A stretch of 64,000 nucleotides of DNA from Lachnospiraceae bacterium (GTDB lineage: Bacteria > Bacillota > Clostridia > Lachnospirales > Lachnospiraceae), in NCBI GenBank assembly GCA_024692905.1, contig JAILLY010000066.1, positions 2,912 through 66,911 of the forward strand. The letters run 5' to 3'. The position numbers and the translations under genes were made by a program. Below the pieces are notes generated by a model. The model was given only the letters and a program-made list of their open reading frames with translations. It was not told the DNA's origin and made no database searches. Every line of letters begins with the position of its first letter. The first letter of the stretch is position 1. This document shows positions 1 through 64,000 of this stretch, piece after piece.

Positions 1-519
1 ATAGGACATTCCCGTAATATAAAGGTCAAGTACCTGCTTCTCAAAGGAACTTAAGCTCTCATCGATCCTCCGCTCCAGACGTTTGACATTCTCCCGGTCA
101 ATAACAACATCCTCCGGACTTCTGTCGGCTGCGGATCTTAAAACATCAACAAGCCTTGCTTCATCATCCTCATCTCCCCCGTTGCTGTACAGGGAGATAT
201 AGTTGTTAAGCGGGATATGCTTCTTACTGCGTGAACTCTGTATGGCGGTATAGATCTGCCTTGAAATGCACAGATCGGCAAACGTATAGAAACTCGCATC
301 CCTGCCTGAATCATAATCCCTTACGGCTTTGAAGAGACCTATCATTCCTTCCTGGATAAGATCGTCATTATCAGCCCCGAGAATATACATCGACCTGGCC
401 TTGCTTTTTACGAGGTCCTTGTACTTCTCCATGAGATAGTCGGTAACCTCACTGTTCCCGTCACGACTAAGCATTATAAGTTCAACATCCGGTAATCCTT
501 CATATTTTCCGTTATTCAT
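1..519 (-). CDS. sigH: RNA polymerase sigma factor SigH (N-terminal part; C-terminus runs off the left window edge)
   Basis: Absent from the ORF track because it is truncated. Reverse complement from ATG at 519 reads MNNGKYEGLPDVELIMLSRDGNSEVTDYLMEKYKDLVKSKARSMYILGADNDDLIQEGMIGLFKAVRDYD..., which resembles Bacillus SigH region 2. Conserved cysS-mrnC-rlmB-sigH synteny. Confidence 0.8.
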   Translation of the reverse strand, partial: MNNGKYEGLPDVELIMLSRDGNSEVTDYLMEKYKDLVKSKARSMYILGADNDDLIQEGMIGLFKAVRDYDSGRDASFYTFADLCISRQIYTAIQSSRSKKHIPLNNYISLYSNGGDEDDEARLVDVLRSAADRSPEDVVIDRENVKRLERRIDESLSSFEKQVLDLYITGMSY

Positions 520-535
520 GAGACTTATCCCGTTC

Positions 536-1294
536 TTATGATGCAGGTTTCTTCAAAAACTGTCTCTGCCTTACTATCTCATATGCAAGTACTCCGGCAG
601 CAACCGAAGCATTAAGCGATCCTATATCACCCTTCATCGGGATAGATGCGACATAATCGCACTTTTCCCTGACAAGCCGGCTTACTCCCTCACCTTCCGC
701 GCCTATCACCAGCCCTATCGGTCCGGTAAGGTTCTGGTCATACATTACTTCGCCGTCCATATCGGCACATACAAACCAGAGTCCCCGCTTCTTTAACTCA
801 TCAATAGTCCTCGACAGATTCGTGACTCTCGCAACAGGCGTATAATTCAACGCTCCGGCCGATGTCCTTGCAACCACGGGGGTAAGTCCCGCCGCACGGT
901 CCTTGGGGATAATAACGCCGTGTGCTCCGCATATGTTGGCAGTCCTTATTATAGCTCCGAGATTATGCGGATCGACTATATTATCAAGCAGGAAGATAAA
1001 GGGGGGCTCATCCTTTTTTGAAGCAGCATTAAAGATATCATCAATACTTGAATACTCATATGCGGCCGTCTGGGCTATCACACCCTGATGATGTCCGGTG
1101 CTGCTCATCCTGTCCAGAACATCCTTTGTTACGAACTTTATGATCGCCTCACTTTTCTTAGCCTCACGCTTTATTGTCGATATAGGTCCGTCCTGACAGC
1201 CGTCAAGTATATACAGCTTATCTATCGGCCTGCCGGATCTAAGTGCCTCTGTAACGGCATTTCTGCCTTCTATCAATACTTCTTCAAATGCCAT
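536..1294 (-). CDS. rlmB: 23S rRNA (guanosine-2'-O)-methyltransferase, TrmH/SpoU family (RlmB)
   Basis: 252 aa with SpoU motifs (DNIVDPHNLGAIIRTA, GAEGEGVS, IPMKGDIGSLNASVAAGV). Sits in the conserved position after mrnC. Confidence 0.9.
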   Translation of the reverse strand: MAFEEVLIEGRNAVTEALRSGRPIDKLYILDGCQDGPISTIKREAKKSEAIIKFVTKDVLDRMSSTGHHQGVIAQTAAYEYSSIDDIFNAASKKDEPPFIFLLDNIVDPHNLGAIIRTANICGAHGVIIPKDRAAGLTPVVARTSAGALNYTPVARVTNLSRTIDELKKRGLWFVCADMDGEVMYDQNLTGPIGLVIGAEGEGVSRLVREKCDYVASIPMKGDIGSLNASVAAGVLAYEIVRQRQFLKKPAS

Positions 1295-1297
1295 GTT

Positions 1298-1735
1298 CTA
1301 CAACTCCGTTATCACGGAAATCCCCGCCTTTACAAGCCCGACCAGCCGCCCGTTCCGGCCGCACAGATACAGATACCCGATAAGGGCTTCAAGTCCCGTA
1401 GCCATACGGTATTCAGATACCGATGCATTCTTGGCAGTAGTCGGCGACTTGGCGTTCCGTCCTCTTTTATAGACTGCGATCTCTTCATCGGTAAGGATAT
1501 CATTGTCAAGAAATGACCTGACCATAACAGCCTGTGACTGTGCCTTTACAAGTTTACTCGTCTTGCGGTGCAGCACATTTGCCGGACAGTTCGCCTTTTC
1601 GACCAGCACCGTCTTGACCACAAGGTCGAATACGCTGTCACCGATAAAAGCCAGCGCAAGAGGCGAATATCTTAAAGGATCGATCTCATTAAGCGCAAAC
1701 TGCTCTCTTATATTATCATGAATGCCGATCTCCAT
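1298..1735 (-). CDS. mrnC: Mini-ribonuclease 3
   Basis: Motif PLALAFIGDSVFDLVV... is RNase III-like. I trimmed the start to MEIGIH (ATG at 1735) because the longer ORF overlaps the cysS stop at 1737. Confidence 0.85.
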   Translation of the reverse strand: MEIGIHDNIREQFALNEIDPLRYSPLALAFIGDSVFDLVVKTVLVEKANCPANVLHRKTSKLVKAQSQAVMVRSFLDNDILTDEEIAVYKRGRNAKSPTTAKNASVSEYRMATGLEALIGYLYLCGRNGRLVGLVKAGISVITEL

Positions 1736-1736
1736 C

Positions 1737-3134
1737 CTAACCCCTGCTCCAGATGACCCCTTCACGCGTATCCTTGATGATTATGCCTTTTGAGGCAAGC
1801 TCATCCCTTATCGCATCGGCCTTTGCAAAATCCTTTGCTTTCTTTGCCGCGGCTCTCTCCTCGATCTTGGCTTCGATATATGAAGTCAGTTCATCATCGA
1901 TCGCCTCTGTTTCTTTACTCTTAAGCAGGTCAAGACTTAATACGTAGTCAAAATCTTCTATTATCCTGCGCTTTGTCGCACCGTTATGATCTGACTTTAT
2001 CACGTCATATAAAAGAGTCAGCCCCATTGCGGTATTACAGTCGTCACCAACAGCCGTCGCAAACTTTTCATGCCATTCCTTTAATGCAGCCTCATCCACA
2101 TTTCCCTCATCAACGATATTTGCGATGCGGTTCTTTAATTTCCTGTATGTGGCCGCGGTCTGGTCGAGCGTTTCAAACGAAAATGTCAGCGGCTTGCGGT
2201 AATGAGACTGAAGGGCAAAGAGCCTGTAAACGAGAGGATCGTAACCCTTGCTCTCAAGCAGCGAAACAGTCAGAAATTCACCTTTGCTCTTGCTCATCTT
2301 ACCGGACTCATCATTCAAATGATGAACGTGGAACCAGTAATTGCACCATTTATGACCTGTAAATGATTCACTCTGTGCTATCTCATTAGTATGATGCGGG
2401 AACATGTTATCTATACCGCCGCAGTGGATATCAAGCTTTGTTCCCAAATGCTTCATGCTGATGCAGGAGCATTCGATATGCCATCCGGGATATCCGACAC
2501 CCCAGGGACTGTCCCACTTAAGTGCCTGATCCTCGAATTTGGACTTGGTGAACCACAATACAAAATCGTTCTTATTCCGCTTATTTACATCCTCGGTAAC
2601 GTCATCCCTGACGCCGACCATAAGCTCGTCCTCGTTCTGATTGCCGAATACATAATATTCCTTAAGCTTGGAGGTATCGAAATACACGTTCTCCCCGGCC
2701 TTATATGCATATCCCTTCTCGAGGAGTCCCTCTATCATATTTATGAATTCCTTAATACAGTTCGTCGCAGGCTCTACCACATCCGGAGTCTTGATGTTAA
2801 GCTTTGCACAGTCACTAAAGAACGCATCGGTGTAAAACTTTGCGATCTCCATGACCGTCTTGTTCTCTCTTTTGGCACCTTTGAGCATCTTATCCTCGCC
2901 GGTATCCGCATCGGAAGAAAGATGTCCCACATCCGTAATGTTCATAACACGCTTGACATCATAGCCCGAATATCTGAGAAGTTTTTCAAGAACATCTTCA
3001 CAGATATAACTCCTCAGATTTCCGATATGCGCAAAATGATATACGGTGGGGCCGCAGGTATACATGGATACCCTGCCCTCTTCATTGGGTATGAACTCTT
3101 CAACCCTTCTTGTAAGTGAATTATATATCTTCAT
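1737..3134 (-). CDS. cysS: Cysteine--tRNA ligase
   Basis: 465 aa with class I HIGH (HFAHIGN) and KMSKS motifs. Confidence 0.97.
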   Translation of the reverse strand: MKIYNSLTRRVEEFIPNEEGRVSMYTCGPTVYHFAHIGNLRSYICEDVLEKLLRYSGYDVKRVMNITDVGHLSSDADTGEDKMLKGAKRENKTVMEIAKFYTDAFFSDCAKLNIKTPDVVEPATNCIKEFINMIEGLLEKGYAYKAGENVYFDTSKLKEYYVFGNQNEDELMVGVRDDVTEDVNKRNKNDFVLWFTKSKFEDQALKWDSPWGVGYPGWHIECSCISMKHLGTKLDIHCGGIDNMFPHHTNEIAQSESFTGHKWCNYWFHVHHLNDESGKMSKSKGEFLTVSLLESKGYDPLVYRLFALQSHYRKPLTFSFETLDQTAATYRKLKNRIANIVDEGNVDEAALKEWHEKFATAVGDDCNTAMGLTLLYDVIKSDHNGATKRRIIEDFDYVLSLDLLKSKETEAIDDELTSYIEAKIEERAAAKKAKDFAKADAIRDELASKGIIIKDTREGVIWSRG

Positions 3135-3176
3135 ATAAAGACCTCATTTGATGATGTTTGTTATTAATGTTTGTTA

Positions 3177-3848
3177 TTAATGTTCATTCTTTAGCCGTGT
3201 CATCTCATCTTCAAGCTCGGCGATCCTGTCTGCAAGGAGCGAATTCATCTTCTTAAGATCGCGGATATCGTCGCTTATAGGATCCGGCAGATGAACCTGA
3301 TCCATGGTCTCCCGCGGTATAACAACTTCATTCCCCCGCCTTATTATCCTTCCCGGGACACCGACAACGGTACAGTTGGGCGGAACCTCTTCAAGTACGA
3401 CAGAACCTGCTCCTATCTTGCTGTTCGCGCCTATGGTGAACGACCCTAAAACCTTGGCTCCGGCCGAGACCATGACATTATCTTCAAGCGTCGGATGTCT
3501 TTTACCCGTCTCCTTACCGGTACCTCCGAGAGTCACCCCCTGATAAAGCGTCACGTCATTTCCGATCACCGTAGTCTCACCGATAACGACACCGCTCCCG
3601 TGATCGATGAAAAACCCGGTCCCGATACATGCGCCCGGATGGATCTCTATTCCGGTCTTTCTCACAGCTCGCTGTGAGATATATCTTGCAAGAAGATAAT
3701 GCTTTCCCTTATAAAACTTATGAGCAAGCCTGTAATGAAGCATTGCCCTGAAACTGGGATAAAGAAAAACCTCCATCGATGAATGGATGGCGGGATCTCT
3801 TTCACGTATGACTCTTATTTCTTCCTTGATCTTCTTAATAAATCCCAT
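3177..3848 (-). CDS. cysE: Serine O-acetyltransferase (housekeeping copy)
   Basis: Hexapeptide-repeat SAT (GIEIHPGACIGTGFFIDHGSGVVIGETTVIGNDVTLYQGVTLGG). Start trimmed to MGFIKK (ATG 3848), which has GGAG 9 nt upstream. The longer ORF overlaps ispF. Confidence 0.9.
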   Translation of the reverse strand: MGFIKKIKEEIRVIRERDPAIHSSMEVFLYPSFRAMLHYRLAHKFYKGKHYLLARYISQRAVRKTGIEIHPGACIGTGFFIDHGSGVVIGETTVIGNDVTLYQGVTLGGTGKETGKRHPTLEDNVMVSAGAKVLGSFTIGANSKIGAGSVVLEEVPPNCTVVGVPGRIIRRGNEVVIPRETMDQVHLPDPISDDIRDLKKMNSLLADRIAELEDEMTRLKNEH

Positions 3849-3867
3849 CTGTTTATCTCCGTGATCA

Positions 3868-4413
3868 TTAATCCCCGGCTGCGTCAATCCGCGGACAGGT
3901 GCCGCATCCGCCGCAGGCTCCCCCATAGGACATGGAATCACGTACCGAACTTAGCAGACATATCGCCTGGGCGGATATGCCTTCACCGCTTCCTGTAAAG
4001 CCAAGCCCTTCCTCCGTCGTGGCCTTGATATTGACCTGCGAAACCTCTATCATGAGCGCTTCTGAAATACATCTGCGCATATCCTCAATATAAGGGCTCA
4101 TCTTCGGCTTCTGCGCTATCACCGTCGCATCAATGTTGTCAATGATGTAATGCGCATCCTCTATAAGCGTTCCGACGCGCCTTAACAGTTTGACACTGTC
4201 AGCATCCTTATATTCATCATCTGTATCCGGAAAGTGTCTCCCTATGTCGCCAAGTGCGGCTGCACCCAAAAGGGCATCCATTATGGCATGCAATAGGACA
4301 TCCGCATCCGAATGTCCCAGCAATCCTTTCTCATAAGGAATCTTTACACCACCGATCACCAGTTCACGGCCTTCTGTAAGGCGGTGAACATCATAACCAA
4401 TTCCAACCCGCAT
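3868..4413 (-). CDS. ispF: 2-C-methyl-D-erythritol 2,4-cyclodiphosphate synthase
   Basis: [12 protein letters not shown]...[12 protein letters not shown]... is the IspF signature. It carries a C-terminal tail of about 20 aa that is Gly/Cys rich. Confidence 0.9.
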
Positions 4414-4432
4414 ATTTACCGTCCGTTCAAAA

Positions 4433-5749
4433 CTATTTGGCCATATCTGTCAGGAAAATAGTCATTTCTTCAACTTCTCCCGCCTTATCAATAAAGAACA
4501 TCATGCTGTACTTGCCGCGCTCGTAAACGACCTGCTCACGTCCTCCTGCAAGCCTCGTAACTATGCCTTCGCCGTAGATCTCCTCAAGTTCCGAAACACT
4601 CGTGCCGATACCTGCGCCTTCAGCCGTGGTAAATCCGCCCGATGTAACATCTATCTGGGATACAACATAATCTTCTACCGATGAAGGATCCAGATCGCTG
4701 TAGTATATCTCATAGCCGTCAAACTGCTGCATATAGGTTTGTGCGCCGTCCTTTGCATCGACTATCATTCCTTTTATCTTGTTTTGGCCATCAGCCAGTG
4801 CATCAATATCGATCGATGAACCGAGCGAAACATCAAGTCCGCCGAGTCCGGGAATGCTCATGATATTCCTGATGTCCGAATCCTGCATCATATCATAAAG
4901 ATCATACAGGAAGGAACCGTCCCAGTTCACATCCTCCATATCATCGCTCCAATAGTTCATGGATATCCTCACCTGGCCATTATCATCCTTTTCAAGCACA
5001 GTCAGCGCAAACGGAAGATCGTCTCCAACCTTTCGCATCATGACAACGTAGATATCGTTATAATAGAATCCGCCGTCACATACAAGATCCACGGTATTAA
5101 GCATCTCATCTATATACAATGCTCTGTTGCCCGTCTTTCCGGAGAACCTTACCGGCTGGTCAAGATCCTTATTACTTATGCCAAGAGTATTAAAGAGAGC
5201 ATCGTTTACCGCATCTTCGGGTATCTTCGCAACATATCCATCCTTATCATCTTCCCGGCCGAGTTCCTCCATGACACCGGTATCCCTCCTGAACACCTCC
5301 ATAACATCGCAAGCCTCGGGCCTCTCATAGGTACTCAGAAGAAAACCGTTCACGCTTTCATCATTGAAATATACATTGAAAAATTCCATGTCGTCGGCGC
5401 TGAGAACGTCATATACTGCATTTTCACCTATATACGAATTAACCTCCTGCTGGCCGGCTTCTATAAGTCCTTCAACCTCATCTTCGGTAACGGGAGTACT
5501 TATCCACGGGTTATTGGCCCATGCGTCAGCCTTATACCATTCCATAACCGCATTGGCTTCATCTATTCCCTGCTGAACGGATTCCCTTATCTCTCCGACA
5601 TATCCGCTTATCTCTTCAACCGAATCCGAAACCTCGTCAACCGTACGGGTAACATCGGAAATGACTGACGGATCCAGCTGTTCAGTATTACAAGCTGCCA
5701 AACCGATACAGACAATCCCTGCAGTTAACATCAATATAAGTTTTTTCAT
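4433..5749 (-). CDS. Hypothetical lipoprotein
   Basis: Signal peptide plus lipobox ([20 protein letters not shown]). Start at ATG 5749 with GGGAGG upstream. I recognised no family. Confidence 0.6.
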
Positions 5750-5862
5750 GCCGGAACCTCCCAAATATTTGTCATAATTACGCTACCCTAAAGTCTGTTA
5801 TTATATTATATACTGTATTTTCGATAAATAAAAGTTATAATTTATACGATTTAATATTTCCC

Positions 5863-5892
5863 TTGACAATGAATATAAATGATGAGTATAAT
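5863..5892 (+). promoter_or_regulatory. Sigma-A type promoter for tRNA-Met
   Basis: TTGACA (5863-5868), 18 nt spacer, TATAAT (5887-5892), about 30 nt upstream of the tRNA. Confidence 0.6.
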
Positions 5893-5922
5893 AGCAAAGC
5901 GGGTCTGACCCGAATATAATGT

Positions 5923-5996
5923 GGCGAGATGGCTCAACTGGCTAGAGCGTCCGGTTCATACCCGGGAGGTTGAGAGTTCAAGTCTCTCTCTCGCTA
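5923..5996 (+). tRNA. tRNA with CAT anticodon (Met, or Ile2 if lysidine-modified); CCA not encoded
   Basis: Hand-folded cloverleaf. Acceptor GGCGAGA/TCTCGCT (G1-U72 wobble), D arm GCTC-AACTGGCTA-GAGC, anticodon stem TCCGG/CCGGG with loop TTCATAC, T arm GAGAG-TTCAAGT-CTCTC. Confidence 0.85.
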
Positions 5997-5999
5997 CTA

Positions 6000-6040
6000 A
6001 AAAGATAACCCCATGCCGTACGGCATGGGGTTATTCTTTT
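6000..6040. terminator. Bidirectional rho-independent terminator (tRNA on plus, rny on minus)
   Basis: Perfect 13-bp stem ATAACCCCATGCC/GGCATGGGGTTAT, flanked by an A-run upstream and TCTTTT downstream. It lies between the tRNA 3' end and the rny stop at 6044. Confidence 0.8.
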
Positions 6041-6043
6041 AAT

Positions 6044-7597
6044 CTACTTCGCGAAGTCGGTCACACGGCTTTCGCGTATAACATTTACCTTGATCTGACC
6101 CGGATATTCCATCTCTTCTTCGATCTTCTTCGAGATATCTCTGGCGAGCAATACCATATCCGCATCATTTACCTGCTCAGGAACTACCATTATACGGACC
6201 TCTCGGCCTGCCTGAATAGCAAAAGATTTATCGACTCCCTTAAAGGAATTTGTGATATCTTCAAGCTGTTTTAATCTGTTGGTGTATGTCTCCAATGTTT
6301 CTCTTCTTGCACCCGGACGGGCTGCCGAGATAGTATCGGCTGCCTGAACCAGTACCGCAACAAGAGACTGCGGCTCAACATCACCGTGGTGTGCTTCAAC
6401 CGCATTAATGATCGTTGCTGACTCCTTATACTTCCGGCACAGATCCACACCCAGCTGTATGTGCGAACCTTCCATCTCATGATCAACTGCCTTGCCTATG
6501 TCATGCAGAAGACCGGCCCTCTTGGCCAGACGCACATCCGCTCCGATCTCGGAAGCAAGAAGACCGCATAATAATGAGACTTCAATGGAATGCTTAAGAA
6601 CATTCTGACCATAACTCGTCCTGAACTTAAGCCTGCCCAAAAGTTTGATGAGCTCGGGATGGATGCCATGAACACCAACCTCGAGAGTGGCGGATTCTCC
6701 TTCCTCGCGGATCATCGTCTCCACTTCCTTCTGAGCCTTTTCAACCATCTCTTCGATCCTTGCCGGATGTATACGTCCGTCGACGATCAGCTTCTCAAGG
6801 GCAATCCGTGCCACTTCTCGTCTTATGGGATCGAAGCCCGACAAAACTACGGCCTCGGGGGTGTCATCTATTATAAGATCGACACCTGTCATCGTCTCGA
6901 GGGTCCTTATATTACGTCCCTCACGGCCGATGATCCTTCCTTTCATTTCATCGTTAGGCAAAGGAACGACCGAAATCGTCGTTTCGGCTACGTGATCGGC
7001 CGCACATCTCTGAATGGCGTTAACAACGTACTCCTTAGCCTTCTTGTCTGCCTCCTCTTTGGCCTTGTTCTCAAGTTCCTTGATGAGGATGGCAGTCTCG
7101 TGTTTCACATCATCTTCAACAGTTCTTAACAGATACTCTTTTGCTTGTTCAGAGGTCAATCCGGAGATCCTCTCCAGTTCCTGTACACGCTGTTCATTAA
7201 GCTTGGAAATCTGTTCCTTCTGCTTTGCAAGTGCTTCTTCCTTCTGGGCGAAACCGGCTTCACGCTTTTCGATGGCATCAGTCTTCTTGTCAAGATTCTC
7301 TTCCTTCTGCTGCATCCTGCGTTCCATGCGCTGCAGCTCTGCCCGTCTCTCCTTGGTCTCCTTCTCAATGTCATTCCTGGCACGGATGGATTCCTCCTTG
7401 ACCTCGAGCAGCCCTTCGCGCTTCTTGGCTTCGGCAGTCTTGAGGGCTTCATCGATTATCTCACGGGCCTTCTGCTCCGCGTTACCGATCTTCTCCTCAT
7501 CGGATTTCCTTTTGCTCTCATATCCGAACTTATATGCCGCAAAACATCCGATCACCAGAAGAACTACCGCAACTGCAATAATGATAACATATTGCAC
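6044..7597 (-). CDS. rny: Ribonuclease Y
   Basis: N-terminal TM helix, coiled-coil, KH domain ([12 protein letters not shown]) and HD domain (LLHDIGKA). Likely start is GTG at 7597, 6 nt after AGGAGG. The ORF-track ATG at 7630 lies upstream of that RBS. Confidence 0.93.
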
Positions 7598-7703
7598 AGG
7601 GCACCTCCTTATAAAGTTTTCATTGTACAATTATGTAGAATACTTACTTAAGTAAAGTAACTATTCAATCCTAAAAAAATACAACATATAAATATTAAAC
7701 TGT

Positions 7704-8324
7704 TTATAATGTTATGTCAAGCAGTACTTTGTCAAGGACACGCTCTGTCTTGTCGATCGGAAAGCCCTTTCCATACATGTATGAAAGCAGTTTTCTCCTT
7801 GAAACCTCATCCCATCCGGTAACCCTTGCGATCCGTTTGCGTATGAGTTTTTCGATAAGTTCCTCCTCTTCTCCCTCATCAGAAAACTCGCTCATAACCA
7901 TGGATATGACCCTGTCATCAATTCCCTTTTCCTTAAGCTTGCTTATAAGTTCTCTCCTGCTCCTTGTTAAGATATGAGCCGTCACATAATCCCTTGCATA
8001 CCTTACGTCGTCGACATAGCCGTAGGACATCACGTACCCGACCGCATCGTCTATGATATCATCGGGATAAAGCGACTCCTTAAGCTTCCGCCTTAACATG
8101 AACTCGGTATAATCCCTTGACTTAAGGAGATTCATTGCCCTTAACCTGGCCCTGCGGCCCAAAACTTCCGTCCTTATATCGTTTATGATATCATCAGGCA
8201 GTTCTTCGCCCTCTATAATGCCATATTCAGACAATTCGCCCTTGTATAAAACAAAGGCGAATTGATCATTTAAATATATTTTATACTTACCCTTACGGTA
8301 TTCCGTGATACCGGTCACAGTCAT
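7704..8324 (-). CDS. recX: Recombination regulator RecX
   Basis: 206 aa immediately downstream of recA. Repeated helical RecX-type modules (YLLRR.., RKLKEKG). Confidence 0.8.
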   Translation of the reverse strand: MTVTGITEYRKGKYKIYLNDQFAFVLYKGELSEYGIIEGEELPDDIINDIRTEVLGRRARLRAMNLLKSRDYTEFMLRRKLKESLYPDDIIDDAVGYVMSYGYVDDVRYARDYVTAHILTRSRRELISKLKEKGIDDRVISMVMSEFSDEGEEEELIEKLIRKRIARVTGWDEVSRRKLLSYMYGKGFPIDKTERVLDKVLLDITL

Positions 8325-8338
8325 GCGGAAAGCCTCCG

Positions 8339-9373
8339 TTATTCTTCTCCGGGGTCATCAGTTCCTTCACCGGCGGAACCCGTCAGACCGTAATGCTCCC
8401 TTACTTTGGCTTCAACTTCCTTGAGTATCTCGGGATTCTGCTCGAAATAAAGCTTGGTATTCTCGCGGCCCTGACCTATCTTCTGACCGTTATATGAATA
8501 CCATGCGCCCGACTTGACGATAACATCGATATTGGCTGCAAGATCTACTATATCGCCTATCATAGAGATACCCTTACCGAACATGATATCAAACTCGGCT
8601 TCCTTGAAAGGAGGCGCTATCTTGTTCTTGACGACCTTGACACGCGTGCGGTTTCCGATGACTTCACCGCCCTGTTTGAGCGCCTCTATCCTTCTGACAT
8701 CAAGCCTGACCGAAGAATAAAACTTGAGTGCACGGCCGCCCGTGGTTGTCTCGGGATTTCCGAACATCACGCCAACCTTCTCTCTGAGCTGGTTAATGAA
8801 TACAACGGTACAATTGGACTTGGATATTACCGCTGTAAGCTTGCGCAGCGCCTGGGACATGAGACGGGCCTGAAGGCCGACATGGGAATCGCCCATATCA
8901 CCGTCTATTTCAGCCTTCGGGACAAGTGCCGCAACGGAATCCACAACAATTATGTCAACCGCTCCCGACCTTACCATGGTTTCGGTGATCTCAAGAGCCT
9001 GCTCACCGTTATCAGGCTGGGAAATATACAGATTATCTATGTCGACTCCGATATTCCTTGCATAAACCGGATCAAGTGCATGTTCCGCATCTATGAAACC
9101 GGCTATTCCTCCCCTTTTCTGGACTTCGGCTATCATATGAAGGGTAACGGTGGTCTTACCGGAAGACTCAGGTCCATAGATCTCAATGATCCTCCCCTTC
9201 GGGATGCCGCCGAGTCCGAGTGCGATATCAAGGCTGAGCGAACCGGTAGGGATCGTCTCAACATTCATGTGATTGGCCGTATCGCCAAGTTTCATTACCG
9301 AACCCTTGCCGTACTCCTTCTCTATCTTGGATAATGCTACTTCCAATGCCTTAAGCTTTTCTTCTCTTTCCAT
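8339..9373 (-). CDS. recA: Recombinase RecA
   Basis: Walker [10 protein letters not shown] and typical RecA sequence throughout. Start trimmed to MEREEK (ATG 9373, AAGGAGA upstream). The longer ORF-track start lies inside the promoter. Confidence 0.97.
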
Positions 9374-9439
9374 ATTATTCTCCTTTACACTCCCGCAGGA
9401 TCCCCTCCCGGATATTTTGATAAAATGAACGCATTGCCA

Positions 9440-9453
9440 CGAACAAGCGTTCG
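9440..9453 (-). promoter_or_regulatory. LexA (DinR) SOS box, Cheo-box type
   Basis: CGAACAAGCGTTCG is a perfect palindromic match to Firmicute CGAAC-N4-GTTCG. It sits between the recA -10 and the RBS. Confidence 0.8.
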
Positions 9454-9464
9454 CTACGAGATAC

Positions 9465-9493
9465 AATATAAAACATCTGTTCGGGTTTGTCAA
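9465..9493 (-). promoter_or_regulatory. recA promoter with a second, imperfect SOS box in the spacer
   Basis: Minus strand TTGACA (9493-9488), 17 nt spacer, TATATT (9470-9465). The spacer plus -10 contains CGAACAGATGTTTT (9483-9470). Confidence 0.65.
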
Positions 9494-9655
9494 GCGGTTT
9501 TTTGAATTTAGTGGTATTTTGATACCGGCAATACATACCTGCCGATCTTAACGTCAATAATACTACGGGATTTGGAATAAAATGCGACGTAAACGGGACA
9601 GATGAGCCAAATTCCCGCAATGTCACGATTCCTTACATAAGATCCGTACATAAGA

Positions 9656-10492
9656 TCAGGAGAAATTCTTCTCGCTGTAATACTCGAGGACACACATCCT
9701 GAGAAGTGCCAGAGCCGCAGATGCCGCCTGAAGACGTATCTGCATCCTGTCTCCGGTAAAATTGTACTTTACGACCTTGGTCTTGCCGCAAACGCTGCAT
9801 CCAATGTATACAAGGCCCACCGGCTTATCGTCACTTCCGCCGTCGGGTCCGGCGATCCCGGTCGTCGAGAGGGTCACATTGGTCTTTGATACTGCCGCAC
9901 AGCCCTTGACCATTTCTTTTGCGGTCTGTTCACTTACCGCACCGTATTTTAAGAGAGTACTCTTTTTAACGCCAAGCCTTGCTCTCTTGGCCTTGTTTGC
10001 ATATGTAATGAAGCCTTCCTTGAAAACCTCGGAAGCTCCGGGAACATCGATTATCCTTGAAGCCACCATACCGCCGGTACAGGATTCGCATGTCGAGAGG
10101 ACCAGCGAATTGGTACGCAGCAGATCTACCACGGATTCCTCCAAAGTGGTATCTTTATCAGTCGAATATATATTGAGGCCGAACCTGTTCTTTATCTCCT
10201 TTACCACGGACTTGCCCGTCTTCTTGGCGGAACTGGTCCCATCGCCGGTTGCTTCAAGCATAATGTGGACTTCACCGGGTATCGTTTCAATGGTAAGTTT
10301 GGGGTTTTCAAGCACAGTCAGATCGCTTATCTTTTCACGCACCTGATCCTCGGTCATCTGGCATATCCTGAAATACTTGACAAAACGCCCGTCATCTTCC
10401 GGTAACGTTTCGTCGTATGAATCTTCACCGGAAACAGCCGTCTTATCGGGTACTATCTTTGATTCTTTAACCTTATCCTTGTCCTTTGACAT
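9656..10492 (-). CDS. CinA-family protein with C-terminal PncC (NMN amidohydrolase) domain; N-terminal MoCF domain absent
   Basis: C-terminal CESCTGGMVASRIIDVPGASEVF...GAVSEQTAKEM...TGIAGPDGG matches CinA_C. Sits in the conserved pgsA-cinA-recA position. Only 278 aa. Confidence 0.8.
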   Translation of the reverse strand: MSKDKDKVKESKIVPDKTAVSGEDSYDETLPEDDGRFVKYFRICQMTEDQVREKISDLTVLENPKLTIETIPGEVHIMLEATGDGTSSAKKTGKSVVKEIKNRFGLNIYSTDKDTTLEESVVDLLRTNSLVLSTCESCTGGMVASRIIDVPGASEVFKEGFITYANKAKRARLGVKKSTLLKYGAVSEQTAKEMVKGCAAVSKTNVTLSTTGIAGPDGGSDDKPVGLVYIGCSVCGKTKVVKYNFTGDRMQIRLQAASAALALLRMCVLEYYSEKNFS

Positions 10493-10525
10493 CCCAATAC
10501 CCCTTCCGATTCGGGAATGATCCGT

Positions 10526-11074
10526 CTAATGATCATCATTCCGTAATACATTCCTGTTTTTGTATATATAGTCGATGAGTGAAAGTATCGTGAGAACGAG
10601 TGCTATCGCGACCACGGTTCCCGTTACTATCTCATAATAATCGTTTTTGATATCGGCTATGAGAAGTATGATCATAGCCATCTGGAACACCGTCTTAAAC
10701 TTCCCGAGATAGCTTGCGGCAATGACAACTCCGTTGTCGGAAGCTATAAGCCTGAACCCGCTTATGATAAATTCCCTGCTTATTATGATGATCACCATCC
10801 ATGCGGCAAGTGCCCCGGAAGCCGCAAGGCATATTAACGCCGAACATACCAGGAGTTTATCCGCAAGAGGATCCATGAATTTACCGAAGTTTGTGACCAG
10901 GTTATATTTTCTGGCTATCTTTCCGTCCAGCATATCGGTCAGGCTTGCCACGACAAAGATCGCCAGCGCGACCCATTTTCCGTATCCTTCAGGAATATCC
11001 TTAAGCATGAAGAATACAAAAAACGGTATCATCAGCACTCTTAAAACCGTCAGTTTGTTAGGAAGGTTCATCAC
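10526..11074 (-). CDS. pgsA: CDP-diacylglycerol--glycerol-3-phosphate 3-phosphatidyltransferase
   Basis: CDP-alcohol phosphotransferase motif DMLDGKIARK...G..MDPLADK in a multi-TM protein. Confidence 0.9.
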   Translation of the reverse strand: MMNLPNKLTVLRVLMIPFFVFFMLKDIPEGYGKWVALAIFVVASLTDMLDGKIARKYNLVTNFGKFMDPLADKLLVCSALICLAASGALAAWMVIIIISREFIISGFRLIASDNGVVIAASYLGKFKTVFQMAMIILLIADIKNDYYEIVTGTVVAIALVLTILSLIDYIYKNRNVLRNDDH

Positions 11075-12395
11075 ATACCTCTCCGATCAGATCGTATTTA
11101 TCGGCACCGGTTACGGTGACTGTTACAATTTCTCCGCTCATGAGTTCCCTGCCGGACGATAAAAACACCATCCCGTCCACCCCGGGTGCGTCCATATATG
11201 TACGCCCTGCATAAACATCTTCGTCAACAAGGCGTCCTTCTATAAGTACCGGAAGTTTCCTGCCTGTCATTGACTGTGCATGGCCGTAAGCGATCTTCTG
11301 CTGAAGCTCCATAAGATCATCAAGCCTCTGCAGTTTGATATCCTCAACGATCTGCCCGGGCATCTGCGCGGCTTTAGTCCCTTCCTCACGGGAATAAGCA
11401 AATACTCCGAGCCTCTCAAATCCCGTCTCATCCACAAAATCCATAAGAAGTCTGTGATCTTCTTCACTTTCACCCGGAAAACCCGTTATAAGCGTTGTAC
11501 GGATGGCTATATCCGGGATCCTTGCCCTCAGCAGCGAGATGGTCTCCTTTATACCCTCAGCGTTTGTCCTGCGCCCCATCCTCTTTAGGATATCATCCGA
11601 AATATGCTGTATGGGCATATCGATATAATGGCATATCTTCGGTTCGCTGCTCATGACATCAACAAGTTCGTCGGTTATCTCCTCGGGATAACAGTAAAGA
11701 AGCCTTATCCACTCTATACCGTCTGTTAAACACAGCTTCTTAAGAAGATCGGGCAGCATCCTGCGGCCGTATATATCAATACCGTACAAAGTAGTTTCCT
11801 GAGCGACAAGTATAAGCTCTTTTACGCCTTCCGATGCAAGAAACGCCGCTTCTTCGATTAGTCTTTCCATGGGAACGGACCTGTAGCGGCCCCTGATCGC
11901 CGGGATGATACAGTATGTGCAGCGTTTGTCGCAGCCTTCTGCGATCTTAAGATATGAATAGTATCCGCCCGTGGTCATTATCCTGCGTCCTGACGGCACC
12001 GGACGGTCAATGTCAGACAATTCCCTGACATATTCCCCGTTAAGTACCCTGTCTGTAACCTCCGCGATACTGTCGTATGAGGCGGTCCCGACCACGGCAT
12101 CCACTTCCGGGATCTCGCTTTTTATCTCATCGGCATAACGCTGCGCAAGACATCCCGTCACTATGAGTGCCCTGCATCTTTCATCCGGATCGGTCCTTAA
12201 CCTGCCCATTTCGAGAATGGTATTTATACTCTCCTCCTTGGCATCGCCTATGAAGCAGCAGGAATTTACGATAATGACATCGGCTTCCGTTTCATCATCG
12301 GTAAAATCATATCCTCGGTCTCTCAGCGAACCGAGCATGTATTCCGAATCCACAAGGTTCTTGTCACAGCCGAGCGAAACAAACAGTACGTTCAT
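11058..12395 (-). CDS. rimO: Ribosomal protein S12 methylthiotransferase
   Basis: MiaB-like architecture with UPF0004 N-domain Cys residues, radical SAM CDKRCTYC, and a TRAM C-terminus. Confidence 0.88.
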   Translation of the reverse strand: MNVLFVSLGCDKNLVDSEYMLGSLRDRGYDFTDDETEADVIIVNSCCFIGDAKEESINTILEMGRLRTDPDERCRALIVTGCLAQRYADEIKSEIPEVDAVVGTASYDSIAEVTDRVLNGEYVRELSDIDRPVPSGRRIMTTGGYYSYLKIAEGCDKRCTYCIIPAIRGRYRSVPMERLIEEAAFLASEGVKELILVAQETTLYGIDIYGRRMLPDLLKKLCLTDGIEWIRLLYCYPEEITDELVDVMSSEPKICHYIDMPIQHISDDILKRMGRRTNAEGIKETISLLRARIPDIAIRTTLITGFPGESEEDHRLLMDFVDETGFERLGVFAYSREEGTKAAQMPGQIVEDIKLQRLDDLMELQQKIAYGHAQSMTGRKLPVLIEGRLVDEDVYAGRTYMDAPGVDGMVFLSSGRELMSGEIVTVTVTGADKYDLIGEVCDEPS

Positions 12396-12403
12396 ATATG
12401 GTT

Positions 12404-12634
12404 CTATTCTCCGACTATCTTAACGACTCCGGAATTAAGTTCCTCTATCGCAACGGATAAAGGCTTCTTTTCGGCAGCTCCCTCAATAGGCGTGGGGGCA
12501 TTGTTGATAAGCTGCCTTGCACGCTTGCTCGTAGCCATGACTATAGAGTAACGGCTGTTAACTACGGGCTGTTCACCTTCTTCAACCTCACTGTTTACCA
12601 CCTTCATAAGATCACTGTATGACGGATGTAACAT
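12404..12634 (-). CDS. rpoZ: DNA-directed RNA polymerase subunit omega
   Basis: 76 aa with NSRYSIVMATSKRARQL motif. Conserved gmk-rpoZ pairing. Confidence 0.88.
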   Translation of the reverse strand: MLHPSYSDLMKVVNSEVEEGEQPVVNSRYSIVMATSKRARQLINNAPTPIEGAAEKKPLSVAIEELNSGVVKIVGE

Positions 12635-12645
12635 ATCTCTTCCTC

Positions 12646-13272
12646 CTAGACATTCAAAAAATCATTAAATTCCGACCTGATCCTGTCGATCAGCTCTTTA
12701 TTCCGAACCGCCGCATACTTGGAGCAGCAGACGGTTTCATGGACATTTCTTACGCATTCCCCGAGGTCATCGTTTATTATAAGATAATCATATTTCTCAA
12801 TGACATCCGCTTCTCTGGCCCCCTGGTGCATGCGCTTCATGATCACTTCCTCAGACTCGGTCCCGCGCTTTTTAAGCCTGTTGTATATCTCCCGTACACT
12901 CGGCGGCATCACAAACATAAGAAGCGCATCCGGCCGCCCGGCCTTGACCTTAAGTGCACCCTGCTGTTCGATCTCAAGGATGACATCCCTGCCTTCATCA
13001 AGCATTTTGTCGACATACCCGCGGGGGCTTCCGTAATAATTATCGACATACCGGGCATACTCAAGAAATTCATCATCAGCGATCATCTCTTCGAACTTCT
13101 CCTTAGTAACGAAGAAATAATCCTTTCCATCAACTTCCCCGGGTCTCGGAGCCCTTGTAGTGGCCGATACGGATACGGAATAAGTATCATATTCCGAAAG
13201 CAGCCGCTTTACTATGGTTCCCTTTCCCGATCCGGCAAAACCCGAAATTACGAGCAAAGTACCTTTTTTCAT
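12646..13272 (-). CDS. gmk: Guanylate kinase
   Basis: P-loop GFAGSGKGT plus SATTRAPRPGEVDGKDYFF motif. Confidence 0.95.
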   Translation of the reverse strand: MKKGTLLVISGFAGSGKGTIVKRLLSEYDTYSVSVSATTRAPRPGEVDGKDYFFVTKEKFEEMIADDEFLEYARYVDNYYGSPRGYVDKMLDEGRDVILEIEQQGALKVKAGRPDALLMFVMPPSVREIYNRLKKRGTESEEVIMKRMHQGAREADVIEKYDYLIINDDLGECVRNVHETVCCSKYAAVRNKELIDRIRSEFNDFLNV

Positions 13273-13284
13273 ATTGATACCCCG

Positions 13285-14163
13285 TTACTCTATGTTCTGG
13301 ATCTGTTCCCTTACCTTCTCAATATCTGTCTTTAGATCGATCGCCACGTTTGATGTTGAAAGATCGGTTGATTTGCTCAGGATCGTATTTGCCTCACGGT
13401 TCATCTCCTGCGCGATGAAATCAAGCTTTCGTCCAACGCTTCCGCCCGCATTCAAAGTATCAACCGTTCCCTTTATATGGCTCCTTAACCTTACAAGTTC
13501 CTCATCAACACAGGAACGGTCGGCATAAAGAGTGACCTCTGTCAGAATCCTGCTCTCATCGATCGATGCATCAGAGAGCATATCCGAAACCTTATCCTTT
13601 ATCTTCTGCCTGTATTCCTCTATGATCGCCGGAGCCCTCTTCTCTATCTCCTCAACATAATTAAGCATTCCGTCAAGCTTGCCGATAAGGTCGTTCTTTA
13701 AATTTTCCCCTTCATCAAGGCGTGACTTCACGAACGCTTCACATGCCGACCGGATCACCGCTTCCATATCACTCCACAGTTCCTTTTCGTCCACTTCCAT
13801 TTCTTCAAGAGTGAACACCTCGGGGTATCTGGATAATACGGATATGCGGATATCGTTCTCGATCCCGAAGTCTTTTTCCATCTCGTTTAGGTATCTAAGA
13901 TACGCGGCCGCGATATCACGGTTGTATTTCAGGGAAAAATTATCCTCGGCGAAATCTTCATAGGTCATATAAAGATCCACCTTGCCCCTTTGCATATATT
14001 CCTTGAGAAGATTGCGGATAGATGTTTCAAAAAAACCCAGCTTCTTGGGCATCTTGATATTTACATCCAGATATCTGTGGTTGACTGACTTTATCTCAAC
14101 CGTGATCTTACGTTTCTCATCGCAGTGCTCGGCGCGGCCGAAGCCTGTCATGCTCTTGATCAT
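13285..14163 (-). CDS. YicC-family stress-induced protein
   Basis: Begins MIKSMTGFGRAE (YicC N-terminal signature) and has the DUF1732-type C-terminus (GRKLDFIAQEMNREANTI). Start trimmed to ATG 14163. Confidence 0.85.
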   Translation of the reverse strand: MIKSMTGFGRAEHCDEKRKITVEIKSVNHRYLDVNIKMPKKLGFFETSIRNLLKEYMQRGKVDLYMTYEDFAEDNFSLKYNRDIAAAYLRYLNEMEKDFGIENDIRISVLSRYPEVFTLEEMEVDEKELWSDMEAVIRSACEAFVKSRLDEGENLKNDLIGKLDGMLNYVEEIEKRAPAIIEEYRQKIKDKVSDMLSDASIDESRILTEVTLYADRSCVDEELVRLRSHIKGTVDTLNAGGSVGRKLDFIAQEMNREANTILSKSTDLSTSNVAIDLKTDIEKVREQIQNIE

Positions 14164-14272
14164 GTGATTCTCCTTAAATACGGAACAGCGCGTAATCCTC
14201 ATCCCCCGTACGGGATAAAACCTCCGCGCACCATTTATCATTATATTCTAAGGGCTTATGAGCGTCAAGTCA

Positions 14273-14302
14273 TAAAAACAGGGAAGCAATCATGCTTCCC
14301 TG
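14273..14302 (-). terminator. Rho-independent terminator after the Ala-rich repeat protein gene
   Basis: Minus strand CAGGGAAGC-atgatt-GCTTCCCTG followed by TTTTTAT. Confidence 0.75.
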
Positions 14303-14339
14303 TGATATATCTCTATATTATGAAAACGAAAAACGATCT

Positions 14340-15308
14340 TTACGGTGCTCCGACTTTTGCATGTATTGAATGGAGATAAGCAAGCCCCCTTGCTGCCCCG
14401 CTTGCTGCCTGAGCCTTTATATACTGCTGACCTGCTACCGTCGCCACATTGATGCCGTTAAGATATGTAAGTCCTTTTGCTCCTGCCGCTGCCGCCTGTG
14501 CATCCCTTGCTGTCCATGCGGCTACCGTTGCTGCGTTGATACCGTTGAGATATGTAAGACCCTTTGCTCCTGCCGCTGCTGCCTGGGCATCTCTTGCCGT
14601 CCATGAAGCTACTGTCTTTTCATTTATGGAATTGAGATAAGCAAGACCCTTTGCTATATCAGCTTCTGCTGCCGGAACAAGTGCGGGATTTACTTTCTGG
14701 AGATAAGCAAGACCCTTAACGGCTCCGTCAACTGCCTTCGCATCCCTGAATGATGCCGAAGCGGCCGTTGCTGCATTTATCGACTGGAGATATGCGGCAC
14801 CCTTATTGAGTCCGTCGATCGCCTGTGCATCCCTTGCCGCTGCTGCCTTTGCCGTTGCTTCATTTATTGACTGGAGATATGCAGCGCCCTTGTTGAGTCC
14901 GTCGATCGCCTGTGCATCCCTTGCTGCAGCTGCCTTGGCTGTTGCTTCATTTATTGACTGGAGATATGCAGCGCCCTTTGCAAGTCCGTCCGCAGCCTGT
15001 GCATCCCTTGCTGCCGCCGCTGCCGCGGTTGATGCAAATATTGAATCAAGGTAAGCTTCGCCTTTGGCAAGATCGGCCTGAGCTGCCGCATCCTGTGCGA
15101 TCGCTGCCGCTACAGTCTTCTGCTGTATTGACTGAAGATATGCAAGTCCTTTTTCATAACCTGCCATGCCTTCCGAAATAGCATCCGCCTTGGCGGGAAC
15201 TATAAATACAAAACCGGCGAGTGCGAATGTTGCAACGCCTGTCATAACCTTGGTCAATGTCCTGAACATCTCATGTCTCATCATAATGTCTGTTTTCCTT
15301 TCTTTCAT
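14340..15308 (-). CDS. Membrane-anchored or secreted Ala-rich tandem-repeat protein (unknown function)
   Basis: N-terminal hydrophobic anchor (VMTGVATFALAGFVFIVPAKA) followed by about 10 copies of a roughly 29-aa unit (ARDAQA.DGL.KGAAYLQSINEATAKAAA). Confidence 0.6.
   Translation of the reverse strand: MKERKTDIMMRHEMFRTLTKVMTGVATFALAGFVFIVPAKADAISEGMAGYEKGLAYLQSIQQKTVAAAIAQDAAAQADLAKGEAYLDSIFASTAAAAAARDAQAADGLAKGAAYLQSINEATAKAAAARDAQAIDGLNKGAAYLQSINEATAKAAAARDAQAIDGLNKGAAYLQSINAATAASASFRDAKAVDGAVKGLAYLQKVNPALVPAAEADIAKGLAYLNSINEKTVASWTARDAQAAAAGAKGLTYLNGINAATVAAWTARDAQAAAAGAKGLTYLNGINVATVAGQQYIKAQAASGAARGLAYLHSIHAKVGAP
14352..15176 (-). repeat. Coding tandem repeats of about 87 bp (about 10 units, two pairs nearly identical)
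   Basis: Near-identical DNA blocks, for example 14810-14896 vs 14897-14983 and 14440-14520 vs 14527-14607. Confidence 0.8.
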
Positions 15309-15376
15309 AAGCTTTTTGTGATATAAAAGATCGTTTTCCGTAATTTTAAATGCAAGATTTTAAAATCACAAGAGTA

Positions 15377-15405
15377 ATTATAACTCTTCCGACGTATTAT
15401 GTAAA
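15377..15405 (-). promoter_or_regulatory. Candidate promoter for the repeat-protein gene
   Basis: Minus strand TTTACA (15405-15400), 17 nt spacer, TATAAT (15382-15377). Confidence 0.5.
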
Positions 15406-15712
15406 GCAAAAATGTCAGAAAACGTGATTTTTCTGTTTGATGTCACTTTGATGTGTTATTTTACCGCGCAGGATCGCGTTTTAAAAACCTGACCGGAGGA
15501 ATCCCGGCGCCTCCAAAAGGAGCGGGCCGTCATTGTTTCAGGCGGCCTTTATCCCCCCCTGTTTCCGTATATTCGGATGGATGTTTTTAAGGGTGTCCTT
15601 CTTATAAAAAACGCAAAATTCAAAACCCGAACCGTCCCAGTATTCATGCAGTATTGCGGGGATTTTCCCAACGCATTTTCCAGCCGTTTTATTTTCTTCG
15701 GATCACGGTTTT

Positions 15713-15761
15713 AAAAAAACTCTCCGGATGAAAAACCGATCAGGGTCCTTCTTCCGGAGAG
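15713..15761 (-). terminator. Terminator after ribH
   Basis: Minus strand CTCTCCGGA ... TCCGGAGAG (9-bp stem, large loop) followed by TTTTTTT. It lies 34 nt after the ribH stop. Confidence 0.6.
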
Positions 15762-15794
15762 TCCTCGTTAATACTAAAATCCGTATATACGGCC

Positions 15795-16268
15795 TTATAT
15801 TTGTTCCATCAGATTTACCATTTCTATGGCAGCGAGAGCACAGTCATAACCCTTATTTCCGCCCTTGCTTCCCGCGCGGGCTATAGCCTGTTCGATATTT
15901 TCGGTGGTGATCACGCCGAACAGGACAGGTATACCGCTCTTTAATCCAACCTGGGCAACACCCTTTGAAACCTCATTGCATACATAATCGTAATGCGTGG
16001 TATCACCCCTGATCACCGCACCGACACAGATAACAGCATCATATTTCCCGGATGAGGCCATCTTGTCAGCGACAACCGGGATCTCAAAAGCTCCGGGCAC
16101 CCATGCCGCGGTGATGTTCTCTTCTTCAACCCCGTGACGTACAAGACCGTCGACCGCTCCCCCGAGAAGTTTGTTTACTATGATCTCATTGAAACGCGAA
16201 GCGACGATCCCGACCTTCATGCCTTCCTTCGCTACAACCTTTCCTTCAACCAAATTGATCTTATTCAT
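15795..16268 (-). CDS. ribH: 6,7-dimethyl-8-ribityllumazine synthase
   Basis: 157 aa, typical RibH ([12 protein letters not shown]..., WVPGAFEIP). Confidence 0.95.
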
Positions 16269-16301
16269 TGTAAACCTCCTGATCTAAGTTATTATATTAT
16301 A

Positions 16302-17513
16302 TCACAATTTTATATCATTAAATATATGTCCCATTTTATCCTTTTTTGTCTTCATATAAAATGCATCATATTTCTGCGGTTCTATCTCTATCGGGACCCT
16401 TTCCTTTATCTCGAGCCCGAATCCTTCAAGACTGTATATCTTATCGGGATTATTGGTAAGGAGCCTCATTGACTTTACTCCGAGATCTGCTAGGATCTGT
16501 GCTCCAACCCAATATTCCCGCAGGTCCGGTGCAAATCCAAGTTTGATGTTCGCCTCTACTGTATCATACCCCTCCTCCTGGAGTTCGTAAGCTTTGAGTT
16601 TATTTATAAGACCGATACCTCTGCCCTCCTGCCTCATATACAGGATGATACCTCTGCCCTCGGCCTCTACCTGACGCATGGCCTGCTCAAGCTGTTTACC
16701 GCAGTCACAGCGTTTGGATCCGAATACATCTCCGGTAAGGCACTCGGAGTGCACGCGGCAAAGAACGTTCTCTCCGTCTCCGATCTCTCCCTTGATAAGA
16801 GCCACGTGATGTTCACCCGTGATATCATTCACATATCCGGCGATTCTGAACATCCCTATCTCAGTCGGCAGATCGGCCCATGCCTCCCTTACAACATGTT
16901 TTGCGTGAACATGAAGGTAACTCTGAAGATCCTTTATCGTAATGAACTTGATATCATGAGCCTTGGCCAGTTCCCTAAGCTTCGGTGTCCTCATCATTGT
17001 ACCGTCATCATCCATGATCTCACAGCATACACCGACCTCCTTAAGACCGGCAAGCCTCATAAGGTCCACGGTCGCTTCGGTATGACCGTTCCTGACCAGA
17101 ACGCCGCCCTTTCTTGCCGTAAGGGGGAATACATGACCGGGATGCCTGAAATCTCCCGGGACCGAAGAGTCATCACAGCACTTCTGTATTGTAAATGACC
17201 TCTCAACAGCAGATATTCCGGTAGTGGTGGTTATATGATCCACGGAAACAGTAAATGCCGTCGAATGATTATCGGTGTTTTCGGATACCATCTGTGGGAA
17301 TCCCAGCCGTTTGGCAACTTTATCGCTGATCGGGGTACAGATAAGCCCCTTTCCGACGGTCGCCATGAAATTTATGTTTTCAGCCGTTGCAAATTCCCCG
17401 GCGCATATAAAGTCACCCTCATTCTCCCTGTCGGGATCATCCGTTACAAGAATGATCCTTCCTGCGCGGAGCTCCTCTATCGCTTCTTCTATAGTATTGC
17501 ATTCATAGTCCAT
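16302..17513 (-). CDS. ribBA: Bifunctional 3,4-dihydroxy-2-butanone-4-phosphate synthase / GTP cyclohydrolase II
   Basis: 403 aa with DRENEGDFI (DHBPS) and [19 protein letters not shown] (GCHII) motifs. Confidence 0.95.
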
Positions 17514-17530
17514 AGACGATCACAGCCCTT

Positions 17531-18181
17531 TCAGTGAAAAAAGTCCTTAAGCATCTCCATTGTAACACCTCCGGATGAAGAATTCACGCTCTGTCTTATT
17601 CCGGTGAGCTTCGCCACATACTTTCCTATTATATCTGTTTCCAGGTTGACGGGATCTCCCGCGCGCTTATCAAGCAAGGTGGTCTCACCGGCTGTATGAG
17701 GTATTATGGATACCGAAAAATATGCATCCGTCACTGCAGCCACCGTAAGGCTGATCCCGTCGATCGCTATCGAACCTTTTTCCACGACAAGGCCGAGTAT
17801 GGGCGCATCCGCAAAAATGCTTACCCAAACGGCATTTCCGTCCCTTTTTGTATCTCGTATCGTACCTGTGCCGTCAATATGTCCCGAAACAATATGTCCT
17901 CCGAAACGCCCGTCTGCTGCCATTGCCCGTTCGAGATTGACCCGGTTGCCCCTTTTCAGGACCGATAGTGATGATCGTCTGAATGTCTCGGGCATGACAT
18001 CGGCGGTAAATCCGGCACTGTCGATACCGGTCACAGTCAGGCAGACCCCGTTAACTGCGATACTGTCCCCGGTTTTCGTACCCTCCAATACCCTGCGGGC
18101 CGCGATAGTGATACTGCCGCTGCTGCCTTGTATGTTCAATTCTCTGACTGTTCCAAGTTCCTCTATTATACCGGTAAACAT
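17531..18181 (-). CDS. ribE: Riboflavin synthase alpha subunit
   Basis: MFTGIIEELG start and duplicated lumazine-binding barrels (GDSIAVNGVCLTV / GSIAIDGISLTV). Confidence 0.95.
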   Translation of the reverse strand: MFTGIIEELGTVRELNIQGSSGSITIAARRVLEGTKTGDSIAVNGVCLTVTGIDSAGFTADVMPETFRRSSLSVLKRGNRVNLERAMAADGRFGGHIVSGHIDGTGTIRDTKRDGNAVWVSIFADAPILGLVVEKGSIAIDGISLTVAAVTDAYFSVSIIPHTAGETTLLDKRAGDPVNLETDIIGKYVAKLTGIRQSVNSSSGGVTMEMLKDFFH

Positions 18182-18200
18182 ATCCTCATCCTGTCTCTGG

Positions 18201-19295
18201 TCACTTTTTTACATAGCTTAAATGCACATCCGCCCCATGGCATGTAACCTTTTCAAGCTCAAATCCGGGGGCACCTTTTATATCGGCGATCCCTTTTCCG
18301 CCCACCGGCGTCGGTGCCGTACTGCCGCCGAACATCCTCGGCGCAACGAAAACCTCCGCCCTGTCGATCAGATCGTCTCTTAAAAGGCTGTCGTTAAGCG
18401 TGCCTCCGCCCTCTACAATAACGCTGTCTGTCCCAAGTTCACCCAGTCTTTTGAGCAATGCCTTCATATCTATATGTCCGTCCTTTGAGGGCATCTTCTC
18501 AAGGCTGACCCCCATCGCTTCAAGACGGGAGGCATTTGATCCTTCGTCCGAACAATATGCGACTACCGTCTTATACTCCGATGCGGTCTTAACTATATTT
18601 GAATCCGGACTTATCCGGAGATTCGAGTCACATATAACACGCAGTGGACTCCTTAATCCGTCTACCCTTGTATTCAGCATCGGATCGTCCGCGATCACGG
18701 TCCCGATCCCGGCCATTATCGCCATATATCTGTGCCGCATGTATTGGACTTCGTTCCTCGATGCTTCGGAAGTGATCCACTTTGACTGCCCGCTCACCGT
18801 TGCGATCTTCCCGTCCATTGTCATAGCATATTTGAGCACCACATACGGCATACGGGTGGTTATATACTTAAAGAACACGGGATTCAGGGAATCGCATTCA
18901 TCTTTAAGATAATCCTCCGTAACCTCAATACCGGCTTCACGGAGCAGCCCCGCTCCCTTTCCGGCAACAAGGGGGTTGGGATCGCGCGAACCGATCACTA
19001 CCCTTCCTATGCGGTTTTCTATAATGGCTTCCGTGCACGGAGGAGTCTTGCCGTGATGGCAGCATGGTTCGAGAGTCACATAAAGATCGGCTCCTTCCGC
19101 CTTTTCTGTCAGCGACGCAAACGCATTCCTCTCGGCATGCAAAGCCCCGAACCGTTCATGATATCCCTCACCTATGATCCGTCCGCCCTTTACGATCACA
19201 GCCCCGACCATGGGATTTGGGTTTACATAACCTTCTCCTTTTTTTGCGAGCTCAATGGCTCTTTTCATATATTTGGGATCTAGCTTATCAGTCAC
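18201..19295 (-). CDS. ribD: Bifunctional riboflavin-biosynthesis deaminase/reductase
   Basis: CMP/dCMP deaminase zinc motif (HAE...PCCHHGKTPPC) plus RibD_C reductase domain. GTG start at 19295. Confidence 0.93.
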   Translation of the reverse strand: MTDKLDPKYMKRAIELAKKGEGYVNPNPMVGAVIVKGGRIIGEGYHERFGALHAERNAFASLTEKAEGADLYVTLEPCCHHGKTPPCTEAIIENRIGRVVIGSRDPNPLVAGKGAGLLREAGIEVTEDYLKDECDSLNPVFFKYITTRMPYVVLKYAMTMDGKIATVSGQSKWITSEASRNEVQYMRHRYMAIMAGIGTVIADDPMLNTRVDGLRSPLRVICDSNLRISPDSNIVKTASEYKTVVAYCSDEGSNASRLEAMGVSLEKMPSKDGHIDMKALLKRLGELGTDSVIVEGGGTLNDSLLRDDLIDRAEVFVAPRMFGGSTAPTPVGGKGIADIKGAPGFELEKVTCHGADVHLSYVKK

Positions 19296-19311
19296 TTACC
19301 CTGTTCCTTTG

Positions 19312-21492
19312 CTAAGCCTTTGCCGCTGTCGTCCCGGTTATACCGAGTACTACGACCGCACAGGCGGAAATACCCGATACCGGATTATCCGCTATATGAC
19401 GGATGAACGCATGGACGGTGGAGCCGTCATACATCGGCTCATCGACAAAGGTATTCAAGCGTTCCTTTGCACATTTTTTGAGCCTGTCAAGAAAATCCGC
19501 ACCGTATTCGCTGTAATCCTTCTGCAGTCTGAGCCTGGTCCCGAGTTCTATTTCATTGAAATAACGGCCAACGAATTTCCTGTATGACCTGTTGCATCTT
19601 ACCACATTGATGCTGTCACCGTTTGACTCTATTACCGACATGGGCACCGTATCAAAATAATCCTTGAATTTACCCGAACCCTCGCCTGCTACTATGCTAA
19701 GGTCATACAGGTTAACCTTTCCCAGTGAGGTATAATAATCCGATTCCTTGGGATCTTCAAAACCGATCTCGATATCTTTCCTGTATATGTCTTTGGACCC
19801 TTCATAAGTAACCGGCCTGCTGAAGTGAAAGCCCTGAAGCTTGGTGCAGCCGATCTCCTTTAAGAACTCGACCTGTTCTTCCTTCTCAACTCCCTCGGCG
19901 ACGGTTTCTATGCCGAGCCCTGCAGCCATCTTGAGCAGTTCCGTCATTATTATCTTCGCATTTTGGCCCTTGTCAAGCTGCCGCATGAACCTCATGTCAA
20001 ACTTGATAAGGTCAAAATTAATATCCTGAAGCACATCAAGCGATGAATATCCGCTTCCGAAATCGTCCATCCAGACCCTGAACCCAAGTTCCCTGAACCG
20101 TTCGATCCTTGCCTTCATGTATTCAAAATCATCACCGACAACACTCTCGGTTATCTCTATTGTCAGTTTATCGCGCCCGATCCCGGCATCATCAACTCTT
20201 CTGCATATCTCGTCAACGATATCGCAGGTTTCAAAATCCGTCCTTGACAGATTAACCGACACCGGCACTATGGGCTGTCCGGCAGCCTTTTGCTCCAGCA
20301 TCCTGGCAAGGACAAGATCCACCATATGCAGATCGACCCTGTATATAAGCTTTGCATCCTCGAGTATCGGGATGAAATCAGCAGGCGATATGAGTCCCTT
20401 GTCGGGATCTATCCACCGGGCAAGCGCCTCTTCATCGCATACCTTTATATTCGCGGCTCGTACTATGGGCTGGTAATATGCCCGGATCCAGTTTTCGGAG
20501 ATCGCAAGGTCAAGATTATCCAGAATATACTGACGCCTCAGTTCCATCTCAAGCATCGAATCATCAAACCTGATATAGTATGAACGGTTATCGTCCCTGT
20601 GCGAATTACAGGCATATTTGGCACGGTCGCAGGCAATACTGACCTCGGTATTCCCCGTCGGATCAAGATATATGCCAAACCTTACGGGAAGCGTATTGCC
20701 TCCGTTGATCCTGCCGCAATCCTCGATCACGCTGTCCAATACAGCTTCAAGTCCTTCGGCTTTATAATAAAACGCAAAATGATCCTGACCGAAACGGCTG
20801 CAGTTCTCATTACCGAAATAGCCGGCAAGTATCTTTGCAAAACCCGTGATGATCTTGTTTCCTTCGGCAAATCCGTACTTTTTATTAAAATACTTAAGAC
20901 CGCTGATATCGGCATATACAAGAGCCGTTTCCAGCCCTTTCTCATTCATCAGCCTCCTGCCCGCATCTGCAAGCCTGAAGAAATATGTCATACTGGGAAG
21001 TCCGGTGAGAAAATCATAATTCATTTCATGATATATGCTGCCCCTGTTAAGCATGGAACGGTATTCAAGGTTCAGCGAATGCGGATTGACTTCTCCGGAT
21101 TCGCCGTATACTCCTTCATCCGAAAACCATATAACTGCAAGCCTTAAACCCGGCTCGGGATAGATATGCCTTCCAAAAGCATGTATGATCCTGTACTCTC
21201 CCCTTATCTTTGCGCGGAACACCGTATCATATTCTTCGCCTTCATCACCGAGCGCAAAACATACCGCAATATCTGCAAGCCTTGAAGAATCATCCGGATG
21301 TACATCCCTGTACATGTCGGTATCCATTAACTTACAGGCTGATGACGTATCGTCATAACCGAACAGTTCCGCAAAACCTGACGTGACCGCGACCGTCACG
21401 ACACGTTCATCCAGAAACTGGAAAACAGCGTACGGAACGCAGTTTCTCTCAACGAAGGACAGTTCCTCCGGTCCATATACATACTTGTTCAT
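19312..21492 (-). CDS. PAS / degenerate GGDEF / EAL signalling protein (predicted c-di-GMP phosphodiesterase) with an extra C-terminal domain
   Basis: The GGDEF position reads RFGQDHF, which is degenerate. EAL-domain motifs are intact (DEEALARW, EITE, DDFGSGYSSL, EGVE). Confidence 0.85.
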   Translation of the reverse strand: MNKYVYGPEELSFVERNCVPYAVFQFLDERVVTVAVTSGFAELFGYDDTSSACKLMDTDMYRDVHPDDSSRLADIAVCFALGDEGEEYDTVFRAKIRGEYRIIHAFGRHIYPEPGLRLAVIWFSDEGVYGESGEVNPHSLNLEYRSMLNRGSIYHEMNYDFLTGLPSMTYFFRLADAGRRLMNEKGLETALVYADISGLKYFNKKYGFAEGNKIITGFAKILAGYFGNENCSRFGQDHFAFYYKAEGLEAVLDSVIEDCGRINGGNTLPVRFGIYLDPTGNTEVSIACDRAKYACNSHRDDNRSYYIRFDDSMLEMELRRQYILDNLDLAISENWIRAYYQPIVRAANIKVCDEEALARWIDPDKGLISPADFIPILEDAKLIYRVDLHMVDLVLARMLEQKAAGQPIVPVSVNLSRTDFETCDIVDEICRRVDDAGIGRDKLTIEITESVVGDDFEYMKARIERFRELGFRVWMDDFGSGYSSLDVLQDINFDLIKFDMRFMRQLDKGQNAKIIMTELLKMAAGLGIETVAEGVEKEEQVEFLKEIGCTKLQGFHFSRPVTYEGSKDIYRKDIEIGFEDPKESDYYTSLGKVNLYDLSIVAGEGSGKFKDYFDTVPMSVIESNGDSINVVRCNRSYRKFVGRYFNEIELGTRLRLQKDYSEYGADFLDRLKKCAKERLNTFVDEPMYDGSTVHAFIRHIADNPVSGISACAVVVLGITGTTAAKA

Positions 21493-21576
21493 TACGACCC
21501 CCTATGCCGAAATACGAACTTCATATTTGCCACTCTTATAAGCATATCACAATGTCAACCGGATTACAAAGCAAAC

Positions 21577-23670
21577 CTACCAAATATTTACCCTGTTTTG
21601 AGGAGAAATATACATTCCGTCGCCTTCACCGACCTGATATGTGACAAGAAACTCATCAAACTGCTGTAATGTGGCGTTTACCCTCAGATAATTAAGCGGA
21701 TGATCGCTCTTTGAAAGAAGGTATAATTCCCTTTCATACGGAGAGACAACCCTCCATATGGAAGCGTATTTTCTGAAAAACGCGTCGTGATCAAAATGAT
21801 CATGCTCCTTTGCCAGCATCAGCATGACTTTCACACCCGCCATATCGGCGGCAGCCTCATTTACGACATTTTCACCGCTGACCCGGCCGTTTTCAAACGG
21901 GACCATGCTGTCATAATACGCTTTCAGTGCAGCCTCCCTCAGTTCAAACGCATGCTTATCTTCATCCGTCCACCATTCACCCAGTCTTCCGTTCTCATCA
22001 AACCGGGCTCCGCTTAAGTCAAAGGCATGGCTTAACTCATGGCCGATCACGGTTCCTATACCTCCGTACAGTTCCTCCCTGCTCATATCCTCATCGTAGA
22101 ATTCCCCCTCAAGCATACCCAGGAGAATATTTACGGAATTGGTCTGATGATCGTAAAACGCATTACATTGCAATATGTTAAGATCCCACAGTCCGGGATC
22201 CACGGCACATCCGGTAAGCGCCGTATCAAGCCCCAGTTCATATTCATTTACCGCCCGGATACAGCCCGGATAATCAAGCCCGTCAAGCACAAGATGTGAA
22301 TAATCCTTCCACTTATCGGGATAAACCGCATTTATCCTTACCGCCTCGAGTTTGCGGACAGCACGCTGCTTCATTTCCTCACTGAGCCAGTCCTCGCTTT
22401 CTATCATGGCCTTGTATCCCGGGATGATCTCCCCGCAAAGACGGGTTATATCCTCCTTCATCCCGGAACAGTCATATTTCTCAAGATACGTCTTTTCAAG
22501 CGGAACCCTCAGGAACTTAAGTACGGCTTCATATGCCATCTCTTCATCCGAAACATATCCCGCCGCTCCCGACAGTGTGTTTTGTGTCCTCACATATGCC
22601 TCATAGCATTCTCTGTCAAGCTTGTCAGACATATATATAAGATAATGCACCAGCATGTAATTCTTGATCGCAGCAAGGTTTTCGGGTTTATACAGCTCAT
22701 TCAGTTTCCTCAGCACATCAGGTTCGTTTACGGAAAATATTTCCGCCTTACCATATCCGAAACCATTGACAAAGGGTATGACAGGAAAGTCACCCGCCAC
22801 CGATGCAAGTTCGTCCGGTGTATAGTCATTGTTCATCTTTAAGAATCGATCGTCGGAAAGCTTATCCGCTGCACTCATCGATACAGATGCGATCTGCTCC
22901 TCAAGAGCCAGTACCGAATCATATATCGCGCCGGCCCCTTCTTCATCGAGCCCCAGGCGGACCGCAAGTGTGGTGAAGAGTTCCTTTTTTGCTTCGTAAA
23001 TCCTGTTTCCGGTCTCTGTGAGCACCGCATATTCCGCCGCATCCTCCAAAAGGAGCCTGTCATTTCCTATACGAACCGTATACTTGGCAGGGTCGTTCAG
23101 ACCGGGAACGTTTGCTGCACTCACAAATGTGTCGACACAGTTACTCCTTGCGGGATCGCAGATAAATGCGGTAAGTTCCTCCATTGTCCCGATCCCCGAT
23201 ATGTCCGATACGGTTTTCTTTACGGGGGTCACGCCAAGTTCGTTTCGCCTCTCCCAATCTGTCACCGTTTCATACAGATAACGGATAAGTTCCGCATCAT
23301 GGCTGTTTATCTCCTCCCCCGAGAATAATCCCATGGCCTTCTGCCTTGTGTTCTGTTCAGCCGCAAGCATCGGACTTTCATATGAATGGCCGTCTTTTAT
23401 ATCCGTTTCCCTGAGCCAGTCATAATTGACCGCGAAATAATAATCATCCTTTTCATCGGGACATTTTGCGGAAAGTGCATTTTCCTTTATGGATGCATCC
23501 GTCCAGTTCCCCGCCTGTGCCGAAGCTGCCCGTTCCGCAGCTGTCTCTTCGGAAGGCATATCATCCTCTGTCACATCCCCGGTGCCCGCACATCCGGACA
23601 ACGGAGCGCAAAACACGGCAACAGCCGATATCATCGCGATCATTCCGCACGCAAACCGCTTTCTCATCAC
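21577..23670 (-). CDS. M13-family zinc metalloendopeptidase (PepO-like), lipoprotein
   Basis: HELSHAFD (HExxH) and NAFY motifs with a lipobox (PLSGC). 697 aa. Confidence 0.88.
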   Translation of the reverse strand: MMRKRFACGMIAMISAVAVFCAPLSGCAGTGDVTEDDMPSEETAAERAASAQAGNWTDASIKENALSAKCPDEKDDYYFAVNYDWLRETDIKDGHSYESPMLAAEQNTRQKAMGLFSGEEINSHDAELIRYLYETVTDWERRNELGVTPVKKTVSDISGIGTMEELTAFICDPARSNCVDTFVSAANVPGLNDPAKYTVRIGNDRLLLEDAAEYAVLTETGNRIYEAKKELFTTLAVRLGLDEEGAGAIYDSVLALEEQIASVSMSAADKLSDDRFLKMNNDYTPDELASVAGDFPVIPFVNGFGYGKAEIFSVNEPDVLRKLNELYKPENLAAIKNYMLVHYLIYMSDKLDRECYEAYVRTQNTLSGAAGYVSDEEMAYEAVLKFLRVPLEKTYLEKYDCSGMKEDITRLCGEIIPGYKAMIESEDWLSEEMKQRAVRKLEAVRINAVYPDKWKDYSHLVLDGLDYPGCIRAVNEYELGLDTALTGCAVDPGLWDLNILQCNAFYDHQTNSVNILLGMLEGEFYDEDMSREELYGGIGTVIGHELSHAFDLSGARFDENGRLGEWWTDEDKHAFELREAALKAYYDSMVPFENGRVSGENVVNEAAADMAGVKVMLMLAKEHDHFDHDAFFRKYASIWRVVSPYERELYLLSKSDHPLNYLRVNATLQQFDEFLVTYQVGEGDGMYISPQNRVNIW

Positions 23671-23704
23671 TTATTCCTTTCAACTGTCCTTTATACGAAG
23701 CAAT

Positions 23705-23724
23705 GCTGCCGGCGTTCCGGCAGC
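23705..23724 (-). terminator. GC-rich hairpin after the Cys-rich domain gene (weak terminator candidate, no U-tract)
   Basis: GCTGCCGG-cgtt-CCGGCAGC, an 8-bp stem. Confidence 0.3.
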
Positions 23725-23736
23725 ACTGTCATCAAT

Positions 23737-24000
23737 TCATTCCCAGTATCTGTATTCCTTAATTGTCTTTAATATAGTTTCATAATTCCCGGCTTCATGC
23801 GGATAAGTACATCCGGTGCATACCTTCTTGAGTTTCCCGTTCTTTTCGGTAAACACGGGCTTCCCCGGACAGTCCCGCATAAAATACAGGGGACAGTAGC
23901 AAAACAGACAGTTTATATCATCAAGCCCCTTATGGCAGGGATAATATTTGCATTCCCTGTTTTCAAAATAGCGGTGGGCCTGATCCTTCTTCTCAGTCAT
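23737..24000 (-). CDS. Cysteine-rich small domain protein (PF04071-like)
   Basis: ECKYYPCH...CLFCYCPLY...CPG...CTGCTYPH cysteine pattern. Start trimmed to MTEKKD (ATG 24000). Confidence 0.65.
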   Translation of the reverse strand: MTEKKDQAHRYFENRECKYYPCHKGLDDINCLFCYCPLYFMRDCPGKPVFTEKNGKLKKVCTGCTYPHEAGNYETILKTIKEYRYWE

Positions 24001-25492
24001 CCTTTTTTTCCTGCCCCGCCATCCTGACCATACTCTCATACATCGGTCCGGTCACATAAACACCTGCTGCCGGGAACCTGGTGGGATTGACGGCACAGTC
24101 AAACTTACCTATGAGTCCGCCTACGGTGTGTATCATTCCGTCCCATTCCCTGCCGTATTCCGACCTGAGCCTGCGCCAGTCCGTATACATGATAACGGCA
24201 TCCCTGTCGCCTTTGCCTTTCATGGTGGCTATACCAAGCTTCATATCCTTCTCAAGAGCCTTCTCGCCGCCGGCCTCTTCCGCGGCTCCCCCGTCATGTT
24301 TCATCGGGATTATCAGCTTGGCCTTGGTCATCTCCATGCCCATGAACCTGTAATAAAGCTTGAAAATAAGGGCAGAATCATCCTTGTCATCCACCGGAGC
24401 ATCCATCTGTCCTATAAGGAGCATCCATCTGACGAGATCGGGATTCGTGACAGGTATATTGGTGACCGGTATTCCCTTATGATCCGGCTTCTTTACGAGC
24501 ATTCCGGCGGCGATCGATGTCTGAACGACATTTATCGCGGCTCCGCATGCACCGTTTATATAGAAATTGCCGGCAAGGAAATTGCCTATGCCCTTCTTAT
24601 CATCCCCGTTCCTTACTACAGCGAGCTCAAGCTTGTCATTGCCGTAAAGTTTTCTGTAATGCCTTCTGTAAGCCCTTGTAACGATAAGTATGTTCGGAGG
24701 AGTGCATATATAAGATCCGTCACCCTTGTCTATTGTCTGTGAGAACAGATGCGCCTCGCCGGTCTTTTTGTCATGAACATAATATATCTCATCGGCCTTG
24801 ATTATCTTTTCGCACATCGCGGCGATCAGCTTGTCAAGCCTCTTCTTGCGCTCTTCCCTGACTTCCTCTTCCTCATCCTTGCCCGCATGGTTCGAATACC
24901 AGGTATTGAGGCGCCATATCTCCGCGCAGTCGGTAAGGCTTAGGTGCTGCATCTCCTCAACAGTCAGCCTGAGAGCACGTTCCTTCACATATGCATCGCC
25001 GAGTGCGCCGACATACGCATCATGTATGGCATCTTCACCCATATCCCTGGTATAGAGTACGGTTCCTATTCCGATATCATATTCCCTTGCATCTTCAAGT
25101 ATCAGGGTTACGGCCGTATCGGTAGCCGAATCGACCATCTGCTCATCAACCTGTATACCGGTTATGGTGGTCATCACCGCCTGCCTGTCATCGTCACCGA
25201 AATTGACGGCTCCTATGATCATATTCGGGGTAACATTTCCCTTTATGTTTCCGGAAACCGCGATATTGCCCGTATCCGGGACAGGCTTAACGCCAAGTAC
25301 GCCCATTACGAACGAGCACTTCACCGGAGCATCCTTATCCTCATCCTTAACGCTGCTCCCGGATGGCCCGCCATGCTCAACTTCACCGACTATCCCGTCG
25401 TCAAACTCTCCGAACCGTTCATCCTTAAGTTCGTCAAGTTCATCTTCCCTCGCATCTTTTTTCCCTTTTTTAAAAATGTTCAGAATTCCCAT
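23993..25492 (-). CDS. Hypothetical protein (acidic N-terminus, possible beta-barrel and SseB-like regions)
   Basis: Long ORF with coding-like composition. The family assignment comes from weak recollection only. Confidence 0.4.
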   Translation of the reverse strand: MGILNIFKKGKKDAREDELDELKDERFGEFDDGIVGEVEHGGPSGSSVKDEDKDAPVKCSFVMGVLGVKPVPDTGNIAVSGNIKGNVTPNMIIGAVNFGDDDRQAVMTTITGIQVDEQMVDSATDTAVTLILEDAREYDIGIGTVLYTRDMGEDAIHDAYVGALGDAYVKERALRLTVEEMQHLSLTDCAEIWRLNTWYSNHAGKDEEEEVREERKKRLDKLIAAMCEKIIKADEIYYVHDKKTGEAHLFSQTIDKGDGSYICTPPNILIVTRAYRRHYRKLYGNDKLELAVVRNGDDKKGIGNFLAGNFYINGACGAAINVVQTSIAAGMLVKKPDHKGIPVTNIPVTNPDLVRWMLLIGQMDAPVDDKDDSALIFKLYYRFMGMEMTKAKLIIPMKHDGGAAEEAGGEKALEKDMKLGIATMKGKGDRDAVIMYTDWRRLRSEYGREWDGMIHTVGGLIGKFDCAVNPTRFPAAGVYVTGPMYESMVRMAGQEKKDD

Positions 25493-25531
25493 ATCTTTAC
25501 CCCTCTGTACCGGTCGACGGCCCCCTGTATA

Positions 25532-25957
25532 TTATGAACTTATCTCCTCGTCCGAAGCAAGCATGAAGCCCTTCTCATTAAGCAGTTTCTCCGTTGCCTC
25601 CACATCATCGACCCTTAGTACGACATATGCCCCGAACTGCTTATTGGACGTAAATGCATATGTATACTTAAGATTGATCTCGGCTTCCTCCAAAACTCTC
25701 AATATCCTGTATAACGCACCGCCTTTATCGTCCATTTTGACGGCGACAACGCTCGTTACCTTGGAAAGTATATCCTCACCGAGCAGCTTCCTGGCCTTGT
25801 CAAGATCCGAAACTATCATCCTGACGATACCGTAATCACTGGAATCCCCAATGCTTAATGCCCTTATGTTGACATCCGATTCCGATATCCTCTTTATGGC
25901 TTCGCTCAGCCTGCCATGTTTATTTTCGATAAAGATTGATAACTGTTTGACTGCCAT
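25532..25957 (-). CDS. ACT domain-containing protein
   Basis: 141 aa with two ACT-like repeats (LSIFIENKHGRL...). This is the typical partner downstream of phenylacetate-CoA ligase genes. Confidence 0.75.
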   Translation of the reverse strand: MAVKQLSIFIENKHGRLSEAIKRISESDVNIRALSIGDSSDYGIVRMIVSDLDKARKLLGEDILSKVTSVVAVKMDDKGGALYRILRVLEEAEINLKYTYAFTSNKQFGAYVVLRVDDVEATEKLLNEKGFMLASDEEISS

Positions 25958-25984
25958 ATGTCCCTCCCGGAATATATCAAAAAC

Positions 25985-27289
25985 TCAATGAAGCTTCCTG
26001 TTGTCGATAACTCTTACCGCCTTACCCTCGCTCCTCTGAATGGTCTTTGGCGGAACGAGATGGATCTTGGGCCCTATACCGAGCATAGTACGCATCGAGG
26101 CCGCCAGTTTCTTCTCCATATCCTGCATATCAGCAATATTATCCGAGAACTGATCGGGTGAAAGTTCAACATCGATATCCAGGGTGTCCGTATTGTTCTT
26201 GCGGTCAACATAGATCATATAATTCGGAGTATAGCCCTCGTTTAAAAGCACCGTTTCGATCTGGCTGGGGAATACGTTCACGCCGCGGATGATGAGCATG
26301 TCATCGCTCCTGCCCATAGGCTTGCACATCTTGACATGTGTACGTCCGCATGAACATTTGCCCCTGGTGAGTATACATATATCCCTGGTCCTGTAACGGA
26401 GCAGCGGAAATGCCTCCTTATCAAGAGCGGTAAATACGAGTTCACCCTTCTCACCCTCCGGGAGCACTTCGCCCGTTTCCGGATCTATGATCTCGGCATA
26501 GAAATGATCCTCATTTATATGCATTCCGGTCTGCTCACTGCATTCAAACGCAACTCCCGGGCCGCTTGTTTCGGTAAGTCCGTATATATCGTATGCCTTT
26601 ATCCCGAGTCCGTCCTGGATCTGGGTCCTCATCTCCTCGGTCCAGGGTTCCGCACCGAATATGCCGGCCTTGAGTTTATTATCCCCAGGCCCGTATCCCC
26701 GTTCCTTAAGTGATTCTGCTATAAAAGCCGCATAACTCGGGGTACAGCACAGTATCGTGGAATTTAAATCCATCATGAACTGGATCTGGCGGTCCGTATT
26801 GCCCGAAGACATGGGCAGAGTCAGACATCCGACCTTATGTGAGCCGCCATGAAGCCCGGAACCGCCGGTAAAAAGCCCGTATCCGTAGCATACCTGAACA
26901 ACATCCTCTTTTGACCCGCCCGCAGCGACTATCGCCCTGGCACAGCACTCCTCCCAAAGGTCGATATCATGCTGGGTATAGAATGCGACAACTCTCTTTC
27001 CGGTTGTACCCGATGTGGAATGGATCCTTACACAGTTACTAAGATCCGTGGCCAAAAGACCGTACGGATAACATTCTCTTAAGTCATCCTTTTTAAGGAA
27101 AGGCAGCTTTTGGATGTCATCAATGCTCTTTATATCCTCCGGGGTTATCCCCTTATCATCCATAAGTTTCCTGTAATATGCGACATTATCATATACATGC
27201 CTCACCTGTTTTACGATCTTTACGTTCTGTATCCTGACGATCTCGTCCCTTGAAGCCGTTTCGATCTCAGGCTGAAAATACTGTTGCAT
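25985..27289 (-). CDS. paaK: Phenylacetate--CoA ligase family protein
   Basis: 434 aa, adenylate-forming PaaK-type (HSTSGTTGK, YGLTET, RYRTRD). Confidence 0.88.
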   Translation of the reverse strand: MQQYFQPEIETASRDEIVRIQNVKIVKQVRHVYDNVAYYRKLMDDKGITPEDIKSIDDIQKLPFLKKDDLRECYPYGLLATDLSNCVRIHSTSGTTGKRVVAFYTQHDIDLWEECCARAIVAAGGSKEDVVQVCYGYGLFTGGSGLHGGSHKVGCLTLPMSSGNTDRQIQFMMDLNSTILCCTPSYAAFIAESLKERGYGPGDNKLKAGIFGAEPWTEEMRTQIQDGLGIKAYDIYGLTETSGPGVAFECSEQTGMHINEDHFYAEIIDPETGEVLPEGEKGELVFTALDKEAFPLLRYRTRDICILTRGKCSCGRTHVKMCKPMGRSDDMLIIRGVNVFPSQIETVLLNEGYTPNYMIYVDRKNNTDTLDIDVELSPDQFSDNIADMQDMEKKLAASMRTMLGIGPKIHLVPPKTIQRSEGKAVRVIDNRKLH

Positions 27290-27408
27290 TTCTGTTCCCC
27301 TTTCAGCGGATCCGGCGTATATTTGTGACCGGACCTACCGGATAATTGTAATATCATTACTGCCTGTACGTCAATGTTAAAACGTTACGGTACGTACGTC
27401 ACTGACGA

Positions 27409-28053
27409 TCATTTGGTCCCGAATATCCTGTCTCCGGCATCCCCGAGTCCGGGACAGATATATGCATCCTTGTTGAGTTCCCTGTCGAGATGCCCTATAT
27501 ATATCTGGACATCCGGATGCGCTTCATGCAGCCGCTTGACTCCTTCCGGAGCCGCGATTATGCACATGAACTTGATGTTTACGCCGCCGTGCGACTTGAT
27601 CTGGTCGATCGCATCCACGGCCGAACCGCCGGTCGCGAGCATGGGATCCATTACAACTATGGTCCTCTGCTCTATCGGGCTCGGCAGTTTGCAGTAGTAC
27701 TCCTGAGGCTCATGAGTCTGCTCGTCGCGGTACATTCCTATATGTCCTACCTTTGCAGTCGGAACAAGCGCAAGCACTCCGCTCACCATTCCGAGACCGG
27801 CTCTTAAGATCGGCACAAGCGCCAGCTTCCTTCCGGCGATCATCGGCGTGTCGCAGCTCTCTATAGGGGTCTCAACCCTGACATCAACCATCGGAAGGTC
27901 GCTTAATGCCTCAAAGCCTTCAAGCATGGCTATTTCCTCGACGAGCTTGCGAAATTCGTTCGTACCGGTATTCTTATCCCTGAGCATCGAGATCTTGTGC
28001 TGGATCAGGGGATGCGTCGAAATGGTTATGTTCTCTTCATTTTCGTAATTCAT
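27409..28053 (-). CDS. upp: Uracil phosphoribosyltransferase
   Basis: HPLIQHK...[10 protein letters not shown]...DPMLATGGS signature. Confidence 0.95.
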
Positions 28054-28079
28054 ATAAGCCTCCTGTAAACGGTAGTACT

Positions 28080-29501
28080 CTATTCGTCTTTCTTGTCTTT
28101 TTCATCATCGGAGCTGGTTATGTAAACCCCGCGGCTCTGGTCGCCCTTGGGATTTGCACCGAAGGTATAGTCATTACCGGGAAGTATCGCATTTAAAACG
28201 ATACCGGCGATGGCAGCGATCGCAAGAGCGGTAAGCGTGATCGAGGTCGATCCCAGGTTGAAGGTAAGTCCGTCCGAGAAGCCCAGCCCGCATACAAAGA
28301 TCACACCGGCGATTATAAGGTTTCTGGACTTGGTAAGATCCACCCTGTTCTCTACTATGTTCCTTACACCGATCGCGGATATCATTCCGTAAAGCATAAA
28401 GGATATGCCCCCGATTATGGCGGTCGGCATCGTTGAGATCACCGCGGAAAACTTGGGAACGAACGAAAGAATTATGGCCATGACCGCGGCGATCCTTATA
28501 ACGAGCGGATCGTATACCTTCGACAGTTCCAGTACTCCGGTGTTCTCACCGTAAGTGGTATTTGCGGGACCTCCTATAAGTCCTGCGACGGCTGTTGCAA
28601 GGCCGTCACCCGTCAGAGTCCGGTGAAGACCCGGTGTTTCAATGAAATTCTCCCCTACCGTAGCCGAAATGGCTGACATATCTCCGATATGCTCCATCAT
28701 GGAGGCAATGGCGATCGGCGCCATTACCAGTATGGCAGTGATATCAAACTTGCATATCTGGAATGAAGGTATGCCGACAAATGACGCGCCGGCCACCGAT
28801 GAAAAATCAATGAGTGCGCTTCCGTCGGGATTTGTAACGCCGACGGCATTGAGCACCAGCGCAAATACATACGATATCGCAACACCCATGAGGATCGGGA
28901 TGATCTTAAACATACCCTTGCCCCAGATATTGAATATGATTATCACCGCAAGTGCTATGAACGCAAGGAACCAGTTGGATGATGCATTTGATATGGCGGA
29001 ACCGGCAAGCGAAAGTCCGATGCATATAATGATCGGGCCCGTGACTATGGGAGGCAGGAACCTCATAACCTTGTGAATGCCGACAAGCTTGATTATGATC
29101 GCAAGTACGAAATACAGGCATCCTGCGATAACGACTCCGCCGCATGCGTAAGCCGCCTTCTCATCGGCTCCCATTGCCGCAAACTTTCCCATATTCAGAT
29201 TGGCTACCGTATAAAAGCCTCCGAGAAAAGCAAATGAGGATCCCAAAAAGGCCGGTACCCTGAACTTGGAACATACATGAAAAATGAGGGTTCCGACACC
29301 GGCGCAGAACAGCGTTACGGCAACGGTCAGCCCTCTTGTGACGGGTTCTCCCGTGGCATCCTTGAAGTATCCTCCTACAAGGATCGGTACCAGAACAGTG
29401 GCACCGAACATGGCAAACATATGCTGCAGACCAAGGATCAGCAGACGCACGTTGCCTAATAACTTGGCATTTCTGATGGGTTGCGTACCCTTTTGTTCCA
29501 T
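28080..29501 (-). CDS. uraA: Uracil/xanthine permease (NCS2 family)
   Basis: Multi-TM protein with NCS2 motifs ([23 protein letters not shown]). Start trimmed to MEQKGT (ATG 29501, GAGGGAGG upstream). Forms an operon with upp. Confidence 0.88.
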
Positions 29502-29560
29502 AAAAAACCTCCCTCTACATGCTAGTCCTGTAAACATGCCGTTAATATTCCATCCCTACC

Positions 29561-29589
29561 ATAATAATCCCTAAACGGCAGATTATCAA
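29561..29589 (-). promoter_or_regulatory. Candidate promoter of uraA-upp
   Basis: Minus strand TTGATA (29589-29584), 17 nt spacer, TATTAT (29566-29561). Confidence 0.55.
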
Positions 29590-29736
29590 TACAAAATATT
29601 GTGTTTTCTCATTTTTTGCATACTACATATATTGCTTTTGTCATATATGTAAGGGTCTGTGATTTTGGTTTACATAATTCAAAAATATGTGATCTTTTTC
29701 TTGTTATTTCGTGACCATTTGTGATAACCTATAGGC

Positions 29737-30999
29737 ATGAATGAAAATTGGTACAGACTCGACAACGTGGCCAAGGTATTCCTTGCCGCACACAACAAAA
29801 GAAATCCGCGTTCCATCCGCGTGAGCTGTATCCTGACGGAACCCGTGGACGAAGCAATACTTAAGCAGGCGCTTGAACTCACGGTAAAACAGCGCCCCCA
29901 GTTCCAGGTCAGGATAAGAAGGGGCTTTTTCTGGCATTATCTTGAGCAGACTGACGCAACACCCGAGGTTTCAAAGGAGGAATCCGCCCCGTGCCCTTCC
30001 CTGTACGGAGGTGCATACAAGGGAGTCCTTCATTATCTTGTGACTTATTACCGCGACCGGATAAATGTGGACATGTTTCACGCCATAAGCGACGGGAACG
30101 GTGCTTTCCTTTTCCTGAAGCTTCTTGTGTTAAACTATCTTAAACTGAAACATTCGGGACGCTTCGATGAGGTTTCGCTCGGGGATACCGCTTCCTCCGA
30201 TGACAGGGAGCAGAACAGCTACGACCACTTCTACGATGACAGCAGCGGGCCGATACCGCATACCATACTCAACAAGAAAAAGAAGGCCTTCCGTATACCC
30301 GGCCGCATGCTTCCGTACAATCAGTTAAGATATTACGAGGTTCACATGGAGGCGGCAGGTCTTCTCAAACAGGCAAGGGAGCTTAAAGTGAGCCTTACAA
30401 GTTACATAGGGGCACAGCTTATGCTGGCAATAAGTTCCGATATGCCCATACGGCACCGCAAGGATCCGGTCACGATCTCCATTCCGGTCAACCTCCGCAA
30501 CTACTTTCCTTCCGAAACCATGCGGAATTTCTTCAACAACGTTGATGTTTCGCATATATTTGACGGAACCGAAACTCTTGAAGCTCTTTGCAGGGAATTC
30601 GATCTGCAGCTTAAATCAAGCCTGCGTCCCGAACTGATAAAGAAACAGATGAACAGATACCAGAGCATCGAAAGTTTCTTCCTTACAAGGATGGTGCCGC
30701 TGTTTATCAAGCAGCCGGTCGTAAGGCTTTTCTCCTGGATGGAAAACCGGACGGTGACTGCGGTACTCTCCAATCTCGGACATATAACCATGCCCGAAAA
30801 TACCGGACAGTACATTACTGGTTTTACCGATTTCTGCAGCACGGATAATCTGTTCATCACGGTCACGAGTTACGGAAACGATCTTGTGCTCGGGATAACG
30901 AGCGCCTACTCCGGGACCGGGACGATCCGTCGCCTGCTTAGTTCACTGAATATCGAAGACAGCAATATGTATATGTATGCAACTGAGGTTATACGGTAG
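29737..30999 (+). CDS. Condensation/alcohol-acetyltransferase-like acyltransferase (HxxxD family)
   Basis: 420 aa with HAISDGNG (HxxxDG) catalytic motif. Confidence 0.6.
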   Translation: MNENWYRLDNVAKVFLAAHNKRNPRSIRVSCILTEPVDEAILKQALELTVKQRPQFQVRIRRGFFWHYLEQTDATPEVSKEESAPCPSLYGGAYKGVLHYLVTYYRDRINVDMFHAISDGNGAFLFLKLLVLNYLKLKHSGRFDEVSLGDTASSDDREQNSYDHFYDDSSGPIPHTILNKKKKAFRIPGRMLPYNQLRYYEVHMEAAGLLKQARELKVSLTSYIGAQLMLAISSDMPIRHRKDPVTISIPVNLRNYFPSETMRNFFNNVDVSHIFDGTETLEALCREFDLQLKSSLRPELIKKQMNRYQSIESFFLTRMVPLFIKQPVVRLFSWMENRTVTAVLSNLGHITMPENTGQYITGFTDFCSTDNLFITVTSYGNDLVLGITSAYSGTGTIRRLLSSLNIEDSNMYMYATEVIR

Positions 31000-31000
31000 G

Positions 31001-31657
31001 ATGAAGAAATGTAATAACTGCAATATAATGATCGGCGGAAATACGGACACTTGTCCGCTGTGCCAGAATATGCTCTCCGGAGAAGCATCGCCCGACAACT
31101 GGCCTTCCCCAAGAAGGCTCAGGGTAAAGGCATTCGCATATAAACTCCAGCTTTTCATAGTACTTGCACTTACAACGATCGCGCTTTCCCTTGACTTTCT
31201 TCTTGATCTCAACAACGGAAAGCATTACAGCCTGCTTCTTGCTCTGTGGCTCATACTGTTCGAGATGGATCTTTCCGGAAATATGAAACGGCCTTTCGTG
31301 GTATCGAGAACGGTAAGCATAAGCACGTTCCATCTGTGCATCCTTCTCCTTGTCACCGGGTGGTTCCTGGGATTCCTCCCGGTCTCGGCCTATATCATCA
31401 CACCATCGCTGTTATGTGCGTCGCTGGCTGCAAATCTTGTATTTACGATGACAGACACCACGGAAAACGCGCTTGTATATCTTTTGGGAAATATCCTTCT
31501 GGTGATCATAGCATATGCCGTGCTAAAGCTAAAATATCCCGAGCCGGGGCTTTTATGGACGATATGTCTGATGCTTGGTTTCGTAGCCATTATAGGGACC
31601 GTGATATTCAAAGGCCGCAAGGTTTCCGATGAGATACAGAAGCGAATGAACTTCTGA
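31001..31657 (+). CDS. Zinc-ribbon N-terminus plus polytopic membrane protein (DUF6320-like)
   Basis: MKKCNNCNIMIGGNTDTCPLCQN (CxxC...CxxC) followed by 5-6 TM helices. ATG at 31001 is 2 nt after the upstream stop. Confidence 0.6.
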   Translation: MKKCNNCNIMIGGNTDTCPLCQNMLSGEASPDNWPSPRRLRVKAFAYKLQLFIVLALTTIALSLDFLLDLNNGKHYSLLLALWLILFEMDLSGNMKRPFVVSRTVSISTFHLCILLLVTGWFLGFLPVSAYIITPSLLCASLAANLVFTMTDTTENALVYLLGNILLVIIAYAVLKLKYPEPGLLWTICLMLGFVAIIGTVIFKGRKVSDEIQKRMNF

Positions 31658-31779
31658 ATACATGCATATCCTTATACATTATATCCGATAAGGACCGCTC
31701 CGGGGCAATCCGCATTGTCGGATAAATCTTTCGATAATGACCCTTTAACCCGGTATCTTTATATCTTTTTACAATGGGA

Positions 31780-33120
31780 TCATACGGGCGGAAGTATGAA
31801 TACCTGCCCTATGTCGATAAGCGAGGGATTGTTTATGATCCCGGCATTGAGTTCATATATCTCAACCCATCTGCTGCCGTCGCCCAGTTTCTCCTGAGCT
31901 ATCTTCCACAAACAATCACCCTTTGAAACAGTATATGTGTTATCCGCATCGGCGGATTCAACCGCCTCGCCGGGATCATCCGTGTCTTCCCGGGATTCAT
32001 TTACCGTCTGTTCGGCCTCTTCCCTTGATTCATTTACTATCTGTTCAGCTTCTTCCCTTGATTCATTTACTATCTGTTCAGCTTCTTCCTTTGAGTCGTT
32101 TACTATCTGTTCAGCTTCTTCCTTTGAATCGTTTAATACCTGCTCGGCTTCCTGCCTGGCATTGTTTACTATCTGCTCAGCCTCTTCACCGGCACGTGAC
32201 AGTATTTCCTCCGCTTCCTTATTTGCATCATCAAGTATCTGCTCAGCCTGGTCGTTTGCTTCATCCAGCATAGCCTGAGCTTCTTCCCGGGCTTGTGCAA
32301 GAAGTTCATCGGCCTCGGATGCGGAAGAGTCTGAATCCGCATCATCGGATTCGGCTGCATTTTCGGTTTCCGCGGTTTCTTCCACGTTTGTTTCTTCCAC
32401 GTTTTCGTTTTCCTCTACTGCGGGCAATTCTTCTTGCGTTTCTTCCTCTTCTTCGTTCTGCACCACTTCTCCGGCTGCTTCTTCGTCCTGCGTCTCTTCT
32501 CCGTCCTCTTCTTCGTCCTGCGTCTCTTCTCCGGACGCTTCTTCGTCCTGCGTCTCTTCTCCGGCCTCTTCTTCGTCCTGTGTCTCTTCTTCGGCCTCTT
32601 CTTCGTCCTGTGTCTCTTCTCCGGCCTGCGTCACTTCTTCGGCCGTTTCCGTGTTTTCTTCAGTTTCACCGTTATCACCGGCTTCATTTACTGTTCTGGG
32701 ATAATACTTCTCTATATCCTCTCCGGGTTCAACCATTATGATCTCCACATCGGAGAAACCCTTTGCTACTATCTTTTCAAGCAGGAGAGCCGCATCATTG
32801 TCGCCTGAAGCAAGCCCCATGAACGCACTTAAATCTCCTGTGATATTCACGTTTGCATCACCGTTGTCCGAAAGCTCTACGTCTGCGGAAATGACCTCGG
32901 CTCCTATCCCTTCATAAACCTTTCTCAGTTCCTCAACCGTATCAAGCACTTCCTTGCCGTCATTCTGCGGATCTGACAGGATGATGACCATCTTTCCTTT
33001 ATAATCTGCGTACTGCTCATCCGCAGCAAATGCCGAATACGTATTTGCGAATATGAAGGCGGCCGCAAAGGCGAGCATACATATTATTCCTTTTATTATC
33101 CTCTTAGCAGGTATGTTCAT
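31780..33120 (-). CDS. Secreted LysM-domain protein with acidic tandem repeats
   Basis: Signal peptide (MNIPAKRIIKGIICMLAFAAAFIFANTYSAFA), Glu/Asp-rich repeats and a C-terminal LysM domain (YTVSKGDCLWKIAQEKLGDGSRWVEIYELN). Start trimmed to ATG 33120 with GGAGGGG upstream. Confidence 0.8.
   Translation of the reverse strand: MNIPAKRIIKGIICMLAFAAAFIFANTYSAFAADEQYADYKGKMVIILSDPQNDGKEVLDTVEELRKVYEGIGAEVISADVELSDNGDANVNITGDLSAFMGLASGDNDAALLLEKIVAKGFSDVEIIMVEPGEDIEKYYPRTVNEAGDNGETEENTETAEEVTQAGEETQDEEEAEEETQDEEEAGEETQDEEASGEETQDEEEDGEETQDEEAAGEVVQNEEEEETQEELPAVEENENVEETNVEETAETENAAESDDADSDSSASEADELLAQAREEAQAMLDEANDQAEQILDDANKEAEEILSRAGEEAEQIVNNARQEAEQVLNDSKEEAEQIVNDSKEEAEQIVNESREEAEQIVNESREEAEQTVNESREDTDDPGEAVESADADNTYTVSKGDCLWKIAQEKLGDGSRWVEIYELNAGIINNPSLIDIGQVFILPPV
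31990..32200 (-). repeat. Coding 33-bp tandem repeats (EAEQIVN[DE]S[KR]E, about 6 units)
   Basis: Direct repeats of tcatttactatctgttcagcttcttcccttgat-type units are visible in the sequence. Confidence 0.8.
32470..32640 (-). repeat. Coding 30-bp tandem repeats (EETQDEEEA[EG], about 5 units)
   Basis: Direct repeats of cttcttcgtcctgcgtctcttctccggcct-type units. Confidence 0.8.
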
Positions 33121-33252
33121 AATCCGATCCCCTCCAGATCTGTATTTTGGATTCTGGTTAACATAATATATGATGTGCATGCTTTCGTACACTTTGGATA
33201 ATTCTAACAGAAAAGGCTTATCTTTTCCAGTCTTTAAGCGCCTTTGAGCAGC

Positions 33253-33282
33253 AAAAAAACGTCCTCGAACGGGACGTTTTTT
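33253..33282. terminator. Bidirectional-looking terminator downstream of the PAP2 gene
   Basis: AAAAAAACGTCC-tcgaacg-GGACGTTTTTT, with A-run and T-run on either side. Confidence 0.7.
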
Positions 33283-33389
33283 AAAGAATGGTATACATAA
33301 TTCCAATATTTTGTATCTTGCGTATGATGTTATGTCAATATATTGTAATTATGAACGATTTGTAAATTTTCAATTAACAATATATGAAC

Positions 33390-34085
33390 TCAAGCTCTTT
33401 CCTTATATAAAACATGTTCTTTGGCGAGGCTGCCTTCGGACTCATAAAGGGTCACAAGCCTGTCTGCCAGTACGAAAAGGATCAAAGCTCCGACAACATC
33501 CAGCAGGGAATGCTGCTTGATAAATACCGTCGACAGGATGATAAGGACCGAAAGAACATCGATCGCCACACGCATCAGCGGCTTCTTAAACAACCTTGTA
33601 TTGCTCCTCATGACCGCCTGCATTGCTACGCAGGTATTATATACGTGAATGCTCGGAAATACATTTGTCGAAGTATCTATCGTGTACAGATATGAGACCA
33701 TCCTGCAGAACACGTTATTATCGGGAACAAATGAAGGCCTAAGATACAGCTTGGTCGGTATGATAAGCGAAAATACGATGAAAACACTCATTCCGAATAC
33801 AAGCATATAACTGATCCTCTTATATTCGCTCTCCTTCTTGACAAGTAGGTATATGCATACACAGGGTATCATAAGGAACCAGGCGAAATAAGGAATGACA
33901 AAATATTCACAGAACGGGATCAGCCTGTCTATACGCATATATGTATACAGATATGACGGCGGATCGGCCTTTTCTATAACGGAAAAAAGAAACAGATAGG
34001 CTGCCATGAACATAAGCAGCGGCAAAAGCTTGCCTAACTTGTATTTCCAAAAGATCGCATATTTCCGTAATGTCTTCGGATCCAT
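33390..34085 (-). CDS. PAP2-superfamily membrane phosphatase-like protein
   Basis: Polytopic protein with PSIH and KQHSLLD (SxH / HxxxD-like) motifs. Start trimmed to MDPKTL (ATG 34085), consistent with the promoter TTGACA-17-TATTAT at about 34124-34152. Confidence 0.6.
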   Translation of the reverse strand: MDPKTLRKYAIFWKYKLGKLLPLLMFMAAYLFLFSVIEKADPPSYLYTYMRIDRLIPFCEYFVIPYFAWFLMIPCVCIYLLVKKESEYKRISYMLVFGMSVFIVFSLIIPTKLYLRPSFVPDNNVFCRMVSYLYTIDTSTNVFPSIHVYNTCVAMQAVMRSNTRLFKKPLMRVAIDVLSVLIILSTVFIKQHSLLDVVGALILFVLADRLVTLYESEGSLAKEHVLYKERA

Positions 34086-34172
34086 CAGTGCCCTTCCTCC
34101 GTTTATGCACAAAACCAAGACCTTATCATACGAATAATAGCCCCTGCACCTCACCGTGTCAACAATTATTTA

Positions 34173-34201
34173 TTGACTTGCAAATATGCATATACTATTA
34201 T
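34173..34201 (+). promoter_or_regulatory. Candidate promoter for the TVP38 gene
   Basis: TTGACT (34173-34178), 17 nt spacer, TATTAT (34196-34201). Confidence 0.55.
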
Positions 34202-34227
34202 AAATATGTTTTTTAAGAGGAAATATA

Positions 34228-34977
34228 ATGATCAAAGACTTGCTAAGATCCAAAAAATTCTGGATCGCTTCAATTTCACTGCTCATCGTTGTGGCCGTAG
34301 CTACGGCCCTCGTCCTTTATCTCGGGGAACCCATTATTGACATGATGGCCGACAGGGAAACATTCCGTTCCTGGATCCACAGTTTCGGTCCTGCGGGATG
34401 GCTGATATTCATAGGCCTCGAAGTGCTTCAGGTCGTCATCTCCGTGATCCCGGCCGGACCGGTAAACATAGCAGCCGGCTACTCATACGGAATATTCTGG
34501 GGAACCGTACTCTGCCTGATAGGTGATACTCTCGGCAGCATGATAGTATTCCTTCTGGTCAAGCGGTTCGGGATGAAGATCATCAGGATCTTCTTTAAAA
34601 ACGATGAGTTCAAAAAATACGAATCCGTACTTAACCGTCCCAAACTCAAACTGTTCATGTTCATATCCTTTATGATACCGAACACTCCCAAGGACCAGTT
34701 CTGCTATATAGCCGGCTTAAGTGACATATCCGTTGCGGAATGGTTTGTTATAGTATCGATCGGCCGTATGCCTTCGATACTGATAAGCACTCTTATGGGG
34801 AATGCGGCCTACCGGTCGGATCTGAGATCGTTCATACTCATATTCGCATTCTCCGTGGCCGCATGTATACTCGCTTATATCTTCTACCGCCGCTGGAACT
34901 TAAGCCAGGGCGGACAGGGATCATCTTCGGAGGTTAAAGAACCTTCCGAGATCGAAGCACCTGACATTCGTCCATGA
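34228..34977 (+). CDS. TVP38/TMEM64 (DedA-related, VTT domain) membrane protein
   Basis: 249 aa multi-TM protein with a typical VTT-domain core (PAGPVNIAAGYSYG..., PNTPKDQFCYIAGLS). Confidence 0.75.
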   Translation: MIKDLLRSKKFWIASISLLIVVAVATALVLYLGEPIIDMMADRETFRSWIHSFGPAGWLIFIGLEVLQVVISVIPAGPVNIAAGYSYGIFWGTVLCLIGDTLGSMIVFLLVKRFGMKIIRIFFKNDEFKKYESVLNRPKLKLFMFISFMIPNTPKDQFCYIAGLSDISVAEWFVIVSIGRMPSILISTLMGNAAYRSDLRSFILIFAFSVAACILAYIFYRRWNLSQGGQGSSSEVKEPSEIEAPDIRP

Positions 34978-36357
34978 CCGGTTAATACGGTCATTACTCT
35001 CATCATCAAAACAGGCCATGACCACCGAACGGTCCACAACGCTTTTGGGCGGATATTGCGCATAAAGCTGCCTTCTGCCCTGATCTTCCGGCACCGTCAC
35101 CGTGTATTTTTCGTTCGCCTCATCTGAATCTTCTTCAAAGAAATAGCCTATATTGTCGTATTCAATGGTATCCTCTTCTTCATCCTCCGCCTCATAATTA
35201 TACTTAAGATAATCGAATACAAGGGGGCTTTCTCCTCCGGAGATCACAGAGGTATATCCGATGTAATACATATTTCTGACCGCATTTTCGGGCATACTCA
35301 TGAAGTTTACGAACGCTTCTGCCGCATGCCTCTTTCTTTCATCCCGGTTTATGCCCTTCTTCAGCATCACCCAGCCGTCAAACCACAGATTGGTACCTTC
35401 CGCGGGTGCCGAATAGCACAGCTCATAGCCGTCTTCCTCTGCCTGGTCGAGAGTATATACCGCATCGCCCGACCACTGTTCGTTTGCGACCACCTTTCCG
35501 GTCACCATATCCGCCTTTCCGCTGTCAGTCTCAAAGGAATAAACGTTGTCCTTTGCCCGGATAAGGATATCCTCTACCGCCTGCACGGTATCGGGATCTG
35601 TCCTGTTAAGTATTTCGGCAAGCCGTTTATGATAATCTGCGGATCTTATGAAATCCTCATCGGTGATCTCATCATAGTAATTTATCGCAGCTGCGGCAAA
35701 GTATGCATCACGCACACTGTCCTTTATCGTAACACGGCGGTAATGGTCCCTGTTTATAAGGATATTCCAATGGGAAGCCTCCTCATCGGTCACCTCTTCG
35801 GGATTATATACGATCCCGAGAGTACCCCACATATATCCTGCCGCATATTTGTCAAGCCTCTCACCATCGATGGAAAGCCTGGAAAAGACATTTCTTATAT
35901 AAGGTGAGACTCCGTACGAATAATAATTTCCGGGAGCTTTGGGATCGTGGAATCCGTCAGAATACGGTTCGAGCATCCCTTCACGCATCATCTTCATTAT
36001 CATGTATTCCGACGGACATGCGAGATCGTAAACATCTCCGATCGTGATCTGATTGTACAGTTCCTCGTTCGTTCCGAATGTTGAATATTCGACCTTAACG
36101 GGTATTCCGTAGGTTTCAAGATACCATTCTTCGAAGTCCTCCACAAGGCTCCCTTCGCCGATTATCGAAGTCCCGTCACTTAATTCGATGGTCTCATCTT
36201 CATCCCATCCGCCTTCATCTATGTATTCTTCCCAGTTACATACGCAAAGCGTAACCGTATCGGAGCCTGCCCGTTTACAGCCGTTAAGAACTAAAGCCGA
36301 AAGGACAAGAGACATAAGCATGAATATGACCGCTGTTTTTATAAGATGACCTCTCAT
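34921..36357 (-). CDS. potD: Spermidine/putrescine ABC transporter substrate-binding lipoprotein (long form)
   Basis: Lipobox LVLNGC and PotD-like SBP sequence. Last gene of potABCD. Start trimmed to ATG 36357, which overlaps the potC stop. Confidence 0.8.
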   Translation of the reverse strand: MRGHLIKTAVIFMLMSLVLSALVLNGCKRAGSDTVTLCVCNWEEYIDEGGWDEDETIELSDGTSIIGEGSLVEDFEEWYLETYGIPVKVEYSTFGTNEELYNQITIGDVYDLACPSEYMIMKMMREGMLEPYSDGFHDPKAPGNYYSYGVSPYIRNVFSRLSIDGERLDKYAAGYMWGTLGIVYNPEEVTDEEASHWNILINRDHYRRVTIKDSVRDAYFAAAAINYYDEITDEDFIRSADYHKRLAEILNRTDPDTVQAVEDILIRAKDNVYSFETDSGKADMVTGKVVANEQWSGDAVYTLDQAEEDGYELCYSAPAEGTNLWFDGWVMLKKGINRDERKRHAAEAFVNFMSMPENAVRNMYYIGYTSVISGGESPLVFDYLKYNYEAEDEEEDTIEYDNIGYFFEEDSDEANEKYTVTVPEDQGRRQLYAQYPPKSVVDRSVVMACFDDESNDRINRSWTNVRCFDLGRFFNLRR

Positions 36358-37151
36358 ACCCTTACACTGCCCTCCTCTTTTCCTGCCCTTATATTGGCAC
36401 CGGCAACGACGGCGACAACAGCCACGAACATCACGGCAGACAATGCCCAAAGTGCGGTCTTGATATCGGTCTGCGCACCTCTCGTCGCATTTACGACATA
36501 GGTACTGATCGTATCGAAAGTCGCGGGTTTTAAGTATGTTGCTATAAAATAATCGTCAAGCGACAGGGTAACCGCCGTCATAAAACCGGATACTATTCCC
36601 GGCATTATCTGCGGTATCACAACCTTTTTCAGGGCATGCACGGGATCGCAGCCAAGATCGAGCGCGGCCTCATAAAGCGAATTATCCATCATCTTAAGCC
36701 TTGGCATCACGCACAGATACACAAAAGGCGTACACAACGCCGTCTGAGCGATGACAAGGGGGATATAGGTATCCTTATCCATATGGAGAAGTACGATCAT
36801 GAATATGCAGATCGAAAAACCCGTTACAACATCAGCGTTGACCACCGGAACTTCGTTGAATATCTCAATGGTGCGTCTTATCCCTTTGCGTGAATAAAAG
36901 GCGCCCACCGCTCCGGCGGTACCAAGAAGCACGGAAACGACGGCTACAATGATGGCGAGCGACAACGTTCCGAACATCATCTCAAGGAGCTCAGGCTCCG
37001 TGAACAGAGTCACATAATTCTTAACTGAGAATTCCCTTACCGAACCTATCATGGCGGAGCCTGTAAAGCTGTAAAACGTAAGTATGAGGATCGGAAGATA
37101 TAAAAACGCAAGCACAAGCCAGATGATGATATGCTGCCCGTATTTCTTCAT
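36354..37151 (-). CDS. potC: Spermidine/putrescine ABC transporter permease
   Basis: 6-TM BPD-type permease with EAA loop (YEAALDLGC). Confidence 0.85.
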   Translation of the reverse strand: MKKYGQHIIIWLVLAFLYLPILILTFYSFTGSAMIGSVREFSVKNYVTLFTEPELLEMMFGTLSLAIIVAVVSVLLGTAGAVGAFYSRKGIRRTIEIFNEVPVVNADVVTGFSICIFMIVLLHMDKDTYIPLVIAQTALCTPFVYLCVMPRLKMMDNSLYEAALDLGCDPVHALKKVVIPQIMPGIVSGFMTAVTLSLDDYFIATYLKPATFDTISTYVVNATRGAQTDIKTALWALSAVMFVAVVAVVAGANIRAGKEEGSVRV

Positions 37152-37936
37152 ATGCGCTCCTCCTCCTTCCCGAGTATGACTTTATCGGTAAATACCGTAA
37201 AGAAGCCGATTAGCATCAGCAGTATCGCGGATATGATCGATCCGTTGTTCCAGTCGTATGAATTGAAATAACTGCCGATAAGGCTTCCCATGATATACGT
37301 GCTGTTATAAACCATATCAAGTACGACATAATTGGTCATCGCAGGGAGGAATACCATGGTCACACCGCTTATGATACCGGGGACCGACAGCGGAAGTATG
37401 ACCTTTAACAATACCTGCGGAAAGGTCGCCCCCAGATCGTGCCCCGCTTCTATCATGGATTTATCCAGCTTGGTAAGGGCATTGAACAGCGGCATTATCA
37501 TAAACGGCAGAAAATCATAAACCATACAGATCACCGTGTTCATAAAGGGATGATACGCAAGGTTGCCCTCAAGCACGGTGAGTATCTCCTTAAGTGCGGT
37601 TATCCTTAACGTAAAGTTTATCCACATGGGGAGCACGAAGACCATAAGAAACGCATGCTTCCTCGCATAACTTCCCTTGGCAAGGATATATGCCACGGGA
37701 TATGCAAGCAGCAGGCAGATGGCCGTCACTACAACAGCGATCACAAGCGAATATACGAGCGTTCCCATAGTCTTGCCGTTTGTAAAGAATTCCGCGAAAT
37801 TCCGGCACGACAAATGACCTTCCGCATCTGTAAACCCGTAATAAAGCACTACCAGAAGCGGCATGACCACAAAGAGCACAAGATATATAAAGTACGGAAC
37901 AGCGAGCTGCTTCCTGTCAAAAGTCACTTTGTTCAA
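37148..37936 (-). CDS. potB: Spermidine/putrescine ABC transporter permease
   Basis: 6-TM permease with EAA loop (IEAGHDLGA). Its start and stop overlap the neighbouring genes. Confidence 0.85.
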
Positions 37937-39396
37937 TGCATATCCTCCTGCTTAAGACGGAATTTCATCTTTTTCTTAGGCAGGATGACGCTGACCTTAT
38001 CATCCTGGTTCCACAGATCTTCGTCATCTACCACATAATCGATCTCATTATCGGTCCTTATTGTATAGCTGTAATGGTCGCCTATATAATAGAAAGAAAC
38101 TATCCTTCCGACCACATCGCCTTCCTTGGCATCATCGGACATATCTCCGTCCTCGGGCTGATAAAAAGCAATGACTTCCTTACCCTGATAATCTATAAAC
38201 TCACCGTTCTCATCAAGCAGCCGTCCCTTTGATACCCTTGAATCCGGGTAGATACGATGCTGGTCCACGAACATGGCAAAATCCTTAAATACAAGGTACA
38301 GTCCTTTCCCGTCGACAAACCCGTCGATAAATCCAAGGAAATTGTTAATGGTCATATCATAAGGAATGATATGTATGTTGTCAGGCAGGACCGTAAGGCC
38401 GACAACAGCACCGGGCCTGTAATGCTCAAGGCAGTGGACTTCCATCTCATACTGCCCGCACTGGACGAATGTAACATAGAAAGTCCCCTTGAAATCGGCG
38501 CTTGTAACCTCTCCTGTCAGGATTCCGTCCTTTTCACCGACCACAGAGACATCTTCGGGACGGATCACCGCTTCTATCTTCTTACCCGGTTCATAATCAT
38601 CCACGCATTCAAACTCCGCACCGGCAAACGATGCCTTTCTCCTGCCGCTCATTACTCCGTTGAAGATATTGCTCTCTCCGATAAAGTCCGCAACAAACAC
38701 ATTGGCCGGTTCATTATATATCTCCTCCGGTGTCCCGACCTGCTGGATCTTCCCGTCTGCCATGACCACGATCTTATCGGACATGGTAAGTGCCTCTTCC
38801 TGATCGTGTGTGACAAAGATAAATGTGATCCCGAGGCGTTTATGCATGTTTTTAAGTTCAAGCTGCATCTCCTTGCGCATCTTGTAATCAAGCGCGCTTA
38901 AGGGTTCATCAAGCAGCAGGACCCTGGGTTCATTTACAACAGCCCTCGCGATCGCTATGCGCTGCTGCTGTCCTCCGGACAGGGTTGATACACTTCTCTT
39001 TTCAAACCCTTCAAGATCGACGAGTTCAAGAACTTCCTTTACCTTCCTGTCTATCTCATCCTTTTCGAGTTTCTTGAGTTTGAGCCCGAAAGCGATATTG
39101 TCATACACGTTAAGATGAGGGAACAGGGCATATTTCTGGAAAACCGTATTTACCGGCCGCTCATTTGGCGGAAGCAGTGATATATCATTATCATCAAGCA
39201 GTATCTTACCGTCAGTCGGCCTGTCAAAGCCTCCGATCATCCGGAGTATAGTTGTCTTGCCGCATCCGGAAGGGCCGAGGAGAGTCACAAACTCCCCCTC
39301 ATTTATGTCAAGGCTCAGCTCCTCGATCACGTTTACCTTGCCGTCATAACTCTTCCTTACTCCGTCAAGCCTTATTATCGTCTTAGTTTCACTCAT
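37933..39396 (-). CDS. potA: Spermidine/putrescine ABC transporter ATP-binding protein (with C-terminal extension of about 120 aa)
   Basis: Walker [18 protein letters not shown], Walker B LLLDEP. 487 aa. Confidence 0.88.
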
Positions 39397-39437
39397 CCGT
39401 ATGTCCTCTTTACAGTTTATGGTATTCCGTAAGTTCT

Positions 39438-40301
39438 TTAATATGCCATCCTGAATATATCATAAATACCGTCCCACATTATCCACCGGCCCTTGATCTT
39501 TACAACCGTGATCTCAATGGGGAACGCCTCATTCACGGGGCCGTCCTTTGATGTTCCCGTGACACTTTCCGTACAGTAAAGCCTGTAGCCTCTGGTAACC
39601 CTGGCATCTTCAAGGGATGATGTCAGGTCAAAAAGCGCCGAAGTCACCTTGGCATCACCTGTTCCCGCCAGCCATGAACGGCCTATGTCATTCATGAGTC
39701 CGGCAAAATCAGCCGTATATGAATTGCATTGGGATGCACTGAGCGGCTCCGCGATATTGATGGTCACACGGTATTTAAAATCGTCCCCGTATCTGGCGCG
39801 GTTATCCTCATAGACCGCATGGCTCTCGTCCATGGAAGAATAAAGATCGTCCATATACGCCTGATTCTGGCGAAGCTTCTTCCTTAACTTCCTAAGGCCG
39901 CGCTCCGCAAGCCCGTTCCCGTATGCCGCAGCCAGATCTTCACTCGAATATCCGTCCTTGTTAAGATACTCTTCATATACCGCAACCGGAGTCCTGTAAT
40001 CATTTCCAACCCCCGTCATGGCAAATATCACCACTGCCCCGAGGATAATGAGTGATACCAAAAGGAACAAAAGCCGTATTGCGATACGGCGGTTCATGCG
40101 CTTTTTCTTCTTCCCCGCCGTCAAGCCTTCCGTCAGAGCGGACTCTTCATCGTCATCTTCGTCATCATCCAAAGAAGGACCGGTGTCTGTCTTTCTCCTG
40201 ACTCTCACAGGCTCATCAAGTTCCTCATCCGAAAGCTCATCTTCATCTTTTGCATCATCCAGGATTATGACATGTTTAACCTTTTTATCTTTTCCTGCCA
40301 T
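39438..40301 (-). CDS. Hypothetical single-pass membrane protein with acidic N-terminus
   Basis: Long ORF with one TM helix ([23 protein letters not shown]). I recognised no family. Confidence 0.5.
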
Positions 40302-40303
40302 CT

Positions 40304-41032
40304 TTACTCCAAATCTTTAATCTGTCTTCTGTCGGGTCCGGCCTTGGCGGCGATAATGACAGTCATGTATCCCGTATCGTCTGCGATATCTTTTGCCGGA
40401 TAAAACACCTCTTCATCGGGAAGCCCGCAGTCTTTTACGGCATATACCCTTCCTTTGCCGTCTTCCTCATACTTGATGAGTTTATCTTTAAGCGCCGCAA
40501 TATTTTTTGACACCTTCATAAAGACCCTTGTATCACCGTCATCCGGCAGTTTCTCATCGTCAAAGCCGGCCAGGATATGGAGGTTTTCCTTTCCCTCGCA
40601 CAGGGTTACCCCGAGACGGTTTGCCGCCGCGCAGAAGGATGTTACGCCGCTTATCCTCTCGACCCTGTATCCGGCGGCAATGACCGGCGCTGCTATATAG
40701 CCAAACGTCGAATAAACACTCGGGTCACCTATCGTTAAAAACGCGGCATTCCTGCCTTCATCAAGGACCTCTCCGATCTTAAGCGCCACTCTTTCATGGA
40801 ACTTATGCAGTTCCTCCTTGTCCATGCTCATCGGAAAAGGTTCAAAAATGCATTCCTTCTCCCCGATCTCATTACATATCTGCCTTGCTATCTCATAGGC
40901 ACGGCAGCCCGCACGGTCCGAAGCGGGAAGGATGAGCACATCCGCATCTCTTATGGCATTTACGGCCTTGATCGTCATCAGTTCCGGATCTCCCGGGCCG
41001 ACGCCTATACCGGTCAGTATCCCCTTTTCCAT
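40304..41032 (-). CDS. cbiL: Precorrin-2 / cobalt-factor II C20-methyltransferase
   Basis: GIGVGPGDPELMT tetrapyrrole-methylase signature. 242 aa, next to cbiC. Confidence 0.8.
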   Translation of the reverse strand: MEKGILTGIGVGPGDPELMTIKAVNAIRDADVLILPASDRAGCRAYEIARQICNEIGEKECIFEPFPMSMDKEELHKFHERVALKIGEVLDEGRNAAFLTIGDPSVYSTFGYIAAPVIAAGYRVERISGVTSFCAAANRLGVTLCEGKENLHILAGFDDEKLPDDGDTRVFMKVSKNIAALKDKLIKYEEDGKGRVYAVKDCGLPDEEVFYPAKDIADDTGYMTVIIAAKAGPDRRQIKDLE

Positions 41033-41070
41033 ATGCTCCTCCCTCCATTGATACTTTGGCTTTTATCATA

Positions 41071-41721
41071 TCATCCCAGGGCACGTATTACCAGCGCATT
41101 TATGATCGCCGCCGCAACATTGCTGCCGCCCTTTTTCCCCTTTGCCACTATGTAAGGACAGTCAAGAGTCATGATCAGTTCCTTGGCCTCCGTAACATTT
41201 ACGAAGCCTACGGGAACTCCTATTATCCCGCCCGGCTTAAGACCTTCCTCCCTGACCAGTTCATAAAGCCTTATAAGCGCAGTAGGGGCATTTCCGATAA
41301 CAAATACCGTTCCGTCTCCAAGCCCTGCTGCCTTGTCCATACTCAGATATGCACGCGTACGTCCCGTCCCTGCCGATTCCCGGGCGATATCTTCATCCTG
41401 CATATAGCAAAAGACACTGCAGCCAAAGTTCTTAAGCCGCGACATATTTATACCCGACCTTGCCATCTGCGTATCGGTAACAATGGGAAAACCGCTGCGT
41501 ATCGCTTCCGTTATTTCATCCACTGCATTCTCCGAAAAACACAGGTTGCAGGCATAATCAAGATCGGCGGTGGTATGTATAGCCCTCATCACCACCGGTG
41601 CCTTATCCTCTTCAAGAACAATGCCGCGTTTATCAAGCTCCTCCCGGATCATCTCAAAACTCTTCTTTTCTATTTCGGCCGGCGAAAGATCACCGTATCT
41701 TAATCCTTCAATTTCCTTCAT
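41071..41721 (-). CDS. cbiC: Precorrin-8X / cobalt-precorrin-8 methylmutase
   Basis: 216 aa CbiC/CobH-like (IHTTADLDY..., VIGNAPTAL, GFVNV). Confidence 0.85.
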   Translation of the reverse strand: MKEIEGLRYGDLSPAEIEKKSFEMIREELDKRGIVLEEDKAPVVMRAIHTTADLDYACNLCFSENAVDEITEAIRSGFPIVTDTQMARSGINMSRLKNFGCSVFCYMQDEDIARESAGTGRTRAYLSMDKAAGLGDGTVFVIGNAPTALIRLYELVREEGLKPGGIIGVPVGFVNVTEAKELIMTLDCPYIVAKGKKGGSNVAAAIINALVIRALG

Positions 41722-41733
41722 ATTAATATTACC

Positions 41734-43239
41734 TTATATCCCGGTTCCTTCGATCAGCCTGTAGATCTTATCAATATCAAGGCTTTGTCGCAGTACGTTC
41801 GCAAGCTTATCGTACTGCTCCTCCCTGTATTCCCCGTAGGATAAGGTCCTTTTATCGCGGCGCGATATCCCCTTTATGTCAAACAGCATATCGATCACGG
41901 CTTCCTTAAACGGTGTATCATCAAATATCCCGTGCAGGTATGTACCGATACAGCGGCCTTTTACACACCCCTCCGGCCCGTCAGTCCTTGCAAAATCCGA
42001 TCCGTCCCCGTTTAAGCGGCAGCTCCTGCCCATGTGTATCTCATATCCGTTTACGGGAAGATGCGATAATCTTTCAAACGTTCCGTTAAAGTCAAGTGTC
42101 CGGCCTTTTGTCTGCCTTGTGACCTTTGACGTCTCAAATACGGTTTCTACGGGAAGAAGTCCCATCCCCCTGATGCTTCCGCCTCCTTCGGTCCCGGATC
42201 CGTCCGTTATCTTCCGACCCATGAGCTGGTATCCGCCGCAGATGCCGAATACAATGACTCCGTGTGAATTTGCCTTAAGGATCGCCGCTTCAAGGCCGCT
42301 CTCCCTTAAGAACCTCATGTCATCTATCGTATTCTTGCTCCCCGGTATTATTATCATGTCCGGATCGCCGAGTTCTTCCGGTTCCTTTACATATCTTATA
42401 CATACATCCTCATCGGTCTCAAACGAAGCTGTATCCGTGAAATTCGATATTCGTTTAAGCCGGATGACAGCTATATCCGCCTTATAACGGCCTGCACTTA
42501 TGCGCGGCTTAAAGAGTGACTCTCCCGAAAGGGAATCCTCATCTTCAATATGGAGATCAGACCAGGGAACGACGCCGAGCACCGGCTTCCCGGTCTTTTC
42601 AGAAAGCATCGTAAGCCCGGGATCAAGCAGCGAAACATCGCCTCTGAACTTATTTATTATGAATCCAAGGACCCTGTTCCTGTGGGCTTCGTCAAGCAGC
42701 TCCATAGTCCCCACAAGCTGCGCGAACACTCCGCCACGGTCTATATCTCCGACGAGCAGGACCGCAGCGTTTGCGATATCAGCCATGCCCATGTTCACTA
42801 TGTCATTCTTGCTAAGGTTGATCTCCACAGGGCTTCCGGCACCCTCAATGACAATAATGTCGTTTTCGGCAGCAAGACCTTCGTATGCCGAACGGATGAC
42901 GGGGATATACTCCGTCTTTTTACGGTAATATTCGGAAGCACTCATATTACCGGCCGCAGACCCCATTACAATGACCTGGGATCCGGTATCCGTGGTGGGC
43001 TTAAGCAGGATAGGATTCATCCTGACATCGGGCTTTTTCCCTGATGCTTCAGCCTGCACGGCCTGTGCGCGACCGATTTCACCGCCGCTTGCGGTGATAT
43101 ATGAATTAAGCGCCATATTCTGGGACTTAAACGGCGCAGTCTTATAGCCGTCCTGAGTAAATATCCGGCATAAACCGGCCGTGATCAGGCTCTTTCCGAC
43201 ATTGCTCATAGTCCCCTGGATCATCAGTGCCCTTGCCAT
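41734..43239 (-). CDS. cobQ: Cobyric acid synthase
   Basis: MIQGTMSNVGKS N-terminus plus a GATase C-domain (GICGGYQ). Start trimmed to MARALM (ATG 43239, GGAGG upstream). Confidence 0.9.
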   Translation of the reverse strand: MARALMIQGTMSNVGKSLITAGLCRIFTQDGYKTAPFKSQNMALNSYITASGGEIGRAQAVQAEASGKKPDVRMNPILLKPTTDTGSQVIVMGSAAGNMSASEYYRKKTEYIPVIRSAYEGLAAENDIIVIEGAGSPVEINLSKNDIVNMGMADIANAAVLLVGDIDRGGVFAQLVGTMELLDEAHRNRVLGFIINKFRGDVSLLDPGLTMLSEKTGKPVLGVVPWSDLHIEDEDSLSGESLFKPRISAGRYKADIAVIRLKRISNFTDTASFETDEDVCIRYVKEPEELGDPDMIIIPGSKNTIDDMRFLRESGLEAAILKANSHGVIVFGICGGYQLMGRKITDGSGTEGGGSIRGMGLLPVETVFETSKVTRQTKGRTLDFNGTFERLSHLPVNGYEIHMGRSCRLNGDGSDFARTDGPEGCVKGRCIGTYLHGIFDDTPFKEAVIDMLFDIKGISRRDKRTLSYGEYREEQYDKLANVLRQSLDIDKIYRLIEGTGI

Positions 43240-43287
43240 TACCGCCTCCAAAGACCGATAAACGTTGTGCATCTTCCCGCGTTCAAA

Positions 43288-43318
43288 GAAGGCCCCGCCA
43301 ACGACCGGCAGGGCCTTC
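43288..43318 (-). terminator. Hairpin after metY (terminator candidate, short U-tract)
   Basis: Minus strand GAAGGCCC-tgccggtcgttggcg-GGGCCTTC followed by TTTG. Confidence 0.4.
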
Positions 43319-43375
43319 AATTCGTTACAGCAATATGATTTTATTACAAAAGGCTGATATAGTACAGTATTTTTC

Positions 43376-44659
43376 TTATCTTGCGGCAGCAAATCCTTTC
43401 TCAAGATCGGCTATGATATCATCTATGTGCTCCGTTCCGATGGAAAGACGTATCGTATTCTGCTTAATACCCTGATCGAGAAGTTCTTCGTCATTAAGCT
43501 GCGAATGGGTGGTTGAAGCGGGATGTATAACAAGACTCTTCACATCGGCAACGTTCGCAAGAAGTGAGAATATCTCGAGGTTGTCGATAAACTTCCATGC
43601 TTCATCCTTGCCGCCCTTTATCTCGAAAGTGAAGATGGACGCTCCGCCGTTGGGGAAATATCTCTCATAAAGCGCATGATCCGGATGATCTGAAAGCGAA
43701 GGATGATTTACCTTGACAACCTGAGGATGTTTGCTCAAATACTCAACAACCTTCTTAGTATTCTCCGCATGGCGCTCAAGCCTGAGGGACAGGGTCTCAA
43801 CTCCCTGAAGGAGAAGGAATGCGTTGAACGGTGAGATCGTTGCGCCGGTATCCCTTAAAAGAATGGCACGGATATAGGTTACGAATGCGGCAGGGCCGAC
43901 AACATCATAGAATGATACTCCGTGATAGCTGGGATTCGGTGCTGCGATATTGGGATACTTGCCGCTTGCCTTCCAGTCAAACTTTCCGGATTCAACTATT
44001 ATGCCGCCCAGTGTGGTACCGTGGCCGCCGATGAACTTGGTCGCCGAATGGACAACGATATCCGCTCCGTGCTCGATCGGACGGATAAGATAAGGTGTTC
44101 CGAAAGTATTGTCTATAACGAGCGGAAGCCCGTGACTGTGTGCGATCTTTGCTATCGCATCTATGTCGGGTATATCACTGTTGGGATTGCCGAGAGTCTC
44201 AAGATAGATCGCCCTTGTGTCATCCTGAATCGCGTCTTCGACTTCCTTAAGATCGTGTGCATCAACAAAAGTCGTGGTGATGCCATACTGGGGAAGCGTA
44301 TGTGCGAAAAGGTTATATGTTCCGCCGTAGATCGTCTTCTGGGCTACTATATGTCCGCCGTTTGCGGCAAGTGCCTCGATCGTATAGGTTATGGCAGCCG
44401 CTCCCGAAGCAAGTGCGAGTGCTGCGCTTCCGCCTTCAAGTGCCGCAAGCCTCTTCTCGAGGACATCCTGCGTGGTGTTCGTAAGCCTTCCGTAGATATT
44501 TCCCGCATCTGCAAGACCGAAACGGTCCGCTGCGTGTTTGCTGTTGTGGAATACATATGAAGTCGTCTGGTAGATGGGTACCGCACGCGAATCGGTTGCG
44601 GGATCCGCCTCTTCCTGTCCTACATGTAACTGAAGTGTTTCAAATCTGTAATCGCTCAT
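43376..44659 (-). CDS. metY: O-acetylhomoserine sulfhydrylase (aminocarboxypropyltransferase)
   Basis: 427 aa Cys/Met-metabolism PLP enzyme ([12 protein letters not shown] contains the PLP lysine; N-terminal [11 protein letters not shown]). Confidence 0.9.
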
Positions 44660-44754
44660 TTTTTCTCTCCTTTGTTTTCTGTTATCTGAAATATATAAAT
44701 GTCAGTTGCTTCTTACGTATCCGTCCCCGCCGGGTACATGAGCCTTATCTGCAT

Positions 44755-44785
44755 AAAAAATCCCGGGGCTTATTCATCTCCCGGG
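44755..44785 (-). terminator. Attenuator terminator in the metY leader
   Basis: Minus strand CCCGGGAG-atgaataagc-CCCGGG then A-TTTTTT. Both arms have complementary partners inside the upstream leader ORF (CTCCCGGG at 44875-44868; GGGGGCTTAT at 44854-44845 pairs with ATAAGCCCC). Confidence 0.65.
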
Positions 44786-44814
44786 TAATCGGCATTCACT
44801 GGATCCAATATCCT

Positions 44815-44937
44815 TTAGATCTTATCGGGCTGATGCATCAAGACATAAGCCCCCGCCGTATTACTTACCCGGGAGTTCTGCATTCGGCAACAACACATAA
44901 TCTCATTTTCCTGTGCATATGTCCTGATACCGTTCAT
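44815..44937 (-). CDS. Cys/Met-rich leader peptide, 40 aa (MNGIRTYAQENEIMCCCRMQNSRVSNTAGAYVLMHQPDKI)
   Basis: AAGGAG lies 9 nt upstream of the ATG, and the ORF starts about 24 nt after the predicted TSS. Codons 14-19 are ATG TGT TGT TGC CGA ATG. A paralogous peptide sits at 50737-50850. Confidence 0.6.
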   Translation of the reverse strand: MNGIRTYAQENEIMCCCRMQNSRVSNTAGAYVLMHQPDKI

Positions 44938-44967
44938 CTCGTTTATCTCCTTTCGTTTGTTTTCCAT

Positions 44968-45006
44968 ATAATAACACCACCTGCCTACCGTGTCAATAGG
45001 TTTTAA
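44968..45006 (-). promoter_or_regulatory. metY promoter with conserved operator-like box (copy 1 of 3)
   Basis: Minus strand TTAAAACCTATTGACACGGTAGG (45006-44984). TTGACA (44996-44991), 17 nt spacer, TATTAT (44973-44968). Confidence 0.7.
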
Positions 45007-45030
45007 GAATAAATTTATGACTCTCCCGTA

Positions 45031-45765
45031 TCAATATTCAAAAGAGTCAAGGAAGCGTCTTGCGCGTTCCGTACGGGGATCCGTAAAGAACTCATCGGGC
45101 CTGCCCTCTTCAACTATCCTTCCGCCGTCTATGAACACGATCCTGTCGGCAACGGCCCGGGCAAAAGCCATCTCATGCGTTACTATGAGCATGGTCCTTC
45201 CTTCTTTCGCAAGCGACAGTACAACTTCAAGAACTTCGCGCACCATTTCGGGATCCAACGCCGCAGTCACCTCGTCAAAAAGAAGTATCTCGGGGTGCAT
45301 TATCAATGCCCGCACTATGGCCACCCTCTGTTTCTGTCCTCCGGAGAGCTGCCTGGGATACTGATCCTTCTTATTTGAGAGTCCGACCCGCTCAAGCAGG
45401 CTGACGGCCTCCCTGACGGCCTCATCCTTATTTCTTCCCTGAACCTTGACAGGCGCAAGGGTTATATTCTGGAGTATGGTCTTATGAGGGAAAAGATCGT
45501 AACTTTGGAATACCATCCCTATCTTCTGGCGGTCCTTTGCGATATCGACACCCGTGGGGTTTATGATTTTCCCGTCAAGCAGGACCTTCCCGTCCTCGAT
45601 CTTTTCAAGTCCGTTAAGGCACCTTAAAAATGTGCTCTTTCCGCAGCCCGAAGGCCCGACGATCACAACGACCTCGCCGGGATTTACCGTCATATTCACA
45701 TCATCAAGCACGGTATATCCGTCAAATTCCTTATGCAGATGCTCCACTGTGAGTATCGGATCCAT
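45031..45765 (-). CDS. Polar amino acid (cystine/glutamine-type) ABC transporter ATP-binding protein
   Basis: GPSGCGKST, LSGGQKQRV, LLFDE motifs, GlnQ/TcyN-like. Start trimmed to MDPILT (ATG 45765, GGAGG upstream). Confidence 0.88.
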   Translation of the reverse strand: MDPILTVEHLHKEFDGYTVLDDVNMTVNPGEVVVIVGPSGCGKSTFLRCLNGLEKIEDGKVLLDGKIINPTGVDIAKDRQKIGMVFQSYDLFPHKTILQNITLAPVKVQGRNKDEAVREAVSLLERVGLSNKKDQYPRQLSGGQKQRVAIVRALIMHPEILLFDEVTAALDPEMVREVLEVVLSLAKEGRTMLIVTHEMAFARAVADRIVFIDGGRIVEEGRPDEFFTDPRTERARRFLDSFEY

Positions 45766-45778
45766 ATCTTCCTCCTTA

Positions 45779-46465
45779 TCAGGCTGCCTTTTTCTCAAGA
45801 TACCGTGACAACAGGCTTATCGGCCAGCACGCGATAAAATACAACAGGAATACCGTTGCAAATACGCCGAATGCGGCATTCGGGGACGACTTTCTGTTGG
45901 CTTCGATTATCTGCTGCCCCACCTTTAGAACTTCAACTATACCTATCATCATGACAAGACTTGTCGTCTTTATCATACGTGTTATCAGGTTTATCGCAAG
46001 CGGCAGCAATCGCCGCACCGTCTGCGGTATGATCACATAAAGATATGTCTGGAGCCCTGTCATCCCCAGCGCATATGAACTCTCGTACTGGATGACGGGA
46101 ATGCTTATCAGGGCGCCTCTGACTAGATCTGCCATTTCAGCGCTCCCCCAGAACGTAAAAACGATGATCGACGCAGTCTCGGCCGAAAGATTCAGCCCCA
46201 TTGCCTTCGTGGCGCCGAAATACACGATGAACAAAAGCACCATCTGAGGCATTATCCGTACCGTTTCAAGATATATCCTTGATACGACCTTTATCGCGGG
46301 CTTATTGAGTGTCATGAGCATCCCGAGGACCAAACCTATGACAATGGAAAGCACAACGGATATCATGCTTATCTTAAGCGCTGCCATAAGTCCCGATAAG
46401 AGGCGCATCATATTATTTCCTTTGAACAGCACATCGATCCCGATGCTTTCGATAACCGGACTCAT
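45779..46465 (-). CDS. Amino acid ABC transporter permease (HisMQ/TcyLM type)
   Basis: 5-TM His/Glu/Gln/Arg-type permease with ATGA overlap to the upstream gene. Confidence 0.85.
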   Translation of the reverse strand: MSPVIESIGIDVLFKGNNMMRLLSGLMAALKISMISVVLSIVIGLVLGMLMTLNKPAIKVVSRIYLETVRIMPQMVLLFIVYFGATKAMGLNLSAETASIIVFTFWGSAEMADLVRGALISIPVIQYESSYALGMTGLQTYLYVIIPQTVRRLLPLAINLITRMIKTTSLVMMIGIVEVLKVGQQIIEANRKSSPNAAFGVFATVFLLYFIACWPISLLSRYLEKKAA

Positions 46466-47127
46466 ACCTGATCTCCGTAAATACCAAACCTTACTTTTTT
46501 CTCAACAAAACTTCCGAGCATCGATACCGGAAGCAGCATTATCATATAGAATACAACGAGCAGGAAAAGGCACTCCGTTGTATCATAATACAGCCCGATA
46601 AGATCCTTTGCCGTAAACATAAGATCCATGAGGCTGATCGCCGAAAACACACTGGTCTCCTTGAGTAAAAAGATTATATTTGCCATTACCGCAGGCATGG
46701 TGCTTATCACCGCCTGAGGAAGGATCACATACATGAATATCCGGCGCTTGGTAAATCCCAGCGCAAGTGCACTCTCAGTCTGGGAGACCGGCACGGCATC
46801 AAGTCCGCTCCTTAAAGACTCGGTCATATAGCTTCCGCCGAGCAGTCCGAGTCCCAAAATACCGCATGTTTCGGCCGGTATCGCGATCCCTGCCTTCGGA
46901 AGGCCGAAATATATGAAGAAGAGCTGGACAAGCAGAGGCGTATTCCTGAAAAGCTCAACATAAGCCTTTATTACCTTAGAGAGCACGGGAACCTTAAAAT
47001 GCAGCACAAAGGCGCCGGCAATACCTATTGCCAGCGACAGTGCTATTCCCGTCCATCCTATCCTTACAGTGAGGAAAAATGCCCGGACATATAACGGAAG
47101 ATATGAATTAAGGGCTCCTGTATCCAT
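46462..47127 (-). CDS. Amino acid ABC transporter permease (HisMQ/TcyLM type)
   Basis: 221 aa paralogue of the adjacent permease (FRNTPLLVQLFFIYFGLP). Confidence 0.85.
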   Translation of the reverse strand: MDTGALNSYLPLYVRAFFLTVRIGWTGIALSLAIGIAGAFVLHFKVPVLSKVIKAYVELFRNTPLLVQLFFIYFGLPKAGIAIPAETCGILGLGLLGGSYMTESLRSGLDAVPVSQTESALALGFTKRRIFMYVILPQAVISTMPAVMANIIFLLKETSVFSAISLMDLMFTAKDLIGLYYDTTECLFLLVVFYMIMLLPVSMLGSFVEKKVRFGIYGDQV

Positions 47128-47136
47128 GAACTGTTC

Positions 47137-47799
47137 CTATTTCTTCCTGTGATCGATCCCGGAAGCCACCTTCATTCCGAGATTCTGTATGATCTGGAAT
47201 ATGATTATGAGCAATGCTACGGTCACGAGCATTATATCCGTCTTCCATCTGTAATAACCGTAACGTACGGCTATATCACCAAGACCGCCTCCGCCGACGG
47301 TACCCGACATTGCCGAATATCCCAGCAGCACGCCCGTAGTGATCGTGGCGCCGGTAACCAGTGAAGTCTTTGCCTCCACAAGCAGTACCTTCAATATTAT
47401 CTGCATATTGCTTGCACCCATGGCCCTTGCGGCTTCGATAACTCCGGCATCGACTTCGTTGAGCGCCGATTCGACCATTCTTGCGATGTAGGGCGCGGCA
47501 CATACGACAAGGGGTACTATGGTAGCGGTGGAACCGTAACTCTGACCCACTAACGCCCTTGTGAACGGGATAAGGAGTATAAGCAGGATAAGGAAAGGGA
47601 TACTTCTTATTATATTGCAGAATATATCAAGGATCCTGTATATTATCCTGTTTGGCTTAAGGCCGCCGCTCCTTGTGACATTCAGGACAACGCCAAGAGG
47701 CAGTCCGACCGCATATCCCATAAGCGCGGAAACAAGAGTCATATACAGCGTGTCCCTTATACCTTCAAGCAGCATTTCTATTATCTTCTGATCAAACAC
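47137..47799 (-). CDS. metI: Methionine ABC transporter permease
   Basis: 220 aa MetI-like (EAARAMGAS...). Overlaps the metN stop. Confidence 0.85.
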   Translation of the reverse strand: MFDQKIIEMLLEGIRDTLYMTLVSALMGYAVGLPLGVVLNVTRSGGLKPNRIIYRILDIFCNIIRSIPFLILLILLIPFTRALVGQSYGSTATIVPLVVCAAPYIARMVESALNEVDAGVIEAARAMGASNMQIILKVLLVEAKTSLVTGATITTGVLLGYSAMSGTVGGGGLGDIAVRYGYYRWKTDIMLVTVALLIIIFQIIQNLGMKVASGIDHRKK

Positions 47800-48805
47800 C
47801 TTCCCTCACCTCCGTCACGGAAAGTCCCCTCTCCTTAAGATACGCGATTATATGATTCTGGATATCCTCATCATCCGGCAGTCCCAAAAGGATCTCACCC
47901 TTGGCCTTGCCGCCGACGTTCCTCGTATCGGCGCCGAGGATGTTTACCGGAGCGTTGAATTTAAGTATGACGTTGGATATCACGGGTTCGAATGCAGAGT
48001 TTTCGGAAAAGACTATCCTTATCACACGCTCCGACTTAAGGCTGTCTATCGGCGAATACCTGCTCTTTTTGTTTGCGATAAGCTCCCTGGCCACATCCGT
48101 CTTCGGTGAAGCAAATATCTCCTCAACCAGTCCCTCCTCAACAAGACGGCCGTTCTCGATTATCGCAACCTTGCTGCAGATATCGGTGATGACGGACATC
48201 TGATGAGTTATGACCACGATCGTGATATTCAGTTTCTCGTTTATCTCCTTAAGAAGAGAAAGGATCGACTCTGTGGTCTGGGGATCGAGCGCACTCGTTG
48301 CCTCATCACACAGAAGTATATCCGGATTTGTCGCAAGTGCTCTTGCTATCGCTACACGCTGCTTCTGTCCGCCCGAAAGCTGTGACGGGTATGACTTTTC
48401 CTTATCGGAAAGATTGACCGTATCAAGCAGCTCCCTTGCCTTCTCCCTTGCCTTTTTCTTCGGCATCCCGGATATCTCAAGAGGAAAGCAGACATTATCG
48501 ATCACGTTCTTCTGCTCAAGCAGATTGAAACCCTGAAAGATCATGCCTATATCCCTTCGTTTTATCCTGAGTTCCTTTTCCGAAAGCTTTGAGAGATCGG
48601 TACCGCCTATGAGTACACGGCCTTCATTTGGTACCTCAAGATAATTGATCGAGCGGACCAGCGTACTCTTGCCGGCCCCGGACATACCTATTATCCCGTA
48701 TATCTCACCCTTTTCGATACTGAGGCTGACATCATTAAGCGCAACGATCTCATGGCCTCCCGCTTCAAACCTTTTGGTCAGGTTCTTGATCTCTATCTCA
48801 CTCAT
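47792..48805 (-). CDS. metN: Methionine ABC transporter ATP-binding protein with C-terminal NIL domain
   Basis: GMSGAGKST, LSGGQKQRV, LLCDE, plus a NIL-type C-terminus (VIRIVFSENS...ILGADTRNVGG). Confidence 0.9.
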   Translation of the reverse strand: MSEIEIKNLTKRFEAGGHEIVALNDVSLSIEKGEIYGIIGMSGAGKSTLVRSINYLEVPNEGRVLIGGTDLSKLSEKELRIKRRDIGMIFQGFNLLEQKNVIDNVCFPLEISGMPKKKAREKARELLDTVNLSDKEKSYPSQLSGGQKQRVAIARALATNPDILLCDEATSALDPQTTESILSLLKEINEKLNITIVVITHQMSVITDICSKVAIIENGRLVEEGLVEEIFASPKTDVARELIANKKSRYSPIDSLKSERVIRIVFSENSAFEPVISNVILKFNAPVNILGADTRNVGGKAKGEILLGLPDDEDIQNHIIAYLKERGLSVTEVREGV

Positions 48806-48843
48806 ATTAAACTCCTGCCGTTCATATTAAAATTTCAATCCCC

Positions 48844-48871
48844 ATTATACACGAAAAGCATGGATTGTGAA
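48844..48871 (-). promoter_or_regulatory. Candidate internal promoter ahead of metN
   Basis: Minus strand TTCACA (48871-48866), 16 nt spacer, TATAAT (48849-48844). Confidence 0.4.
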
Positions 48872-48881
48872 CCCGGCCCGG

Positions 48882-48913
48882 AAAAATATCCGGGAGGGCT
48901 TATGCCCTCCCGG
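48882..48913 (-). terminator. Intra-operon terminator/attenuating hairpin after the fused SBP gene
   Basis: Minus strand CCGGGAGGGC-ataa-GCCCTCCCGG (10-bp stem) then ATATTTTT. It starts 8 nt after the SBP stop. Confidence 0.7.
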
Positions 48914-48920
48914 GAGATAT

Positions 48921-50609
48921 TTAACCTTCAAAGAATACCACTGCTCCGTCATAAGTGTCTTCGATGAACTTCTTGATGTCATCAGACCTTAATACCTTGA
49001 CGAGAGCCTGGATCTTTGCATCATTCTCATGTCCCTCGTATACCGCGATGATATTAACGTAGGTCTTGGCCGCGACCGAATCCGTTGCCTCATAAGCTAT
49101 GGAATCATGTCCTACGGAATATCCTGCCTCAAGAGCATAGTTTCCGTTGAGTACAACGTATGAAACCTCACTGACGACCCTTGCGACCTGAGCCGCTTCA
49201 AGCTCGACAAACTTGATCTCATAGGGATTTTCGGTGATGTCGTTAACCGTGGCGGTAAGTCCGGCACCGTCCTTTAACGTAAGCAGTCCGTTGTCCTGAA
49301 GAAGAAGGAGTGCCCTTGCCTCATTGGTGGTATCATTGGGGATCGCTATCGTATCACCCTTTGCGATCTCATCGAGAGTCTTCTTGGTACCGGGATAGAT
49401 ACCGAAGGGTTCGTAATGGATATCGCCGGCATCGACAAGATGGGTTCCCTGCTCCTCATTGAAGCTGTTAAGATAAGGTACATGCTCTACATAGTTTGCA
49501 TCAAATTCACCTGATTCAACTACAAGGTTAGGCTGAACATAATCTTCAAACTCAGTTATCTCAAGCTTGTATCCGTGCTGTTCAAGAATCTTTGCTGCTT
49601 CTTCAAGTATCTCCGCATGAGGTATGGGAGAAGCGGCGATCTTTATAACCTCACCGTTTCCGTCCGGAATGTCGAGATCGGAAGCGGCTCCCGTTGAAAC
49701 AGGTGCGGCAACGACAGCGGTGTCTCCGCCTCCCTCAACTACGAGCGTATCCTCATAATCCTTTCCGTAGGTGTCGATAAGAGTGGCCTCATAATCCGCA
49801 TGGAAGAAATTCTCGTTTCCGAGTGCCTTTATCTCATCATTAAGCCAGTCAAGAAGTGTGCTGTTTCCTTTGCTTACGGCGGGAGCTATCGTATCCTGGC
49901 TTCCGAGTGAAGGGATGCCGACAACATATCCCTCGTTCTCAAGCGAATAAGCTATGACCTCTGTATTGTCGTTTGCCCATGCAACGCCTGTTCCGTTCTC
50001 AAACGATGTTTTTGCGGTTGCATATGTATCAAACTTCTGAAGCTTTATCTCCGGGTTGTTCTTCTCAAGATACGTCTCGGCCGTGGTTCCGGATATAACG
50101 ATCACCTGTTCATCGGCACCTATCTGATCAAGGCTCTCGATCACATGATCCTCATGCGAAACGACTCCGAGTGCAACATTCATATAAGGAAGGGCAAAGT
50201 CAACCTTCTCGGCCCTTTCTTCCGTTACCGTGAAGTTTGCAAGTATTATATCGACCTTGCCTGTCTCAAGATATTCAACCCTGCTTGCAGCCTCGGTTGA
50301 AACATAATTGATCTTAACTCCCAGATCCTTTCCTATCCTTTCGGCAAAGTATACGTCATATCCCTGATACTGTCCGTTCTCATCCACATATCCGAACGGA
50401 TTCTTATCGGAAAATACTCCGATGTTGATCTCACCGCTTGCCTTGATCTCATCAAGCGTCCTGTAGATCCTGTTTGCATCGTTCGTTGTTTCAGGGGCCG
50501 TACTCTGGACGGGAGCCGCTGCGCCTGCTGCGCACCCTGCGAGAAGTCCTCCGGTGAGTACTGCAGCCAGTGCTGTCCTTAACACATTCCTAAGTAGTTT
50601 TTTCTTCAT
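48921..50609 (-). CDS. Fused two-domain substrate-binding lipoprotein: SBP_bac_3 (polar amino acid/cystine-type) N-half plus MetQ/NlpA (methionine) C-half
   Basis: Lipobox LLAGC. Residues about 50-290 resemble family-3 amino-acid SBPs (GEINIGVFSDKNPFGYVDENGQYQGYDV...). Residues about 320-562 resemble MetQ (KIAASPIPHAEILE..., IAIPNDTTNEARALLLL). Confidence 0.8.
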   Translation of the reverse strand: MKKKLLRNVLRTALAAVLTGGLLAGCAAGAAAPVQSTAPETTNDANRIYRTLDEIKASGEINIGVFSDKNPFGYVDENGQYQGYDVYFAERIGKDLGVKINYVSTEAASRVEYLETGKVDIILANFTVTEERAEKVDFALPYMNVALGVVSHEDHVIESLDQIGADEQVIVISGTTAETYLEKNNPEIKLQKFDTYATAKTSFENGTGVAWANDNTEVIAYSLENEGYVVGIPSLGSQDTIAPAVSKGNSTLLDWLNDEIKALGNENFFHADYEATLIDTYGKDYEDTLVVEGGGDTAVVAAPVSTGAASDLDIPDGNGEVIKIAASPIPHAEILEEAAKILEQHGYKLEITEFEDYVQPNLVVESGEFDANYVEHVPYLNSFNEEQGTHLVDAGDIHYEPFGIYPGTKKTLDEIAKGDTIAIPNDTTNEARALLLLQDNGLLTLKDGAGLTATVNDITENPYEIKFVELEAAQVARVVSEVSYVVLNGNYALEAGYSVGHDSIAYEATDSVAAKTYVNIIAVYEGHENDAKIQALVKVLRSDDIKKFIEDTYDGAVVFFEG

Positions 50610-50698
50610 AATATTTCCCTCTTTTCTTTTATGATATATTGTTTCTTTCCGTATCGTTACTGTTACATTTATCTCCGAGTCCTTTATGTCCCGGCATC

Positions 50699-50724
50699 AA
50701 AAAAGCCCGGGATCTCTCCCGGGC
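50699..50724 (-). terminator. Attenuator terminator in the transporter-operon leader
   Basis: Minus strand GCCCGGGA-gaga-TCCCGGGC (8-bp stem) followed by TTTTTT. The 5' arm plus loop (GCCCGGGAGA) is a perfect 10-nt complement of TCTCCCGGGC (50795-50786) inside the leader ORF. Confidence 0.8.
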
Positions 50725-50736
50725 TCAGACTCGATC

Positions 50737-50850
50737 TTAACAGTGTGCATGACACGGAAGCCATACACGCCTAAGCCTTACATCAGCCCGGGAGAATAGC
50801 ATTCGACACATACACATCATACAACAGCCATTCATATATAAGCTTCTCAT
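50737..50850 (-). CDS. Cys/Met-rich leader peptide, 37 aa (MRSLYMNGCCMMCMCRMLFSRADVRLRRVWLPCHAHC)
   Basis: AAGGAGG lies 7 nt upstream of the ATG. Eight of nine consecutive codons (9-17) are Cys or Met. It shares the C-R-M-x-x-S-R core and CGAATGC...CTCCCGGG nucleotides with the metY leader ORF. Confidence 0.65.
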   Translation of the reverse strand: MRSLYMNGCCMMCMCRMLFSRADVRLRRVWLPCHAHC

Positions 50851-50880
50851 TGTCCTGCCTCCTTTCGATTCAATGGTAAT

Positions 50881-50920
50881 AAAATACACCCTAATTCCTA
50901 CTGTGTCAATAGGTTTTTAA
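50881..50920 (-). promoter_or_regulatory. Transporter-operon promoter with conserved operator-like box (copy 2 of 3)
   Basis: Minus strand TTAAAAACCTATTGACACAGTAGG (50920-50897). TTGACA (50909-50904), 17 nt spacer, TATTTT (50886-50881). Confidence 0.65.
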
Positions 50921-50927
50921 AAAAATT

Positions 50928-51179
50928 TTAATCCCCTACCTTTTTAATGTATAACTCAAACGTTCCGTCCTCATTATCAACGAGCTTAAGTACCTCGTGG
51001 CCCTCCTCCTTAACGCTCCTTGGCACGTTATTGACCGGTTCACCGTCATTTAAGTGGACCTGAAGTACCTGACCCTCATCAAGCTCATCAAGAGCGACCT
51101 TGGTCTTTACAAAGGTCACGGGACAGTTCACATCCGTAATATCAACAGTATCATCAACTTTAATATCTATCTCAGCCAT
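50928..51179 (-). CDS. TusA/SirA-like sulfurtransferase
   Basis: 83 aa from ATG 51179 (AAGGAGG 5 nt upstream). Conserved Cys in VNCPVTF and a two-layer alpha/beta pattern typical of TusA. Confidence 0.7.
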   Translation of the reverse strand: MAEIDIKVDDTVDITDVNCPVTFVKTKVALDELDEGQVLQVHLNDGEPVNNVPRSVKEEGHEVLKLVDNEDGTFELYIKKVGD

Positions 51180-51223
51180 TTTTTCCTCCTTTTGCGGGTC
51201 CCCGCAAAATACTTGTTTTATCA

Positions 51224-51652
51224 TCAGATCACGATCAGCTCTTCTTTTCGTACAGTCTTCTCTCCTTCTGCTTTCTCAATATGAAATGCATTAAGAACGG
51301 GGTTTTCTTCCTCCATGAGCGAAAGGATCAGATAACTCGCGCTGCTGTCATTGGCCAGCCGCTTATCTTCCTCTGACGGACGCGAGGGTGACGCCGGATG
51401 GGAGTGCCAGTTTCCGAGCGGTTTAAGGGCTCTTGCTCTCATATCCTTTACCGCATTGAGCTGTTCATGCGGATCGATCGTAAAATGCTCGCTGGTATGA
51501 TCGGTATTTGTCAGTATGTATACCTTACATATTTCCCGCACGCCATCCCTGCGATCGACTCCCGCTATCAGTCCGCAGGCTTCGTTCGGGCTTTCCTTAA
51601 GAGAGTGTTCATATATCATTTCAAAATCGCTGCGCTTTATCGTTATCTTCAT
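51224..51652 (-). CDS. JAMM/MPN+ metalloprotease (Mov34 family), copy 2
   Basis: NEACG glutamate motif and HSHPASPSRPSEED (HxHx7Sx2D). Start at ATG 51652 with GGAG upstream. Confidence 0.85.
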   Translation of the reverse strand: MKITIKRSDFEMIYEHSLKESPNEACGLIAGVDRRDGVREICKVYILTNTDHTSEHFTIDPHEQLNAVKDMRARALKPLGNWHSHPASPSRPSEEDKRLANDSSASYLILSLMEEENPVLNAFHIEKAEGEKTVRKEELIVI

Positions 51653-51706
51653 ATATTCTCCGTTCAACTATCATATGTGGTTCCAGCAGCAGCATCCAAA
51701 GAAAGA

Positions 51707-52522
51707 TCATTTGGACTGCTTCAGTTCACACTCCGCCTGCTCATAATCGATAAGCTCCGTTATCGTCGGTTCATCCGAACATACGGCACATCCCTTTCCG
51801 CGGGGAGGAAGCTTTATCTTATGAAATTCCATCTTAAGCGCATCATAAGTCAGCAGGTATCCCGAAAGCAGTTCGCCCGTACCCGTTATATACTTTACCG
51901 CCTCCATTGCCTGAAGCGAACCGATCACGCCGCCCATGGCTCCGATGACTCCGGCCTGTTTGCAGGTTGGGACCGCATCCTTTGGGGGCGGATTCTTAAA
52001 TATACATCTGTAGCAGGGGCTCTCGCCGGGGATTATCGTGGTGAGCTGCCCCTTGAACCGTATGATGCCGGCATGTGATAAGGGCTTTTTTTCCATCACA
52101 CATGCATCGTTGATAAGAAATTTTGCGGGGAAATTATCTGTCCCGTCCAGGATAAAATCATAATCCCTTATAAGCTCGCGTATGTTTGTACTGTTAACGA
52201 ACTGATAATAGGTATTCACAATCACATCCGGATTGATCGCACGCATGGTCTCTGCGGCTGATTCTACCTTCTTCTTCCCTATATCGGGTGTCGTATGTAT
52301 GACCTGCCTCTGAAGATTGGACAGATCGACAACATCTGCATCCGCTATGCCTATGGTTCCCACGCCGGCAGCGGCAAGATAAAGTGCGGCCGGTGCTCCG
52401 AGTCCTCCGGCACCTATTATGAGGACTTTTGCATTGAGCAGTTTTTTCTGCCCTTTTACGCCGATCTCCTTTAATATGATATGTCTTGAGTAACGCTCCA
52501 GCTGTTCATTTGTAAAAGCCAT
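51707..52522 (-). CDS. ThiF/MoeB/HesA-family E1-like adenylyltransferase
   Basis: RYSRHIIL..., GAGGLGAPAALYLAAAGVG nucleotide loop, CYRC and CAVC zinc pairs. TAATG overlap with the ThiS-like gene. Confidence 0.88.
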   Translation of the reverse strand: MAFTNEQLERYSRHIILKEIGVKGQKKLLNAKVLIIGAGGLGAPAALYLAAAGVGTIGIADADVVDLSNLQRQVIHTTPDIGKKKVESAAETMRAINPDVIVNTYYQFVNSTNIRELIRDYDFILDGTDNFPAKFLINDACVMEKKPLSHAGIIRFKGQLTTIIPGESPCYRCIFKNPPPKDAVPTCKQAGVIGAMGGVIGSLQAMEAVKYITGTGELLSGYLLTYDALKMEFHKIKLPPRGKGCAVCSDEPTITELIDYEQAECELKQSK

Positions 52523-52731
52523 TAAAGCCTTCCTCCTCCCATGAAGTATAAGAATTCGACCTCATCACCTTCGTTAAGAGCATGACTGTCAAAACTGCCT
52601 TTATCGATGAACTCCTCATTTACCGATACAGTCACATATTCCGGAGTTTCCACGTTTTCCTGCTCAATAAGCGCAGCGACCGTGATCCCGTCCGCAACTT
52701 CTTTTTTCTCTCCAGCTATAGTGATCTTCAT
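52522..52731 (-). CDS. ThiS/MoaD-like ubiquitin-fold sulfur-carrier protein with C-terminal extension (…FMGGGRL)
   Basis: 69 aa with a beta-grasp pattern (MKITIAGEKKEV...GDEVEFLYFMGG). The diglycine is followed by 2-3 extra residues. Strong RBS AGGAGGG. Confidence 0.8.
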   Translation of the reverse strand: MKITIAGEKKEVADGITVAALIEQENVETPEYVTVSVNEEFIDKGSFDSHALNEGDEVEFLYFMGGGRL

Positions 52732-52759
52732 GATCTTCCCTCCTGTAGTGTTTATTCTC

Positions 52760-53770
52760 TTAAATTATGTAGTACCACTCATCGCTCTGGCTTAATTCTT
52801 CACTTCTTATCTCGTTTTTGTCTGTCCGGTATTCCATCTCAAGATTCTTCATGCTGACCCTTGTGTTCGCATCGATGGAACAGGTGATGAATGCATTTCC
52901 TCCAATGACGGCATTCTCACCGATGACAGTCTCTCCTCCGAGGATTGATGCACCGGCATAGATCGTAACGTTATCGCATATGGTCGGATGTCTTTTCCTG
53001 CCGGAAAGTCTCTGCCCGCCTCTTGTGGAAAGAGCTCCTATCGTGACACCCTGATAAATCTTGACATTTCTGCCTATGACCGCCGTCTCGCCTATAACTA
53101 TCCCCGTACCGTGATCTATGAAGAAATATTTATCGATGGCCGCCCCCGGATGTATGTCTATGCCCGTCTTACTGTGCGCATATTCCGTCATGAGTCTCGG
53201 AAGAACGGGCACCTGTTCAAGATACAGCTCATGGGCCAGCCTGTACACCGTGATCGCCATCAGGCCGGGATATGCAAGAATGATCTCTTCATAACATCCC
53301 GCTGCCGGGTCCCCGTCATAAGCAGCCGAAAGATCCGTCTCTATATACTCACGTATCTTTGGTATCCTGGCAAAGAATGCCTTGCAGATACGGTAACTTT
53401 CCCGCTTCCTTTCATCATCGGTAAGGGTTCCCCTTTTTCTGCAGTAATCAAGGGCCAGATACACCTGTTTGCTCAGATGATAAAATATATCCTCGATGAT
53501 GACGGCAAAACTGTTCCTTGGATTATATATCTTGTAAGAGCGGTCCCTGAAATAACCCGGAAATATTATCCTGAAAAGATTTCTTATAAGTTCATGAACC
53601 TCTGCTTTGTCAGGTTTGTTATATATATTGACCTCATCGATATGTTTTTTTCCTTCAAAATCCTCAAATATGTTTTTGACGATAAGATCTATCTCTTCTT
53701 CCCTTATTATCTCATTCACCGGTATTCTCCTTATATCCTCATGTACTGCCGGATCCATCCGGCAGCACAT
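52760..53770 (-). CDS. Serine O-acetyltransferase, long form (about 150-aa N-terminal domain), encapsulin-operon associated
   Basis: C-terminal hexapeptide SAT core (GIDIHPGAAIDKYFFIDHGTGIVIGETAVIG). 336 aa. The N-terminus reads MCCRM. Confidence 0.85.
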   Translation of the reverse strand: MCCRMDPAVHEDIRRIPVNEIIREEEIDLIVKNIFEDFEGKKHIDEVNIYNKPDKAEVHELIRNLFRIIFPGYFRDRSYKIYNPRNSFAVIIEDIFYHLSKQVYLALDYCRKRGTLTDDERKRESYRICKAFFARIPKIREYIETDLSAAYDGDPAAGCYEEIILAYPGLMAITVYRLAHELYLEQVPVLPRLMTEYAHSKTGIDIHPGAAIDKYFFIDHGTGIVIGETAVIGRNVKIYQGVTIGALSTRGGQRLSGRKRHPTICDNVTIYAGASILGGETVIGENAVIGGNAFITCSIDANTRVSMKNLEMEYRTDKNEIRSEELSQSDEWYYII

Positions 53771-53782
53771 GAAGGCATTACT

Positions 53783-55504
53783 TTAAGCAAATGTCTTTAA
53801 TACTTTAACCAGTGCATCAATGTCATCCGGAGAATTATAAAGCGCGATAGTCGGCCTTACCGAACTTTCATATCCGAAACGGCGCAGAACCGGCTGCGCA
53901 CAGTGATGTCCCGTGCGAACAGCTATCCCGTAGCTGTCAAGCCTCTTTCCGACCTCTTCATCCGAATATCCGTCAAGCTTGAATGACAATGCCGATGACT
54001 TGTTGAGTGCGGTCCCTATAAGATGAAGTCCCTTTACCATTTTCATCTCTTTCATGGCATATGTTAAAAGTTCATGCTCCCAGCGGTAAACGCAGGGCAT
54101 GCCGATATCGGTAAGATAGGAAAGCGCCGCGCCAAGACCGACAGCATCGGCTATGCTTCCCGTTCCGGCTTCGAATTTGTTCGGGGCGGGATTATATATC
54201 GTCCTTTCAAAAGTCACATCCGCGATCATATTTCCGCCGCCGTGATAAGGCCTGGCTGCCTCGAGCAGTTCCTTCTTTCCGTAAACCGCTCCTATGCCCG
54301 TCGGAGCAAAGATCTTATGTCCGGAGAATACAAAGAAATCCGCATCAAGCGCCGATACATTCACCGGTATATGTGCCACCGACTGGGCTCCGTCAATGAG
54401 TATGCGTACTCCGTGCCTGTGTGCGATTGCAATGAGCTCCTCAACCGGAGTGACTGTTCCAAGCACATTGGACACATGGGTCACCGCAACAAATCTGGTC
54501 CGCTTTGTGAAAAGCTTCTCATACTCATGAAGTATGAGCTGACCGGTCTCATCGCAGGGTATAACCTTTATCACCGCACCCGTTTCCTGGGCTATCAGCT
54601 GCCAGGGAACTATGTTCGCATGGTGTTCAAGGATCGAGACGATGATCTCGTCTCCGGGTTCGAGCATCGGCTTTACATAAGCATTTGCCACGAGGTTTAT
54701 ACCTTCGGTCGTGCCTCGCACGAAGATGATCTCATCAGATGAAGGCGCACCGATAAAATCGCGCACGATATCCCTTGCTTTTTCGTATGCATCCGTCGAT
54801 CTTGCCGCCAGAGTATGGGCACCCCTGTGCACATTGCTGTTCTCATGCCCATAATAATACGAGAGTCTGTCTATAACGGCCTTTGGACGCTGCGTGGTCG
54901 CTCCGTTATCGAGCCATATCAGCGGATTGCCGTTTATCTGCTCTTTGAGGATTGGAAAATCATCCCTGATCTGGGCAAGCGACTTGCTGCCTATCCTTAT
55001 CTGGTCGTTCCTCGACGAAGCGGGGGCTGCCTTTGAGGCATCGCCGCTGACACTGTCACCTCCAAGCGATGTGGGGACATCTATCCTGCGGCCTTTTTCA
55101 TACGCCTGCGCCTGAGACATGACTGTCGGGGAATAACTCACGCTCTTTTCACCGGTAAGCACGGGTATATCCCCCATACCGGGGATCATTTCCGCCTCCG
55201 GAGCACTTACCGCCTCAACCGTCTGAAGATACTGATCGGTGTATCCCCCGCCGTAAGCGAAAGGGTGCTCCCAATCAAACGGTTCTGTCACCGGTGTGCT
55301 CAAGCCCGGGATTTCTCCGGCCGTTCCGGCATACGTGCCGGTCGAAGGTATATTCACTTCGGGAACGGATGCTGCCGGTATATCTGTCTCGGGAATACCG
55401 TATACACCTTCCGTAAGATCCGGAAACATCTCATTTGCAAGAATACTGAGTTCTCCCGCGCTTAAGATGCCGTCAGGATTATCAATCGTAATCATAATAT
55501 TCAC
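53783..55504 (-). CDS. SufS/CsdA-type cysteine desulfurase with about 170-aa disordered N-terminal extension (predicted encapsulin cargo)
   Basis: The catalytic part has HHANIVPWQ, SGHK (PLP lysine) and RTGHHCAQP (active-site Cys). The ORF-track start is GTG 55504 and an ATG at 55495 is also possible. It overlaps the encapsulin 3' end. Confidence 0.88.
   Translation of the reverse strand: MNIMITIDNPDGILSAGELSILANEMFPDLTEGVYGIPETDIPAASVPEVNIPSTGTYAGTAGEIPGLSTPVTEPFDWEHPFAYGGGYTDQYLQTVEAVSAPEAEMIPGMGDIPVLTGEKSVSYSPTVMSQAQAYEKGRRIDVPTSLGGDSVSGDASKAAPASSRNDQIRIGSKSLAQIRDDFPILKEQINGNPLIWLDNGATTQRPKAVIDRLSYYYGHENSNVHRGAHTLAARSTDAYEKARDIVRDFIGAPSSDEIIFVRGTTEGINLVANAYVKPMLEPGDEIIVSILEHHANIVPWQLIAQETGAVIKVIPCDETGQLILHEYEKLFTKRTRFVAVTHVSNVLGTVTPVEELIAIAHRHGVRILIDGAQSVAHIPVNVSALDADFFVFSGHKIFAPTGIGAVYGKKELLEAARPYHGGGNMIADVTFERTIYNPAPNKFEAGTGSIADAVGLGAALSYLTDIGMPCVYRWEHELLTYAMKEMKMVKGLHLIGTALNKSSALSFKLDGYSDEEVGKRLDSYGIAVRTGHHCAQPVLRRFGYESSVRPTIALYNSPDDIDALVKVLKTFA
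54995..55504 (-). other. Predicted intrinsically disordered cargo-loading domain of the desulfurase
   Basis: Low-complexity Pro/Gly/Ser/Thr-rich region. It contains GELSILANEMFPDL, which resembles the LARLANEFF-type loading motif reported for family 2A encapsulin cargo. Confidence 0.55.
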
Positions 55505-56438
55505 CTACTTCTACATCCTCAAGCACCGCTATCGCATCATCCGCAAGTATCGCAGCCGAGCAGTACAGAGATAATAAGTAAGATGCCACTCCCTTATCAT
55601 CGATGCCTCTGAAACGCACCGACAGTCCTCTTGAATGTTCGTTCTTGAGTCCTGCCTGGAATAATCCGACAACACCCCTCTTTGCTTCACCCGTACGGAT
55701 GAGAAGGATGTTGGTCTTTCCGCTTTCGGACTTGGGATTCTTAAGTCCGTCAACCAGGAGCTTGTCCGTAGGGATCACAGGGATCCCCCTCCATGTAAGG
55801 AAGTTTCCTCCTGCAATGTTTACAACTACAGGCGGTACACCCCTCTTCGTGCACTCTCTCTCAAATGCTGCGATAGCCCTGGGGTGAGCAAGGAAAAATG
55901 AGGGCTCCTTCCATACCTTGGTTATGAGTTCATCAAGATCATCGGGCGTAGGTGCACCGTTGCGTGTCTGGATCCTCTGGGAATCAGGCACGTTCTTCAA
56001 AAGGCCGTAATCATCATTATTGATCAGCTGGCTCTCCTGACGCTCCCTTAAAGACTCGATCGCAAGTCCGAGCTGCTCCTGGACCTGATCGTAGGGTACA
56101 CTGTAAACATCCTCCACGGATGTGTTCACATTGATGATCGTTGAGATCGAATTAAGGACATATTCGCGGGGTTTCGTCTCATACTCAACATATCCCTGCG
56201 GAATTATGTCTGACTTTTTCGTCTGGGAGCAGAGCACGTCGAGCGGGGTTTCGCCTTCAACCACCCTGTTCACCCTGTAGATACCGGTCTCCAGCCCCTT
56301 GAACTCAAGGAATTTGGTGAGCCATCTGGGGGTGAGTGCTCCAAACTGGGGCTTGGTCTTGGTAATGTTCGCAAGATTATAGGCCGCCTGAGAATCAAGC
56401 GCGTTGATCCCCTCTTTCTTAACTGTTTCGTTTGCCAT
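55482..56438 (-). CDS. Family 2A encapsulin shell protein (SrpI-like, HK97 fold)
   Basis: 318 aa from ATG 56438 (GGAGG 7 nt upstream). Motifs I recall from SrpI-type shells: LTPRWLTKFL, GIYRVNRV, KPREYVLNSISTIINV, ERQESQLIN, TRNGAPTPDDLDELITKVWKEPSFFLAHPRAIAAFERECTKRGVPP, LLSLYCSAAILADDAIAVL. No cNMP-binding insertion. Confidence 0.8.
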   Translation of the reverse strand: MANETVKKEGINALDSQAAYNLANITKTKPQFGALTPRWLTKFLEFKGLETGIYRVNRVVEGETPLDVLCSQTKKSDIIPQGYVEYETKPREYVLNSISTIINVNTSVEDVYSVPYDQVQEQLGLAIESLRERQESQLINNDDYGLLKNVPDSQRIQTRNGAPTPDDLDELITKVWKEPSFFLAHPRAIAAFERECTKRGVPPVVVNIAGGNFLTWRGIPVIPTDKLLVDGLKNPKSESGKTNILLIRTGEAKRGVVGLFQAGLKNEHSRGLSVRFRGIDDKGVASYLLSLYCSAAILADDAIAVLEDVEVGEYYDYD

Positions 56439-56518
56439 TTCAGTTCCTCCTGTCTTATGATTGATCATTTTCTATTAGATAGTCTGCTCCTGACAGACGT
56501 ATCCATCGTAAATATATA

Positions 56519-57976
56519 TCAGAGCCATGCGCCCTCGTGCGAAAACATGATATCCTTCATCGCCTCTATACCGCCCTTTAAGTTGTACATCGGGCCGTTA
56601 TACCCCGCTTCCCTTAACGTATTGATCGCGAGGATGCTTCGTTTGCCCTCCCTGCAGACAAAGACCGTATCCTTATCCGGATCAAGTTCATCCTTTCTCC
56701 TTGCAAGCTGGCCTATCGGGATCACTATCGCATCCGGGAAACGCATTATCGAGCGCTCGTGCGGTTCACGTACATCGATTATGGTCATGGGATCCTTGTC
56801 CTCTATTCGCCTGGCGAGTTCCTCCGGAGTGAATCCTTCGACAGGGATCTCATCTTCCGCAGTTTTAAGATGGCAGAATTCCTCGTAATCAAAATCCTCA
56901 ACCCTGAATATCGAGGGATCTGCCCCGCATATCGGACACTTACGGTCCTTCTTCACCTTAACGATCCTGGATCCGAGATACAGGCTGTCGATCGTAAGCA
57001 GCCTGCCGTCAAGATGTTCTCCTATCCCGATGATCAGTTTAAGTGCTTCATTTGCTGCGATGCTCCCGATGATTCCGGGCAACGGACTTATCGTGCCGCC
57101 CTCCGCACATGTCGGGACAAGCCCCGGCTCAGGCGGTTCGGGAAACAGGCATCTTAAACAGGGACCTCCGTTAAGATTGAAGATGCCGACCCTGCCTTCA
57201 TACTGGTATATCGCCCCGAATACCAGGGGTATGCCCAGAAGTGCACAGGCATCGTTTATAAGATATCTGGACCTGTGATCGCCGGTGCAGTCTATCACAA
57301 GATCGTAGCCGTCGATCATGGATACTATGTTGTCGGCATTGATCCTTTCATTCTCCGATTCAAAATTTATGTTCCTGTTGGTGTTCCTGACTGTATCCCG
57401 TGCCGATGCCACCCTGGGACGCTTAACATCACGGGCACTGTGTATTACCTGACTCTGAAGGTCTTCAAGAGAAACATCATTATCATCGACCACTTTTATC
57501 GTTCCGACACCTGCTGCCGCAAGATACTGGATAACGGGCGAACCCAGCGCCCCCGCCCCCATGACAACGACTCTTGACGCTTTGATCCTCTTCTGGCCCT
57601 TGACTCCTATCTCTCTTAGCAGAAGATGTTTGCCGAAACGTTCAACCTCCTGATCGTCAAGACCGACTTCCTTCCTCCGTTCATCCGGTATGAGATTATC
57701 CGAAGGCGCACCTCCTGCGATCGACGGTAGCAGGAGTACCTCATCATCGGGTTTTAGTTTTCTGTACCACTGATCGGGTTCACTCCTGTCCTCATCCCCG
57801 ACATATAACCTTATAAAGCTGTTAAGTCCTCCGTCTGCATTGAATATCACCTTTTTTGAATCCGGATATTCATCGGTCAGGAAATTGAGGATACTTTTAA
57901 TATCATCCCCCGAAACTTCCACGAAACTGTTCCTTCCGAAAAATCCCCTTAAAGTAGCCGATATATAAACCTTCAT
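56519..57976 (-). CDS. Triple fusion: MoaD/ThiS-like Ubl domain (ends ...LLLPSIAGG) plus ThiF/MoeB E1 adenylyltransferase plus C-terminal rhodanese
   Basis: Residues 1-92 show a beta-grasp pattern with a diglycine at the junction. E1 core GAGALGSPVIQYLAAAGVG with CLRC/CPIC. Rhodanese active loop VCREGKRS. Confidence 0.85.
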   Translation of the reverse strand: MKVYISATLRGFFGRNSFVEVSGDDIKSILNFLTDEYPDSKKVIFNADGGLNSFIRLYVGDEDRSEPDQWYRKLKPDDEVLLLPSIAGGAPSDNLIPDERRKEVGLDDQEVERFGKHLLLREIGVKGQKRIKASRVVVMGAGALGSPVIQYLAAAGVGTIKVVDDNDVSLEDLQSQVIHSARDVKRPRVASARDTVRNTNRNINFESENERINADNIVSMIDGYDLVIDCTGDHRSRYLINDACALLGIPLVFGAIYQYEGRVGIFNLNGGPCLRCLFPEPPEPGLVPTCAEGGTISPLPGIIGSIAANEALKLIIGIGEHLDGRLLTIDSLYLGSRIVKVKKDRKCPICGADPSIFRVEDFDYEEFCHLKTAEDEIPVEGFTPEELARRIEDKDPMTIIDVREPHERSIMRFPDAIVIPIGQLARRKDELDPDKDTVFVCREGKRSILAINTLREAGYNGPMYNLKGGIEAMKDIMFSHEGAWL

Positions 57977-58432
57977 TTACTTCTGTCCTCCAATTATGAT
58001 CACCGGCCGCACCGCCTTTGTACAGGTATCCTGTCCGGACTTATCCGGGAGCATTCTTATATAACCGGCCGTCTCCGTACAGCCCTTCTCATCCACCGAT
58101 ACGATCACATATATCAAACCGGGTACAGCATGCTTAATATCTTCATCCGAGCATATTGCGGGCTTGTCCGGATGTGAATGATAAAAGCCAAGCAGATCCA
58201 TCCCGGCTGTTTCCGCCTCGTTCTCTATCTGCCGGAGCTGACCGGCATCTATGCGGTAGCCCTCAGCCGCACTTATTCCGGAAAGTGTATTCCGAGCGGG
58301 CCTTACCATATTAATCCGCCGTGTGTCCTTATACCCAAGCAGTGCTCCGCATCCCTCGCAGGGATATGCACGGCTTAAATGCTCTCTCATGAGTTCATAT
58401 TCATCATTGTCAAACCAAACAACATCTTCCAT
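57977..58432 (-). CDS. JAMM/MPN+ metalloprotease (Mov34 family), copy 1
   Basis: PCEGCG glutamate motif and HSHPDKPAICSDED (HxHx7Sx2D). Confidence 0.85.
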   Translation of the reverse strand: MEDVVWFDNDEYELMREHLSRAYPCEGCGALLGYKDTRRINMVRPARNTLSGISAAEGYRIDAGQLRQIENEAETAGMDLLGFYHSHPDKPAICSDEDIKHAVPGLIYVIVSVDEKGCTETAGYIRMLPDKSGQDTCTKAVRPVIIIGGQK

Positions 58433-58451
58433 ATGATACCGTCAATGGCCT

Positions 58452-59684
58452 CTACCGGGAGACCGACTTTACAGCCTGCACAAAATCTTCCACCAGATCC
58501 TCTGCATCCTCTATGCCCACACTGACCCTTACGGTATCTTCATATACACCTGCTGCATTCATCTCTTCCACGGCTGTCTTATTGTACAGTGTCGATGCGG
58601 GATGTATGACCAGCGTACGAAGATCGCCGATGTTACTTGCTATCATCGCATATTTCAGCGAATCGATGATCTTAAATGCCCTTTCCTTAGACCCGGCCCG
58701 GAAGCTTAATATACCGCCCCCAAGGCCTCTGAGTTCCTCTTTGGCGATCTTATTGTACGGATGATCCGGGAGAGTCAGATAATTGACCTTAATCCCTTCA
58801 ATCTCATAAAGTGCACGGGCAAGTTTATCGGCGTTATCACAGATCCTTTCCATCCTAAGTCCGAGCGTATCGGTTCCTATATAGTTAAGGAATGCGTTCA
58901 TCGGGGCCATGCAGCCGCCGATATTCTCCCATATATCGTTACGAAGCCTTACGGAAAAGGCCATCGGTCCGTATTTCTTATAATCCGAAAGTGCAGTATG
59001 CTTATCCGCATCCCACTTAAACTTACCGCCGTCGACTATGATGCCGCCGATCGAATTACCTCCCCCGTTTAAATATTTGGAAGTCGAATGAATGACTGCA
59101 TCCGCCCCCATCGACAGAGACCTGGCCAGATATGGGGTTGCCGTCGTTGCGTCCACAAAAAGCGGGATCCCGGCTTCATGGGCCGCCGCAGCCGTCCCGG
59201 CCACATCCATGACTTTCAGTGAGGGATTGGCGATCAGCTCACCGAATACCACCTTAGTCCTTTCGTTTATGAACGGCCTTATCGAGTCGCCGTTCATCTC
59301 AGCGGTATAAACGGTATGGATACCAAGCTTTTCAAGATCATGTAACAGTTCTATTGTCCCACCGTACAGACCGCTGCAGGTTATTATCTCATCACCGCTT
59401 CCACATACCGCAAGCAATGCAGACGCGATGGCAGACATCCCGCTGCTGCAGCAGACAGCACCCACGCCTCCTTCAAGTTCGCTTATCCTCTGCTCGAAGG
59501 CGGCTATCGTAGGATTTCCGATGCGCGTATATGCATACCCCATGCTCTTATGTGCAAAAACCTTCTCAAGTTCCTCCATACTCTCGTACCTGAAAGCACT
59601 GACCTGAGAGATGGGCGGGAGCATCTCACGCGATGCATATCCCCGGGATGTTTTTCCGTGTAAAAGCTTCGTATTAAACTGCAT
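58452..59684 (-). CDS. O-acetylhomoserine/O-acetylserine sulfhydrylase-like PLP enzyme (second MetY/CGS-family paralogue)
   Basis: 410 aa, Cys/Met-metabolism PLP family (HSTSKYLNGGGNS contains the PLP lysine). Confidence 0.85.
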   Translation of the reverse strand: MQFNTKLLHGKTSRGYASREMLPPISQVSAFRYESMEELEKVFAHKSMGYAYTRIGNPTIAAFEQRISELEGGVGAVCCSSGMSAIASALLAVCGSGDEIITCSGLYGGTIELLHDLEKLGIHTVYTAEMNGDSIRPFINERTKVVFGELIANPSLKVMDVAGTAAAAHEAGIPLFVDATTATPYLARSLSMGADAVIHSTSKYLNGGGNSIGGIIVDGGKFKWDADKHTALSDYKKYGPMAFSVRLRNDIWENIGGCMAPMNAFLNYIGTDTLGLRMERICDNADKLARALYEIEGIKVNYLTLPDHPYNKIAKEELRGLGGGILSFRAGSKERAFKIIDSLKYAMIASNIGDLRTLVIHPASTLYNKTAVEEMNAAGVYEDTVRVSVGIEDAEDLVEDFVQAVKSVSR

Positions 59685-59695
59685 TTTTGATCCCT

Positions 59696-60076
59696 TTACC
59701 CGTTTGATCTCTTCTTTTCATAATCATTAAGCGCCGACTGTATGGCTTCCTCCGCAAGGACCGAGCAGTGCATCTTATAATCCGGAAGTCCGTCCAGCGC
59801 CTCCGCCACTGCCTTGTTCGTAAGCTTCATCGCTTCACTCACGGGCTGCCCCTTTATAAGTTCGGTCGCCATAGAACTTGATGCTATGGCACTTCCGCAT
59901 CCGAAGGTCTCAAACTTCACATCCTTTATGATGTCGTCCTCGATCTTTAAATACATCTTCATAATGTCGCCGCATCTTGCATTCCCGACTTCTCCGATGC
60001 CGTCCGCATCTTCTATGACTCCGACATTTCTAGGATTGCGAAAATGATCCATTACTTTTTCACTGTATAAAGCCAT
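59696..60076 (-). CDS. iscU: Fe-S cluster assembly scaffold IscU/NifU-N
   Basis: 126 aa with the three conserved Cys in GNARCGD, FGCGSAIASS and MHCSVLA. Confidence 0.93.
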   Translation of the reverse strand: MALYSEKVMDHFRNPRNVGVIEDADGIGEVGNARCGDIMKMYLKIEDDIIKDVKFETFGCGSAIASSSMATELIKGQPVSEAMKLTNKAVAEALDGLPDYKMHCSVLAEEAIQSALNDYEKKRSNG

Positions 60077-60097
60077 GATCCTTCCTCCAAATTCTTC

Positions 60098-61282
60098 CTA
60101 TAAAATATGCTGTTTCTTTCCCGACTCAAGATCACGCCAGATAGGCGAGAAGCTCCTTAAATACTCAACCACTTCTCTTACCGACGAAATGATAAAGTCA
60201 ACATCCTTATCACTTATATCCTCTCCTATACTGAGTCTTAAAGACCCGTGCGCCACATCATGTACCCTGCCTATCGCAAGGAGCACATGGGAAGGATCAA
60301 GCGATCCGGATGTACATGCGCTTCCGGATGATGCCTGTATCCCTTTATCATCAAGCAGGAGCAGGAGTGACTCTCCCTCTATACCCTCAAAACAAAAATT
60401 CACGTTCGAAGGCAGTCTCTTCTTTTCGTCGCCGTTTAGCGCAGAGTGCGGTATCTCCCTTAATCCCTTTATCAGGCGGTCACGCTTTTTTATGAGTTCC
60501 CCCGATGTTTTATCCATTCCCGCAGCAGCTTCCTTAAGGGCCTTTGCCATGGCTGCGATCGCCGGAACGTTCTCCGTACCCGCACGAAGCCCCCTCTCCT
60601 GGGCGCCGCCTTCTATCAGATTTGTAAGTCTTATGCCCTTTTTCGCATAAAGGAAACCGACACCTTTGGGGCCGTGGAACTTATGGCCCGATGCCGAAAG
60701 AAGATCGATGTTGTCATCCACGACATTTACCGGGATATGTCCCACAGCCTGTACGGCATCAGTATGGAAGAGGACCTTCTTTTCCCTGCAGATCACTCCT
60801 ATCTCCCTTATGGGCTGGATCGTTCCGATCTCATTATTTGCATACATTATCGTAACAAGGCAGGTATCGTCCCTTATCGCCTCTCCGACCTCGGAAGGGA
60901 TAAGGAGTCCGTTCTCATGCACATCAACAAGTGTTATCTCAAAGCCTTCCTTCTTAAGCTTATTAAGGGTGTGAAGTACCGCATGGTGCTCAAATGCAGA
61001 AGATACTATATGAAGCTTTCCGTTCTTTTTTCCAAGAGCGGCTGCCGAAAGGATCGCCTGGTTATCTGCCTCGCTCCCGCCGGAGGTGAATAATATCTCC
61101 CGTCTGCCGGCTCCTATCACACCTGCTATATCCTCTCTTGCTTCCTCGAGGATCTCCCTGGCTCTCTGTCCGAAGCCGTATAAGCTCGACGGATTACCAT
61201 AGTTTTCCTTCATTACCGATATCATTGTCTTCATTGCCGTCTCACTCATTCTGGTGGTCGCGGCATTATCTGCATATATCAC
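60098..61282 (-). CDS. iscS: Cysteine desulfurase NifS/IscS (class I)
   Basis: 394 aa with SGHKFHGPKG (PLP lysine) and SSGSACTSG active-site loop. GTG start 5 nt after GGAGGTG. Confidence 0.93.
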   Translation of the reverse strand: MIYADNAATTRMSETAMKTMISVMKENYGNPSSLYGFGQRAREILEEAREDIAGVIGAGRREILFTSGGSEADNQAILSAAALGKKNGKLHIVSSAFEHHAVLHTLNKLKKEGFEITLVDVHENGLLIPSEVGEAIRDDTCLVTIMYANNEIGTIQPIREIGVICREKKVLFHTDAVQAVGHIPVNVVDDNIDLLSASGHKFHGPKGVGFLYAKKGIRLTNLIEGGAQERGLRAGTENVPAIAAMAKALKEAAAGMDKTSGELIKKRDRLIKGLREIPHSALNGDEKKRLPSNVNFCFEGIEGESLLLLLDDKGIQASSGSACTSGSLDPSHVLLAIGRVHDVAHGSLRLSIGEDISDKDVDFIISSVREVVEYLRSFSPIWRDLESGKKQHIL

Positions 61283-61309
61283 GTTATCACCTCCAGGTTA
61301 ATTGACTGT

Positions 61310-61351
61310 ATTATAACGACTACTTACCTACCATGTCAATAGGTTTTTTAA
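61310..61351 (-). promoter_or_regulatory. Promoter of the sulfur operon with conserved operator-like box (copy 3 of 3)
   Basis: Minus strand TTAAAAAACCTATTGACATGGTAGG (61351-61327). TTGACA (61339-61334), 18 nt spacer, TATAAT (61315-61310). Confidence 0.65.
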
Positions 61352-61359
61352 AAAGGGAC

Positions 61360-61389
61360 TTGATTTACCCATTAACCCTGCGGTATAAT
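61360..61389 (+). promoter_or_regulatory. Candidate promoter of the Rrf2 regulator gene
   Basis: TTGATT (61360-61365), 18 nt spacer, TATAAT (61384-61389). It directly abuts the conserved box. Confidence 0.5.
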
Positions 61390-61414
61390 AGGCAAAAATC
61401 AAAGGAGAAGAAAA

Positions 61415-61810
61415 ATGATCTCTACACGCGGAAGATACGCGATACGCGTTATGATAGACCTTGCCCAGAATCAGGACGAGCACTATATACCCCTTAAGGA
61501 CATAGCGGCAAGGCAGGAAATATCCAAAAAATATCTCGAGATAATAGTTAAGGATATGGTGGCCGGAGGACTCTTAAAGGGTGCCAGCGGCAAGGGCGGC
61601 GGATACAAGCTGTGCCGTGCGCCGGAAGAATATAATATAGGTGAGATAATCGAACTGATGGAGGGCACTCTTTCATCGGTTGCATGTCTTGCCGACAAGA
61701 CCAACGTCTGCCCGAGGAGAAAGTCCTGCCAGACACTTCCCATGTGGGAGGAATATGATAAGATGGTGCACGATTTCTTCTACGGGAAAAAGTTAAGTGA
61801 CCTTATCTAA
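61415..61810 (+). CDS. Rrf2-family transcriptional regulator (IscR/CymR-like) with three-Cys putative Fe-S ligands
   Basis: MISTRGRYAIRVMIDLA... is a winged-helix Rrf2 N-terminus. Cys triad in CLADKTNVCPRRKSC. Divergent from iscS. Confidence 0.88.
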   Translation: MISTRGRYAIRVMIDLAQNQDEHYIPLKDIAARQEISKKYLEIIVKDMVAGGLLKGASGKGGGYKLCRAPEEYNIGEIIELMEGTLSSVACLADKTNVCPRRKSCQTLPMWEEYDKMVHDFFYGKKLSDLI

Positions 61811-62997
61811 GACAGTTTTTCGATAAGCTTATCCAGATAACGGTTAAGCTTATCGGAGCCGGCTTCGAATATCTTCGAATACTTCTCCTTCTCCTCTTCT
61901 ATCTGTTCGGCCAGATATTCCCTTACCGTTGCATTTATTGATGAAGAAAGTTCACCGACTATTTCCTTGAAAATACTGCGGTCCTTTTCATCCATCGTTT
62001 CAAGTGTGTTTATCATCCTTCTGCTCATCCCGACGGGATCCGCAACGAATTCGTTAAGGTCGGAAGCCCCCGAGCCGCTCACTATCTCATACAGAAGTTC
62101 AACAAACTCCTGTCTTTTTTCGTAATCCATATTTCCGACCCAGCGGTTTACGGATTCATTGCCCACATAGGTATGCCTGTGTATGCTGTCCGCCTTCTTG
62201 AACTCCGTGCCGTCAACTATCCAGTTGAACGGATCGTGCTGGAGCAGGCCAAAGTGCCTGCATCTTATCACTTCGTATCTTTCCTGGGTCTGAAGGGCCA
62301 TACCGACTATGGAGGATCTTGGTACCGACTTCCTTATCCTGTCCTTTATCATCGTGAATTCATCACTGTCAAGGACTCCTTCCGCAAATCCGGGACCGTC
62401 ATGCGAATAGATGAGCCGTATCCTTTCCCTTACATCACTCTTGCACTTCATGGCGGCATATACCGCAAGGTTCCCGCCCTTGGAATGACCTCCCAGAGTC
62501 ATTTCGGACCTTGTCTTTGACGATACCATATTTAGGTACTGTACTGCCTTGGTCTGAGCCGGGACCGGGGTGATGAAGGCCATATTAAAATCCTCTTTCC
62601 AGCCCGTTAACGTTTCATCCGTGCCCCTGTAAGCCACATATACGAACCCGTTCTCAAAAATGCAGGTTACCGCCGAAAACTGGATCTCCCATTGGGCATC
62701 AACGATATTTACATACTCAAACAGCCTGACATTTGAAAACCTTCTGCCGGATACCATCGCCTCCATAAGGCCCCTGTTAACCTTCTCAAATCTTGTATCG
62801 GTAAAAAGAGAATCATATTCGGGACTGTCCTTTATCTCTCTTACCGTCATGGAGTGATCCGGAGTCTTTAAAAGCTTATCAAACTTAAGATATGCAAACT
62901 GAGACAGCACGAGTGAATCCACTTCATTAAACGGCAGCTCGTCAAGCGTCCTGTCCCCGTATTCCGTTACATAATCCGTAATATTTCCCATTCCCAT
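61807..62997 (-). CDS. DUF2974 / Mbeg1-like alpha/beta-hydrolase (lipase-like) protein
   Basis: 396 aa with GGHSKGG nucleophile elbow and VAYRGTDETLTGWKEDF motif. Confidence 0.7.
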   Translation of the reverse strand: MGMGNITDYVTEYGDRTLDELPFNEVDSLVLSQFAYLKFDKLLKTPDHSMTVREIKDSPEYDSLFTDTRFEKVNRGLMEAMVSGRRFSNVRLFEYVNIVDAQWEIQFSAVTCIFENGFVYVAYRGTDETLTGWKEDFNMAFITPVPAQTKAVQYLNMVSSKTRSEMTLGGHSKGGNLAVYAAMKCKSDVRERIRLIYSHDGPGFAEGVLDSDEFTMIKDRIRKSVPRSSIVGMALQTQERYEVIRCRHFGLLQHDPFNWIVDGTEFKKADSIHRHTYVGNESVNRWVGNMDYEKRQEFVELLYEIVSGSGASDLNEFVADPVGMSRRMINTLETMDEKDRSIFKEIVGELSSSINATVREYLAEQIEEEKEKYSKIFEAGSDKLNRYLDKLIEKLS

Positions 62998-63020
62998 ATT
63001 TCGTCATCTCCATAAACGGA

Positions 63021-64000
63021 TCACAGCAGCGCACACTCAACCTCAAGGTTACCGGGATCAAAGTGATATGGCTCCCTGCCGTCTATATTTGTCATGATCA
63101 CCTCGTTAAGTTCGCTCGTGAACGATATCCCGCGTATTTTGTCAAGCACGGGATACTTGGGATTGCCCGTATCCGTCCCCGTAACGAGAACGGTACGTTC
63201 CGGGACTTCCTTAAACAGAGCGTTAAGGAATTCCCTGTAATACCCCTCATCATCATTTTCCGCAAGAAGAAATGCGATAAAAACACAGTCAGCCGCCTCA
63301 TCATCCCCGGGAAGGGTTATATACCCGAGCCGGGAGATAAGAAAATTCAAGCGCCTAAGAAGCGAATATATCCCCGAACATTTCTTAAGCACATACTGCT
63401 TGACATTCTGTCTGTTCCAAAGCGCCCCGACTGTGACTGTCTTTCCTTCTTTGGCAAGAAGAAAAAAGTCATCCGCCTTTATATCCCCTATATCGGACAG
63501 TTTGTCAAAAGCCGGGAACATATCGCGCTTCCTGCCATGATCGTTAAGAAAGCTTACGATATCTTCTTCATCTTCCGGCACGCCACGTCTGAATACCAAA
63601 CGGTCTCTGTCCCGGGTTCTTTTTCCGGCTCCCGCCTTCGGACTGAAGATAAAAGTCCTGTATCCTGTGATCCTTACAGCATACGGCATATACTTCCTCT
63701 TCTTATGAAGCATTGACATGACGTCATCATTGCCGGTAAGGAGCGAACAGAAGTATGCATCCGCGCCGGCCCGTTCGCACATCCGGGAAAACATCTCATG
63801 CCAGTTCAAATAACCTTCCGATCCCGGGATGCGTTTCATGTTGGTCACATAGCATACGCGCTTTTTTGAACCGCATATATACATATTTCTTACTATAGCC
63901 GCGATGGTCGCGATAACAATGCCGTCCTTTTTTATGACCCCGACGCATGATTCTTTACTCTCTTCAAGAAAAGATGCATAAGGATCGCTGCGTCTCGTAT
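63021..64000 (-). CDS. Hypothetical protein (reading frame stays open to the right window edge; 5' end probably outside the window)
   Basis: The ORF track starts at M 63884, but the same frame has no stop from 63885 to 64000. I recognised no family. Confidence 0.45.
   Translation of the reverse strand, partial: TRRSDPYASFLEESKESCVGVIKKDGIVIATIAAIVRNMYICGSKKRVCYVTNMKRIPGSEGYLNWHEMFSRMCERAGADAYFCSLLTGNDDVMSMLHKKRKYMPYAVRITGYRTFIFSPKAGAGKRTRDRDRLVFRRGVPEDEEDIVSFLNDHGRKRDMFPAFDKLSDIGDIKADDFFLLAKEGKTVTVGALWNRQNVKQYVLKKCSGIYSLLRRLNFLISRLGYITLPGDDEAADCVFIAFLLAENDDEGYYREFLNALFKEVPERTVLVTGTDTGNPKYPVLDKIRGISFTSELNEVIMTNIDGREPYHFDPGNLEVECALL

Follow-up and report, generated by a model that had tools for sequence, protein, structure and literature searches.

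The locus analyzed here raises two questions: whether a 318-aa reading frame and the desulfurase gene overlapping its 3′ end encode an encapsulin system in an anaerobic bacterium, and where the sulfur mobilized by such a compartment might go. The window is the whole stretch of DNA that was analyzed, 64,000 nt in length. Its host belongs to the rumen Lachnospiraceae, its nearest relatives being rumen Lachnospiraceae such as Pseudobutyrivibrio, and is a strictly anaerobic, Clostridia-type organism, as a first-pass annotation made from the sequence had supposed. The two genes very probably constitute a family 2A (SrpI-type) encapsulin system. The flanking Ubl/E1/JAMM genes are the more interesting part of the locus.

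Identification of the shell gene

The open reading frame of the shell gene occupies 55482..56468 on the minus strand and encodes 328 aa when counted from the first ATG. The shorter call of 318 aa (55482..56438, minus strand) is right, because a GGAGGA Shine-Dalgarno sequence is located 6 nt 5′ of the ATG at 56438 and homologues are 315–319 aa long. All of the SrpI-type motifs quoted in the first-pass annotation were found in the minus-strand translation, which contains TPRWL, GIYRVN, ERQESQLIN, TRNGAPTPDDLDEL and WKEPSFFLAHPRAIAAFERECTKRGVPP.

Profile searches scored the shell at 491.5 bits with the NCBIfam equivalog model NF041162 (cut-off 380) and at 317.9 bits with PF19307 (threshold 22.8, E = 4.5e-95). 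Chance is excluded as the source of the sequence matches of both shell (E = 7e-148, NF041162) and cargo (E = 1e-232, NF041166). Full-length alignments were obtained with phmmer to 8t6r_A (E = 6e-114) and 6x8m_A (E = 2e-109). An AF2 model of the shell (pLDDT 85.3, pTM 0.79) was compared with known structures using Foldseek, giving TM values of 0.87/0.91 to 8T6R and 0.85/0.97 to 6X8M. The similarity to SrpI and the HK97 fold anticipated by the first-pass annotation are therefore both borne out. Judged by sequence and predicted fold, the 318-aa protein belongs to the family 2A (SrpI-type) encapsulin shells.

The best shell match is the desulfurase encapsulin of Acinetobacter baumannii 118362 (8T6R; 57% identity), an elemental-sulfur store (PMC10836720). 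Identity over the full length to SrpI, the CyD encapsulin encoded on plasmid pANL of the cyanobacterium Synechococcus elongatus PCC 7942 (6X8M, 6X8T; PMC8049743), is 56% in a global alignment; the genes here, in contrast, are chromosomal and belong to an anaerobic heterotroph. The mycobacterial Mmp1 (major membrane protein I) encapsulin (8WOL, 8WON, 9KSL) is likewise family 2A (52–53% identity, TM 0.86/0.90), although its host is an actinobacterium. Solved structures come only from Synechococcus, Acinetobacter and mycobacteria, in agreement with the first-pass statement that the characterized systems derive from a cyanobacterium, Acinetobacter and actinobacteria.

In the numbering of the 328-aa frame, the SrpI pore residues G194 and P196 are kept as G210 and P212, R192 is replaced by K208, and conservation extends to the pore loop K/R-R-G-V-P-P. 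The SrpI cargo-site residues F262 and Y273 are kept as F286 and Y297. SrpI R304 corresponds to D326, at a position described by the SrpI authors as poorly conserved (PMC8049743). Relative to SrpI, the shell also carries an eight-residue insertion, VDGLKNPK.

The cargo desulfurase and its putative loading domain

Counted from its first in-frame GTG, the cargo open reading frame (53783..55504, minus strand) encodes 573 aa. The ATG at 55495, with AGGTG 6 nt 5′ of it, appears from the sequence to be the more likely start (gene 53783..55495), and its use produces an overlap of 14 nt across the shell stop codon. Shell and cargo genes overlap by the same length in the annotations or gene calls for Azospirillum, Heliophilum, Pelotomaculum and Anaerosinus. 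As the first-pass annotation had it, the product is of the SufS type: it scored 532.6 bits with TIGR01979 (SufS, cut-off 475.1) and 453.8 bits with PF00266, its best PDB match is 8kg1 (E = 4e-163), and its translation contains an SGHK PLP-lysine motif and an RTGHHCA catalytic-cysteine motif. Note that the score with NF041166, 774.6 bits, is below the curated cut-off of 800 and that the match covers only cargo residues 165–571 (model positions 216–622). The cut-off is narrowly missed because the divergent, disordered N-terminal domain adds no score.

The ∼160 residues that precede the family-model match (55013..55495, minus strand) form a putative disordered cargo-loading domain. No Pfam or NCBIfam match was found in the N-terminal ∼160–175 residues, the low-complexity stretch of the first-pass annotation, which are rich in P/G/S/T/A/E and have a disorder-type composition. 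Across 77 orthologues this domain varies in length from 86 to 272 aa, and its conserved parts are short motifs only, namely M-x-T-M-T-T, LAN-x-x-F, FDWEHPFA and GYSPxVxSxxQA. The putative shell-binding motif LSILANEMF (55424..55450, minus strand; residues 19–27 of the 573-aa frame), for which a resemblance to known loading motifs had been claimed, lines up with IARLANEFF in A. baumannii and with IARLANQFF in Azospirillum; LARLANEFFS is the reported consensus (PMC8049743). The core AN-x-x-[FLYWVM] is present in 71 of the 77 domains. The second published motif, AASPYYFLDG, differs here from that of the SrpI system: a diverged form, GYSPxVxSxxQA, stands in its place. The SrpI system likewise pairs a SufS-type cargo with a disordered N-terminal loading domain, and encapsulation of a homologous cargo through that domain, with a sevenfold gain in rate, has been reported (PMC8049743), as has storage of elemental sulfur for a homologue (PMC10836720). 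In A. baumannii, which is aerobic, sulfur storage has been demonstrated; for the present system it is a prediction.

Genes around the shell and cargo

The shell/cargo pair is located inside a predicted 12-gene sulfur operon that carries two modules composed of a Ubl sulfur carrier, an E1 and a JAMM protein. The order is nifS-iscU-OAH sulfhydrylase-JAMM-(Ubl-E1-rhodanese)-shell-desulfurase-SAT-thiS-thiF-JAMM-tusA, on the minus strand from 61282 to 50928, and the genes are tightly packed with gaps of 0–80 nt. The first-pass annotation had stopped at the SAT gene, and the conserved Ubl/E1/JAMM genes on both sides, including the ThiS-like reading frame, were overlooked.

On the 5′ side, a NifS-type desulfurase (60098–61282) is the first operon gene and is followed by an IscU scaffold (59696–60076), both names being read from the translation alone. 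Gene gaps across this region (59696..61282) are 11–21 nt, and the same order is found in locus L060. The next gene (58452..59684) encodes a divergent O-acetylhomoserine/O-acetylserine sulfhydrylase paralogue, which scored 336 bits with Cys_Met_Meta_PP and 388 bits with TIGR01326, below the cut-off of 495; a second, more canonical copy is located at 43376–44659. A JAMM/MPN+ metallopeptidase (57977..58432; Prok-JAB, 66 bits) is predicted to free a Ubl with a Gly-Gly end. It is followed by a fusion of a MoaD/SAMP-type Ubl, a ThiF/MoeB-type E1 adenylyltransferase and a rhodanese (56519..57976; Pfam ThiF 232 bits, Rhodanese 57 bits), in which the NCBIfam SAMP1/MoaD match corresponds to residues 1–89. 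Across 77 sequences, both the internal IAGG (residues 85–88) and Cys441 of the rhodanese are conserved. When the rhodanese domain of the fusion was used as a tblastn query, no other rhodanese was found in the window.

On the 3′ side, the gene for a 336-aa serine O-acetyltransferase (SAT; 52760..53770) starts 12 nt 3′ of the cargo gene. It matched TIGR01172 (cysE) with E = 3e-48, scored 149.9 bits with NF041874 (EpsC) against a cut-off of 150, and shares 38% identity with its counterpart in the S. elongatus srpI operon. It is of the same long, EpsC-like kind, so the long-form SAT named in the first-pass annotation is upheld. A 69-aa ThiS-like sulfur carrier ending in GG-RL (52522..52731; Pfam ThiS 53.3 bits, with the match running up to Gly67) abuts, through an ATGA overlap, a second E1-like adenylyltransferase of the ThiF/MoeB type (51707..52522; ThiF 292 bits), which lacks a rhodanese and is 79–94% identical across loci. 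A second JAMM/MPN+ metallopeptidase (51224..51667; Prok-JAB 85 bits) and a TusA/SirA-type sulfurtransferase with a CP motif (50928..51224; PF01206 74.9 bits) complete the operon.

Operon boundaries were taken from scans for a sigma-70 consensus promoter, TTGACA-18-TATAAT, which matches at 12 of 12 positions 5′ of nifS (61310..61339, minus strand), and for a terminator-like hairpin with a T-run 3′ of tusA (50703..50726, minus strand). Both are pattern matches only, and such sites are no commoner than in shuffled sequence. A divergent Rrf2-family gene (IscR/CymR-like; 61415..61810, plus strand; Rrf2 109 bits) encodes a candidate regulator of the operon. An Rrf2 gene also adjoins loci L005, L019, L039 and L060, and one is present near srpI on pANL.

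Of the accessory functions of a family 2A operon, the locus provides SAT as a separate gene, and the rhodanese that goes with classical operons of this family solely as the C-terminal part of the Ubl-E1 fusion. The SrpI system shares the long EpsC-like SAT in the operon, although upstream of the pair there and downstream here; in contrast to that system, neither CysK nor a stand-alone rhodanese is present. The A. baumannii locus has a similar four-component set of rhodanese, SAT, shell and desulfurase, but its rhodanese is small and stand-alone, with marginal similarity to the domain here (E = 0.02).

Distribution and conservation of the gene order

The rarity implied by the first-pass annotation is not upheld. 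At least 548 relatives are present in species-representative genomes. Near-identical systems occur in hundreds of public genomes and are already named by the NCBI pipeline, near-identical Pseudobutyrivibrio proteins carrying the RefSeq name “family 2A encapsulin”. Paenibacillus, Pelotomaculum and Heliophilum have annotated copies as well, and published surveys place family 2A desulfurase operons in 11–13 phyla (PMC8346489, PMC10836720, PMC8049743). The encapsulin system here is thus an ordinary member of a known, automatically annotated family and is not rare. Cultured relatives include Pseudobutyrivibrio xylanivorans DSM 14809 (locus L014) and Paenibacillus species.

Gene order was counted in related loci with contigs of sufficient reach. 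In 73 of 74 loci the shell gene is immediately preceded by the Ubl-E1-rhodanese gene, which itself has a JAMM gene upstream in 66 of 72. Cargo and shell genes are adjacent in 72 of 73, SAT is directly downstream of the cargo gene in 53 of 68, and the sulfhydrylase occupies the same position in 41 of 68. The loci counted include those of Fibrobacter, Ruminobacter and Succinimonas. The gap between the E1-rhodanese and shell genes is mostly 30–170 nt, and this adjacency holds across four phyla, in DNA that has drifted to the GC content of each host. The same core recurs in Paenibacillus endoradicis, there accompanied by a cysteine synthase, and in Aliarcobacter cibarius, where it is IS-disrupted. 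No adjacent Ubl, E1 or JAMM genes were found beside the family 2A pairs of Heliophilum, Pelotomaculum and Anaerosinus, and the coupling is therefore not obligatory.

A possible destination for compartment sulfur

From sequence and fold, 60 copies of the 318-aa HK97-fold protein would be expected to form a T=1 shell of ∼24 nm. The SufS-type desulfurase would be packaged through short motifs of its disordered N-terminal domain, LAN-x-x-F included, which would bind conserved patches on the shell interior. By analogy with characterized homologues, L-cysteine would enter through the five-fold pores, the encapsulated desulfurase would convert it to alanine and sulfane sulfur, and the sulfane sulfur would pile up in the shell as elemental sulfur. 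This chemistry fits a rumen anaerobe, since it requires no oxygen.

Thiocarboxylate-dependent synthesis of cysteine or homocysteine is carried out by CysO-CysM-Mec-MoeZ in M. tuberculosis and by HcyS-HcyD-HcyF-MetY in Wolinella succinogenes. By Pfam and NCBIfam matches and the IAGG motif, a Ubl with Gly-Gly, an E1, a JAMM protein and a PLP sulfhydrylase are encoded together here. Thiocarboxylate-type operons 4b, 4c and 4e have been described, and both types of Ubl/E1/JAMM module present here are described as sulfur-transfer operons (PMC1779556). The parts that the flanking genes have in common with the CysO and HcyS systems and the described operon types are the Ubl with Gly-Gly, an E1 with or without rhodanese, JAMM, a PLP sulfhydrylase and TusA/SirA. 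They differ in that one Ubl is fused ahead of its E1 here and in that none of the described thiocarboxylate systems contains an encapsulin or a desulfurase packaged in one.

The conserved gene order would place the shell/cargo pair at the center of a single sulfur operon and suggests, without proving it, that compartment sulfur is channeled into homocysteine or cysteine by way of a thiocarboxylate. A JAMM protease would free the Ubl with its Gly-Gly end and the E1 would adenylate it. The rhodanese persulfide, charged from compartment sulfur, would then turn the Ubl into a thiocarboxylate. The sulfhydrylase would combine this with O-acetylhomoserine, or with O-acetylserine supplied by SAT, to yield homocysteine or cysteine. 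For the present proteins we infer all of assembly, loading, sulfur storage and hand-over to the rhodanese. We tentatively propose, as a possibility that we would not call probable, that this clade is an operon subtype in which the encapsulated desulfurase is the sulfur-mobilizing front end of a Ubl thiocarboxylate relay; the subtype would span Lachnospiraceae, Oscillospiraceae, Paenibacillus, Fibrobacter, Ruminobacter, Succinimonas and Aliarcobacter. No paper combining encapsulin and thiocarboxylate was found in the searchable literature, and none on encapsulins alongside ThiF and JAMM was among the literature matches listed.

The juxtaposition of a cysteine-consuming desulfurase and a pathway leading to cysteine or homocysteine could also reflect mere co-regulation of sulfur genes. 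The encapsulin would then be a true one, the Ubl/E1/JAMM, sulfhydrylase and TusA genes would share a sulfur island with it with no direct hand-over of sulfur, and the compartment alone would serve to buffer cysteine or to store sulfur, a role proposed for A. baumannii. We regard this as nearly evenly balanced, falling somewhat short of probable. It agrees with the shell/cargo pairs of Heliophilum, Pelotomaculum and Anaerosinus, with the S. elongatus and Azospirillum operons, in which SAT is accompanied at most by a stand-alone rhodanese or CysK, and with the wide occurrence of both Ubl modules apart from encapsulins (PMC1779556). The near-invariant adjacency of the E1-rhodanese gene across four phyla despite the drift in GC content argues against it, as do the recurrence of that adjacency, alongside a different sulfhydrylase, in Paenibacillus and Aliarcobacter and the finding that the only rhodanese domain detected in the window belongs to the Ubl-E1 fusion.

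Other readings of the shell gene

The shell could instead be a family 2B or nucleotide-regulated encapsulin, or could pack another cargo encoded elsewhere (terpene cyclase, polyprenyl transferase or xylulose kinase). The family 2B model NF041163 does match, at 382.7 bits, but the score is below the cut-off of 400 and the match is confined to the C-terminal HK97 part of the model (positions 207–449). The 318-aa shell is colinear with the 306-aa SrpI, the cNMP insertion is absent from the alignment, as the first-pass annotation had noted, and no Pfam match to a cNMP domain was found in the shell. The overlapping downstream gene, moreover, encodes a desulfurase with a loading motif. We consider this reading highly improbable.

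Least credible of all, to the point of near-dismissal, is that the 318-aa frame is a remnant prophage major capsid gene beside an ordinary SufS for Fe-S assembly: HK97 phage capsids do follow, with family 2B shells, as the next Foldseek matches to this HK97-like fold, but at 6–16% identity and TM ∼0.5–0.65, against 53–57% and 0.85–0.97 for family 2A shells, while the shell exceeds the cut-off of the equivalog model NF041162, no portal, terminase, protease or tail gene was found among the reading frames scanned or read at 47792–62997, the gene order is kept in the chromosomes of many species, no sufBCD, sufE or sufU gene lies close by, and a loading domain is part of the desulfurase.

Significance

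The identification of a family 2A system adds little in itself: the family is already defined by structure and bioinformatics, and near-identical rumen proteins are already labeled by the NCBI pipeline. Because no structure from a Firmicute or a strict anaerobe is among those solved, the system here could be used to test sulfur storage without oxygen-linked stress. The operon context suggests where compartment sulfur goes. How, and for what, stored sulfur is remobilized was a question left open by the Giessen laboratory in 2024, to which the rhodanese-Ubl-E1 fusion beside JAMM and sulfhydrylase genes offers a concrete, testable answer. The relay subtype, if true, is absent from the searchable encapsulin literature. 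It would account both for how sulfur stored in encapsulins is remobilized and for where that sulfur goes, and would demonstrate a family 2A system at work in strict anaerobes.

Shell protein and predicted fold

The 318-aa product of 55482-56438 (-) had been read in the first-pass annotation as a family 2A encapsulin shell, and every motif quoted there was found in the translation. Profile searches agree with that assignment: the protein scored 317.9 bits against Pfam PF19307 (SrpI-like) and 491.5 bits against the NCBIfam equivalog NF041162 (family 2A shell), for which the cut-off is 380. The family 2B model matched by its C-terminal HK97 part only, with a score below its cut-off, and a family 2B reading was rejected on this basis. 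Using phmmer against PDB sequences, full-length matches were obtained to the Acinetobacter baumannii shell 8T6R (E = 6e-114), to SrpI of Synechococcus elongatus (6X8M, E = 2e-109) and to mycobacterial Mmp1. Global alignment to native SrpI gave 56% identity. Identical residues are aligned with G194 and P196, conserved in the SrpI pore, and with F262 and Y273, which are putative cargo contacts; R192 and R304 are replaced by K and D, respectively, and both arginines were called poorly conserved by the SrpI authors (PMC8049743).

The listed ORF spans 55482..56468 (-), or 328 aa in its longest form. The 318-aa form was taken to be correct due to a GGAGGA Shine-Dalgarno sequence 6 nt upstream of ATG 56438 and to homologue lengths of 315-319 aa. 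An exact-sequence look-up performed with the 328-aa ORF, longer by 10 residues than the protein read from the likely start, returned no identical gene product; the closest shell homologues among the matches listed are 93% identical.

An HK97-like fold, also anticipated earlier, was assessed by structure prediction. AlphaFold run on 28 close homologues (84-93% identical) gave a pLDDT of 33, and this model was discarded. When the input was an alignment of 59 sequences from families 2A and 2B, the pLDDT was 85.3 and the pTM 0.79. In Foldseek searches, the latter model superposed on 8T6R (TM 0.87/0.91) and 6X8M (TM 0.85/0.97, rmsd 1.2 Å), and 8WOL was also matched. Family 2B shells ranked next, followed by HK97-type phage capsids at identities of 6-16%, values so low that a prophage-capsid reading was rejected. 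None of the solved family 2A structures found by PDB sequence and Foldseek matching comes from a Firmicute. Eight residues that SrpI and 8T6R lack, VDGLKNPK (about residues 229-237), are inserted in the shell and constitute its one structural peculiarity. The insertion is shared by 28 rumen-clade shell sequences, with most positions invariant, and falls in a low-confidence part of the model. Alignment and model together point clearly to a predicted HK97-fold shell of family 2A with conserved pore and cargo-site residues.

Cargo protein and putative loading motif

The cargo ORF (53783..55504, -) overlaps the shell 3' end, as the first-pass annotation had described, and its first in-frame start is the GTG at 55504. 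An alternative ATG at 55495 has AGGTG 6 nt upstream and yields a 14-nt overlap with the shell stop. Annotations or gene calls show an identical overlap in Azospirillum, Heliophilum, Pelotomaculum and Anaerosinus. Note that residues 14-318 of one 997-aa database protein, P0264, form a family 2A shell domain, so that either shell and cargo are naturally fused in it or the usual 14-nt overlap has misled the gene calling.

Residues 165-571 of the cargo scored 532.6 bits against the SufS model TIGR01979, above the cut-off, and 774.6 bits against the family 2A cargo model NF041166, narrowly below the cut-off of 800. Among PDB entries, the desulfurase 8kg1 matched best, and the translation carries both SGHK (the PLP-lysine motif) and RTGHHCA (the catalytic-cysteine motif). 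The first 160-175 residues gave no domain-model match and are rich in P, G, S, T, A and E.

For comparison of this N-terminal domain, 77 orthologous cargos were taken from related loci. Its length ranges from 86 to 272 residues, and only short blocks are conserved. The first block, LSILANEMF, which had been likened to a loading motif, aligns with IARLANEFF (A. baumannii) and IARLANQFF (Azospirillum) and corresponds to the LARLANEFFS consensus of Nichols et al. (PMC8049743). The second motif of these authors, AASPYYFLDG (PMC8049743), is represented here by a diverged block, GYSPxVxSxxQA. A strict regular expression, L..L[AST][NQ]..[FL], matched 50 of the 77 cargos and missed many true instances; it was replaced by an AN-x-x-hydrophobic (aromatic or aliphatic) core, which was found in 71. 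Due to the model matches, the catalytic motifs and the aligned N-terminal blocks, the earlier cargo interpretation is supported at the level of sequence. The reading frames and these motifs indicate that the shell and cargo genes are translationally coupled and that the cargo is a SufS-type desulfurase with a putative loading domain.

Organization of the operon

On the minus strand, twelve genes including a ThiS ORF form a single tightly packed block from 61282 to 50928. The order begins with nifS, iscU and a divergent O-acetylhomoserine sulfhydrylase (below the TIGR01326 cut-off). A JAMM peptidase gene (57977-58432) then adjoins a gene for a 485-aa fusion of a ubiquitin-like sulfur carrier (Ubl), an E1 adenylyltransferase and a rhodanese (56519-57976). 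Shell and cargo follow and, 12 nt after the cargo, the gene for a 336-aa serine O-acetyltransferase (SAT; 52760..53770), in the position previously assigned to it. The block is completed by thiS (52522..52731; Pfam ThiS, 53 bits), thiF/moeB, a second JAMM peptidase gene and tusA. The 69-aa ThiS ORF fills an apparent gap between SAT and thiF. Since two further residues, Arg-Leu, come after its C-terminal Gly-Gly, it must be trimmed, presumably by the adjacent JAMM peptidase.

In pattern scans, a candidate sigma-70 promoter of perfect consensus precedes the operon, and a terminator-like hairpin comes after it. Beside the promoter lies a divergent gene for an Rrf2 regulator (61415-61810, +), and an Rrf2-family regulator adjoins the operon in four of the related loci (L005, L019, L039 and L060). 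This arrangement may reflect a recurrent regulatory link. An Rrf2-family gene is also located near srpI on the S. elongatus plasmid (791-1225 of locus L081). The nifS-rrf2 intergenic region showed no inverted repeat suited as an Rrf2 operator, and Rfam searches of the whole window at gathering thresholds gave no riboswitch or T-box. The one tRNA detected is a tRNA-Met (CAT anticodon; 5923-5997, +).

Immediately downstream of the operon (47792-50609, -) are genes for a 562-aa lipoprotein and an ABC ATPase. As read from the translations, the former has a signal-peptide-like N-terminus with a Cys and looks like two fused solute-binding domains, and the latter has an ABC-type nucleotide-binding motif and is apparently MetN-like; the pair probably imports sulfur amino acids. 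Another O-acetylhomoserine sulfhydrylase paralogue, more canonical than that of the operon (Cys_Met_Meta_PP, 451 bits), is encoded at 43376-44659 (-), and a cysteinyl-tRNA synthetase at 1737-3134 (-). Two long ORFs of 443 and 499 aa (4433-5764 and 23993-25492, both -) gave no Pfam match at E ≤ 1e-5. The remainder of the window is ordinary chromosomal housekeeping: RNase Y, RecA, riboflavin synthesis genes and a GGDEF-EAL protein.

Conservation and distribution

Window proteins were compared by tblastn with 80 related loci, counting a locus only where its contig reaches far enough. The Ubl-E1-rhodanese gene is directly upstream of the shell in 73 of 74 loci, with a JAMM gene upstream of it in 66 of 72. 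Directly downstream of the shell is the cargo (72/73), followed by SAT (53/68); the sulfhydrylase occupies its upstream position in 41 of 68. In 77 sequences of the fusion protein, both IAGG at the end of the Ubl (residues 85-88) and the active-site cysteine of the rhodanese are conserved. For activation, the Ubl would first need to be excised. The rhodanese domain is the sole one in the window by tblastn, and shows distant similarity to the one that stands alone in the srpI operon of S. elongatus (29% identity, E = 4e-7). Outside the rumen clade, the operon core recurs in Paenibacillus endoradicis, where the order is cysteine synthase-JAB-ThiS/ThiF/rhodanese-shell-desulfurase-SAT. Plasmid pACIB of Aliarcobacter cibarius carries the core in an IS-disrupted form. 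In Heliophilum, Pelotomaculum and Anaerosinus, shell and cargo occur on their own.

Species-representative genomes contain at least 548 relatives, the best 80 of which are 84-93% identical. Most are from rumen Lachnospiraceae, including Pseudobutyrivibrio xylanivorans, Butyrivibrio and Hungate isolates AB2028, G41, XBB2008 and V9D3004; others are from Oscillospiraceae, Fibrobacter succinogenes, Ruminobacter and Succinimonas. Due to this distribution, the host is considered a strictly anaerobic Clostridia-type bacterium, in agreement with the first-pass annotation.

The whole operon is present in rumen bacteria of several phyla, namely in Fibrobacter (L048, L080 and L076), Ruminobacter (L073 and L078) and Succinimonas (L074), where shells are 87-91% identical and operon GC is 45-55%, matching each host. 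Recent horizontal transfer or MAG contamination could account for such identity in Fibrobacter and Ruminobacter, but is unsupported given host-like operon GC (40-55%), long contigs and the parallel case of SrpI, which is 77-80% identical to betaproteobacterial shells. Across the loci compared, operon GC tracks the host (28-55%), and shell identity is 87-93% within the rumen clade and 70% in Aliarcobacter. GC tracking and the SrpI parallel indicate that the transfers are older and that the shell has since been under strong purifying selection. Separately, in MAGs labelled Treponema and Bacteroides (L022 and L015) the operon is on short contigs; these could be binning errors.

RefSeq and GenBank name near-identical proteins from Pseudobutyrivibrio, Lachnospiraceae and Clostridiales "family 2A encapsulin nanocompartment shell protein", and annotated family 2A shells also occur in Paenibacillus, Heliophilum, Pelotomaculum, Anaerosinus and other Negativicutes. 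In published censuses, family 2A desulfurase operons number 1281-1462 and span 11-13 phyla, SAT and rhodanese being their usual accessories (PMC8346489, PMC10836720, PMC8049743). An encapsulin system here is no rarity. In the searchable literature, encapsulins were not relevantly linked with Lachnospiraceae, and a looser search for encapsulin with rumen genera gave none among the matches listed.

Possible function

By analogy with characterised homologues, the shell would assemble as a T=1 particle and load the desulfurase via its N-terminal domain, with activity rising on encapsulation; both N-terminal-domain-dependent loading and higher encapsulated activity have been reported for a homologue (PMC8049743). 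Cysteine would be converted to alanine and sulfane sulfur, the latter being kept as elemental sulfur, as in a characterised family 2A system (PMC10836720). Since the reaction is redox-neutral at the enzyme, we infer that it is compatible with anaerobiosis.

Benisch et al. described the route of sulfur remobilisation as unknown and suggested the operon rhodanese (PMC10836720); a follow-up rhodanese study left out multi-domain rhodaneses. In the rumen clade, an E1 for a Ubl carrier incorporates the rhodanese, and a JAMM peptidase and a PLP sulfhydrylase are encoded beside it. By their domain content, these genes are the parts list of thiocarboxylate-dependent cysteine or homocysteine synthesis. 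Characterised systems of this kind are CysO-CysM-Mec-MoeZ of M. tuberculosis and HcyS-HcyD-HcyF-MetY of Wolinella. Iyer, Burroughs and Aravind classed such systems as operon types 4b, 4c and 4e (PMC1779556). MetO/Mec/MoeZ/MetM has been cited as a related route.

The most economical reading of the gene order is that sulfur from the compartment would pass via the rhodanese to a Ubl thiocarboxylate, the JAMM peptidase exposing the Ubl Gly-Gly. The thiocarboxylate might then be spent on homocysteine, or on cysteine with O-acetylserine made by SAT, and ThiS-ThiF-JAMM-TusA would be a parallel branch. We tentatively propose an operon subtype with coupling between an encapsulated desulfurase and a Ubl-thiocarboxylate relay, a possibility to which we give rather less than even weight. 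Almost as likely, the block is a co-regulated sulfur island with no direct hand-over of sulfur from the compartment. Encapsulin was never combined with thiocarboxylate in the searchable literature, and a search with ThiF and JAMM gave no encapsulin paper among the matches listed.

The finding is real and was correctly interpreted, but the family is well defined and the system is one of its ordinary members, already annotated automatically. Coupling of the encapsulated desulfurase to the Ubl-thiocarboxylate relay, if shown, would be a more novel aspect than the identification of shell and cargo.

Follow-up and report, generated by a model that had tools for sequence, protein, structure and literature searches.

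The window analysed here is a 64,000-nucleotide stretch of DNA from a Lachnospiraceae bacterium (GenBank assembly GCA_024692905.1, contig JAILLY010000066.1, positions 2,912 to 66,911 of the forward strand). It contains, on the minus strand, a gene in which a ubiquitin-like (Ubl) domain is fused to an E1-type activating enzyme and a rhodanese domain. The features of the locus, in window positions, are as follows.

58452..59684, minus strand, divergent O-acetylhomoserine sulfhydrylase paralogue (TIGR01326, 388 bits, below the cut-off of 495)
57977..58432, minus strand, JAMM-1, a 151-aa JAMM/MPN+ zinc metalloprotease (Prok-JAB)
57986..57991, minus strand, Shine-Dalgarno sequence GGAGGA of the fusion gene, read within the 3′ coding end of JAMM-1
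56519..57976, minus strand, Ubl-E1-rhodanese fusion ORF (single frame, 485 aa, 53.8 kDa)
57710..57976, minus strand, CysO/SAMP1-like beta-grasp sulfur-carrier domain, residues 1–89 (AF2, Foldseek, profile matches)
57710..57715, minus strand, diglycine codons G88-G89, predicted scissile bond G89-A90
57662..57709, minus strand, linker, residues 90–105, about 14–16 residues (AF2-predicted disorder)
56924..57661, minus strand, MoeB/ThiF-type E1 adenylation domain, residues 106–351 (alignment to E. coli MoeB)
56555..56830, minus strand, rhodanese domain, residues 383–474, with the active-site loop C441-REGKR-S (Pfam)
55482..56468, minus strand, family 2A encapsulin shell protein (NF041162, 491.5 bits against a cut-off of 380)
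53783..55504, minus strand, SufS-type cysteine desulfurase (CyD), encapsulin cargo (TIGR01979, 532.6, above the cut-off)
52760..53770, minus strand, serine O-acetyltransferase (SAT; TIGR01172, E 2.7e-48)

The triple architecture given in a preliminary description of this DNA, namely a Ubl, a linker, a ThiF/MoeB domain and a rhodanese domain with the motif CREGKRS, is upheld by Pfam and NCBIfam matches. An assembly or frameshift artefact was ruled out, since a frame of about 485 aa recurs in the best 120 clusters at 90% identity that were listed (same architecture, 483–490 aa, mostly 485) and the fusion is present at 70 independent genome loci. The IAGG junction is kept throughout these 120 listed clusters and 70 loci. 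A cultivable organism that carries the system is Pseudobutyrivibrio xylanivorans DSM 14809. Chryseobacterium and Sphingobacterium 'fusions' found with tblastn, starting at residue 20 or 73, were rejected as stop-codon read-through. The E1 tree suggests that fusions of this sort may have arisen several times. Matches in public reads were low-share gut-metagenome DNA contigs only, with no RNA runs among them.

Residues 1–89 are covered by the complete NCBIfam SAMP1 profile (E 3.3e-9) and by archaeal MoaD profiles, also complete, and G89 is the last residue of each match. The preliminary description was right about the beta-grasp nature of the N-terminal domain and wrong about its length, given as 92 residues: the real length is 89, with the diglycine at G88-G89 followed by A90-P91. 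Structure prediction, which had been proposed as a check, gave a beta-grasp (ubiquitin-like) fold for residues 1–95 (AF2, pLDDT 89). The top Foldseek match of this model is M. tuberculosis CysO (3dwg_C, TM 0.80/0.82, rmsd 2.1), with SAMP1, Urm1 and MoaD as further top matches. CysO was also recovered end to end when the Ubl profile was compared with PDB sequences (E 3.4e-22), and its free terminal AGG aligns on A87-G88-G89 of the fusion. By its fold and GG end, the domain belongs to the CysO family of beta-grasp sulfur carriers.

The diglycine is found in 71 of 71 aligned fusions and is invariant in a 12-sequence Ubl alignment spanning 28–58% identity; the conservation expected of it among orthologues is thus confirmed down to 28% Ubl identity. 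As encoded, the carboxylate of G89 is not free, as 396 residues come after it. A free C-terminal carboxylate is a requirement for adenylation in the established chemistry of MoeB, ThiF and E1 enzymes (see also PMC4443979 for Ubl-MoaE fusions), and the recognised sulfur carriers MoaX, HcyS-Ala and QbsE are likewise encoded in a masked form.

The region beyond the diglycine is flexible and variable. AF2 assigns a pLDDT below 50 to residues 86–126, and the least conserved stretch of the whole protein is residues 92–95, just past the junction. Conservation is 0.52 for the linker against 0.79 for the E1 domain, and linker length varies from 16 to 24 residues among the aligned fusions. The P1′ residue is A, S or V and the P2′ residue is P in 67 of 70 loci. 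For the full-length protein, AF2 confidence is low (pLDDT 65) and the linker is disordered, so that the docking of the Ubl on the E1 is not readable from the model, which also gives no view of a JAMM engaging the junction.

Pfam ThiF covers residues 116–348 (E 4.8e-69, 232.6 bits), and the E1 domain aligns end to end with residues 4–248 of E. coli MoeB (1jw9_B, E 3e-49). The glycines of the GxGxxG nucleotide loop (G140/G142/G145) and the catalytic D229 are kept in 71/71 aligned fusions, and the Arg finger R113 in 69/71. Two CxxC zinc motifs of the MoeB type are present (C273, C276 and C347 invariant, C350 in 70/71), and C290 is invariant among the 71 sequences. The rhodanese domain (Pfam, E 2.8e-15, 57 bits) carries CREGKRS at residues 441–447, with the Cys441 codon at 56654–56656; C441 and R446 of its CxxGxR active-site loop are kept in 71/71. 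Uba4 and MOCS3 likewise combine an E1 with a rhodanese. The protein shares the superfamily and architecture of MoeB and MoeZ, yet is the equivalog of neither named enzyme, because its scores of 350.8 with MoeB NF006444 and 334.3 with MoeZ NF005902 are under the equivalog cut-offs of 449 and 647, respectively.

The JAMM gene that the preliminary description placed immediately before the fusion is indeed directly upstream in the sense of transcription, on the same strand and catalytically intact, in 69/69 loci. In the window, JAMM-1 matches Prok-JAB with 66.3 bits (E 2.8e-18, cut-off 25), and the zinc/catalytic motif reads E26...H85-x-H87-x7-S95-xx-D98; HxHx7SxxD is intact in 70/70 JAMM orthologues. 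Its best solved relatives are 2kcq, 2kks and PfJAMM1 (5ld9). The TAA stop of JAMM-1 (57977–57979) abuts the ATG of the fusion (57974–57976), which indicates that the two genes would be translationally coupled in the window; at related loci the gap between them is mostly −10 to +40 nt. As the preliminary description suggested, JAMM-1 is the predicted maturase, which would cut the fusion after G89.

Separation of the Ubl from the E1, sought among orthologues as a further check, does exist: the G098 operon encodes, in this order, a JAMM, a free Ubl, an E1-rhodanese (ATGA overlap), an encapsulin and a CyD. Its free Ubl has 98 aa and ends with AIAGG followed by FGGAFAL. Because this 7-residue tail lies past the GG, the carrier would need C-terminal trimming even when unfused. 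In distant fusions of 34–44% identity, with other sulfur acceptors, the GG and an adjacent JAB are kept. PALP cysteine-synthase-like enzymes adjoin the fusion in three distant lineages, and lineage P0123 has the gene order Rrf2-PALP-JAB-fusion. One distant fusion with a JAB adjoins ThiG, one JAB-accompanied fusion lies in a RiPP-like cluster, and in P0147 and P0193 the JAB is itself part of the same polypeptide. The negative control, the canonical Moco operon L126 from among the read-through matches mentioned above, encodes a free MoaD ending SGG-stop and has no JAB. A recognisable adjacent JAB is absent at three fused loci: P0124, whose contig is short (3.3 kb); G173, in the case of its second copy; and P0131, where the upstream 127-aa gene has no Pfam match.

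Adjacency of a JAMM gene is no proof of precursor processing, because JAMMs of the Mec+/HcyD type also release the amino-acid product. In CysO-type pathways a JAB gene is found even where the GG is unmasked, Mec+/CysO of M. tuberculosis being an example (PMC3227635), and the text consulted on MoaX cleavage names no protease for MoaX. The cut after GG might accordingly be made by another protease or by autocatalysis, with JAMM-1 confined to hydrolysing the carrier-amino-acid adduct. This appears very unlikely. Chemically, the GG-Xaa peptide bond does not differ from the bond in the adduct, and JAMMs have been shown to cleave linear Ubl fusions precisely behind the GG. The JAB beside ThiG is best explained by precursor processing, since ThiG chemistry leaves no amino-acid adduct, and no such adduct is expected in the RiPP-like cluster either. 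In addition, P0122, a fusion inside the same clade that has lost the GG, has no JAB upstream, and the whole genome of the window contains two JAB genes, one per masked Ubl.

The genes on both sides of the JAMM-fusion pair belong to sulfur metabolism, as does every conserved neighbour of the fusion. The encapsulin shell gene is directly downstream of the fusion in 60/60 loci, and CyD comes next after it in 56/56. CyD carries an N-terminal extension of ~170 residues, and its score with the cargo model NF041166 (774.6) is just under the cut-off of 800; the rhodanese domain probably obtains its sulfur from CyD. SAT is the usual accessory gene of desulfurase-encapsulin operons (PMC10836720). The locus has the layout of a family 2A desulfurase-encapsulin operon, with shell, CyD, SAT and the rhodanese in the form of a fusion domain. 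The fusion is not a universal partner of family 2A encapsulins of Clostridia: four other Clostridia loci consist of shell and CyD only.

On the other side, the sulfhydrylase paralogue shares 33% identity with the canonical MetY (43376–44659, 635 bits) and stands directly upstream of JAMM-1 in 35/62 loci. In the window, carrier, E1, JAMM and PLP sulfhydrylase are all contiguous, and the paralogue is a candidate for the PLP enzyme that uses the Ubl thiocarboxylate. The identity of the acceptor is uncertain, given the adjacency in 35/62 loci only, and the Ubl of a second module could be the partner of this enzyme. No MoaE was found in the genome, and no credible ThiG gene either, merely marginal partial ThiG-like matches; molybdopterin and thiazole/thiamine synthesis were rejected as clients for this reason.

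The same neighbourhood bears on whether the main role might be protein conjugation of the SAMP/Urm1 kind, in which the E1-rhodanese would put the Ubl on target lysines and JAMM-1 would remove it. In NCBIfam, SAMP1, the SAMP-activating E1 UbaA and desampylase are the best-fitting names, and archaeal SAMPs and Urm1 do both jobs (PMC4443979, PMC9574740). Against these names stand the conserved sulfur-metabolism neighbours and the closest relative in structure and sequence, CysO, which is a pure sulfur carrier. Moreover, a rhodanese Cys that never varies speaks for a thiocarboxylate as the product, and no E2-like gene is present among the annotated cluster genes. Conjugation as the main role is considered highly improbable.

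The second module, in the same island, comprises a solo ThiS (GGG-RL) located 4 kb downstream, its own E1, JAMM-2 and a TusA-like protein. Its presence would fit a fusion that is never cleaved, whose Ubl stays in place for structural, regulatory or docking purposes and whose E1-rhodanese activates another carrier, such as the ThiS-like protein of module 2. Iyer et al. (2006) proposed a non-carrier Ubl role for Campylobacter-type ThiF fusions, in which a solo ThiS co-occurs (PMC1779556), and P0122 retains its fused Ubl without GG and without a JAB, so that a non-carrier role may apply in some lineages. However, the solo ThiS has an E1, a JAMM and a TusA-like partner of its own, and module 2 is missing from 10 of the 41 long loci that keep the fusion. 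Nor does a docking role account for the invariant GG, the A/S-P pattern behind it or the variability and disorder of the linker, and in the split orthologue the domain is a separate protein of 98 aa with a tail of the trimmed type. For the window, permanent fusion is thus judged unlikely. The docking partners that can be imagined for an uncleaved Ubl are the PLP enzyme, the desulfurase and the encapsulin shell.

The reading we favour, and consider probable, is that the carrier is a pro-protein, freed by JAMM-1 after G89; the E1-rhodanese to which it had been joined would then thiocarboxylate it, and the product would serve to make homocysteine or cysteine. Domain identities, the placement and invariance of the GG, the intact catalytic residues and the gene neighbourhood are observations; the cut itself and the partners that supply and accept the sulfur are inferred. 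JAMM-1 would be translated just before the fusion from the same message and would hydrolyse the G89-A90 peptide bond, yielding a carrier of ~10 kDa with a free Gly-Gly and an E1-rhodanese of ~43.8 kDa in a 1:1 ratio. [quoted passage not shown] The persulfide on Cys441 would then turn the acyl-adenylate into a protein thiocarboxylate, which may serve as the sulfide donor to a PLP enzyme. Foremost among the candidates is the JAMM-adjacent O-acetylhomoserine sulfhydrylase, with homocysteine as the product; a cysteine-synthase-like enzyme may take its place in other lineages. JAMM-1 probably doubles as the hydrolase that frees the amino-acid product: it would cleave the carrier-amino-acid amide, a bond with the same chemistry as in maturation, and so recycle the carrier. 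If true, this would be a natural bacterial carrier of ubiquitin fold whose precursor includes its own E1 and from which a JAMM sets it free. All four parts, from the carrier and its activator to the sulfurtransferase and the protease, fit into 1.9 kb, which is handy for reconstitution.

The constant linkage with the encapsulin suggests how sulfur of the compartment may reach amino-acid synthesis; its exit from desulfurase encapsulins is described as an open question (PMC10836720). A more speculative reading, less likely than not, is that the pair of JAMM and Ubl-E1-rhodanese is a dedicated exit route. The encapsulin field has suggested a 'co-regulated rhodanese' as the shell-specific sulfur acceptor, a place that the fused rhodanese would occupy, drawing sulfane sulfur from the desulfurase inside the shell or from its store. 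The sulfur would be loaded directly onto a protein thiocarboxylate feeding the specialised sulfhydrylase for homocysteine formation, and JAMM cleavage of the pro-protein would be the switch that turns the route on. For the rumen and gut clade of these operons, a rhodanese partner within a complete thiocarboxylate-forming machine would offer a concrete and testable downstream route. If so, rumen anaerobes would be able to pass stored or cysteine sulfur on to methionine by way of proteins, without free sulfide.

Among known systems, the CysO/CysM/Mec+/MoeZR pathway of M. tuberculosis (structures 3DWG and 3DWM) uses a carrier of the same family, CysO being the best match in both sequence and fold. 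There, CysO acquires its thiocarboxylate through MoeZR, and CysO-Cys is hydrolysed by Mec+ (PMC3227635). In both cases the activator is an E1 with a C-terminal rhodanese and the JAMM gene adjoins the carrier; a PLP enzyme is the sulfur acceptor in M. tuberculosis and would be so in the window, and the P0123 gene order mirrors mec-cysO-cysM. According to the introduction of Voss et al., MoeB(R) and MoeZ(R) proteins differ in the CxxC zinc motifs, both of which are present in the fusion E1. M. tuberculosis makes CysO as a free protein of 93 aa that ends with GG, and its moeZ is unlinked, whereas in the window the carrier is fused and its GG internal. The adjacent PLP enzyme of the window is an O-acetylhomoserine-sulfhydrylase paralogue, unlike CysM.

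The homocysteine pathway of Wolinella succinogenes, with HcyS-Ala, HcyD, HcyF and MetY, was reported by Krishnamoorthy and Begley in JACS in 2011. Its JAMM, HcyD, reportedly exposes the masked GG of the carrier and also releases homocysteine, and the thiocarboxylate is reportedly consumed by an O-acetylhomoserine sulfhydrylase. The system of the fusion would resemble it in all of these traits. The mask is said to be a single alanine and the E1 to have no rhodanese. This layout corresponds to module 2 of the window (ThiS-GGG-RL, E1, JAMM-2, TusA-like protein). In the fusion, unlike in HcyS-Ala, the 'mask' is a whole activating enzyme of 396 residues.

JAMM-processed Ubl-MoaE fusions also join a carrier via GG to a partner enzyme and are inactive until the JAMM cut. 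HvJAMM1 cuts an engineered linear SAMP1-MoaE exactly after GG, and activity depends on this cut (PMC4443979); DRJAMM cleaves the natural MoaD-MoaE fusion of D. radiodurans (PMC8832034), and M. tuberculosis MoaX needs cleavage (PMC4326299). The partner in these fusions is the downstream user of the thiocarboxylate, whereas in the window it is the upstream activator, and Ubl-MoaE serves molybdopterin synthesis, for which the genome of the window has no MoaE.

Fusions with a Ubl at the N-terminus of an E1-like adenylating enzyme have been catalogued before, the Campylobacter-type Ubl-ThiF by Iyer, Burroughs and Aravind in 2006 (PMC1779556) and the Ubl-E1-TBP of Thaumarchaeota and bacteria by Makarova and Koonin in 2010 (PMC2948915). 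The Campylobacter type was described as distinct from ThiS, occurs in thiamine operons that also encode a solo ThiS, lacks both JAB and rhodanese and is assigned a non-carrier role (PMC1779556). Unlike it, the fusion described here has a CysO-like Ubl, an invariant GG, a C-terminal fused rhodanese and a preceding, adjacent JAB, in a genome with no credible ThiG. Neither PMC1779556 nor PMC2948915 contains a processing or encapsulin context, and no published CysO-like Ubl-E1-rhodanese system was found in the fusion literature searched, the E1 survey of Burroughs, Iyer and Aravind (2009) aside. The idea is nevertheless less new than the preliminary description implied, as Ubl-E1 fusions are catalogued and JAMM cuts of Ubl-MoaE demonstrated (PMC1779556, PMC2948915, PMC4443979, PMC8832034). 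Every component, and the principle of JAMM-matured Ubl fusions, is already known, and the result is neat rather than startling.

A parallel exists with eukaryotic ubiquitin, which is always made fused and freed by deubiquitinases: its precursors (polyubiquitin, Ub-L40 and Ub-S27a) are linear fusions released by cleavage after Gly-Gly. They differ in that the partner is a ribosomal protein or another ubiquitin rather than the E1, the proteases are mostly cysteine DUBs and the purpose is protein modification, not sulfur transfer.

Family 2A desulfurase encapsulin operons have the order rhodanese - SAT - shell - CyD (PMC10836720, PMC8346489), and the texts of both sources leave ThiF, MoeB, JAB or ubiquitin-like partners unmentioned. 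The window shares with these operons the shell, the CyD cargo, the SAT and a rhodanese function directly upstream of the shell. In contrast to them, the free rhodanese is replaced by a rhodanese within a complete Ubl/E1 machine with a JAMM, and this strict link to the desulfurase encapsulin is a more interesting part of the finding than the fusion itself.

The preliminary description of a ubiquitin-like (Ubl)-E1-rhodanese triple fusion with an internal diglycine is borne out by the Pfam and NCBIfam domains, but the Ubl comprises 89 residues and not 92, with the diglycine at G88-G89. The fusion also lies directly after a JAMM protease gene, as described; this Prok-JAB gene abuts its start codon.

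56519-57976, minus strand: Ubl-E1-rhodanese fusion ORF, 485 aa
Fusion residues 1-89: Ubl domain (NCBIfam SAMP1, E 3.3e-9, and archaeal MoaD)
57710-57715, minus strand: diglycine G88-G89, with A90-P91 next
Fusion residues 116-348: ThiF domain (Pfam, E 4.8e-69)
Fusion residues 383-474: rhodanese domain (Pfam, E 2.8e-15)
From fusion residue C441: rhodanese active-site loop CREGKRS
57977-58432, minus strand: JAMM-1, Prok-JAB (Pfam), directly upstream of the fusion in transcription

Both the SAMP1 and the archaeal MoaD profiles of NCBIfam match over their full length and stop exactly at G89. E. coli MoeB (1jw9_B, residues 4-248) aligns end to end with the E1 from fusion residue 106, hence the spacing between the diglycine and the E1 is only about 14 residues. 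In architecture the protein is of the MoeBR/MoeZR/Uba4 kind, but it reaches neither the MoeB nor the MoeZ equivalog cut-off of NCBIfam. Rhodanese C441 and R446, E1 residues D229 and C290, the nucleotide loop and all but one of the four CxxC zinc cysteines are invariant in the fusion alignment; C350 is retained in 70 of 71 aligned fusions and R113 in 69 of 71.

The Ubl profile matched CysO-family carriers of solved structure end to end (4n6e_B, E 3.9e-23; M. tuberculosis CysO 3dwg_C, E 3.4e-22), and their free C-terminal ...PAVAGG falls on ...PSIAGG88-89 of the fusion. AlphaFold2 modelled the domain alone with a pLDDT of 89 and residues 88-95 disordered. The top Foldseek match in the PDB was CysO (TM 0.80/0.82, rmsd 2.1 Å), followed by SAMP1, a MoaD-related protein, Urm1 and MoaD, in agreement with the beta-grasp fold proposed earlier. 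The full-length model has a pLDDT below 50 over residues 86-126, a segment consistent with a flexible tether. An alignment of 12 Ubl sequences from fused and split orthologues (28-58% identity) contains only four invariant columns: L9, P84, G88 and G89.

The 120 best-scoring clusters listed at 90% identity range from 483 to 490 aa, mostly 485, and all contain IAGG(A/S)P. A scan of species-representative genomes yielded 70 fused loci (59-78% identity), mostly in rumen and gut Lachnospiraceae, including Pseudobutyrivibrio xylanivorans; further hosts are Fibrobacter, Treponema and Planctomycetes MAGs. The junction consensus is P-x-[IV]-A-G-G. The first residue after the predicted scissile bond G89/A90 (P1′) is A, S or V in 56, 10 and 4 loci, respectively, and the second (P2′) is P in 67/70. 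Conservation in the fusions is 1.00 for the diglycine, 0.88 for P1′-P2′ and 0.52, the lowest in the fusion, for the next four residues; the Ubl, E1 and rhodanese domains give 0.61, 0.79 and 0.84, and linker length variants are present among the aligned orthologues. An exhaustive search among 50%-identity representatives added at least ten fused clusters, down to 34% identity, which keep AGG at the junction. Permuted architectures were Ubl-Rhd-E1, Ubl-E1, JAB-Ubl-Rhd-E1 (cluster representative P0147) and JAB-Ubl-E1-Rhd (P0193, 619 aa, junction ...ATSGG/M). A quick ML tree built from 143 E1 domains and assessed in its shallower branches requires eight changes of the fused state, so the fusion has probably been gained or lost repeatedly. 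The window fusion groups with representatives P0121, P0122 and P0124 (SH-aLRT 96).

JAMM-1 has a complete motif (E26...H85xH87x7S95xxD98), its TAA stop abuts the fusion ATG and a GGAGGA Shine-Dalgarno lies within its last codons. The catalytic motif is intact in 70/70 orthologues, and a JAMM gene is directly upstream on the same strand in 69/69 fused loci. The next gene after the fusion encodes a family 2A encapsulin shell (60/60), followed by the desulfurase cargo (56/56). A divergent O-acetylhomoserine sulfhydrylase lies just upstream of JAMM in 35/62 fused loci, and 31 of 41 long fused loci contain a second Ubl module (ThiS, E1, JAMM-2, TusA-like). Each of the two Ubl modules adjoins a JAB gene, and no third JAB gene is present in the window genome. 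In four further Clostridia that encode a 2A shell, the shell is accompanied by the cysteine desulfurase (CyD) alone.

Within the family to which the window belongs, 251 genera were sampled and the fusion was present in just 5; the island is sporadic and probably mobile. The same JAMM/fusion/encapsulin/CyD/serine O-acetyltransferase (SAT) island was seen outside the phylum, in rumen MAGs of Fibrobacter (loci L077, L091, L120), Treponema (L106-L108, L111, L112) and Planctomycetes (L092, L096, L101, L116). These copies are 59-68% identical, a divergence about that within Lachnospiraceae. Sequence comparison suggests horizontal transfer among rumen bacteria, binning error in these MAGs being a possible alternative. 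In Pseudobutyrivibrio sp. UC1225 (L005, GCA_900115215.1), a sulfate ABC transporter, APS-reductase-like FAD and ferredoxin genes and CysD/CysN precede the JAMM-fusion-encapsulin core, so that island is tied to assimilatory sulfate reduction; early tetrapyrrole (HemA/HemB/HemL-like) genes follow the core.

An orthologue with the Ubl as a separate gene, envisaged earlier, is present in genome G098, where the operon comprises JAMM, a 98-aa Ubl, E1-Rhd, shell and CyD. The TGA stop codon of the free Ubl overlaps the E1 ATG, and the protein ends in ...VPAIAGG-FGGAFAL; the carrier is thus a predicted pro-protein even when unfused. The control, a canonical Chryseobacterium Moco operon, has a MoaD ending in SGG-stop and no JAB. 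P0122 (GCA_016648615.1, 558 aa), within the window fusion's clade, has a fused Ubl without the second glycine (...AMAG/ES), and its E1 is preceded by a Cys-rich insert of 75 residues (CC..C..CC..CC..C); upstream there is no JAB, and the opposite strand encodes a tricorn-type protease. No recognisable adjacent JAB was found in three fused cases: P0124 (a 3.3-kb contig), P0131 (upstream gene unannotated) and the second copy in genome G173. The latter locus (L045, 5170-6228, minus strand, and 8285-9805, plus strand) contains fusion, encapsulin and CyD without JAMM, with a rhodanese-TusA-DsrE three-domain protein nearby.

In distant fused lineages, a JAB is still adjacent whatever the sulfur acceptor: a cysteine-synthase-like PALP, ThiG or a YcaO/lanthipeptide-type cluster (JAB fused in). 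Locus L130 (1389-4223, GCA_964523735.1) encodes JAB, a Ubl-E1-rhodanese fusion (IAGG/AP) and then ThiG; its carrier apparently serves thiazole synthesis, which would place JAB in a thiamine context. At L012 (7001-8905, GCA_001922985.1), a single 634-aa JAB-Ubl (ISGG/S)-rhodanese-E1 polypeptide closes a YcaO/lanthipeptide-dehydratase-C/ABC-exporter cluster and may be the sulfur donor for a thioamidated RiPP. Since no carrier-amino-acid adduct is expected with ThiG or a RiPP, JAB there is best explained by precursor processing.

Because the C-terminal carboxylate must be free for adenylation by the E1, the fusion as encoded has to be cut before it can be its own substrate. A model of four steps is the most economical. 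JAMM-1 would cut at G89/A90; the released E1-rhodanese would adenylate and then thiocarboxylate the carrier, with sulfur from a C441 persulfide supplied by encapsulin CyD or NifS; a PLP enzyme would use up the thiocarboxylate; and JAMM-1 would also free the amino-acid product. Wolinella HcyD reportedly strips the C-terminal Ala from HcyS and frees homocysteine. Each putative step has a published precedent. CysO is thiocarboxylated by MoeZR, and CysO-Cys is hydrolysed by Mec+ (PMC3227635). Both in vitro and in vivo, HvJAMM1 cuts linear SAMP1-MoaE precisely after GG, a cut that is required for activity (PMC4443979). A natural MoaD-MoaE fusion is cleaved by DRJAMM, and MoaX is active only once cleaved (PMC8832034, PMC4326299).

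Molybdopterin and thiazole synthesis were excluded as clients in the window genome (no MoaE, no credible ThiG). The window encodes two O-acetylhomoserine sulfhydrylase paralogues, 33% identical.

58452-59684, minus strand: divergent sulfhydrylase adjoining JAMM-1
43376-44659, minus strand: canonical MetY

The former scores 388 bits against the TIGR01326 cut-off of 495 (canonical MetY, 635 bits) and retains the PLP lysine. This combination fits a specialised nucleophile, and the enzyme may be adapted to a protein thiocarboxylate. We infer that it belongs to the JAMM-1 module and not to the second one.

The second complete Ubl module (50928-52731, minus strand) encodes a ThiS-like protein ending in FMGGG-RL, a rhodanese-less E1, JAMM-2 and a TusA/SirA-like protein. 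The ThiS tail in about 40 related loci is GGG plus one or two residues (R, C, AL, AR and others); this ThiS is predicted to be a masked carrier too, of the HcyS/QbsE type. The module matches type 4e among the operons of Iyer et al. 2006 (PMC1779556).

The Ubl-E1 fusion architecture is already known, and it is likewise established that JAMM proteases mature sulfur carriers that are masked or fused. The Campylobacter-type Ubl-ThiF described by Iyer et al. lacks both JAB and rhodanese and was assigned a non-carrier role there, and Makarova and Koonin 2010 (PMC2948915) catalogued Ubl-E1-TBP. In the literature compared, which excluded the 2009 E1 survey of Burroughs et al., no account was found of a CysO-like carrier fused to its own E1-rhodanese with an invariant internal diglycine, of an obligate upstream JAMM for such a fusion or of a strict link between it and a family 2A desulfurase encapsulin. 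The texts of two encapsulin surveys (PMC10836720, PMC8346489) yielded no reference to ThiF, MoeB, JAB or any ubiquitin-like partner. Of these features, the link to the encapsulin is the likeliest to prompt experiment. The published desulfurase-encapsulin operon comprises rhodanese, SAT, shell and CyD (PMC10836720), whereas in the window operon the rhodanese slot is taken by the fusion.

Follow-up and report, generated by a model that had tools for sequence, protein, structure and literature searches.

The window analysed here, a 64-kb stretch of DNA from a gut Lachnospiraceae bacterium, carries three sulfur-related transcription units on its minus strand. Unit 1 (50928..61282, with a GTG start at 61282) was annotated by Pfam and NCBIfam. 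It encodes nifS/iscS, iscU, a sulfhydrylase-like PLP enzyme, a JAB protein, a ThiF-rhodanese protein and a type 2A encapsulin, followed by the cysteine desulfurase cargo, serine acetyltransferase, a ThiS-like ORF, ThiF, JAB and TusA. The ThiS-like ORF (69 aa) lies in what appears to be a 237-nt gap, and the tight spacing of the genes suggests that unit 1 is a single operon. Unit 2 (45031..50609; Pfam) encodes a fused SBP_bac_3/NlpA (MetQ-like) binding protein, a MetN-type ATPase with a NIL domain, three permeases and a second ATPase. Unit 3 is metY (43376..44659), coding for an O-acetylhomoserine/O-acetylserine sulfhydrylase (TIGR01326, 635 bits vs a cut-off of 495). Divergently from unit 1, the plus strand encodes a 131-aa regulator of the Rrf2 family (61415..61810; Pfam PF02082, 1.9e-31).

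Copies of a conserved box in the promoter regions of these units

The motif CCTATTGACAYRGTAGG has three exact matches in the 64-kb window, at 44984-45000, 50897-50913 and 61327-61343, all on the minus strand, vs 0.02 expected from 100 dinucleotide shuffles; no further match was found in the window even with two mismatches allowed. The full 24-mer of the initial annotation lies at 50897-50920 (no mismatch), 61327-61350 (one) and 44984-45007 (two), with 0.00 expected, and CCTA-N9-TAGG occurs in the 64 kb only at the three boxes (0.62 expected).

Each box overlaps the -35 hexamer of a near-consensus sigma-70 promoter. The core of candidate operator 1, CCTATTGACATGGTAGG (61327..61343, minus strand; exact pattern match), lies over the -35 of the nifS/iscS operon promoter (61310..61339, minus strand), which consists of TTGACA (61339-61334), an 18-nt spacer and TATAAT (61315-61310) and scored 12/12 in the promoter scan. 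With its A/T flanks this site extends over 29 bp (61321-61349, minus strand). Candidate operator 2, with the exactly matching core CCTATTGACACAGTAGG (50897..50913, minus strand), covers the -35 of the transporter operon promoter (50909-50881, minus strand; TTGACA-17-TATTTT, 10/12). Candidate operator 3, with the core CCTATTGACACGGTAGG (44984..45000, minus strand; exact match), is placed in the same way over the metY promoter (44996-44968, minus strand; TTGACA-17-TATTAT, TG-extended, 11/12). The three box positions of the initial annotation were real and correct to within one base, and the promoter scan bore out its reading of TTGACA as a -35 element with 17-18 nt spacing at all three.

Weaker additional operators in the window were not supported: with one mismatch allowed, CCTA-N9-TAGG gave 14 matches vs 17.8 expected. 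A TTGACA-containing site at 33833, in an unannotated region, belongs to this set, which is no larger than chance, and was rejected. Recent duplication or a mobile cassette as the origin of the boxes was also rejected, because the similarity stops within ~30 bp on either side.

Downstream of boxes 2 and 3, but not of box 1, there is a leader ORF followed by a terminator. The Cys/Met-rich leader of unit 2, MRSLYMNGCCMMCMCRMLFSRADV... (50737..50850, minus strand), precedes a terminator at 50726-50703 (terminator scan), and the Cys/Met leader of metY, MNGIRTYAQENEIMCCCRMQNSRVSN... (44815..44937, minus strand), precedes a terminator with a CCCGGG stem at about 44786-44755. Homologous leaders were present in 35 loci. 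The earlier proposal of an Rrf2 regulon layered on leader-peptide attenuators holds for metY and metQ-type units, but never for iscS or cysK units. The leaders matched no Rfam family, either at the gathering threshold over the window or at E values up to 1 over 44600-51000. The segment CTCCCGGG of the leader is a candidate pairing partner of the terminator arm.

Architecture of the proposed operator

The dyad CCTAY-N7-RTAGG, together with its A/T flanks, forms the functional unit, the consensus being the 29-bp palindrome TATTTACCTAY-N7-RTAGGTAAATA. TTGACA is merely embedded in the dyad and is not the conserved unit, since copies of the dyad that lack it lie downstream of -10 boxes and cover the -10 of the Rrf2 gene itself. 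Outside the boxes, CCTAY-N7-RTAGG sites numbered 32 vs 4.85 in shuffles (maximum 8), an approximately 6.6-fold excess; about half of the 32 lack TTGACA, with tta/taa flanks as at the boxes. Conservation had been described as extending beyond the -35 hexamer and as including a dyad; it is this dyad that is conserved, also where the hexamer is missing.

The flanks are conserved outside the search pattern as well: TAAATRG stands at positions +18 to +24, with 0.5-1.0 bit, and positions -3 and -2 contain only A or T. Sites found by way of the protein have the consensus tAtttACCTATTGACAtAGTAGGtaAATaG, and the conserved flanks form the 10-nt inverted repeat TATTTACCTA/TAGGTAAATA. In the window, the flanks to the right of the three boxes (TAAGTAG, AATTAGG and CAGGTGG) agree with the consensus TAAATAG only in part. 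The 24-mer of the initial annotation was a conserved box, but its limits had to be redrawn: the candidate operator is a 17-bp core within the 29-bp palindrome and reaches ~6 nt further downstream. In the A-rich 5′ part of the 24-mer only the last few 3′ bases belong to the operator flank, whereas the remainder looks like A/T richness of the UP-element type. A 25-bp outer palindrome, CCTATT-N13-AATAGG, an idea that came from the downstream flank and the Rrf2 promoter, was rejected as the unit because only 38 of 137 sites have a G at position +25. This register was further ruled out by second operators and perfect auto-operators, which fix the 17-bp CCTAY-N7-RTAGG with TTA/TAA-type flanks.

The promoter of the Rrf2 gene (61360..61389, plus strand; TTGATT-18-TATAAT, 10/12) stands back to back with candidate operator 1 and starts 16 nt from the box, which it had been said to abut. 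The whole promoter, including the spacer, is kept in orthologues at least 61% identical. Its -10 is covered by a probable auto-operator, CCCTGCGGTATAATAGG (61376..61392, no strand assigned), in the CC-N13-GG register. The left half of this site is degenerate in the window; in other lineages (L015, L040) the position is occupied by the perfect dyad CCTACTGTTATAATAGG, and TA[TG]AATAGG is found upstream of the Rrf2 gene in 56 of the 70 protein-found loci.

Distribution of the box and its link to the Rrf2 gene

An exact-match scan of 185,579 species genomes for AACCTATTGACAYRRTAGG yielded at least 120 matching stretches, vs roughly 35 chance matches expected in the whole collection, as estimated from the pattern information. 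Besides these motif-found loci (at least 120, of 8 kb or less), 70 metagenome loci were found through the Rrf2 protein. Among the matches listed, the hosts were almost all gut or rumen Clostridia, together with 13 spirochaete MAGs, and the box ranged over several families of Clostridia, a Negativicute and spirochaetes. Cultured organisms that carry it include Lachnospiraceae bacterium C6A11 and YSD2013, Ruminococcaceae bacterium YAD3003, Anaerovibrio lipolyticus DSM 3074 and Anthropogastromicrobium aceti.

At 96 of the 140 exact sites among the matches listed, the first downstream gene was metY, iscS, cysK or metQ: metY-type genes, the commonest, stood first at 46 sites (and at 4 more after short ORFs were skipped), iscS at 26, cysK at 13 and MetQ at 11. 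Most of the other first genes sampled among these matches were also sulfur genes; they included members of the glutamate-cysteine ligase family, CysD, sulfite reductase, a PatB-type aminotransferase/lyase, MetN, ThiF, MOSC, Rrf2 and amino-acid permeases. Counted over whole motif loci, cysK was the second most frequent family (45 of 120 among the matches listed). The arrangement in which the site covers the -35 of the nifS/iscS-iscU unit is positional evidence, and the candidate operator is kept at the 26 iscS sites among the matches listed. Conservation could also be followed in relatives. In L001, whose Rrf2 protein is 85% identical, the box precedes both iscS and the leader-metY pair and is also present at another, third leader; in L002 and L007 the genes behind it are iscS-iscU-metY-cysK and metY-cysK. 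Candidate operator 1 itself, upstream of iscS and divergent from Rrf2, is kept in L001, L002 and 14 of the at least 120 motif-found loci. Nearly all copies of the motif among the matches listed precede sulfur amino-acid or Fe-S genes; they do not stand at many unrelated promoters, and this gene specificity contradicts a generic promoter context. Each computational check suggested in the initial annotation gave a result in its favour. The regulon had been thought to be local; the Rrf2 regulon reading is supported, but with the range described above it is not local.

Of the 120 motif-found loci (up to 8 kb) among the matches listed, 40 contained an Rrf2 homologue, which made Rrf2 the third most frequent family there and the sole recurrent regulator besides a LysR gene in 7. 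In 26 of these 40 loci the Rrf2 gene was divergent within 250 bp of the box, the divergent target being iscS in 14 cases, metY in 9 and another gene in 3; whichever gene this is, the distance from the Rrf2 gene to the box stays within 66-250 bp. In the opposite direction, 40 of the 70 Rrf2-found metagenome loci had a box within 300 nt (28 exact, 10 with one mismatch and 2 weaker divergent ones). The remaining 30 had no nearby box, and in L003-L006 none was found within 10 kb. Rrf2 genes classically adjoin iscS, and part of the co-localisation could reflect synteny rather than a relation between transcription factor and site; 12 of the 26 tight divergent pairs among the matches listed do not involve iscS.

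The regulator and alternative explanations

The match of the regulator to PF02082 (109.4 bits vs a cut-off of 30) covers residues 2-131, and TIGR00738 (114.9 vs 73.3 bits; NCBIfam) places it in the Rrf2 superfamily. It falls below the cut-offs of the IscR equivalogs (TIGR02010, 92.5 vs 207.55 bits; NF008110, 66.2 vs 275) and of the CymR equivalog (NF047409, 85.7 vs 195 bits, over residues 2-97 only). The C-x7-C-x5-C triad mentioned in the initial annotation is present as Cys91/Cys99/Cys105 and is invariant in all 43 aligned homologues (40-100% identity). In Rrf2 proteins of the IscR/NsrR/RirA/RsrR type, three conserved cysteines in the C-terminal third ligate the cluster, and these residues are putative Fe-S ligands. 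A fourth ligand is not evident: the residues after the third Cys are QTLPMW, without a His, and there is no Asp/Glu at position 8. Binding of an Fe-S cluster is for this reason likely but not assured. The recognition helix ISKKYLEIIVKD (residues 36-47) is invariant in orthologues at least 61% identical. The protein had been named as the only regulator nearby, and a scan of ORFs from 39.4 to 64 kb revealed no other.

Like E. coli IscR, the [2Fe-2S] regulator of Fe-S biogenesis, the regulator has the Rrf2 fold and three conserved Cys and adjoins an iscS-iscU unit, which it presumably represses. IscR is autoregulated, and the dyad over the -10 of the window gene would allow the same here. It differs in several respects. 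The cluster ligands of E. coli IscR are Cys92/Cys98/Cys104/His107 (C-x5-C-x5-C-x2-H), whereas the spacing here is C-x7-C-x5-C without a His after the third Cys; the recognition helix contains YLEII, not YLEQL; the gene points away from iscS instead of heading its operon; and the predicted regulon includes methionine/cysteine synthesis and uptake. The proposed operator is an inverted repeat of ~25-29 bp, with CC and GG 13 nt apart as in the type 2 motif of IscR, AxxxCCxxAxxxxxxxTAxGGxxxT (PMC4169559). The half-sites are CCTAY/RTAGG here vs CCxxA/TAxGG in type 2, and there is no resemblance to the type 1 motif ATASYYGACTRWWWYAGTCRRSTAT.

The best solved-structure match was the IscR of Thermincola potens (PDB 4CIC, 2e-18 over residues 2-130). 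Cysteine limitation derepresses CPE1786-iscS-iscU in Clostridium perfringens, with CPE1786 as the proposed regulator (PMC2940859); in C. acetobutylicum, cysteine genes were predicted to form a regulon of the CymR/IscR type (PMC3828012). CPE1786, CAC1675/CAC2236 and T. potens IscR head iscRSU-type operons, whereas the gene in the window is divergent. The canonical YLEQ-helix paralogues in the compared loci are only 40-52% identical to the window regulator. A literature search returned no published description of the motif or of the Lachnospiraceae subfamily, the site as a text string retrieving only primers and unrelated matches, and none of the papers retrieved gave site sequences of clostridial CymR/IscR proteins.

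The regulator also shares features with CymR, the master repressor of cysteine metabolism in Bacillus and Staphylococcus and an Rrf2 protein with a similar N-terminal domain (2Y75, 1.9e-15), and genes for Cys/Met synthesis, interconversion and uptake lie downstream of the boxes. The 27-bp CymR consensus of B. subtilis also fits CC-N13-GG, with ATMGG as its right half. The regulator could bind the dyad in the manner of CymR, requiring a CysK complex and O-acetylserine or thiol oxidation instead of an Fe-S cluster, or its apo form could be the repressor. The regulon content (cysK, metY, Cys/Met transport) does resemble that of B. subtilis CymR, which represses cysK and the genes of Cys/Met conversion and sulfur amino-acid transport (PMC3828012), and the frequency of cysK in the motif loci points the same way, as do the missing fourth ligand and alignments about equally good to the CymR structures 2Y75 and 3T8R and to E. 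coli IscR. We nevertheless regard this explanation as unlikely: the invariant three-Cys triad is a hallmark of cluster-binding Rrf2 proteins, whereas CymR binds no cluster and needs CysK (PMC9338935). In addition, the CymR equivalog score is far under its cut-off, the alignments to CymR end before the Cys region (residues 2-96), and the predicted regulon here also contains iscSU.

It is still less probable that the dyad is a real operator of a regulator encoded elsewhere, either a LysR-type Cys/Met regulator or another Rrf2 paralogue, the adjacent Rrf2 gene being a mere member of the regulon. LysR-type regulators bind T-N11-A, which is included in CTA-N9-TAG as read from the sequence, and among the matches listed two of the 7 LysR-family genes in 120 motif loci lie immediately upstream of the box. 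In the 13 spirochaete loci the box is present, and no Rrf2 gene was found within their 8 kb, nor any regulator next to the box. Rrf2 paralogues with a different helix (YLEQ/YLES), 40-52% identical, also adjoin boxes (L025, L065, L073), and further paralogues of similar specificity may be present in the source genome. Against this, LysR genes are six times rarer than Rrf2 genes (39-40 loci among the matches listed) and variable in position, and no LysR homologue was found in the 64-kb window, for which reasons LysR was rejected as the regulator. The closeness of box and Rrf2 gene whatever the divergent target, the dyad over the gene's own -10, the CC-N13-GG spacing of an Rrf2 site and a recognition helix that is invariant where the operator is invariant all favour the adjacent gene product.

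That the box is mere strong-promoter context of highly expressed genes (a UP-like A-tract, a consensus -35 and preferred spacer bases, without a dedicated regulator) is highly improbable: the invariant TTGACA inside the box, the A/T-rich, UP-element-like region upstream and the near-consensus promoters would fit, but CCTA...TAGG is absent from the other 25 promoter-like sites found by the promoter scan in 44-62 kb, the box is essentially confined to sulfur genes among the matches listed, dyads without TTGACA are found above chance downstream of -10 boxes and over a -10, and RNA polymerase has no reason to favour the inverted repeat in the flanks.

A predicted sulfur and Fe-S regulon

We consider it probable that the box is the operator of the divergent Rrf2 regulator (61415-61810), acting as an Fe-S-type repressor of a sulfur/Fe-S regulon. 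The sites, the promoter positions, their conservation and gene specificity, the co-localisation of regulator and site, and the conserved triad and recognition helix were established directly; that the regulator binds these sites, whether it represses or activates, which cluster it carries and what effector it responds to are inferences from co-localisation and conservation, on which the operator assignment rests.

As a winged-helix homodimer, the form typical of Rrf2 proteins, the regulator would bind the dyad CCTAY-N7-RTAGG. In the three promoters of the window this dyad is centred near -31; it covers the -35 hexamer, which falls among the 7-9 variable bases at its centre, and the spacer's first third. 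Because the dyad covers the -35 hexamer, repression is to be expected: a bound dimer would exclude RNA polymerase from these strong, near-consensus promoters. The fourth, weaker dyad, over the regulator's own -10, would mediate autorepression. Such a regulon would couple Fe-S assembly and sulfur mobilisation (nifS/iscS-iscU, encapsulin/ThiF/TusA) with Met/Cys synthesis and uptake (metY, MetQNI-type transporter). Given the invariant three-Cys triad, the most likely signal is the occupancy or state of an Fe-S cluster in the regulator. The cluster-loaded repressor would bind when the sulfur/Fe-S supply is sufficient, and loss of the cluster under cysteine, sulfide or Fe-S shortage would release the promoters. 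At metY and the transporter operon, the leader peptide with its Cys/Met codons and terminator would add transcription attenuation.

A wider interpretation is offered tentatively, as a possibility rather than an expectation. A single Fe-S Rrf2 subfamily, defined by its recognition helix and the 29-bp operator, may be the master regulator of sulfur assimilation in many gut and rumen anaerobes. It would merge the roles of IscR (Fe-S assembly) and CymR (Cys/Met), which are separate in model organisms, and would read sulfur through its own cluster. Its nearly invariant operator would be common to these anaerobes and, in another phylum, to Treponema of rumen and gut; within the present genome the regulator would also switch a type 2A encapsulin/cysteine-desulfurase sulfur compartment, and at metY/metQ it would be stacked with an uncatalogued Cys/Met leader (M-C-C-R-M..S-R-A..M-A-G).

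The conceptual advance is modest, as the mechanism would be a conventional repressor-operator arrangement. The comparison with about 200 related loci indicates that the site is probably the operator of the neighbouring Rrf2 regulator, a switch of an ordinary bacterial kind that is nevertheless very widely conserved among gut and rumen anaerobes. A promoter this close to consensus, with the operator built in, could be used as a compact sulfur-responsive expression element in anaerobe genetics. If the proposed assignment is true, it would be a concrete example of an Fe-S-type Rrf2 protein in charge of sulfur amino-acid supply, beyond Fe-S assembly alone, and would tie regulation of the type 2A encapsulin/cysteine desulfurase to the sulfur status of the cell. 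One short pattern would then predict the sulfur/Met/Cys/Fe-S regulon in hundreds of uncultured Lachnospiraceae, Oscillospiraceae/Ruminococcaceae and relatives, genomes for which regulatory knowledge is almost nil.

The box and its promoters in the window

The window contains three exact copies of the 17-mer CCTATTGACAYRGTAGG, each on the minus strand, where 0.02 would be expected by chance: at 61327-61343 (box 1, upstream of iscS), 50897-50913 (box 2, transporter unit) and 44984-45000 (box 3, metY). No additional copy was found in the window even at two mismatches, and the three boxes are the only CCTA-N9-TAGG sites in the 64 kb. The 24-mer proposed in the initial annotation matched box 2 exactly, box 1 with 1 mismatch and box 3 with 2 (0.00 expected). 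Its reading of the internal TTGACA as a -35 hexamer was borne out by a promoter scan, which found strong promoter-like sites with 17-18 nt spacers on the minus strand at all three: TTGACA-18-TATAAT (61339-61310, score 12/12) at box 1, TTGACA-17-TATTTT (50909-50881, 10/12) at box 2 and the TG-extended TTGACA-17-TATTAT (44996-44968, 11/12) at box 3. Recent duplication of the box regions could be ruled out, because their mutual similarity stops within ~30 bp. The box is a real, statistically solid cis-element.

As annotated initially, an Rrf2-family gene (61415-61810, plus strand) encoding a 131-aa protein with Cys91/99/105 lies divergent from box 1, and its own promoter, TTGATT-18-TATAAT at 61360-61389, starts 16 nt from the box. 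The window derives from a Lachnospiraceae MAG, and an NCBI MAG protein matches its Rrf2 protein with full identity. The ORF scan, which covered 39.4 to 64 kb, turned up no further regulator.

All three units are on the minus strand. The tightly packed unit after box 1 begins with nifS/iscS, iscU, a sulfhydrylase-like PLP enzyme, JAB and ThiF-rhodanese genes, continues with a type 2A encapsulin, its cysteine desulfurase cargo and serine acetyltransferase, and ends with a 69-aa ThiS-like ORF, ThiF, JAB and TusA. Box 2 is followed by a Cys/Met-rich leader ORF (50737-50850), a terminator (50726-50703), and genes for a MetQ-type binding protein, MetN, permeases and an ATPase; box 3 by a similar leader ORF (44815-44937) and terminator (about 44786-44755), then metY.

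The SrpI-like encapsulin gene (55482-56468, minus strand) and its neighbour occupy 53783-56468 of the box 1 unit, between ThiF-rhodanese and serine acetyltransferase; the neighbour, a cysteine desulfurase of 573 aa, lacks Pfam matches over its N-terminal ~195 residues, as would be anticipated for a cargo protein. Both genes are apparently co-transcribed with nifS/iscS-iscU from the predicted operator-controlled promoter. The 69-aa ORF (52522-52731, minus strand) fills an apparent gap between serine acetyltransferase and ThiF, and resembles a ThiS/MoaD-type sulfur carrier ending in GGGRL, that is, GG plus an extension. Together with the ThiF, JAB and TusA genes that follow, it suggests a protease-matured thiocarboxylate carrier pathway. 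A second JAB and ThiF-rhodanese pair lies at 56519-58432. Directly 3' of metY are cobalamin biosynthesis genes on the minus strand (cobQ, precorrin-8X methylmutase and a cbiL-type methyltransferase; 41734-43404, on to 39438), the listed cobQ ORF overlapping the metY stop by 29 nt.

Genes downstream of the box in other genomes

Phylogenetic footprinting revealed the same box on contigs encoding close homologues of the window Rrf2 protein. In L001, whose Rrf2 protein is 85% identical, it precedes iscS, a leader with metY, and a third leader; in L002 it precedes iscS-iscU-metY-cysK, and in L007 metY-cysK, with the Rrf2 gene downstream. L003-L006, all from one species, had no box within 10 kb. An exact scan with AACCTATTGACAYRRTAGG of 185,579 species, each represented by one genome, matched at least 120 stretches; judging by the pattern's information content, ~35 chance matches would be expected in the whole collection. 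Among the matches listed, about 55 stretches are from Lachnospiraceae, about 20 from Ruminococcaceae/Oscillospiraceae and 13 from Treponema or spirochaete MAGs; Saccharofermentans, Christensenellales, Anaerovoracaceae and Anaerovibrio are also represented, and the two matches from Saprospiraceae and Parabacteroides are probably due to chance. All matches listed are in promoter position, with a -10 region, unselected by the search, reading TAtaaT at +28 to +33.

The first ORFs downstream of 140 exact sites among the matches listed were clustered into groups. The commonest first gene was of the metY type (46 of 140 sites, and 4 more when short leader ORFs were skipped), followed by iscS (26), a cysK-size PALP gene (13) and MetQ/NlpA (11); MetN was recognised by sequence only. 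Most of 20 remaining genes sampled for Pfam matches were sulfur-related, among them glutamate-cysteine ligase family 2, CysD, sulfite reductase, PatB-type aminotransferases, amino-acid ABC parts, ThiF, MOSC, a binding protein of the NMT1 type and Rrf2 genes. An M20 peptidase, a GDSL hydrolase, an ECF S component and one gene without a Pfam match had no obvious link to sulfur. Because the genes downstream of the listed sites are mostly sulfur-related, the box does not behave as a generic motif of many unrelated promoters.

The initial annotation saw the Rrf2 regulon as layered over leader-peptide attenuators. This held for metY and metQ, where the core TGYCGAATG was found at 19 of 46 and 8 of 11 listed sites, and failed for iscS (0 of 26) and cysK (0 of 13). 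Across Lachnospiraceae, Ruminococcaceae, Christensenellales and Anaerovibrio, the leader ORFs of the window pair and 33 related loci share more than Cys/Met codons, namely the peptide M-C-C-(C)-R-M-x-x-S-R-A-x-x-M-A-G and the nucleotide core TGYCGAATG...CTCCCGGG. The CTCCCGGG segment is able to base-pair with the CCCGGG terminator through the terminator's 5' arm. Searching 44600-51000 against Rfam 15 yielded no match for the leaders, although E values up to 1 were allowed.

Linkage to the Rrf2 gene and proposed mode of regulation

An Rrf2 homologue was present in 40 of the 120 motif-found loci listed (≤8 kb each). In 26 it is divergent and starts within 250 bp of the box, the divergent target being iscS in 14, metY in 9 and another gene in 3; three further listed boxes directly precede an Rrf2-family gene. 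An unbiased count of all ORF families over the 120 loci ranked Rrf2 third (39 loci), after metY (59) and cysK (45). Apart from Rrf2, the one regulator that recurred was a LysR gene (7 of 120, variable positions), which has no homologue in the window. It lies near box-controlled metY/metQ (L012, 2554-3486; L125, 3600-4532; five other loci), and in some lineages may act as a further regulator of methionine or cysteine.

In the protein-found direction, 40 of 70 non-redundant metagenome loci had a divergent box within 300 nt (28 exact, 10 with one mismatch, 2 weaker). Orthologues with 61% identity or more retain the entire promoter of the Rrf2 gene together with its spacer (cTTGATTTACCTATTyACCyTGcGGTATAATAGGtAAAA), even where the neighbouring gene differs. 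TA[TG]AATAGG was found upstream of the Rrf2 gene in 56 of the 70 loci, and in several lineages a perfect dyad, CCTACTGTTATAATAGG, covers the -10; the window counterpart of this auto-site is CCCTGCGGTATAATAGG (61376-61392). The Cys triad is invariant in 43 of 43 aligned homologues, as is the recognition helix ISKKYLEIIVKD in orthologues, the helix reading YLEQ/YLES in paralogues of at most 52% identity. Standard comparative-genomics criteria thus give good support to the predicted role of the box as operator of the adjacent putative Fe-S-type Rrf2 repressor.

More distant Rrf2 paralogues (31-48% identical), with the helix YLES/YLEQ and some with extra cysteines, are predicted box targets because they lie directly downstream of a box (L073, 6388-6851; L025, 672-1220; L069; L098). 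Genes resembling SufC/SufB, as judged by sequence only, come after the L025 paralogue.

Since positions fixed by the search are uninformative, the flanks are the informative part of the sites. In the listed sites +18 to +24 read TAAATRG (0.5-1.0 bit each), and -3/-2 are A or T only. The consensus of 39 protein-found sites, tAtttACCTATTGACAtAGTAGGtaAATaG, is a 10-nt inverted repeat, TATTTACCTA / TAGGTAAATA, with a 9-nt centre. Outside the boxes, CCTAY-N7-RTAGG occurs 32 times in 1.45 Mb of loci, against 4.85 times in shuffled sequences (maximum 8), with the same tta/taa flanks. About half of these dyads lack TTGACA and have unrelated centres, e.g. CCTATCATGTTGATAGG (spirochaete locus L062) and CCTACAACATTAGTAGG (spirochaete locus L126); this half typically lies just downstream of the -10 of a box promoter. 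The conserved flanks and the dyads lacking TTGACA argue that the predicted operator is CCTAY-N7-RTAGG with A/T flanks, the -35 hexamer fitting its variable centre. The dyad of the initial annotation stands; its 24-mer is ~6 nt short at the 3' end and has an A-rich 5' part that is only partly operator.

Centred near -31, the dyad covers both the -35 and the first part of the spacer in promoters that are close to consensus. Second copies are found past the -10, and the Rrf2 auto-site overlaps a -10. Class II activator sites are centred at about -41.5, and MerR-type promoters have 19-20 nt spacers; the dyad positions fit neither activator mode. They are repressor positions, and the Rrf2 protein would repress by promoter occlusion and repress its own gene through the auto-site. 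The likeliest signal, because of the Cys triad, is Fe-S cluster status, with the holo-repressor presumably binding at sufficient sulfur and Fe-S supply. Conceivably, the apo-form could be the DNA-binding form, or the protein could act in a CymR-like, CysK-dependent mode.

Relation to known regulators and phyletic spread

The window protein is clearly a member of the Rrf2 family, with scores far below the equivalog cut-offs for both IscR (92.5 versus 207.55) and CymR (85.7 versus 195). Among solved structures, T. potens IscR (4CIC, 2e-18) is the closest; CymR and E. coli IscR come next, matched mostly over the N-terminal domain. The E. coli IscR motif (PMC4169559) has the same CC-N13-GG spacing as the box, but different half-site bases.

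The 13 spirochaete loci (L027, L042, L046, L060, L062, L068, L078, L081, L101, L113, L114, L117 and L126) have a GC content of 35-46% and spirochaete-like neighbours. Their exact box precedes metY, metQ, cysD, a sulfite reductase or a radical SAM gene, often with a further CCTAY-N7-RTAGG immediately past the -10, and no Rrf2 gene was found within these loci of up to 8 kb. These boxes could reflect either spread of the regulon across phyla or a different binder.

A search of a limited literature collection found nothing on the box motif or this Rrf2 subfamily, an absence that does not amount to novelty. Clostridial Rrf2 regulators adjoining iscSU respond to cysteine limitation (PMC2940859), and for C. 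acetobutylicum there is a prediction of a cysteine regulon of the CymR/IscR type (PMC3828012), so this kind of system is already known; the conservation of the box is unusually wide and precise.
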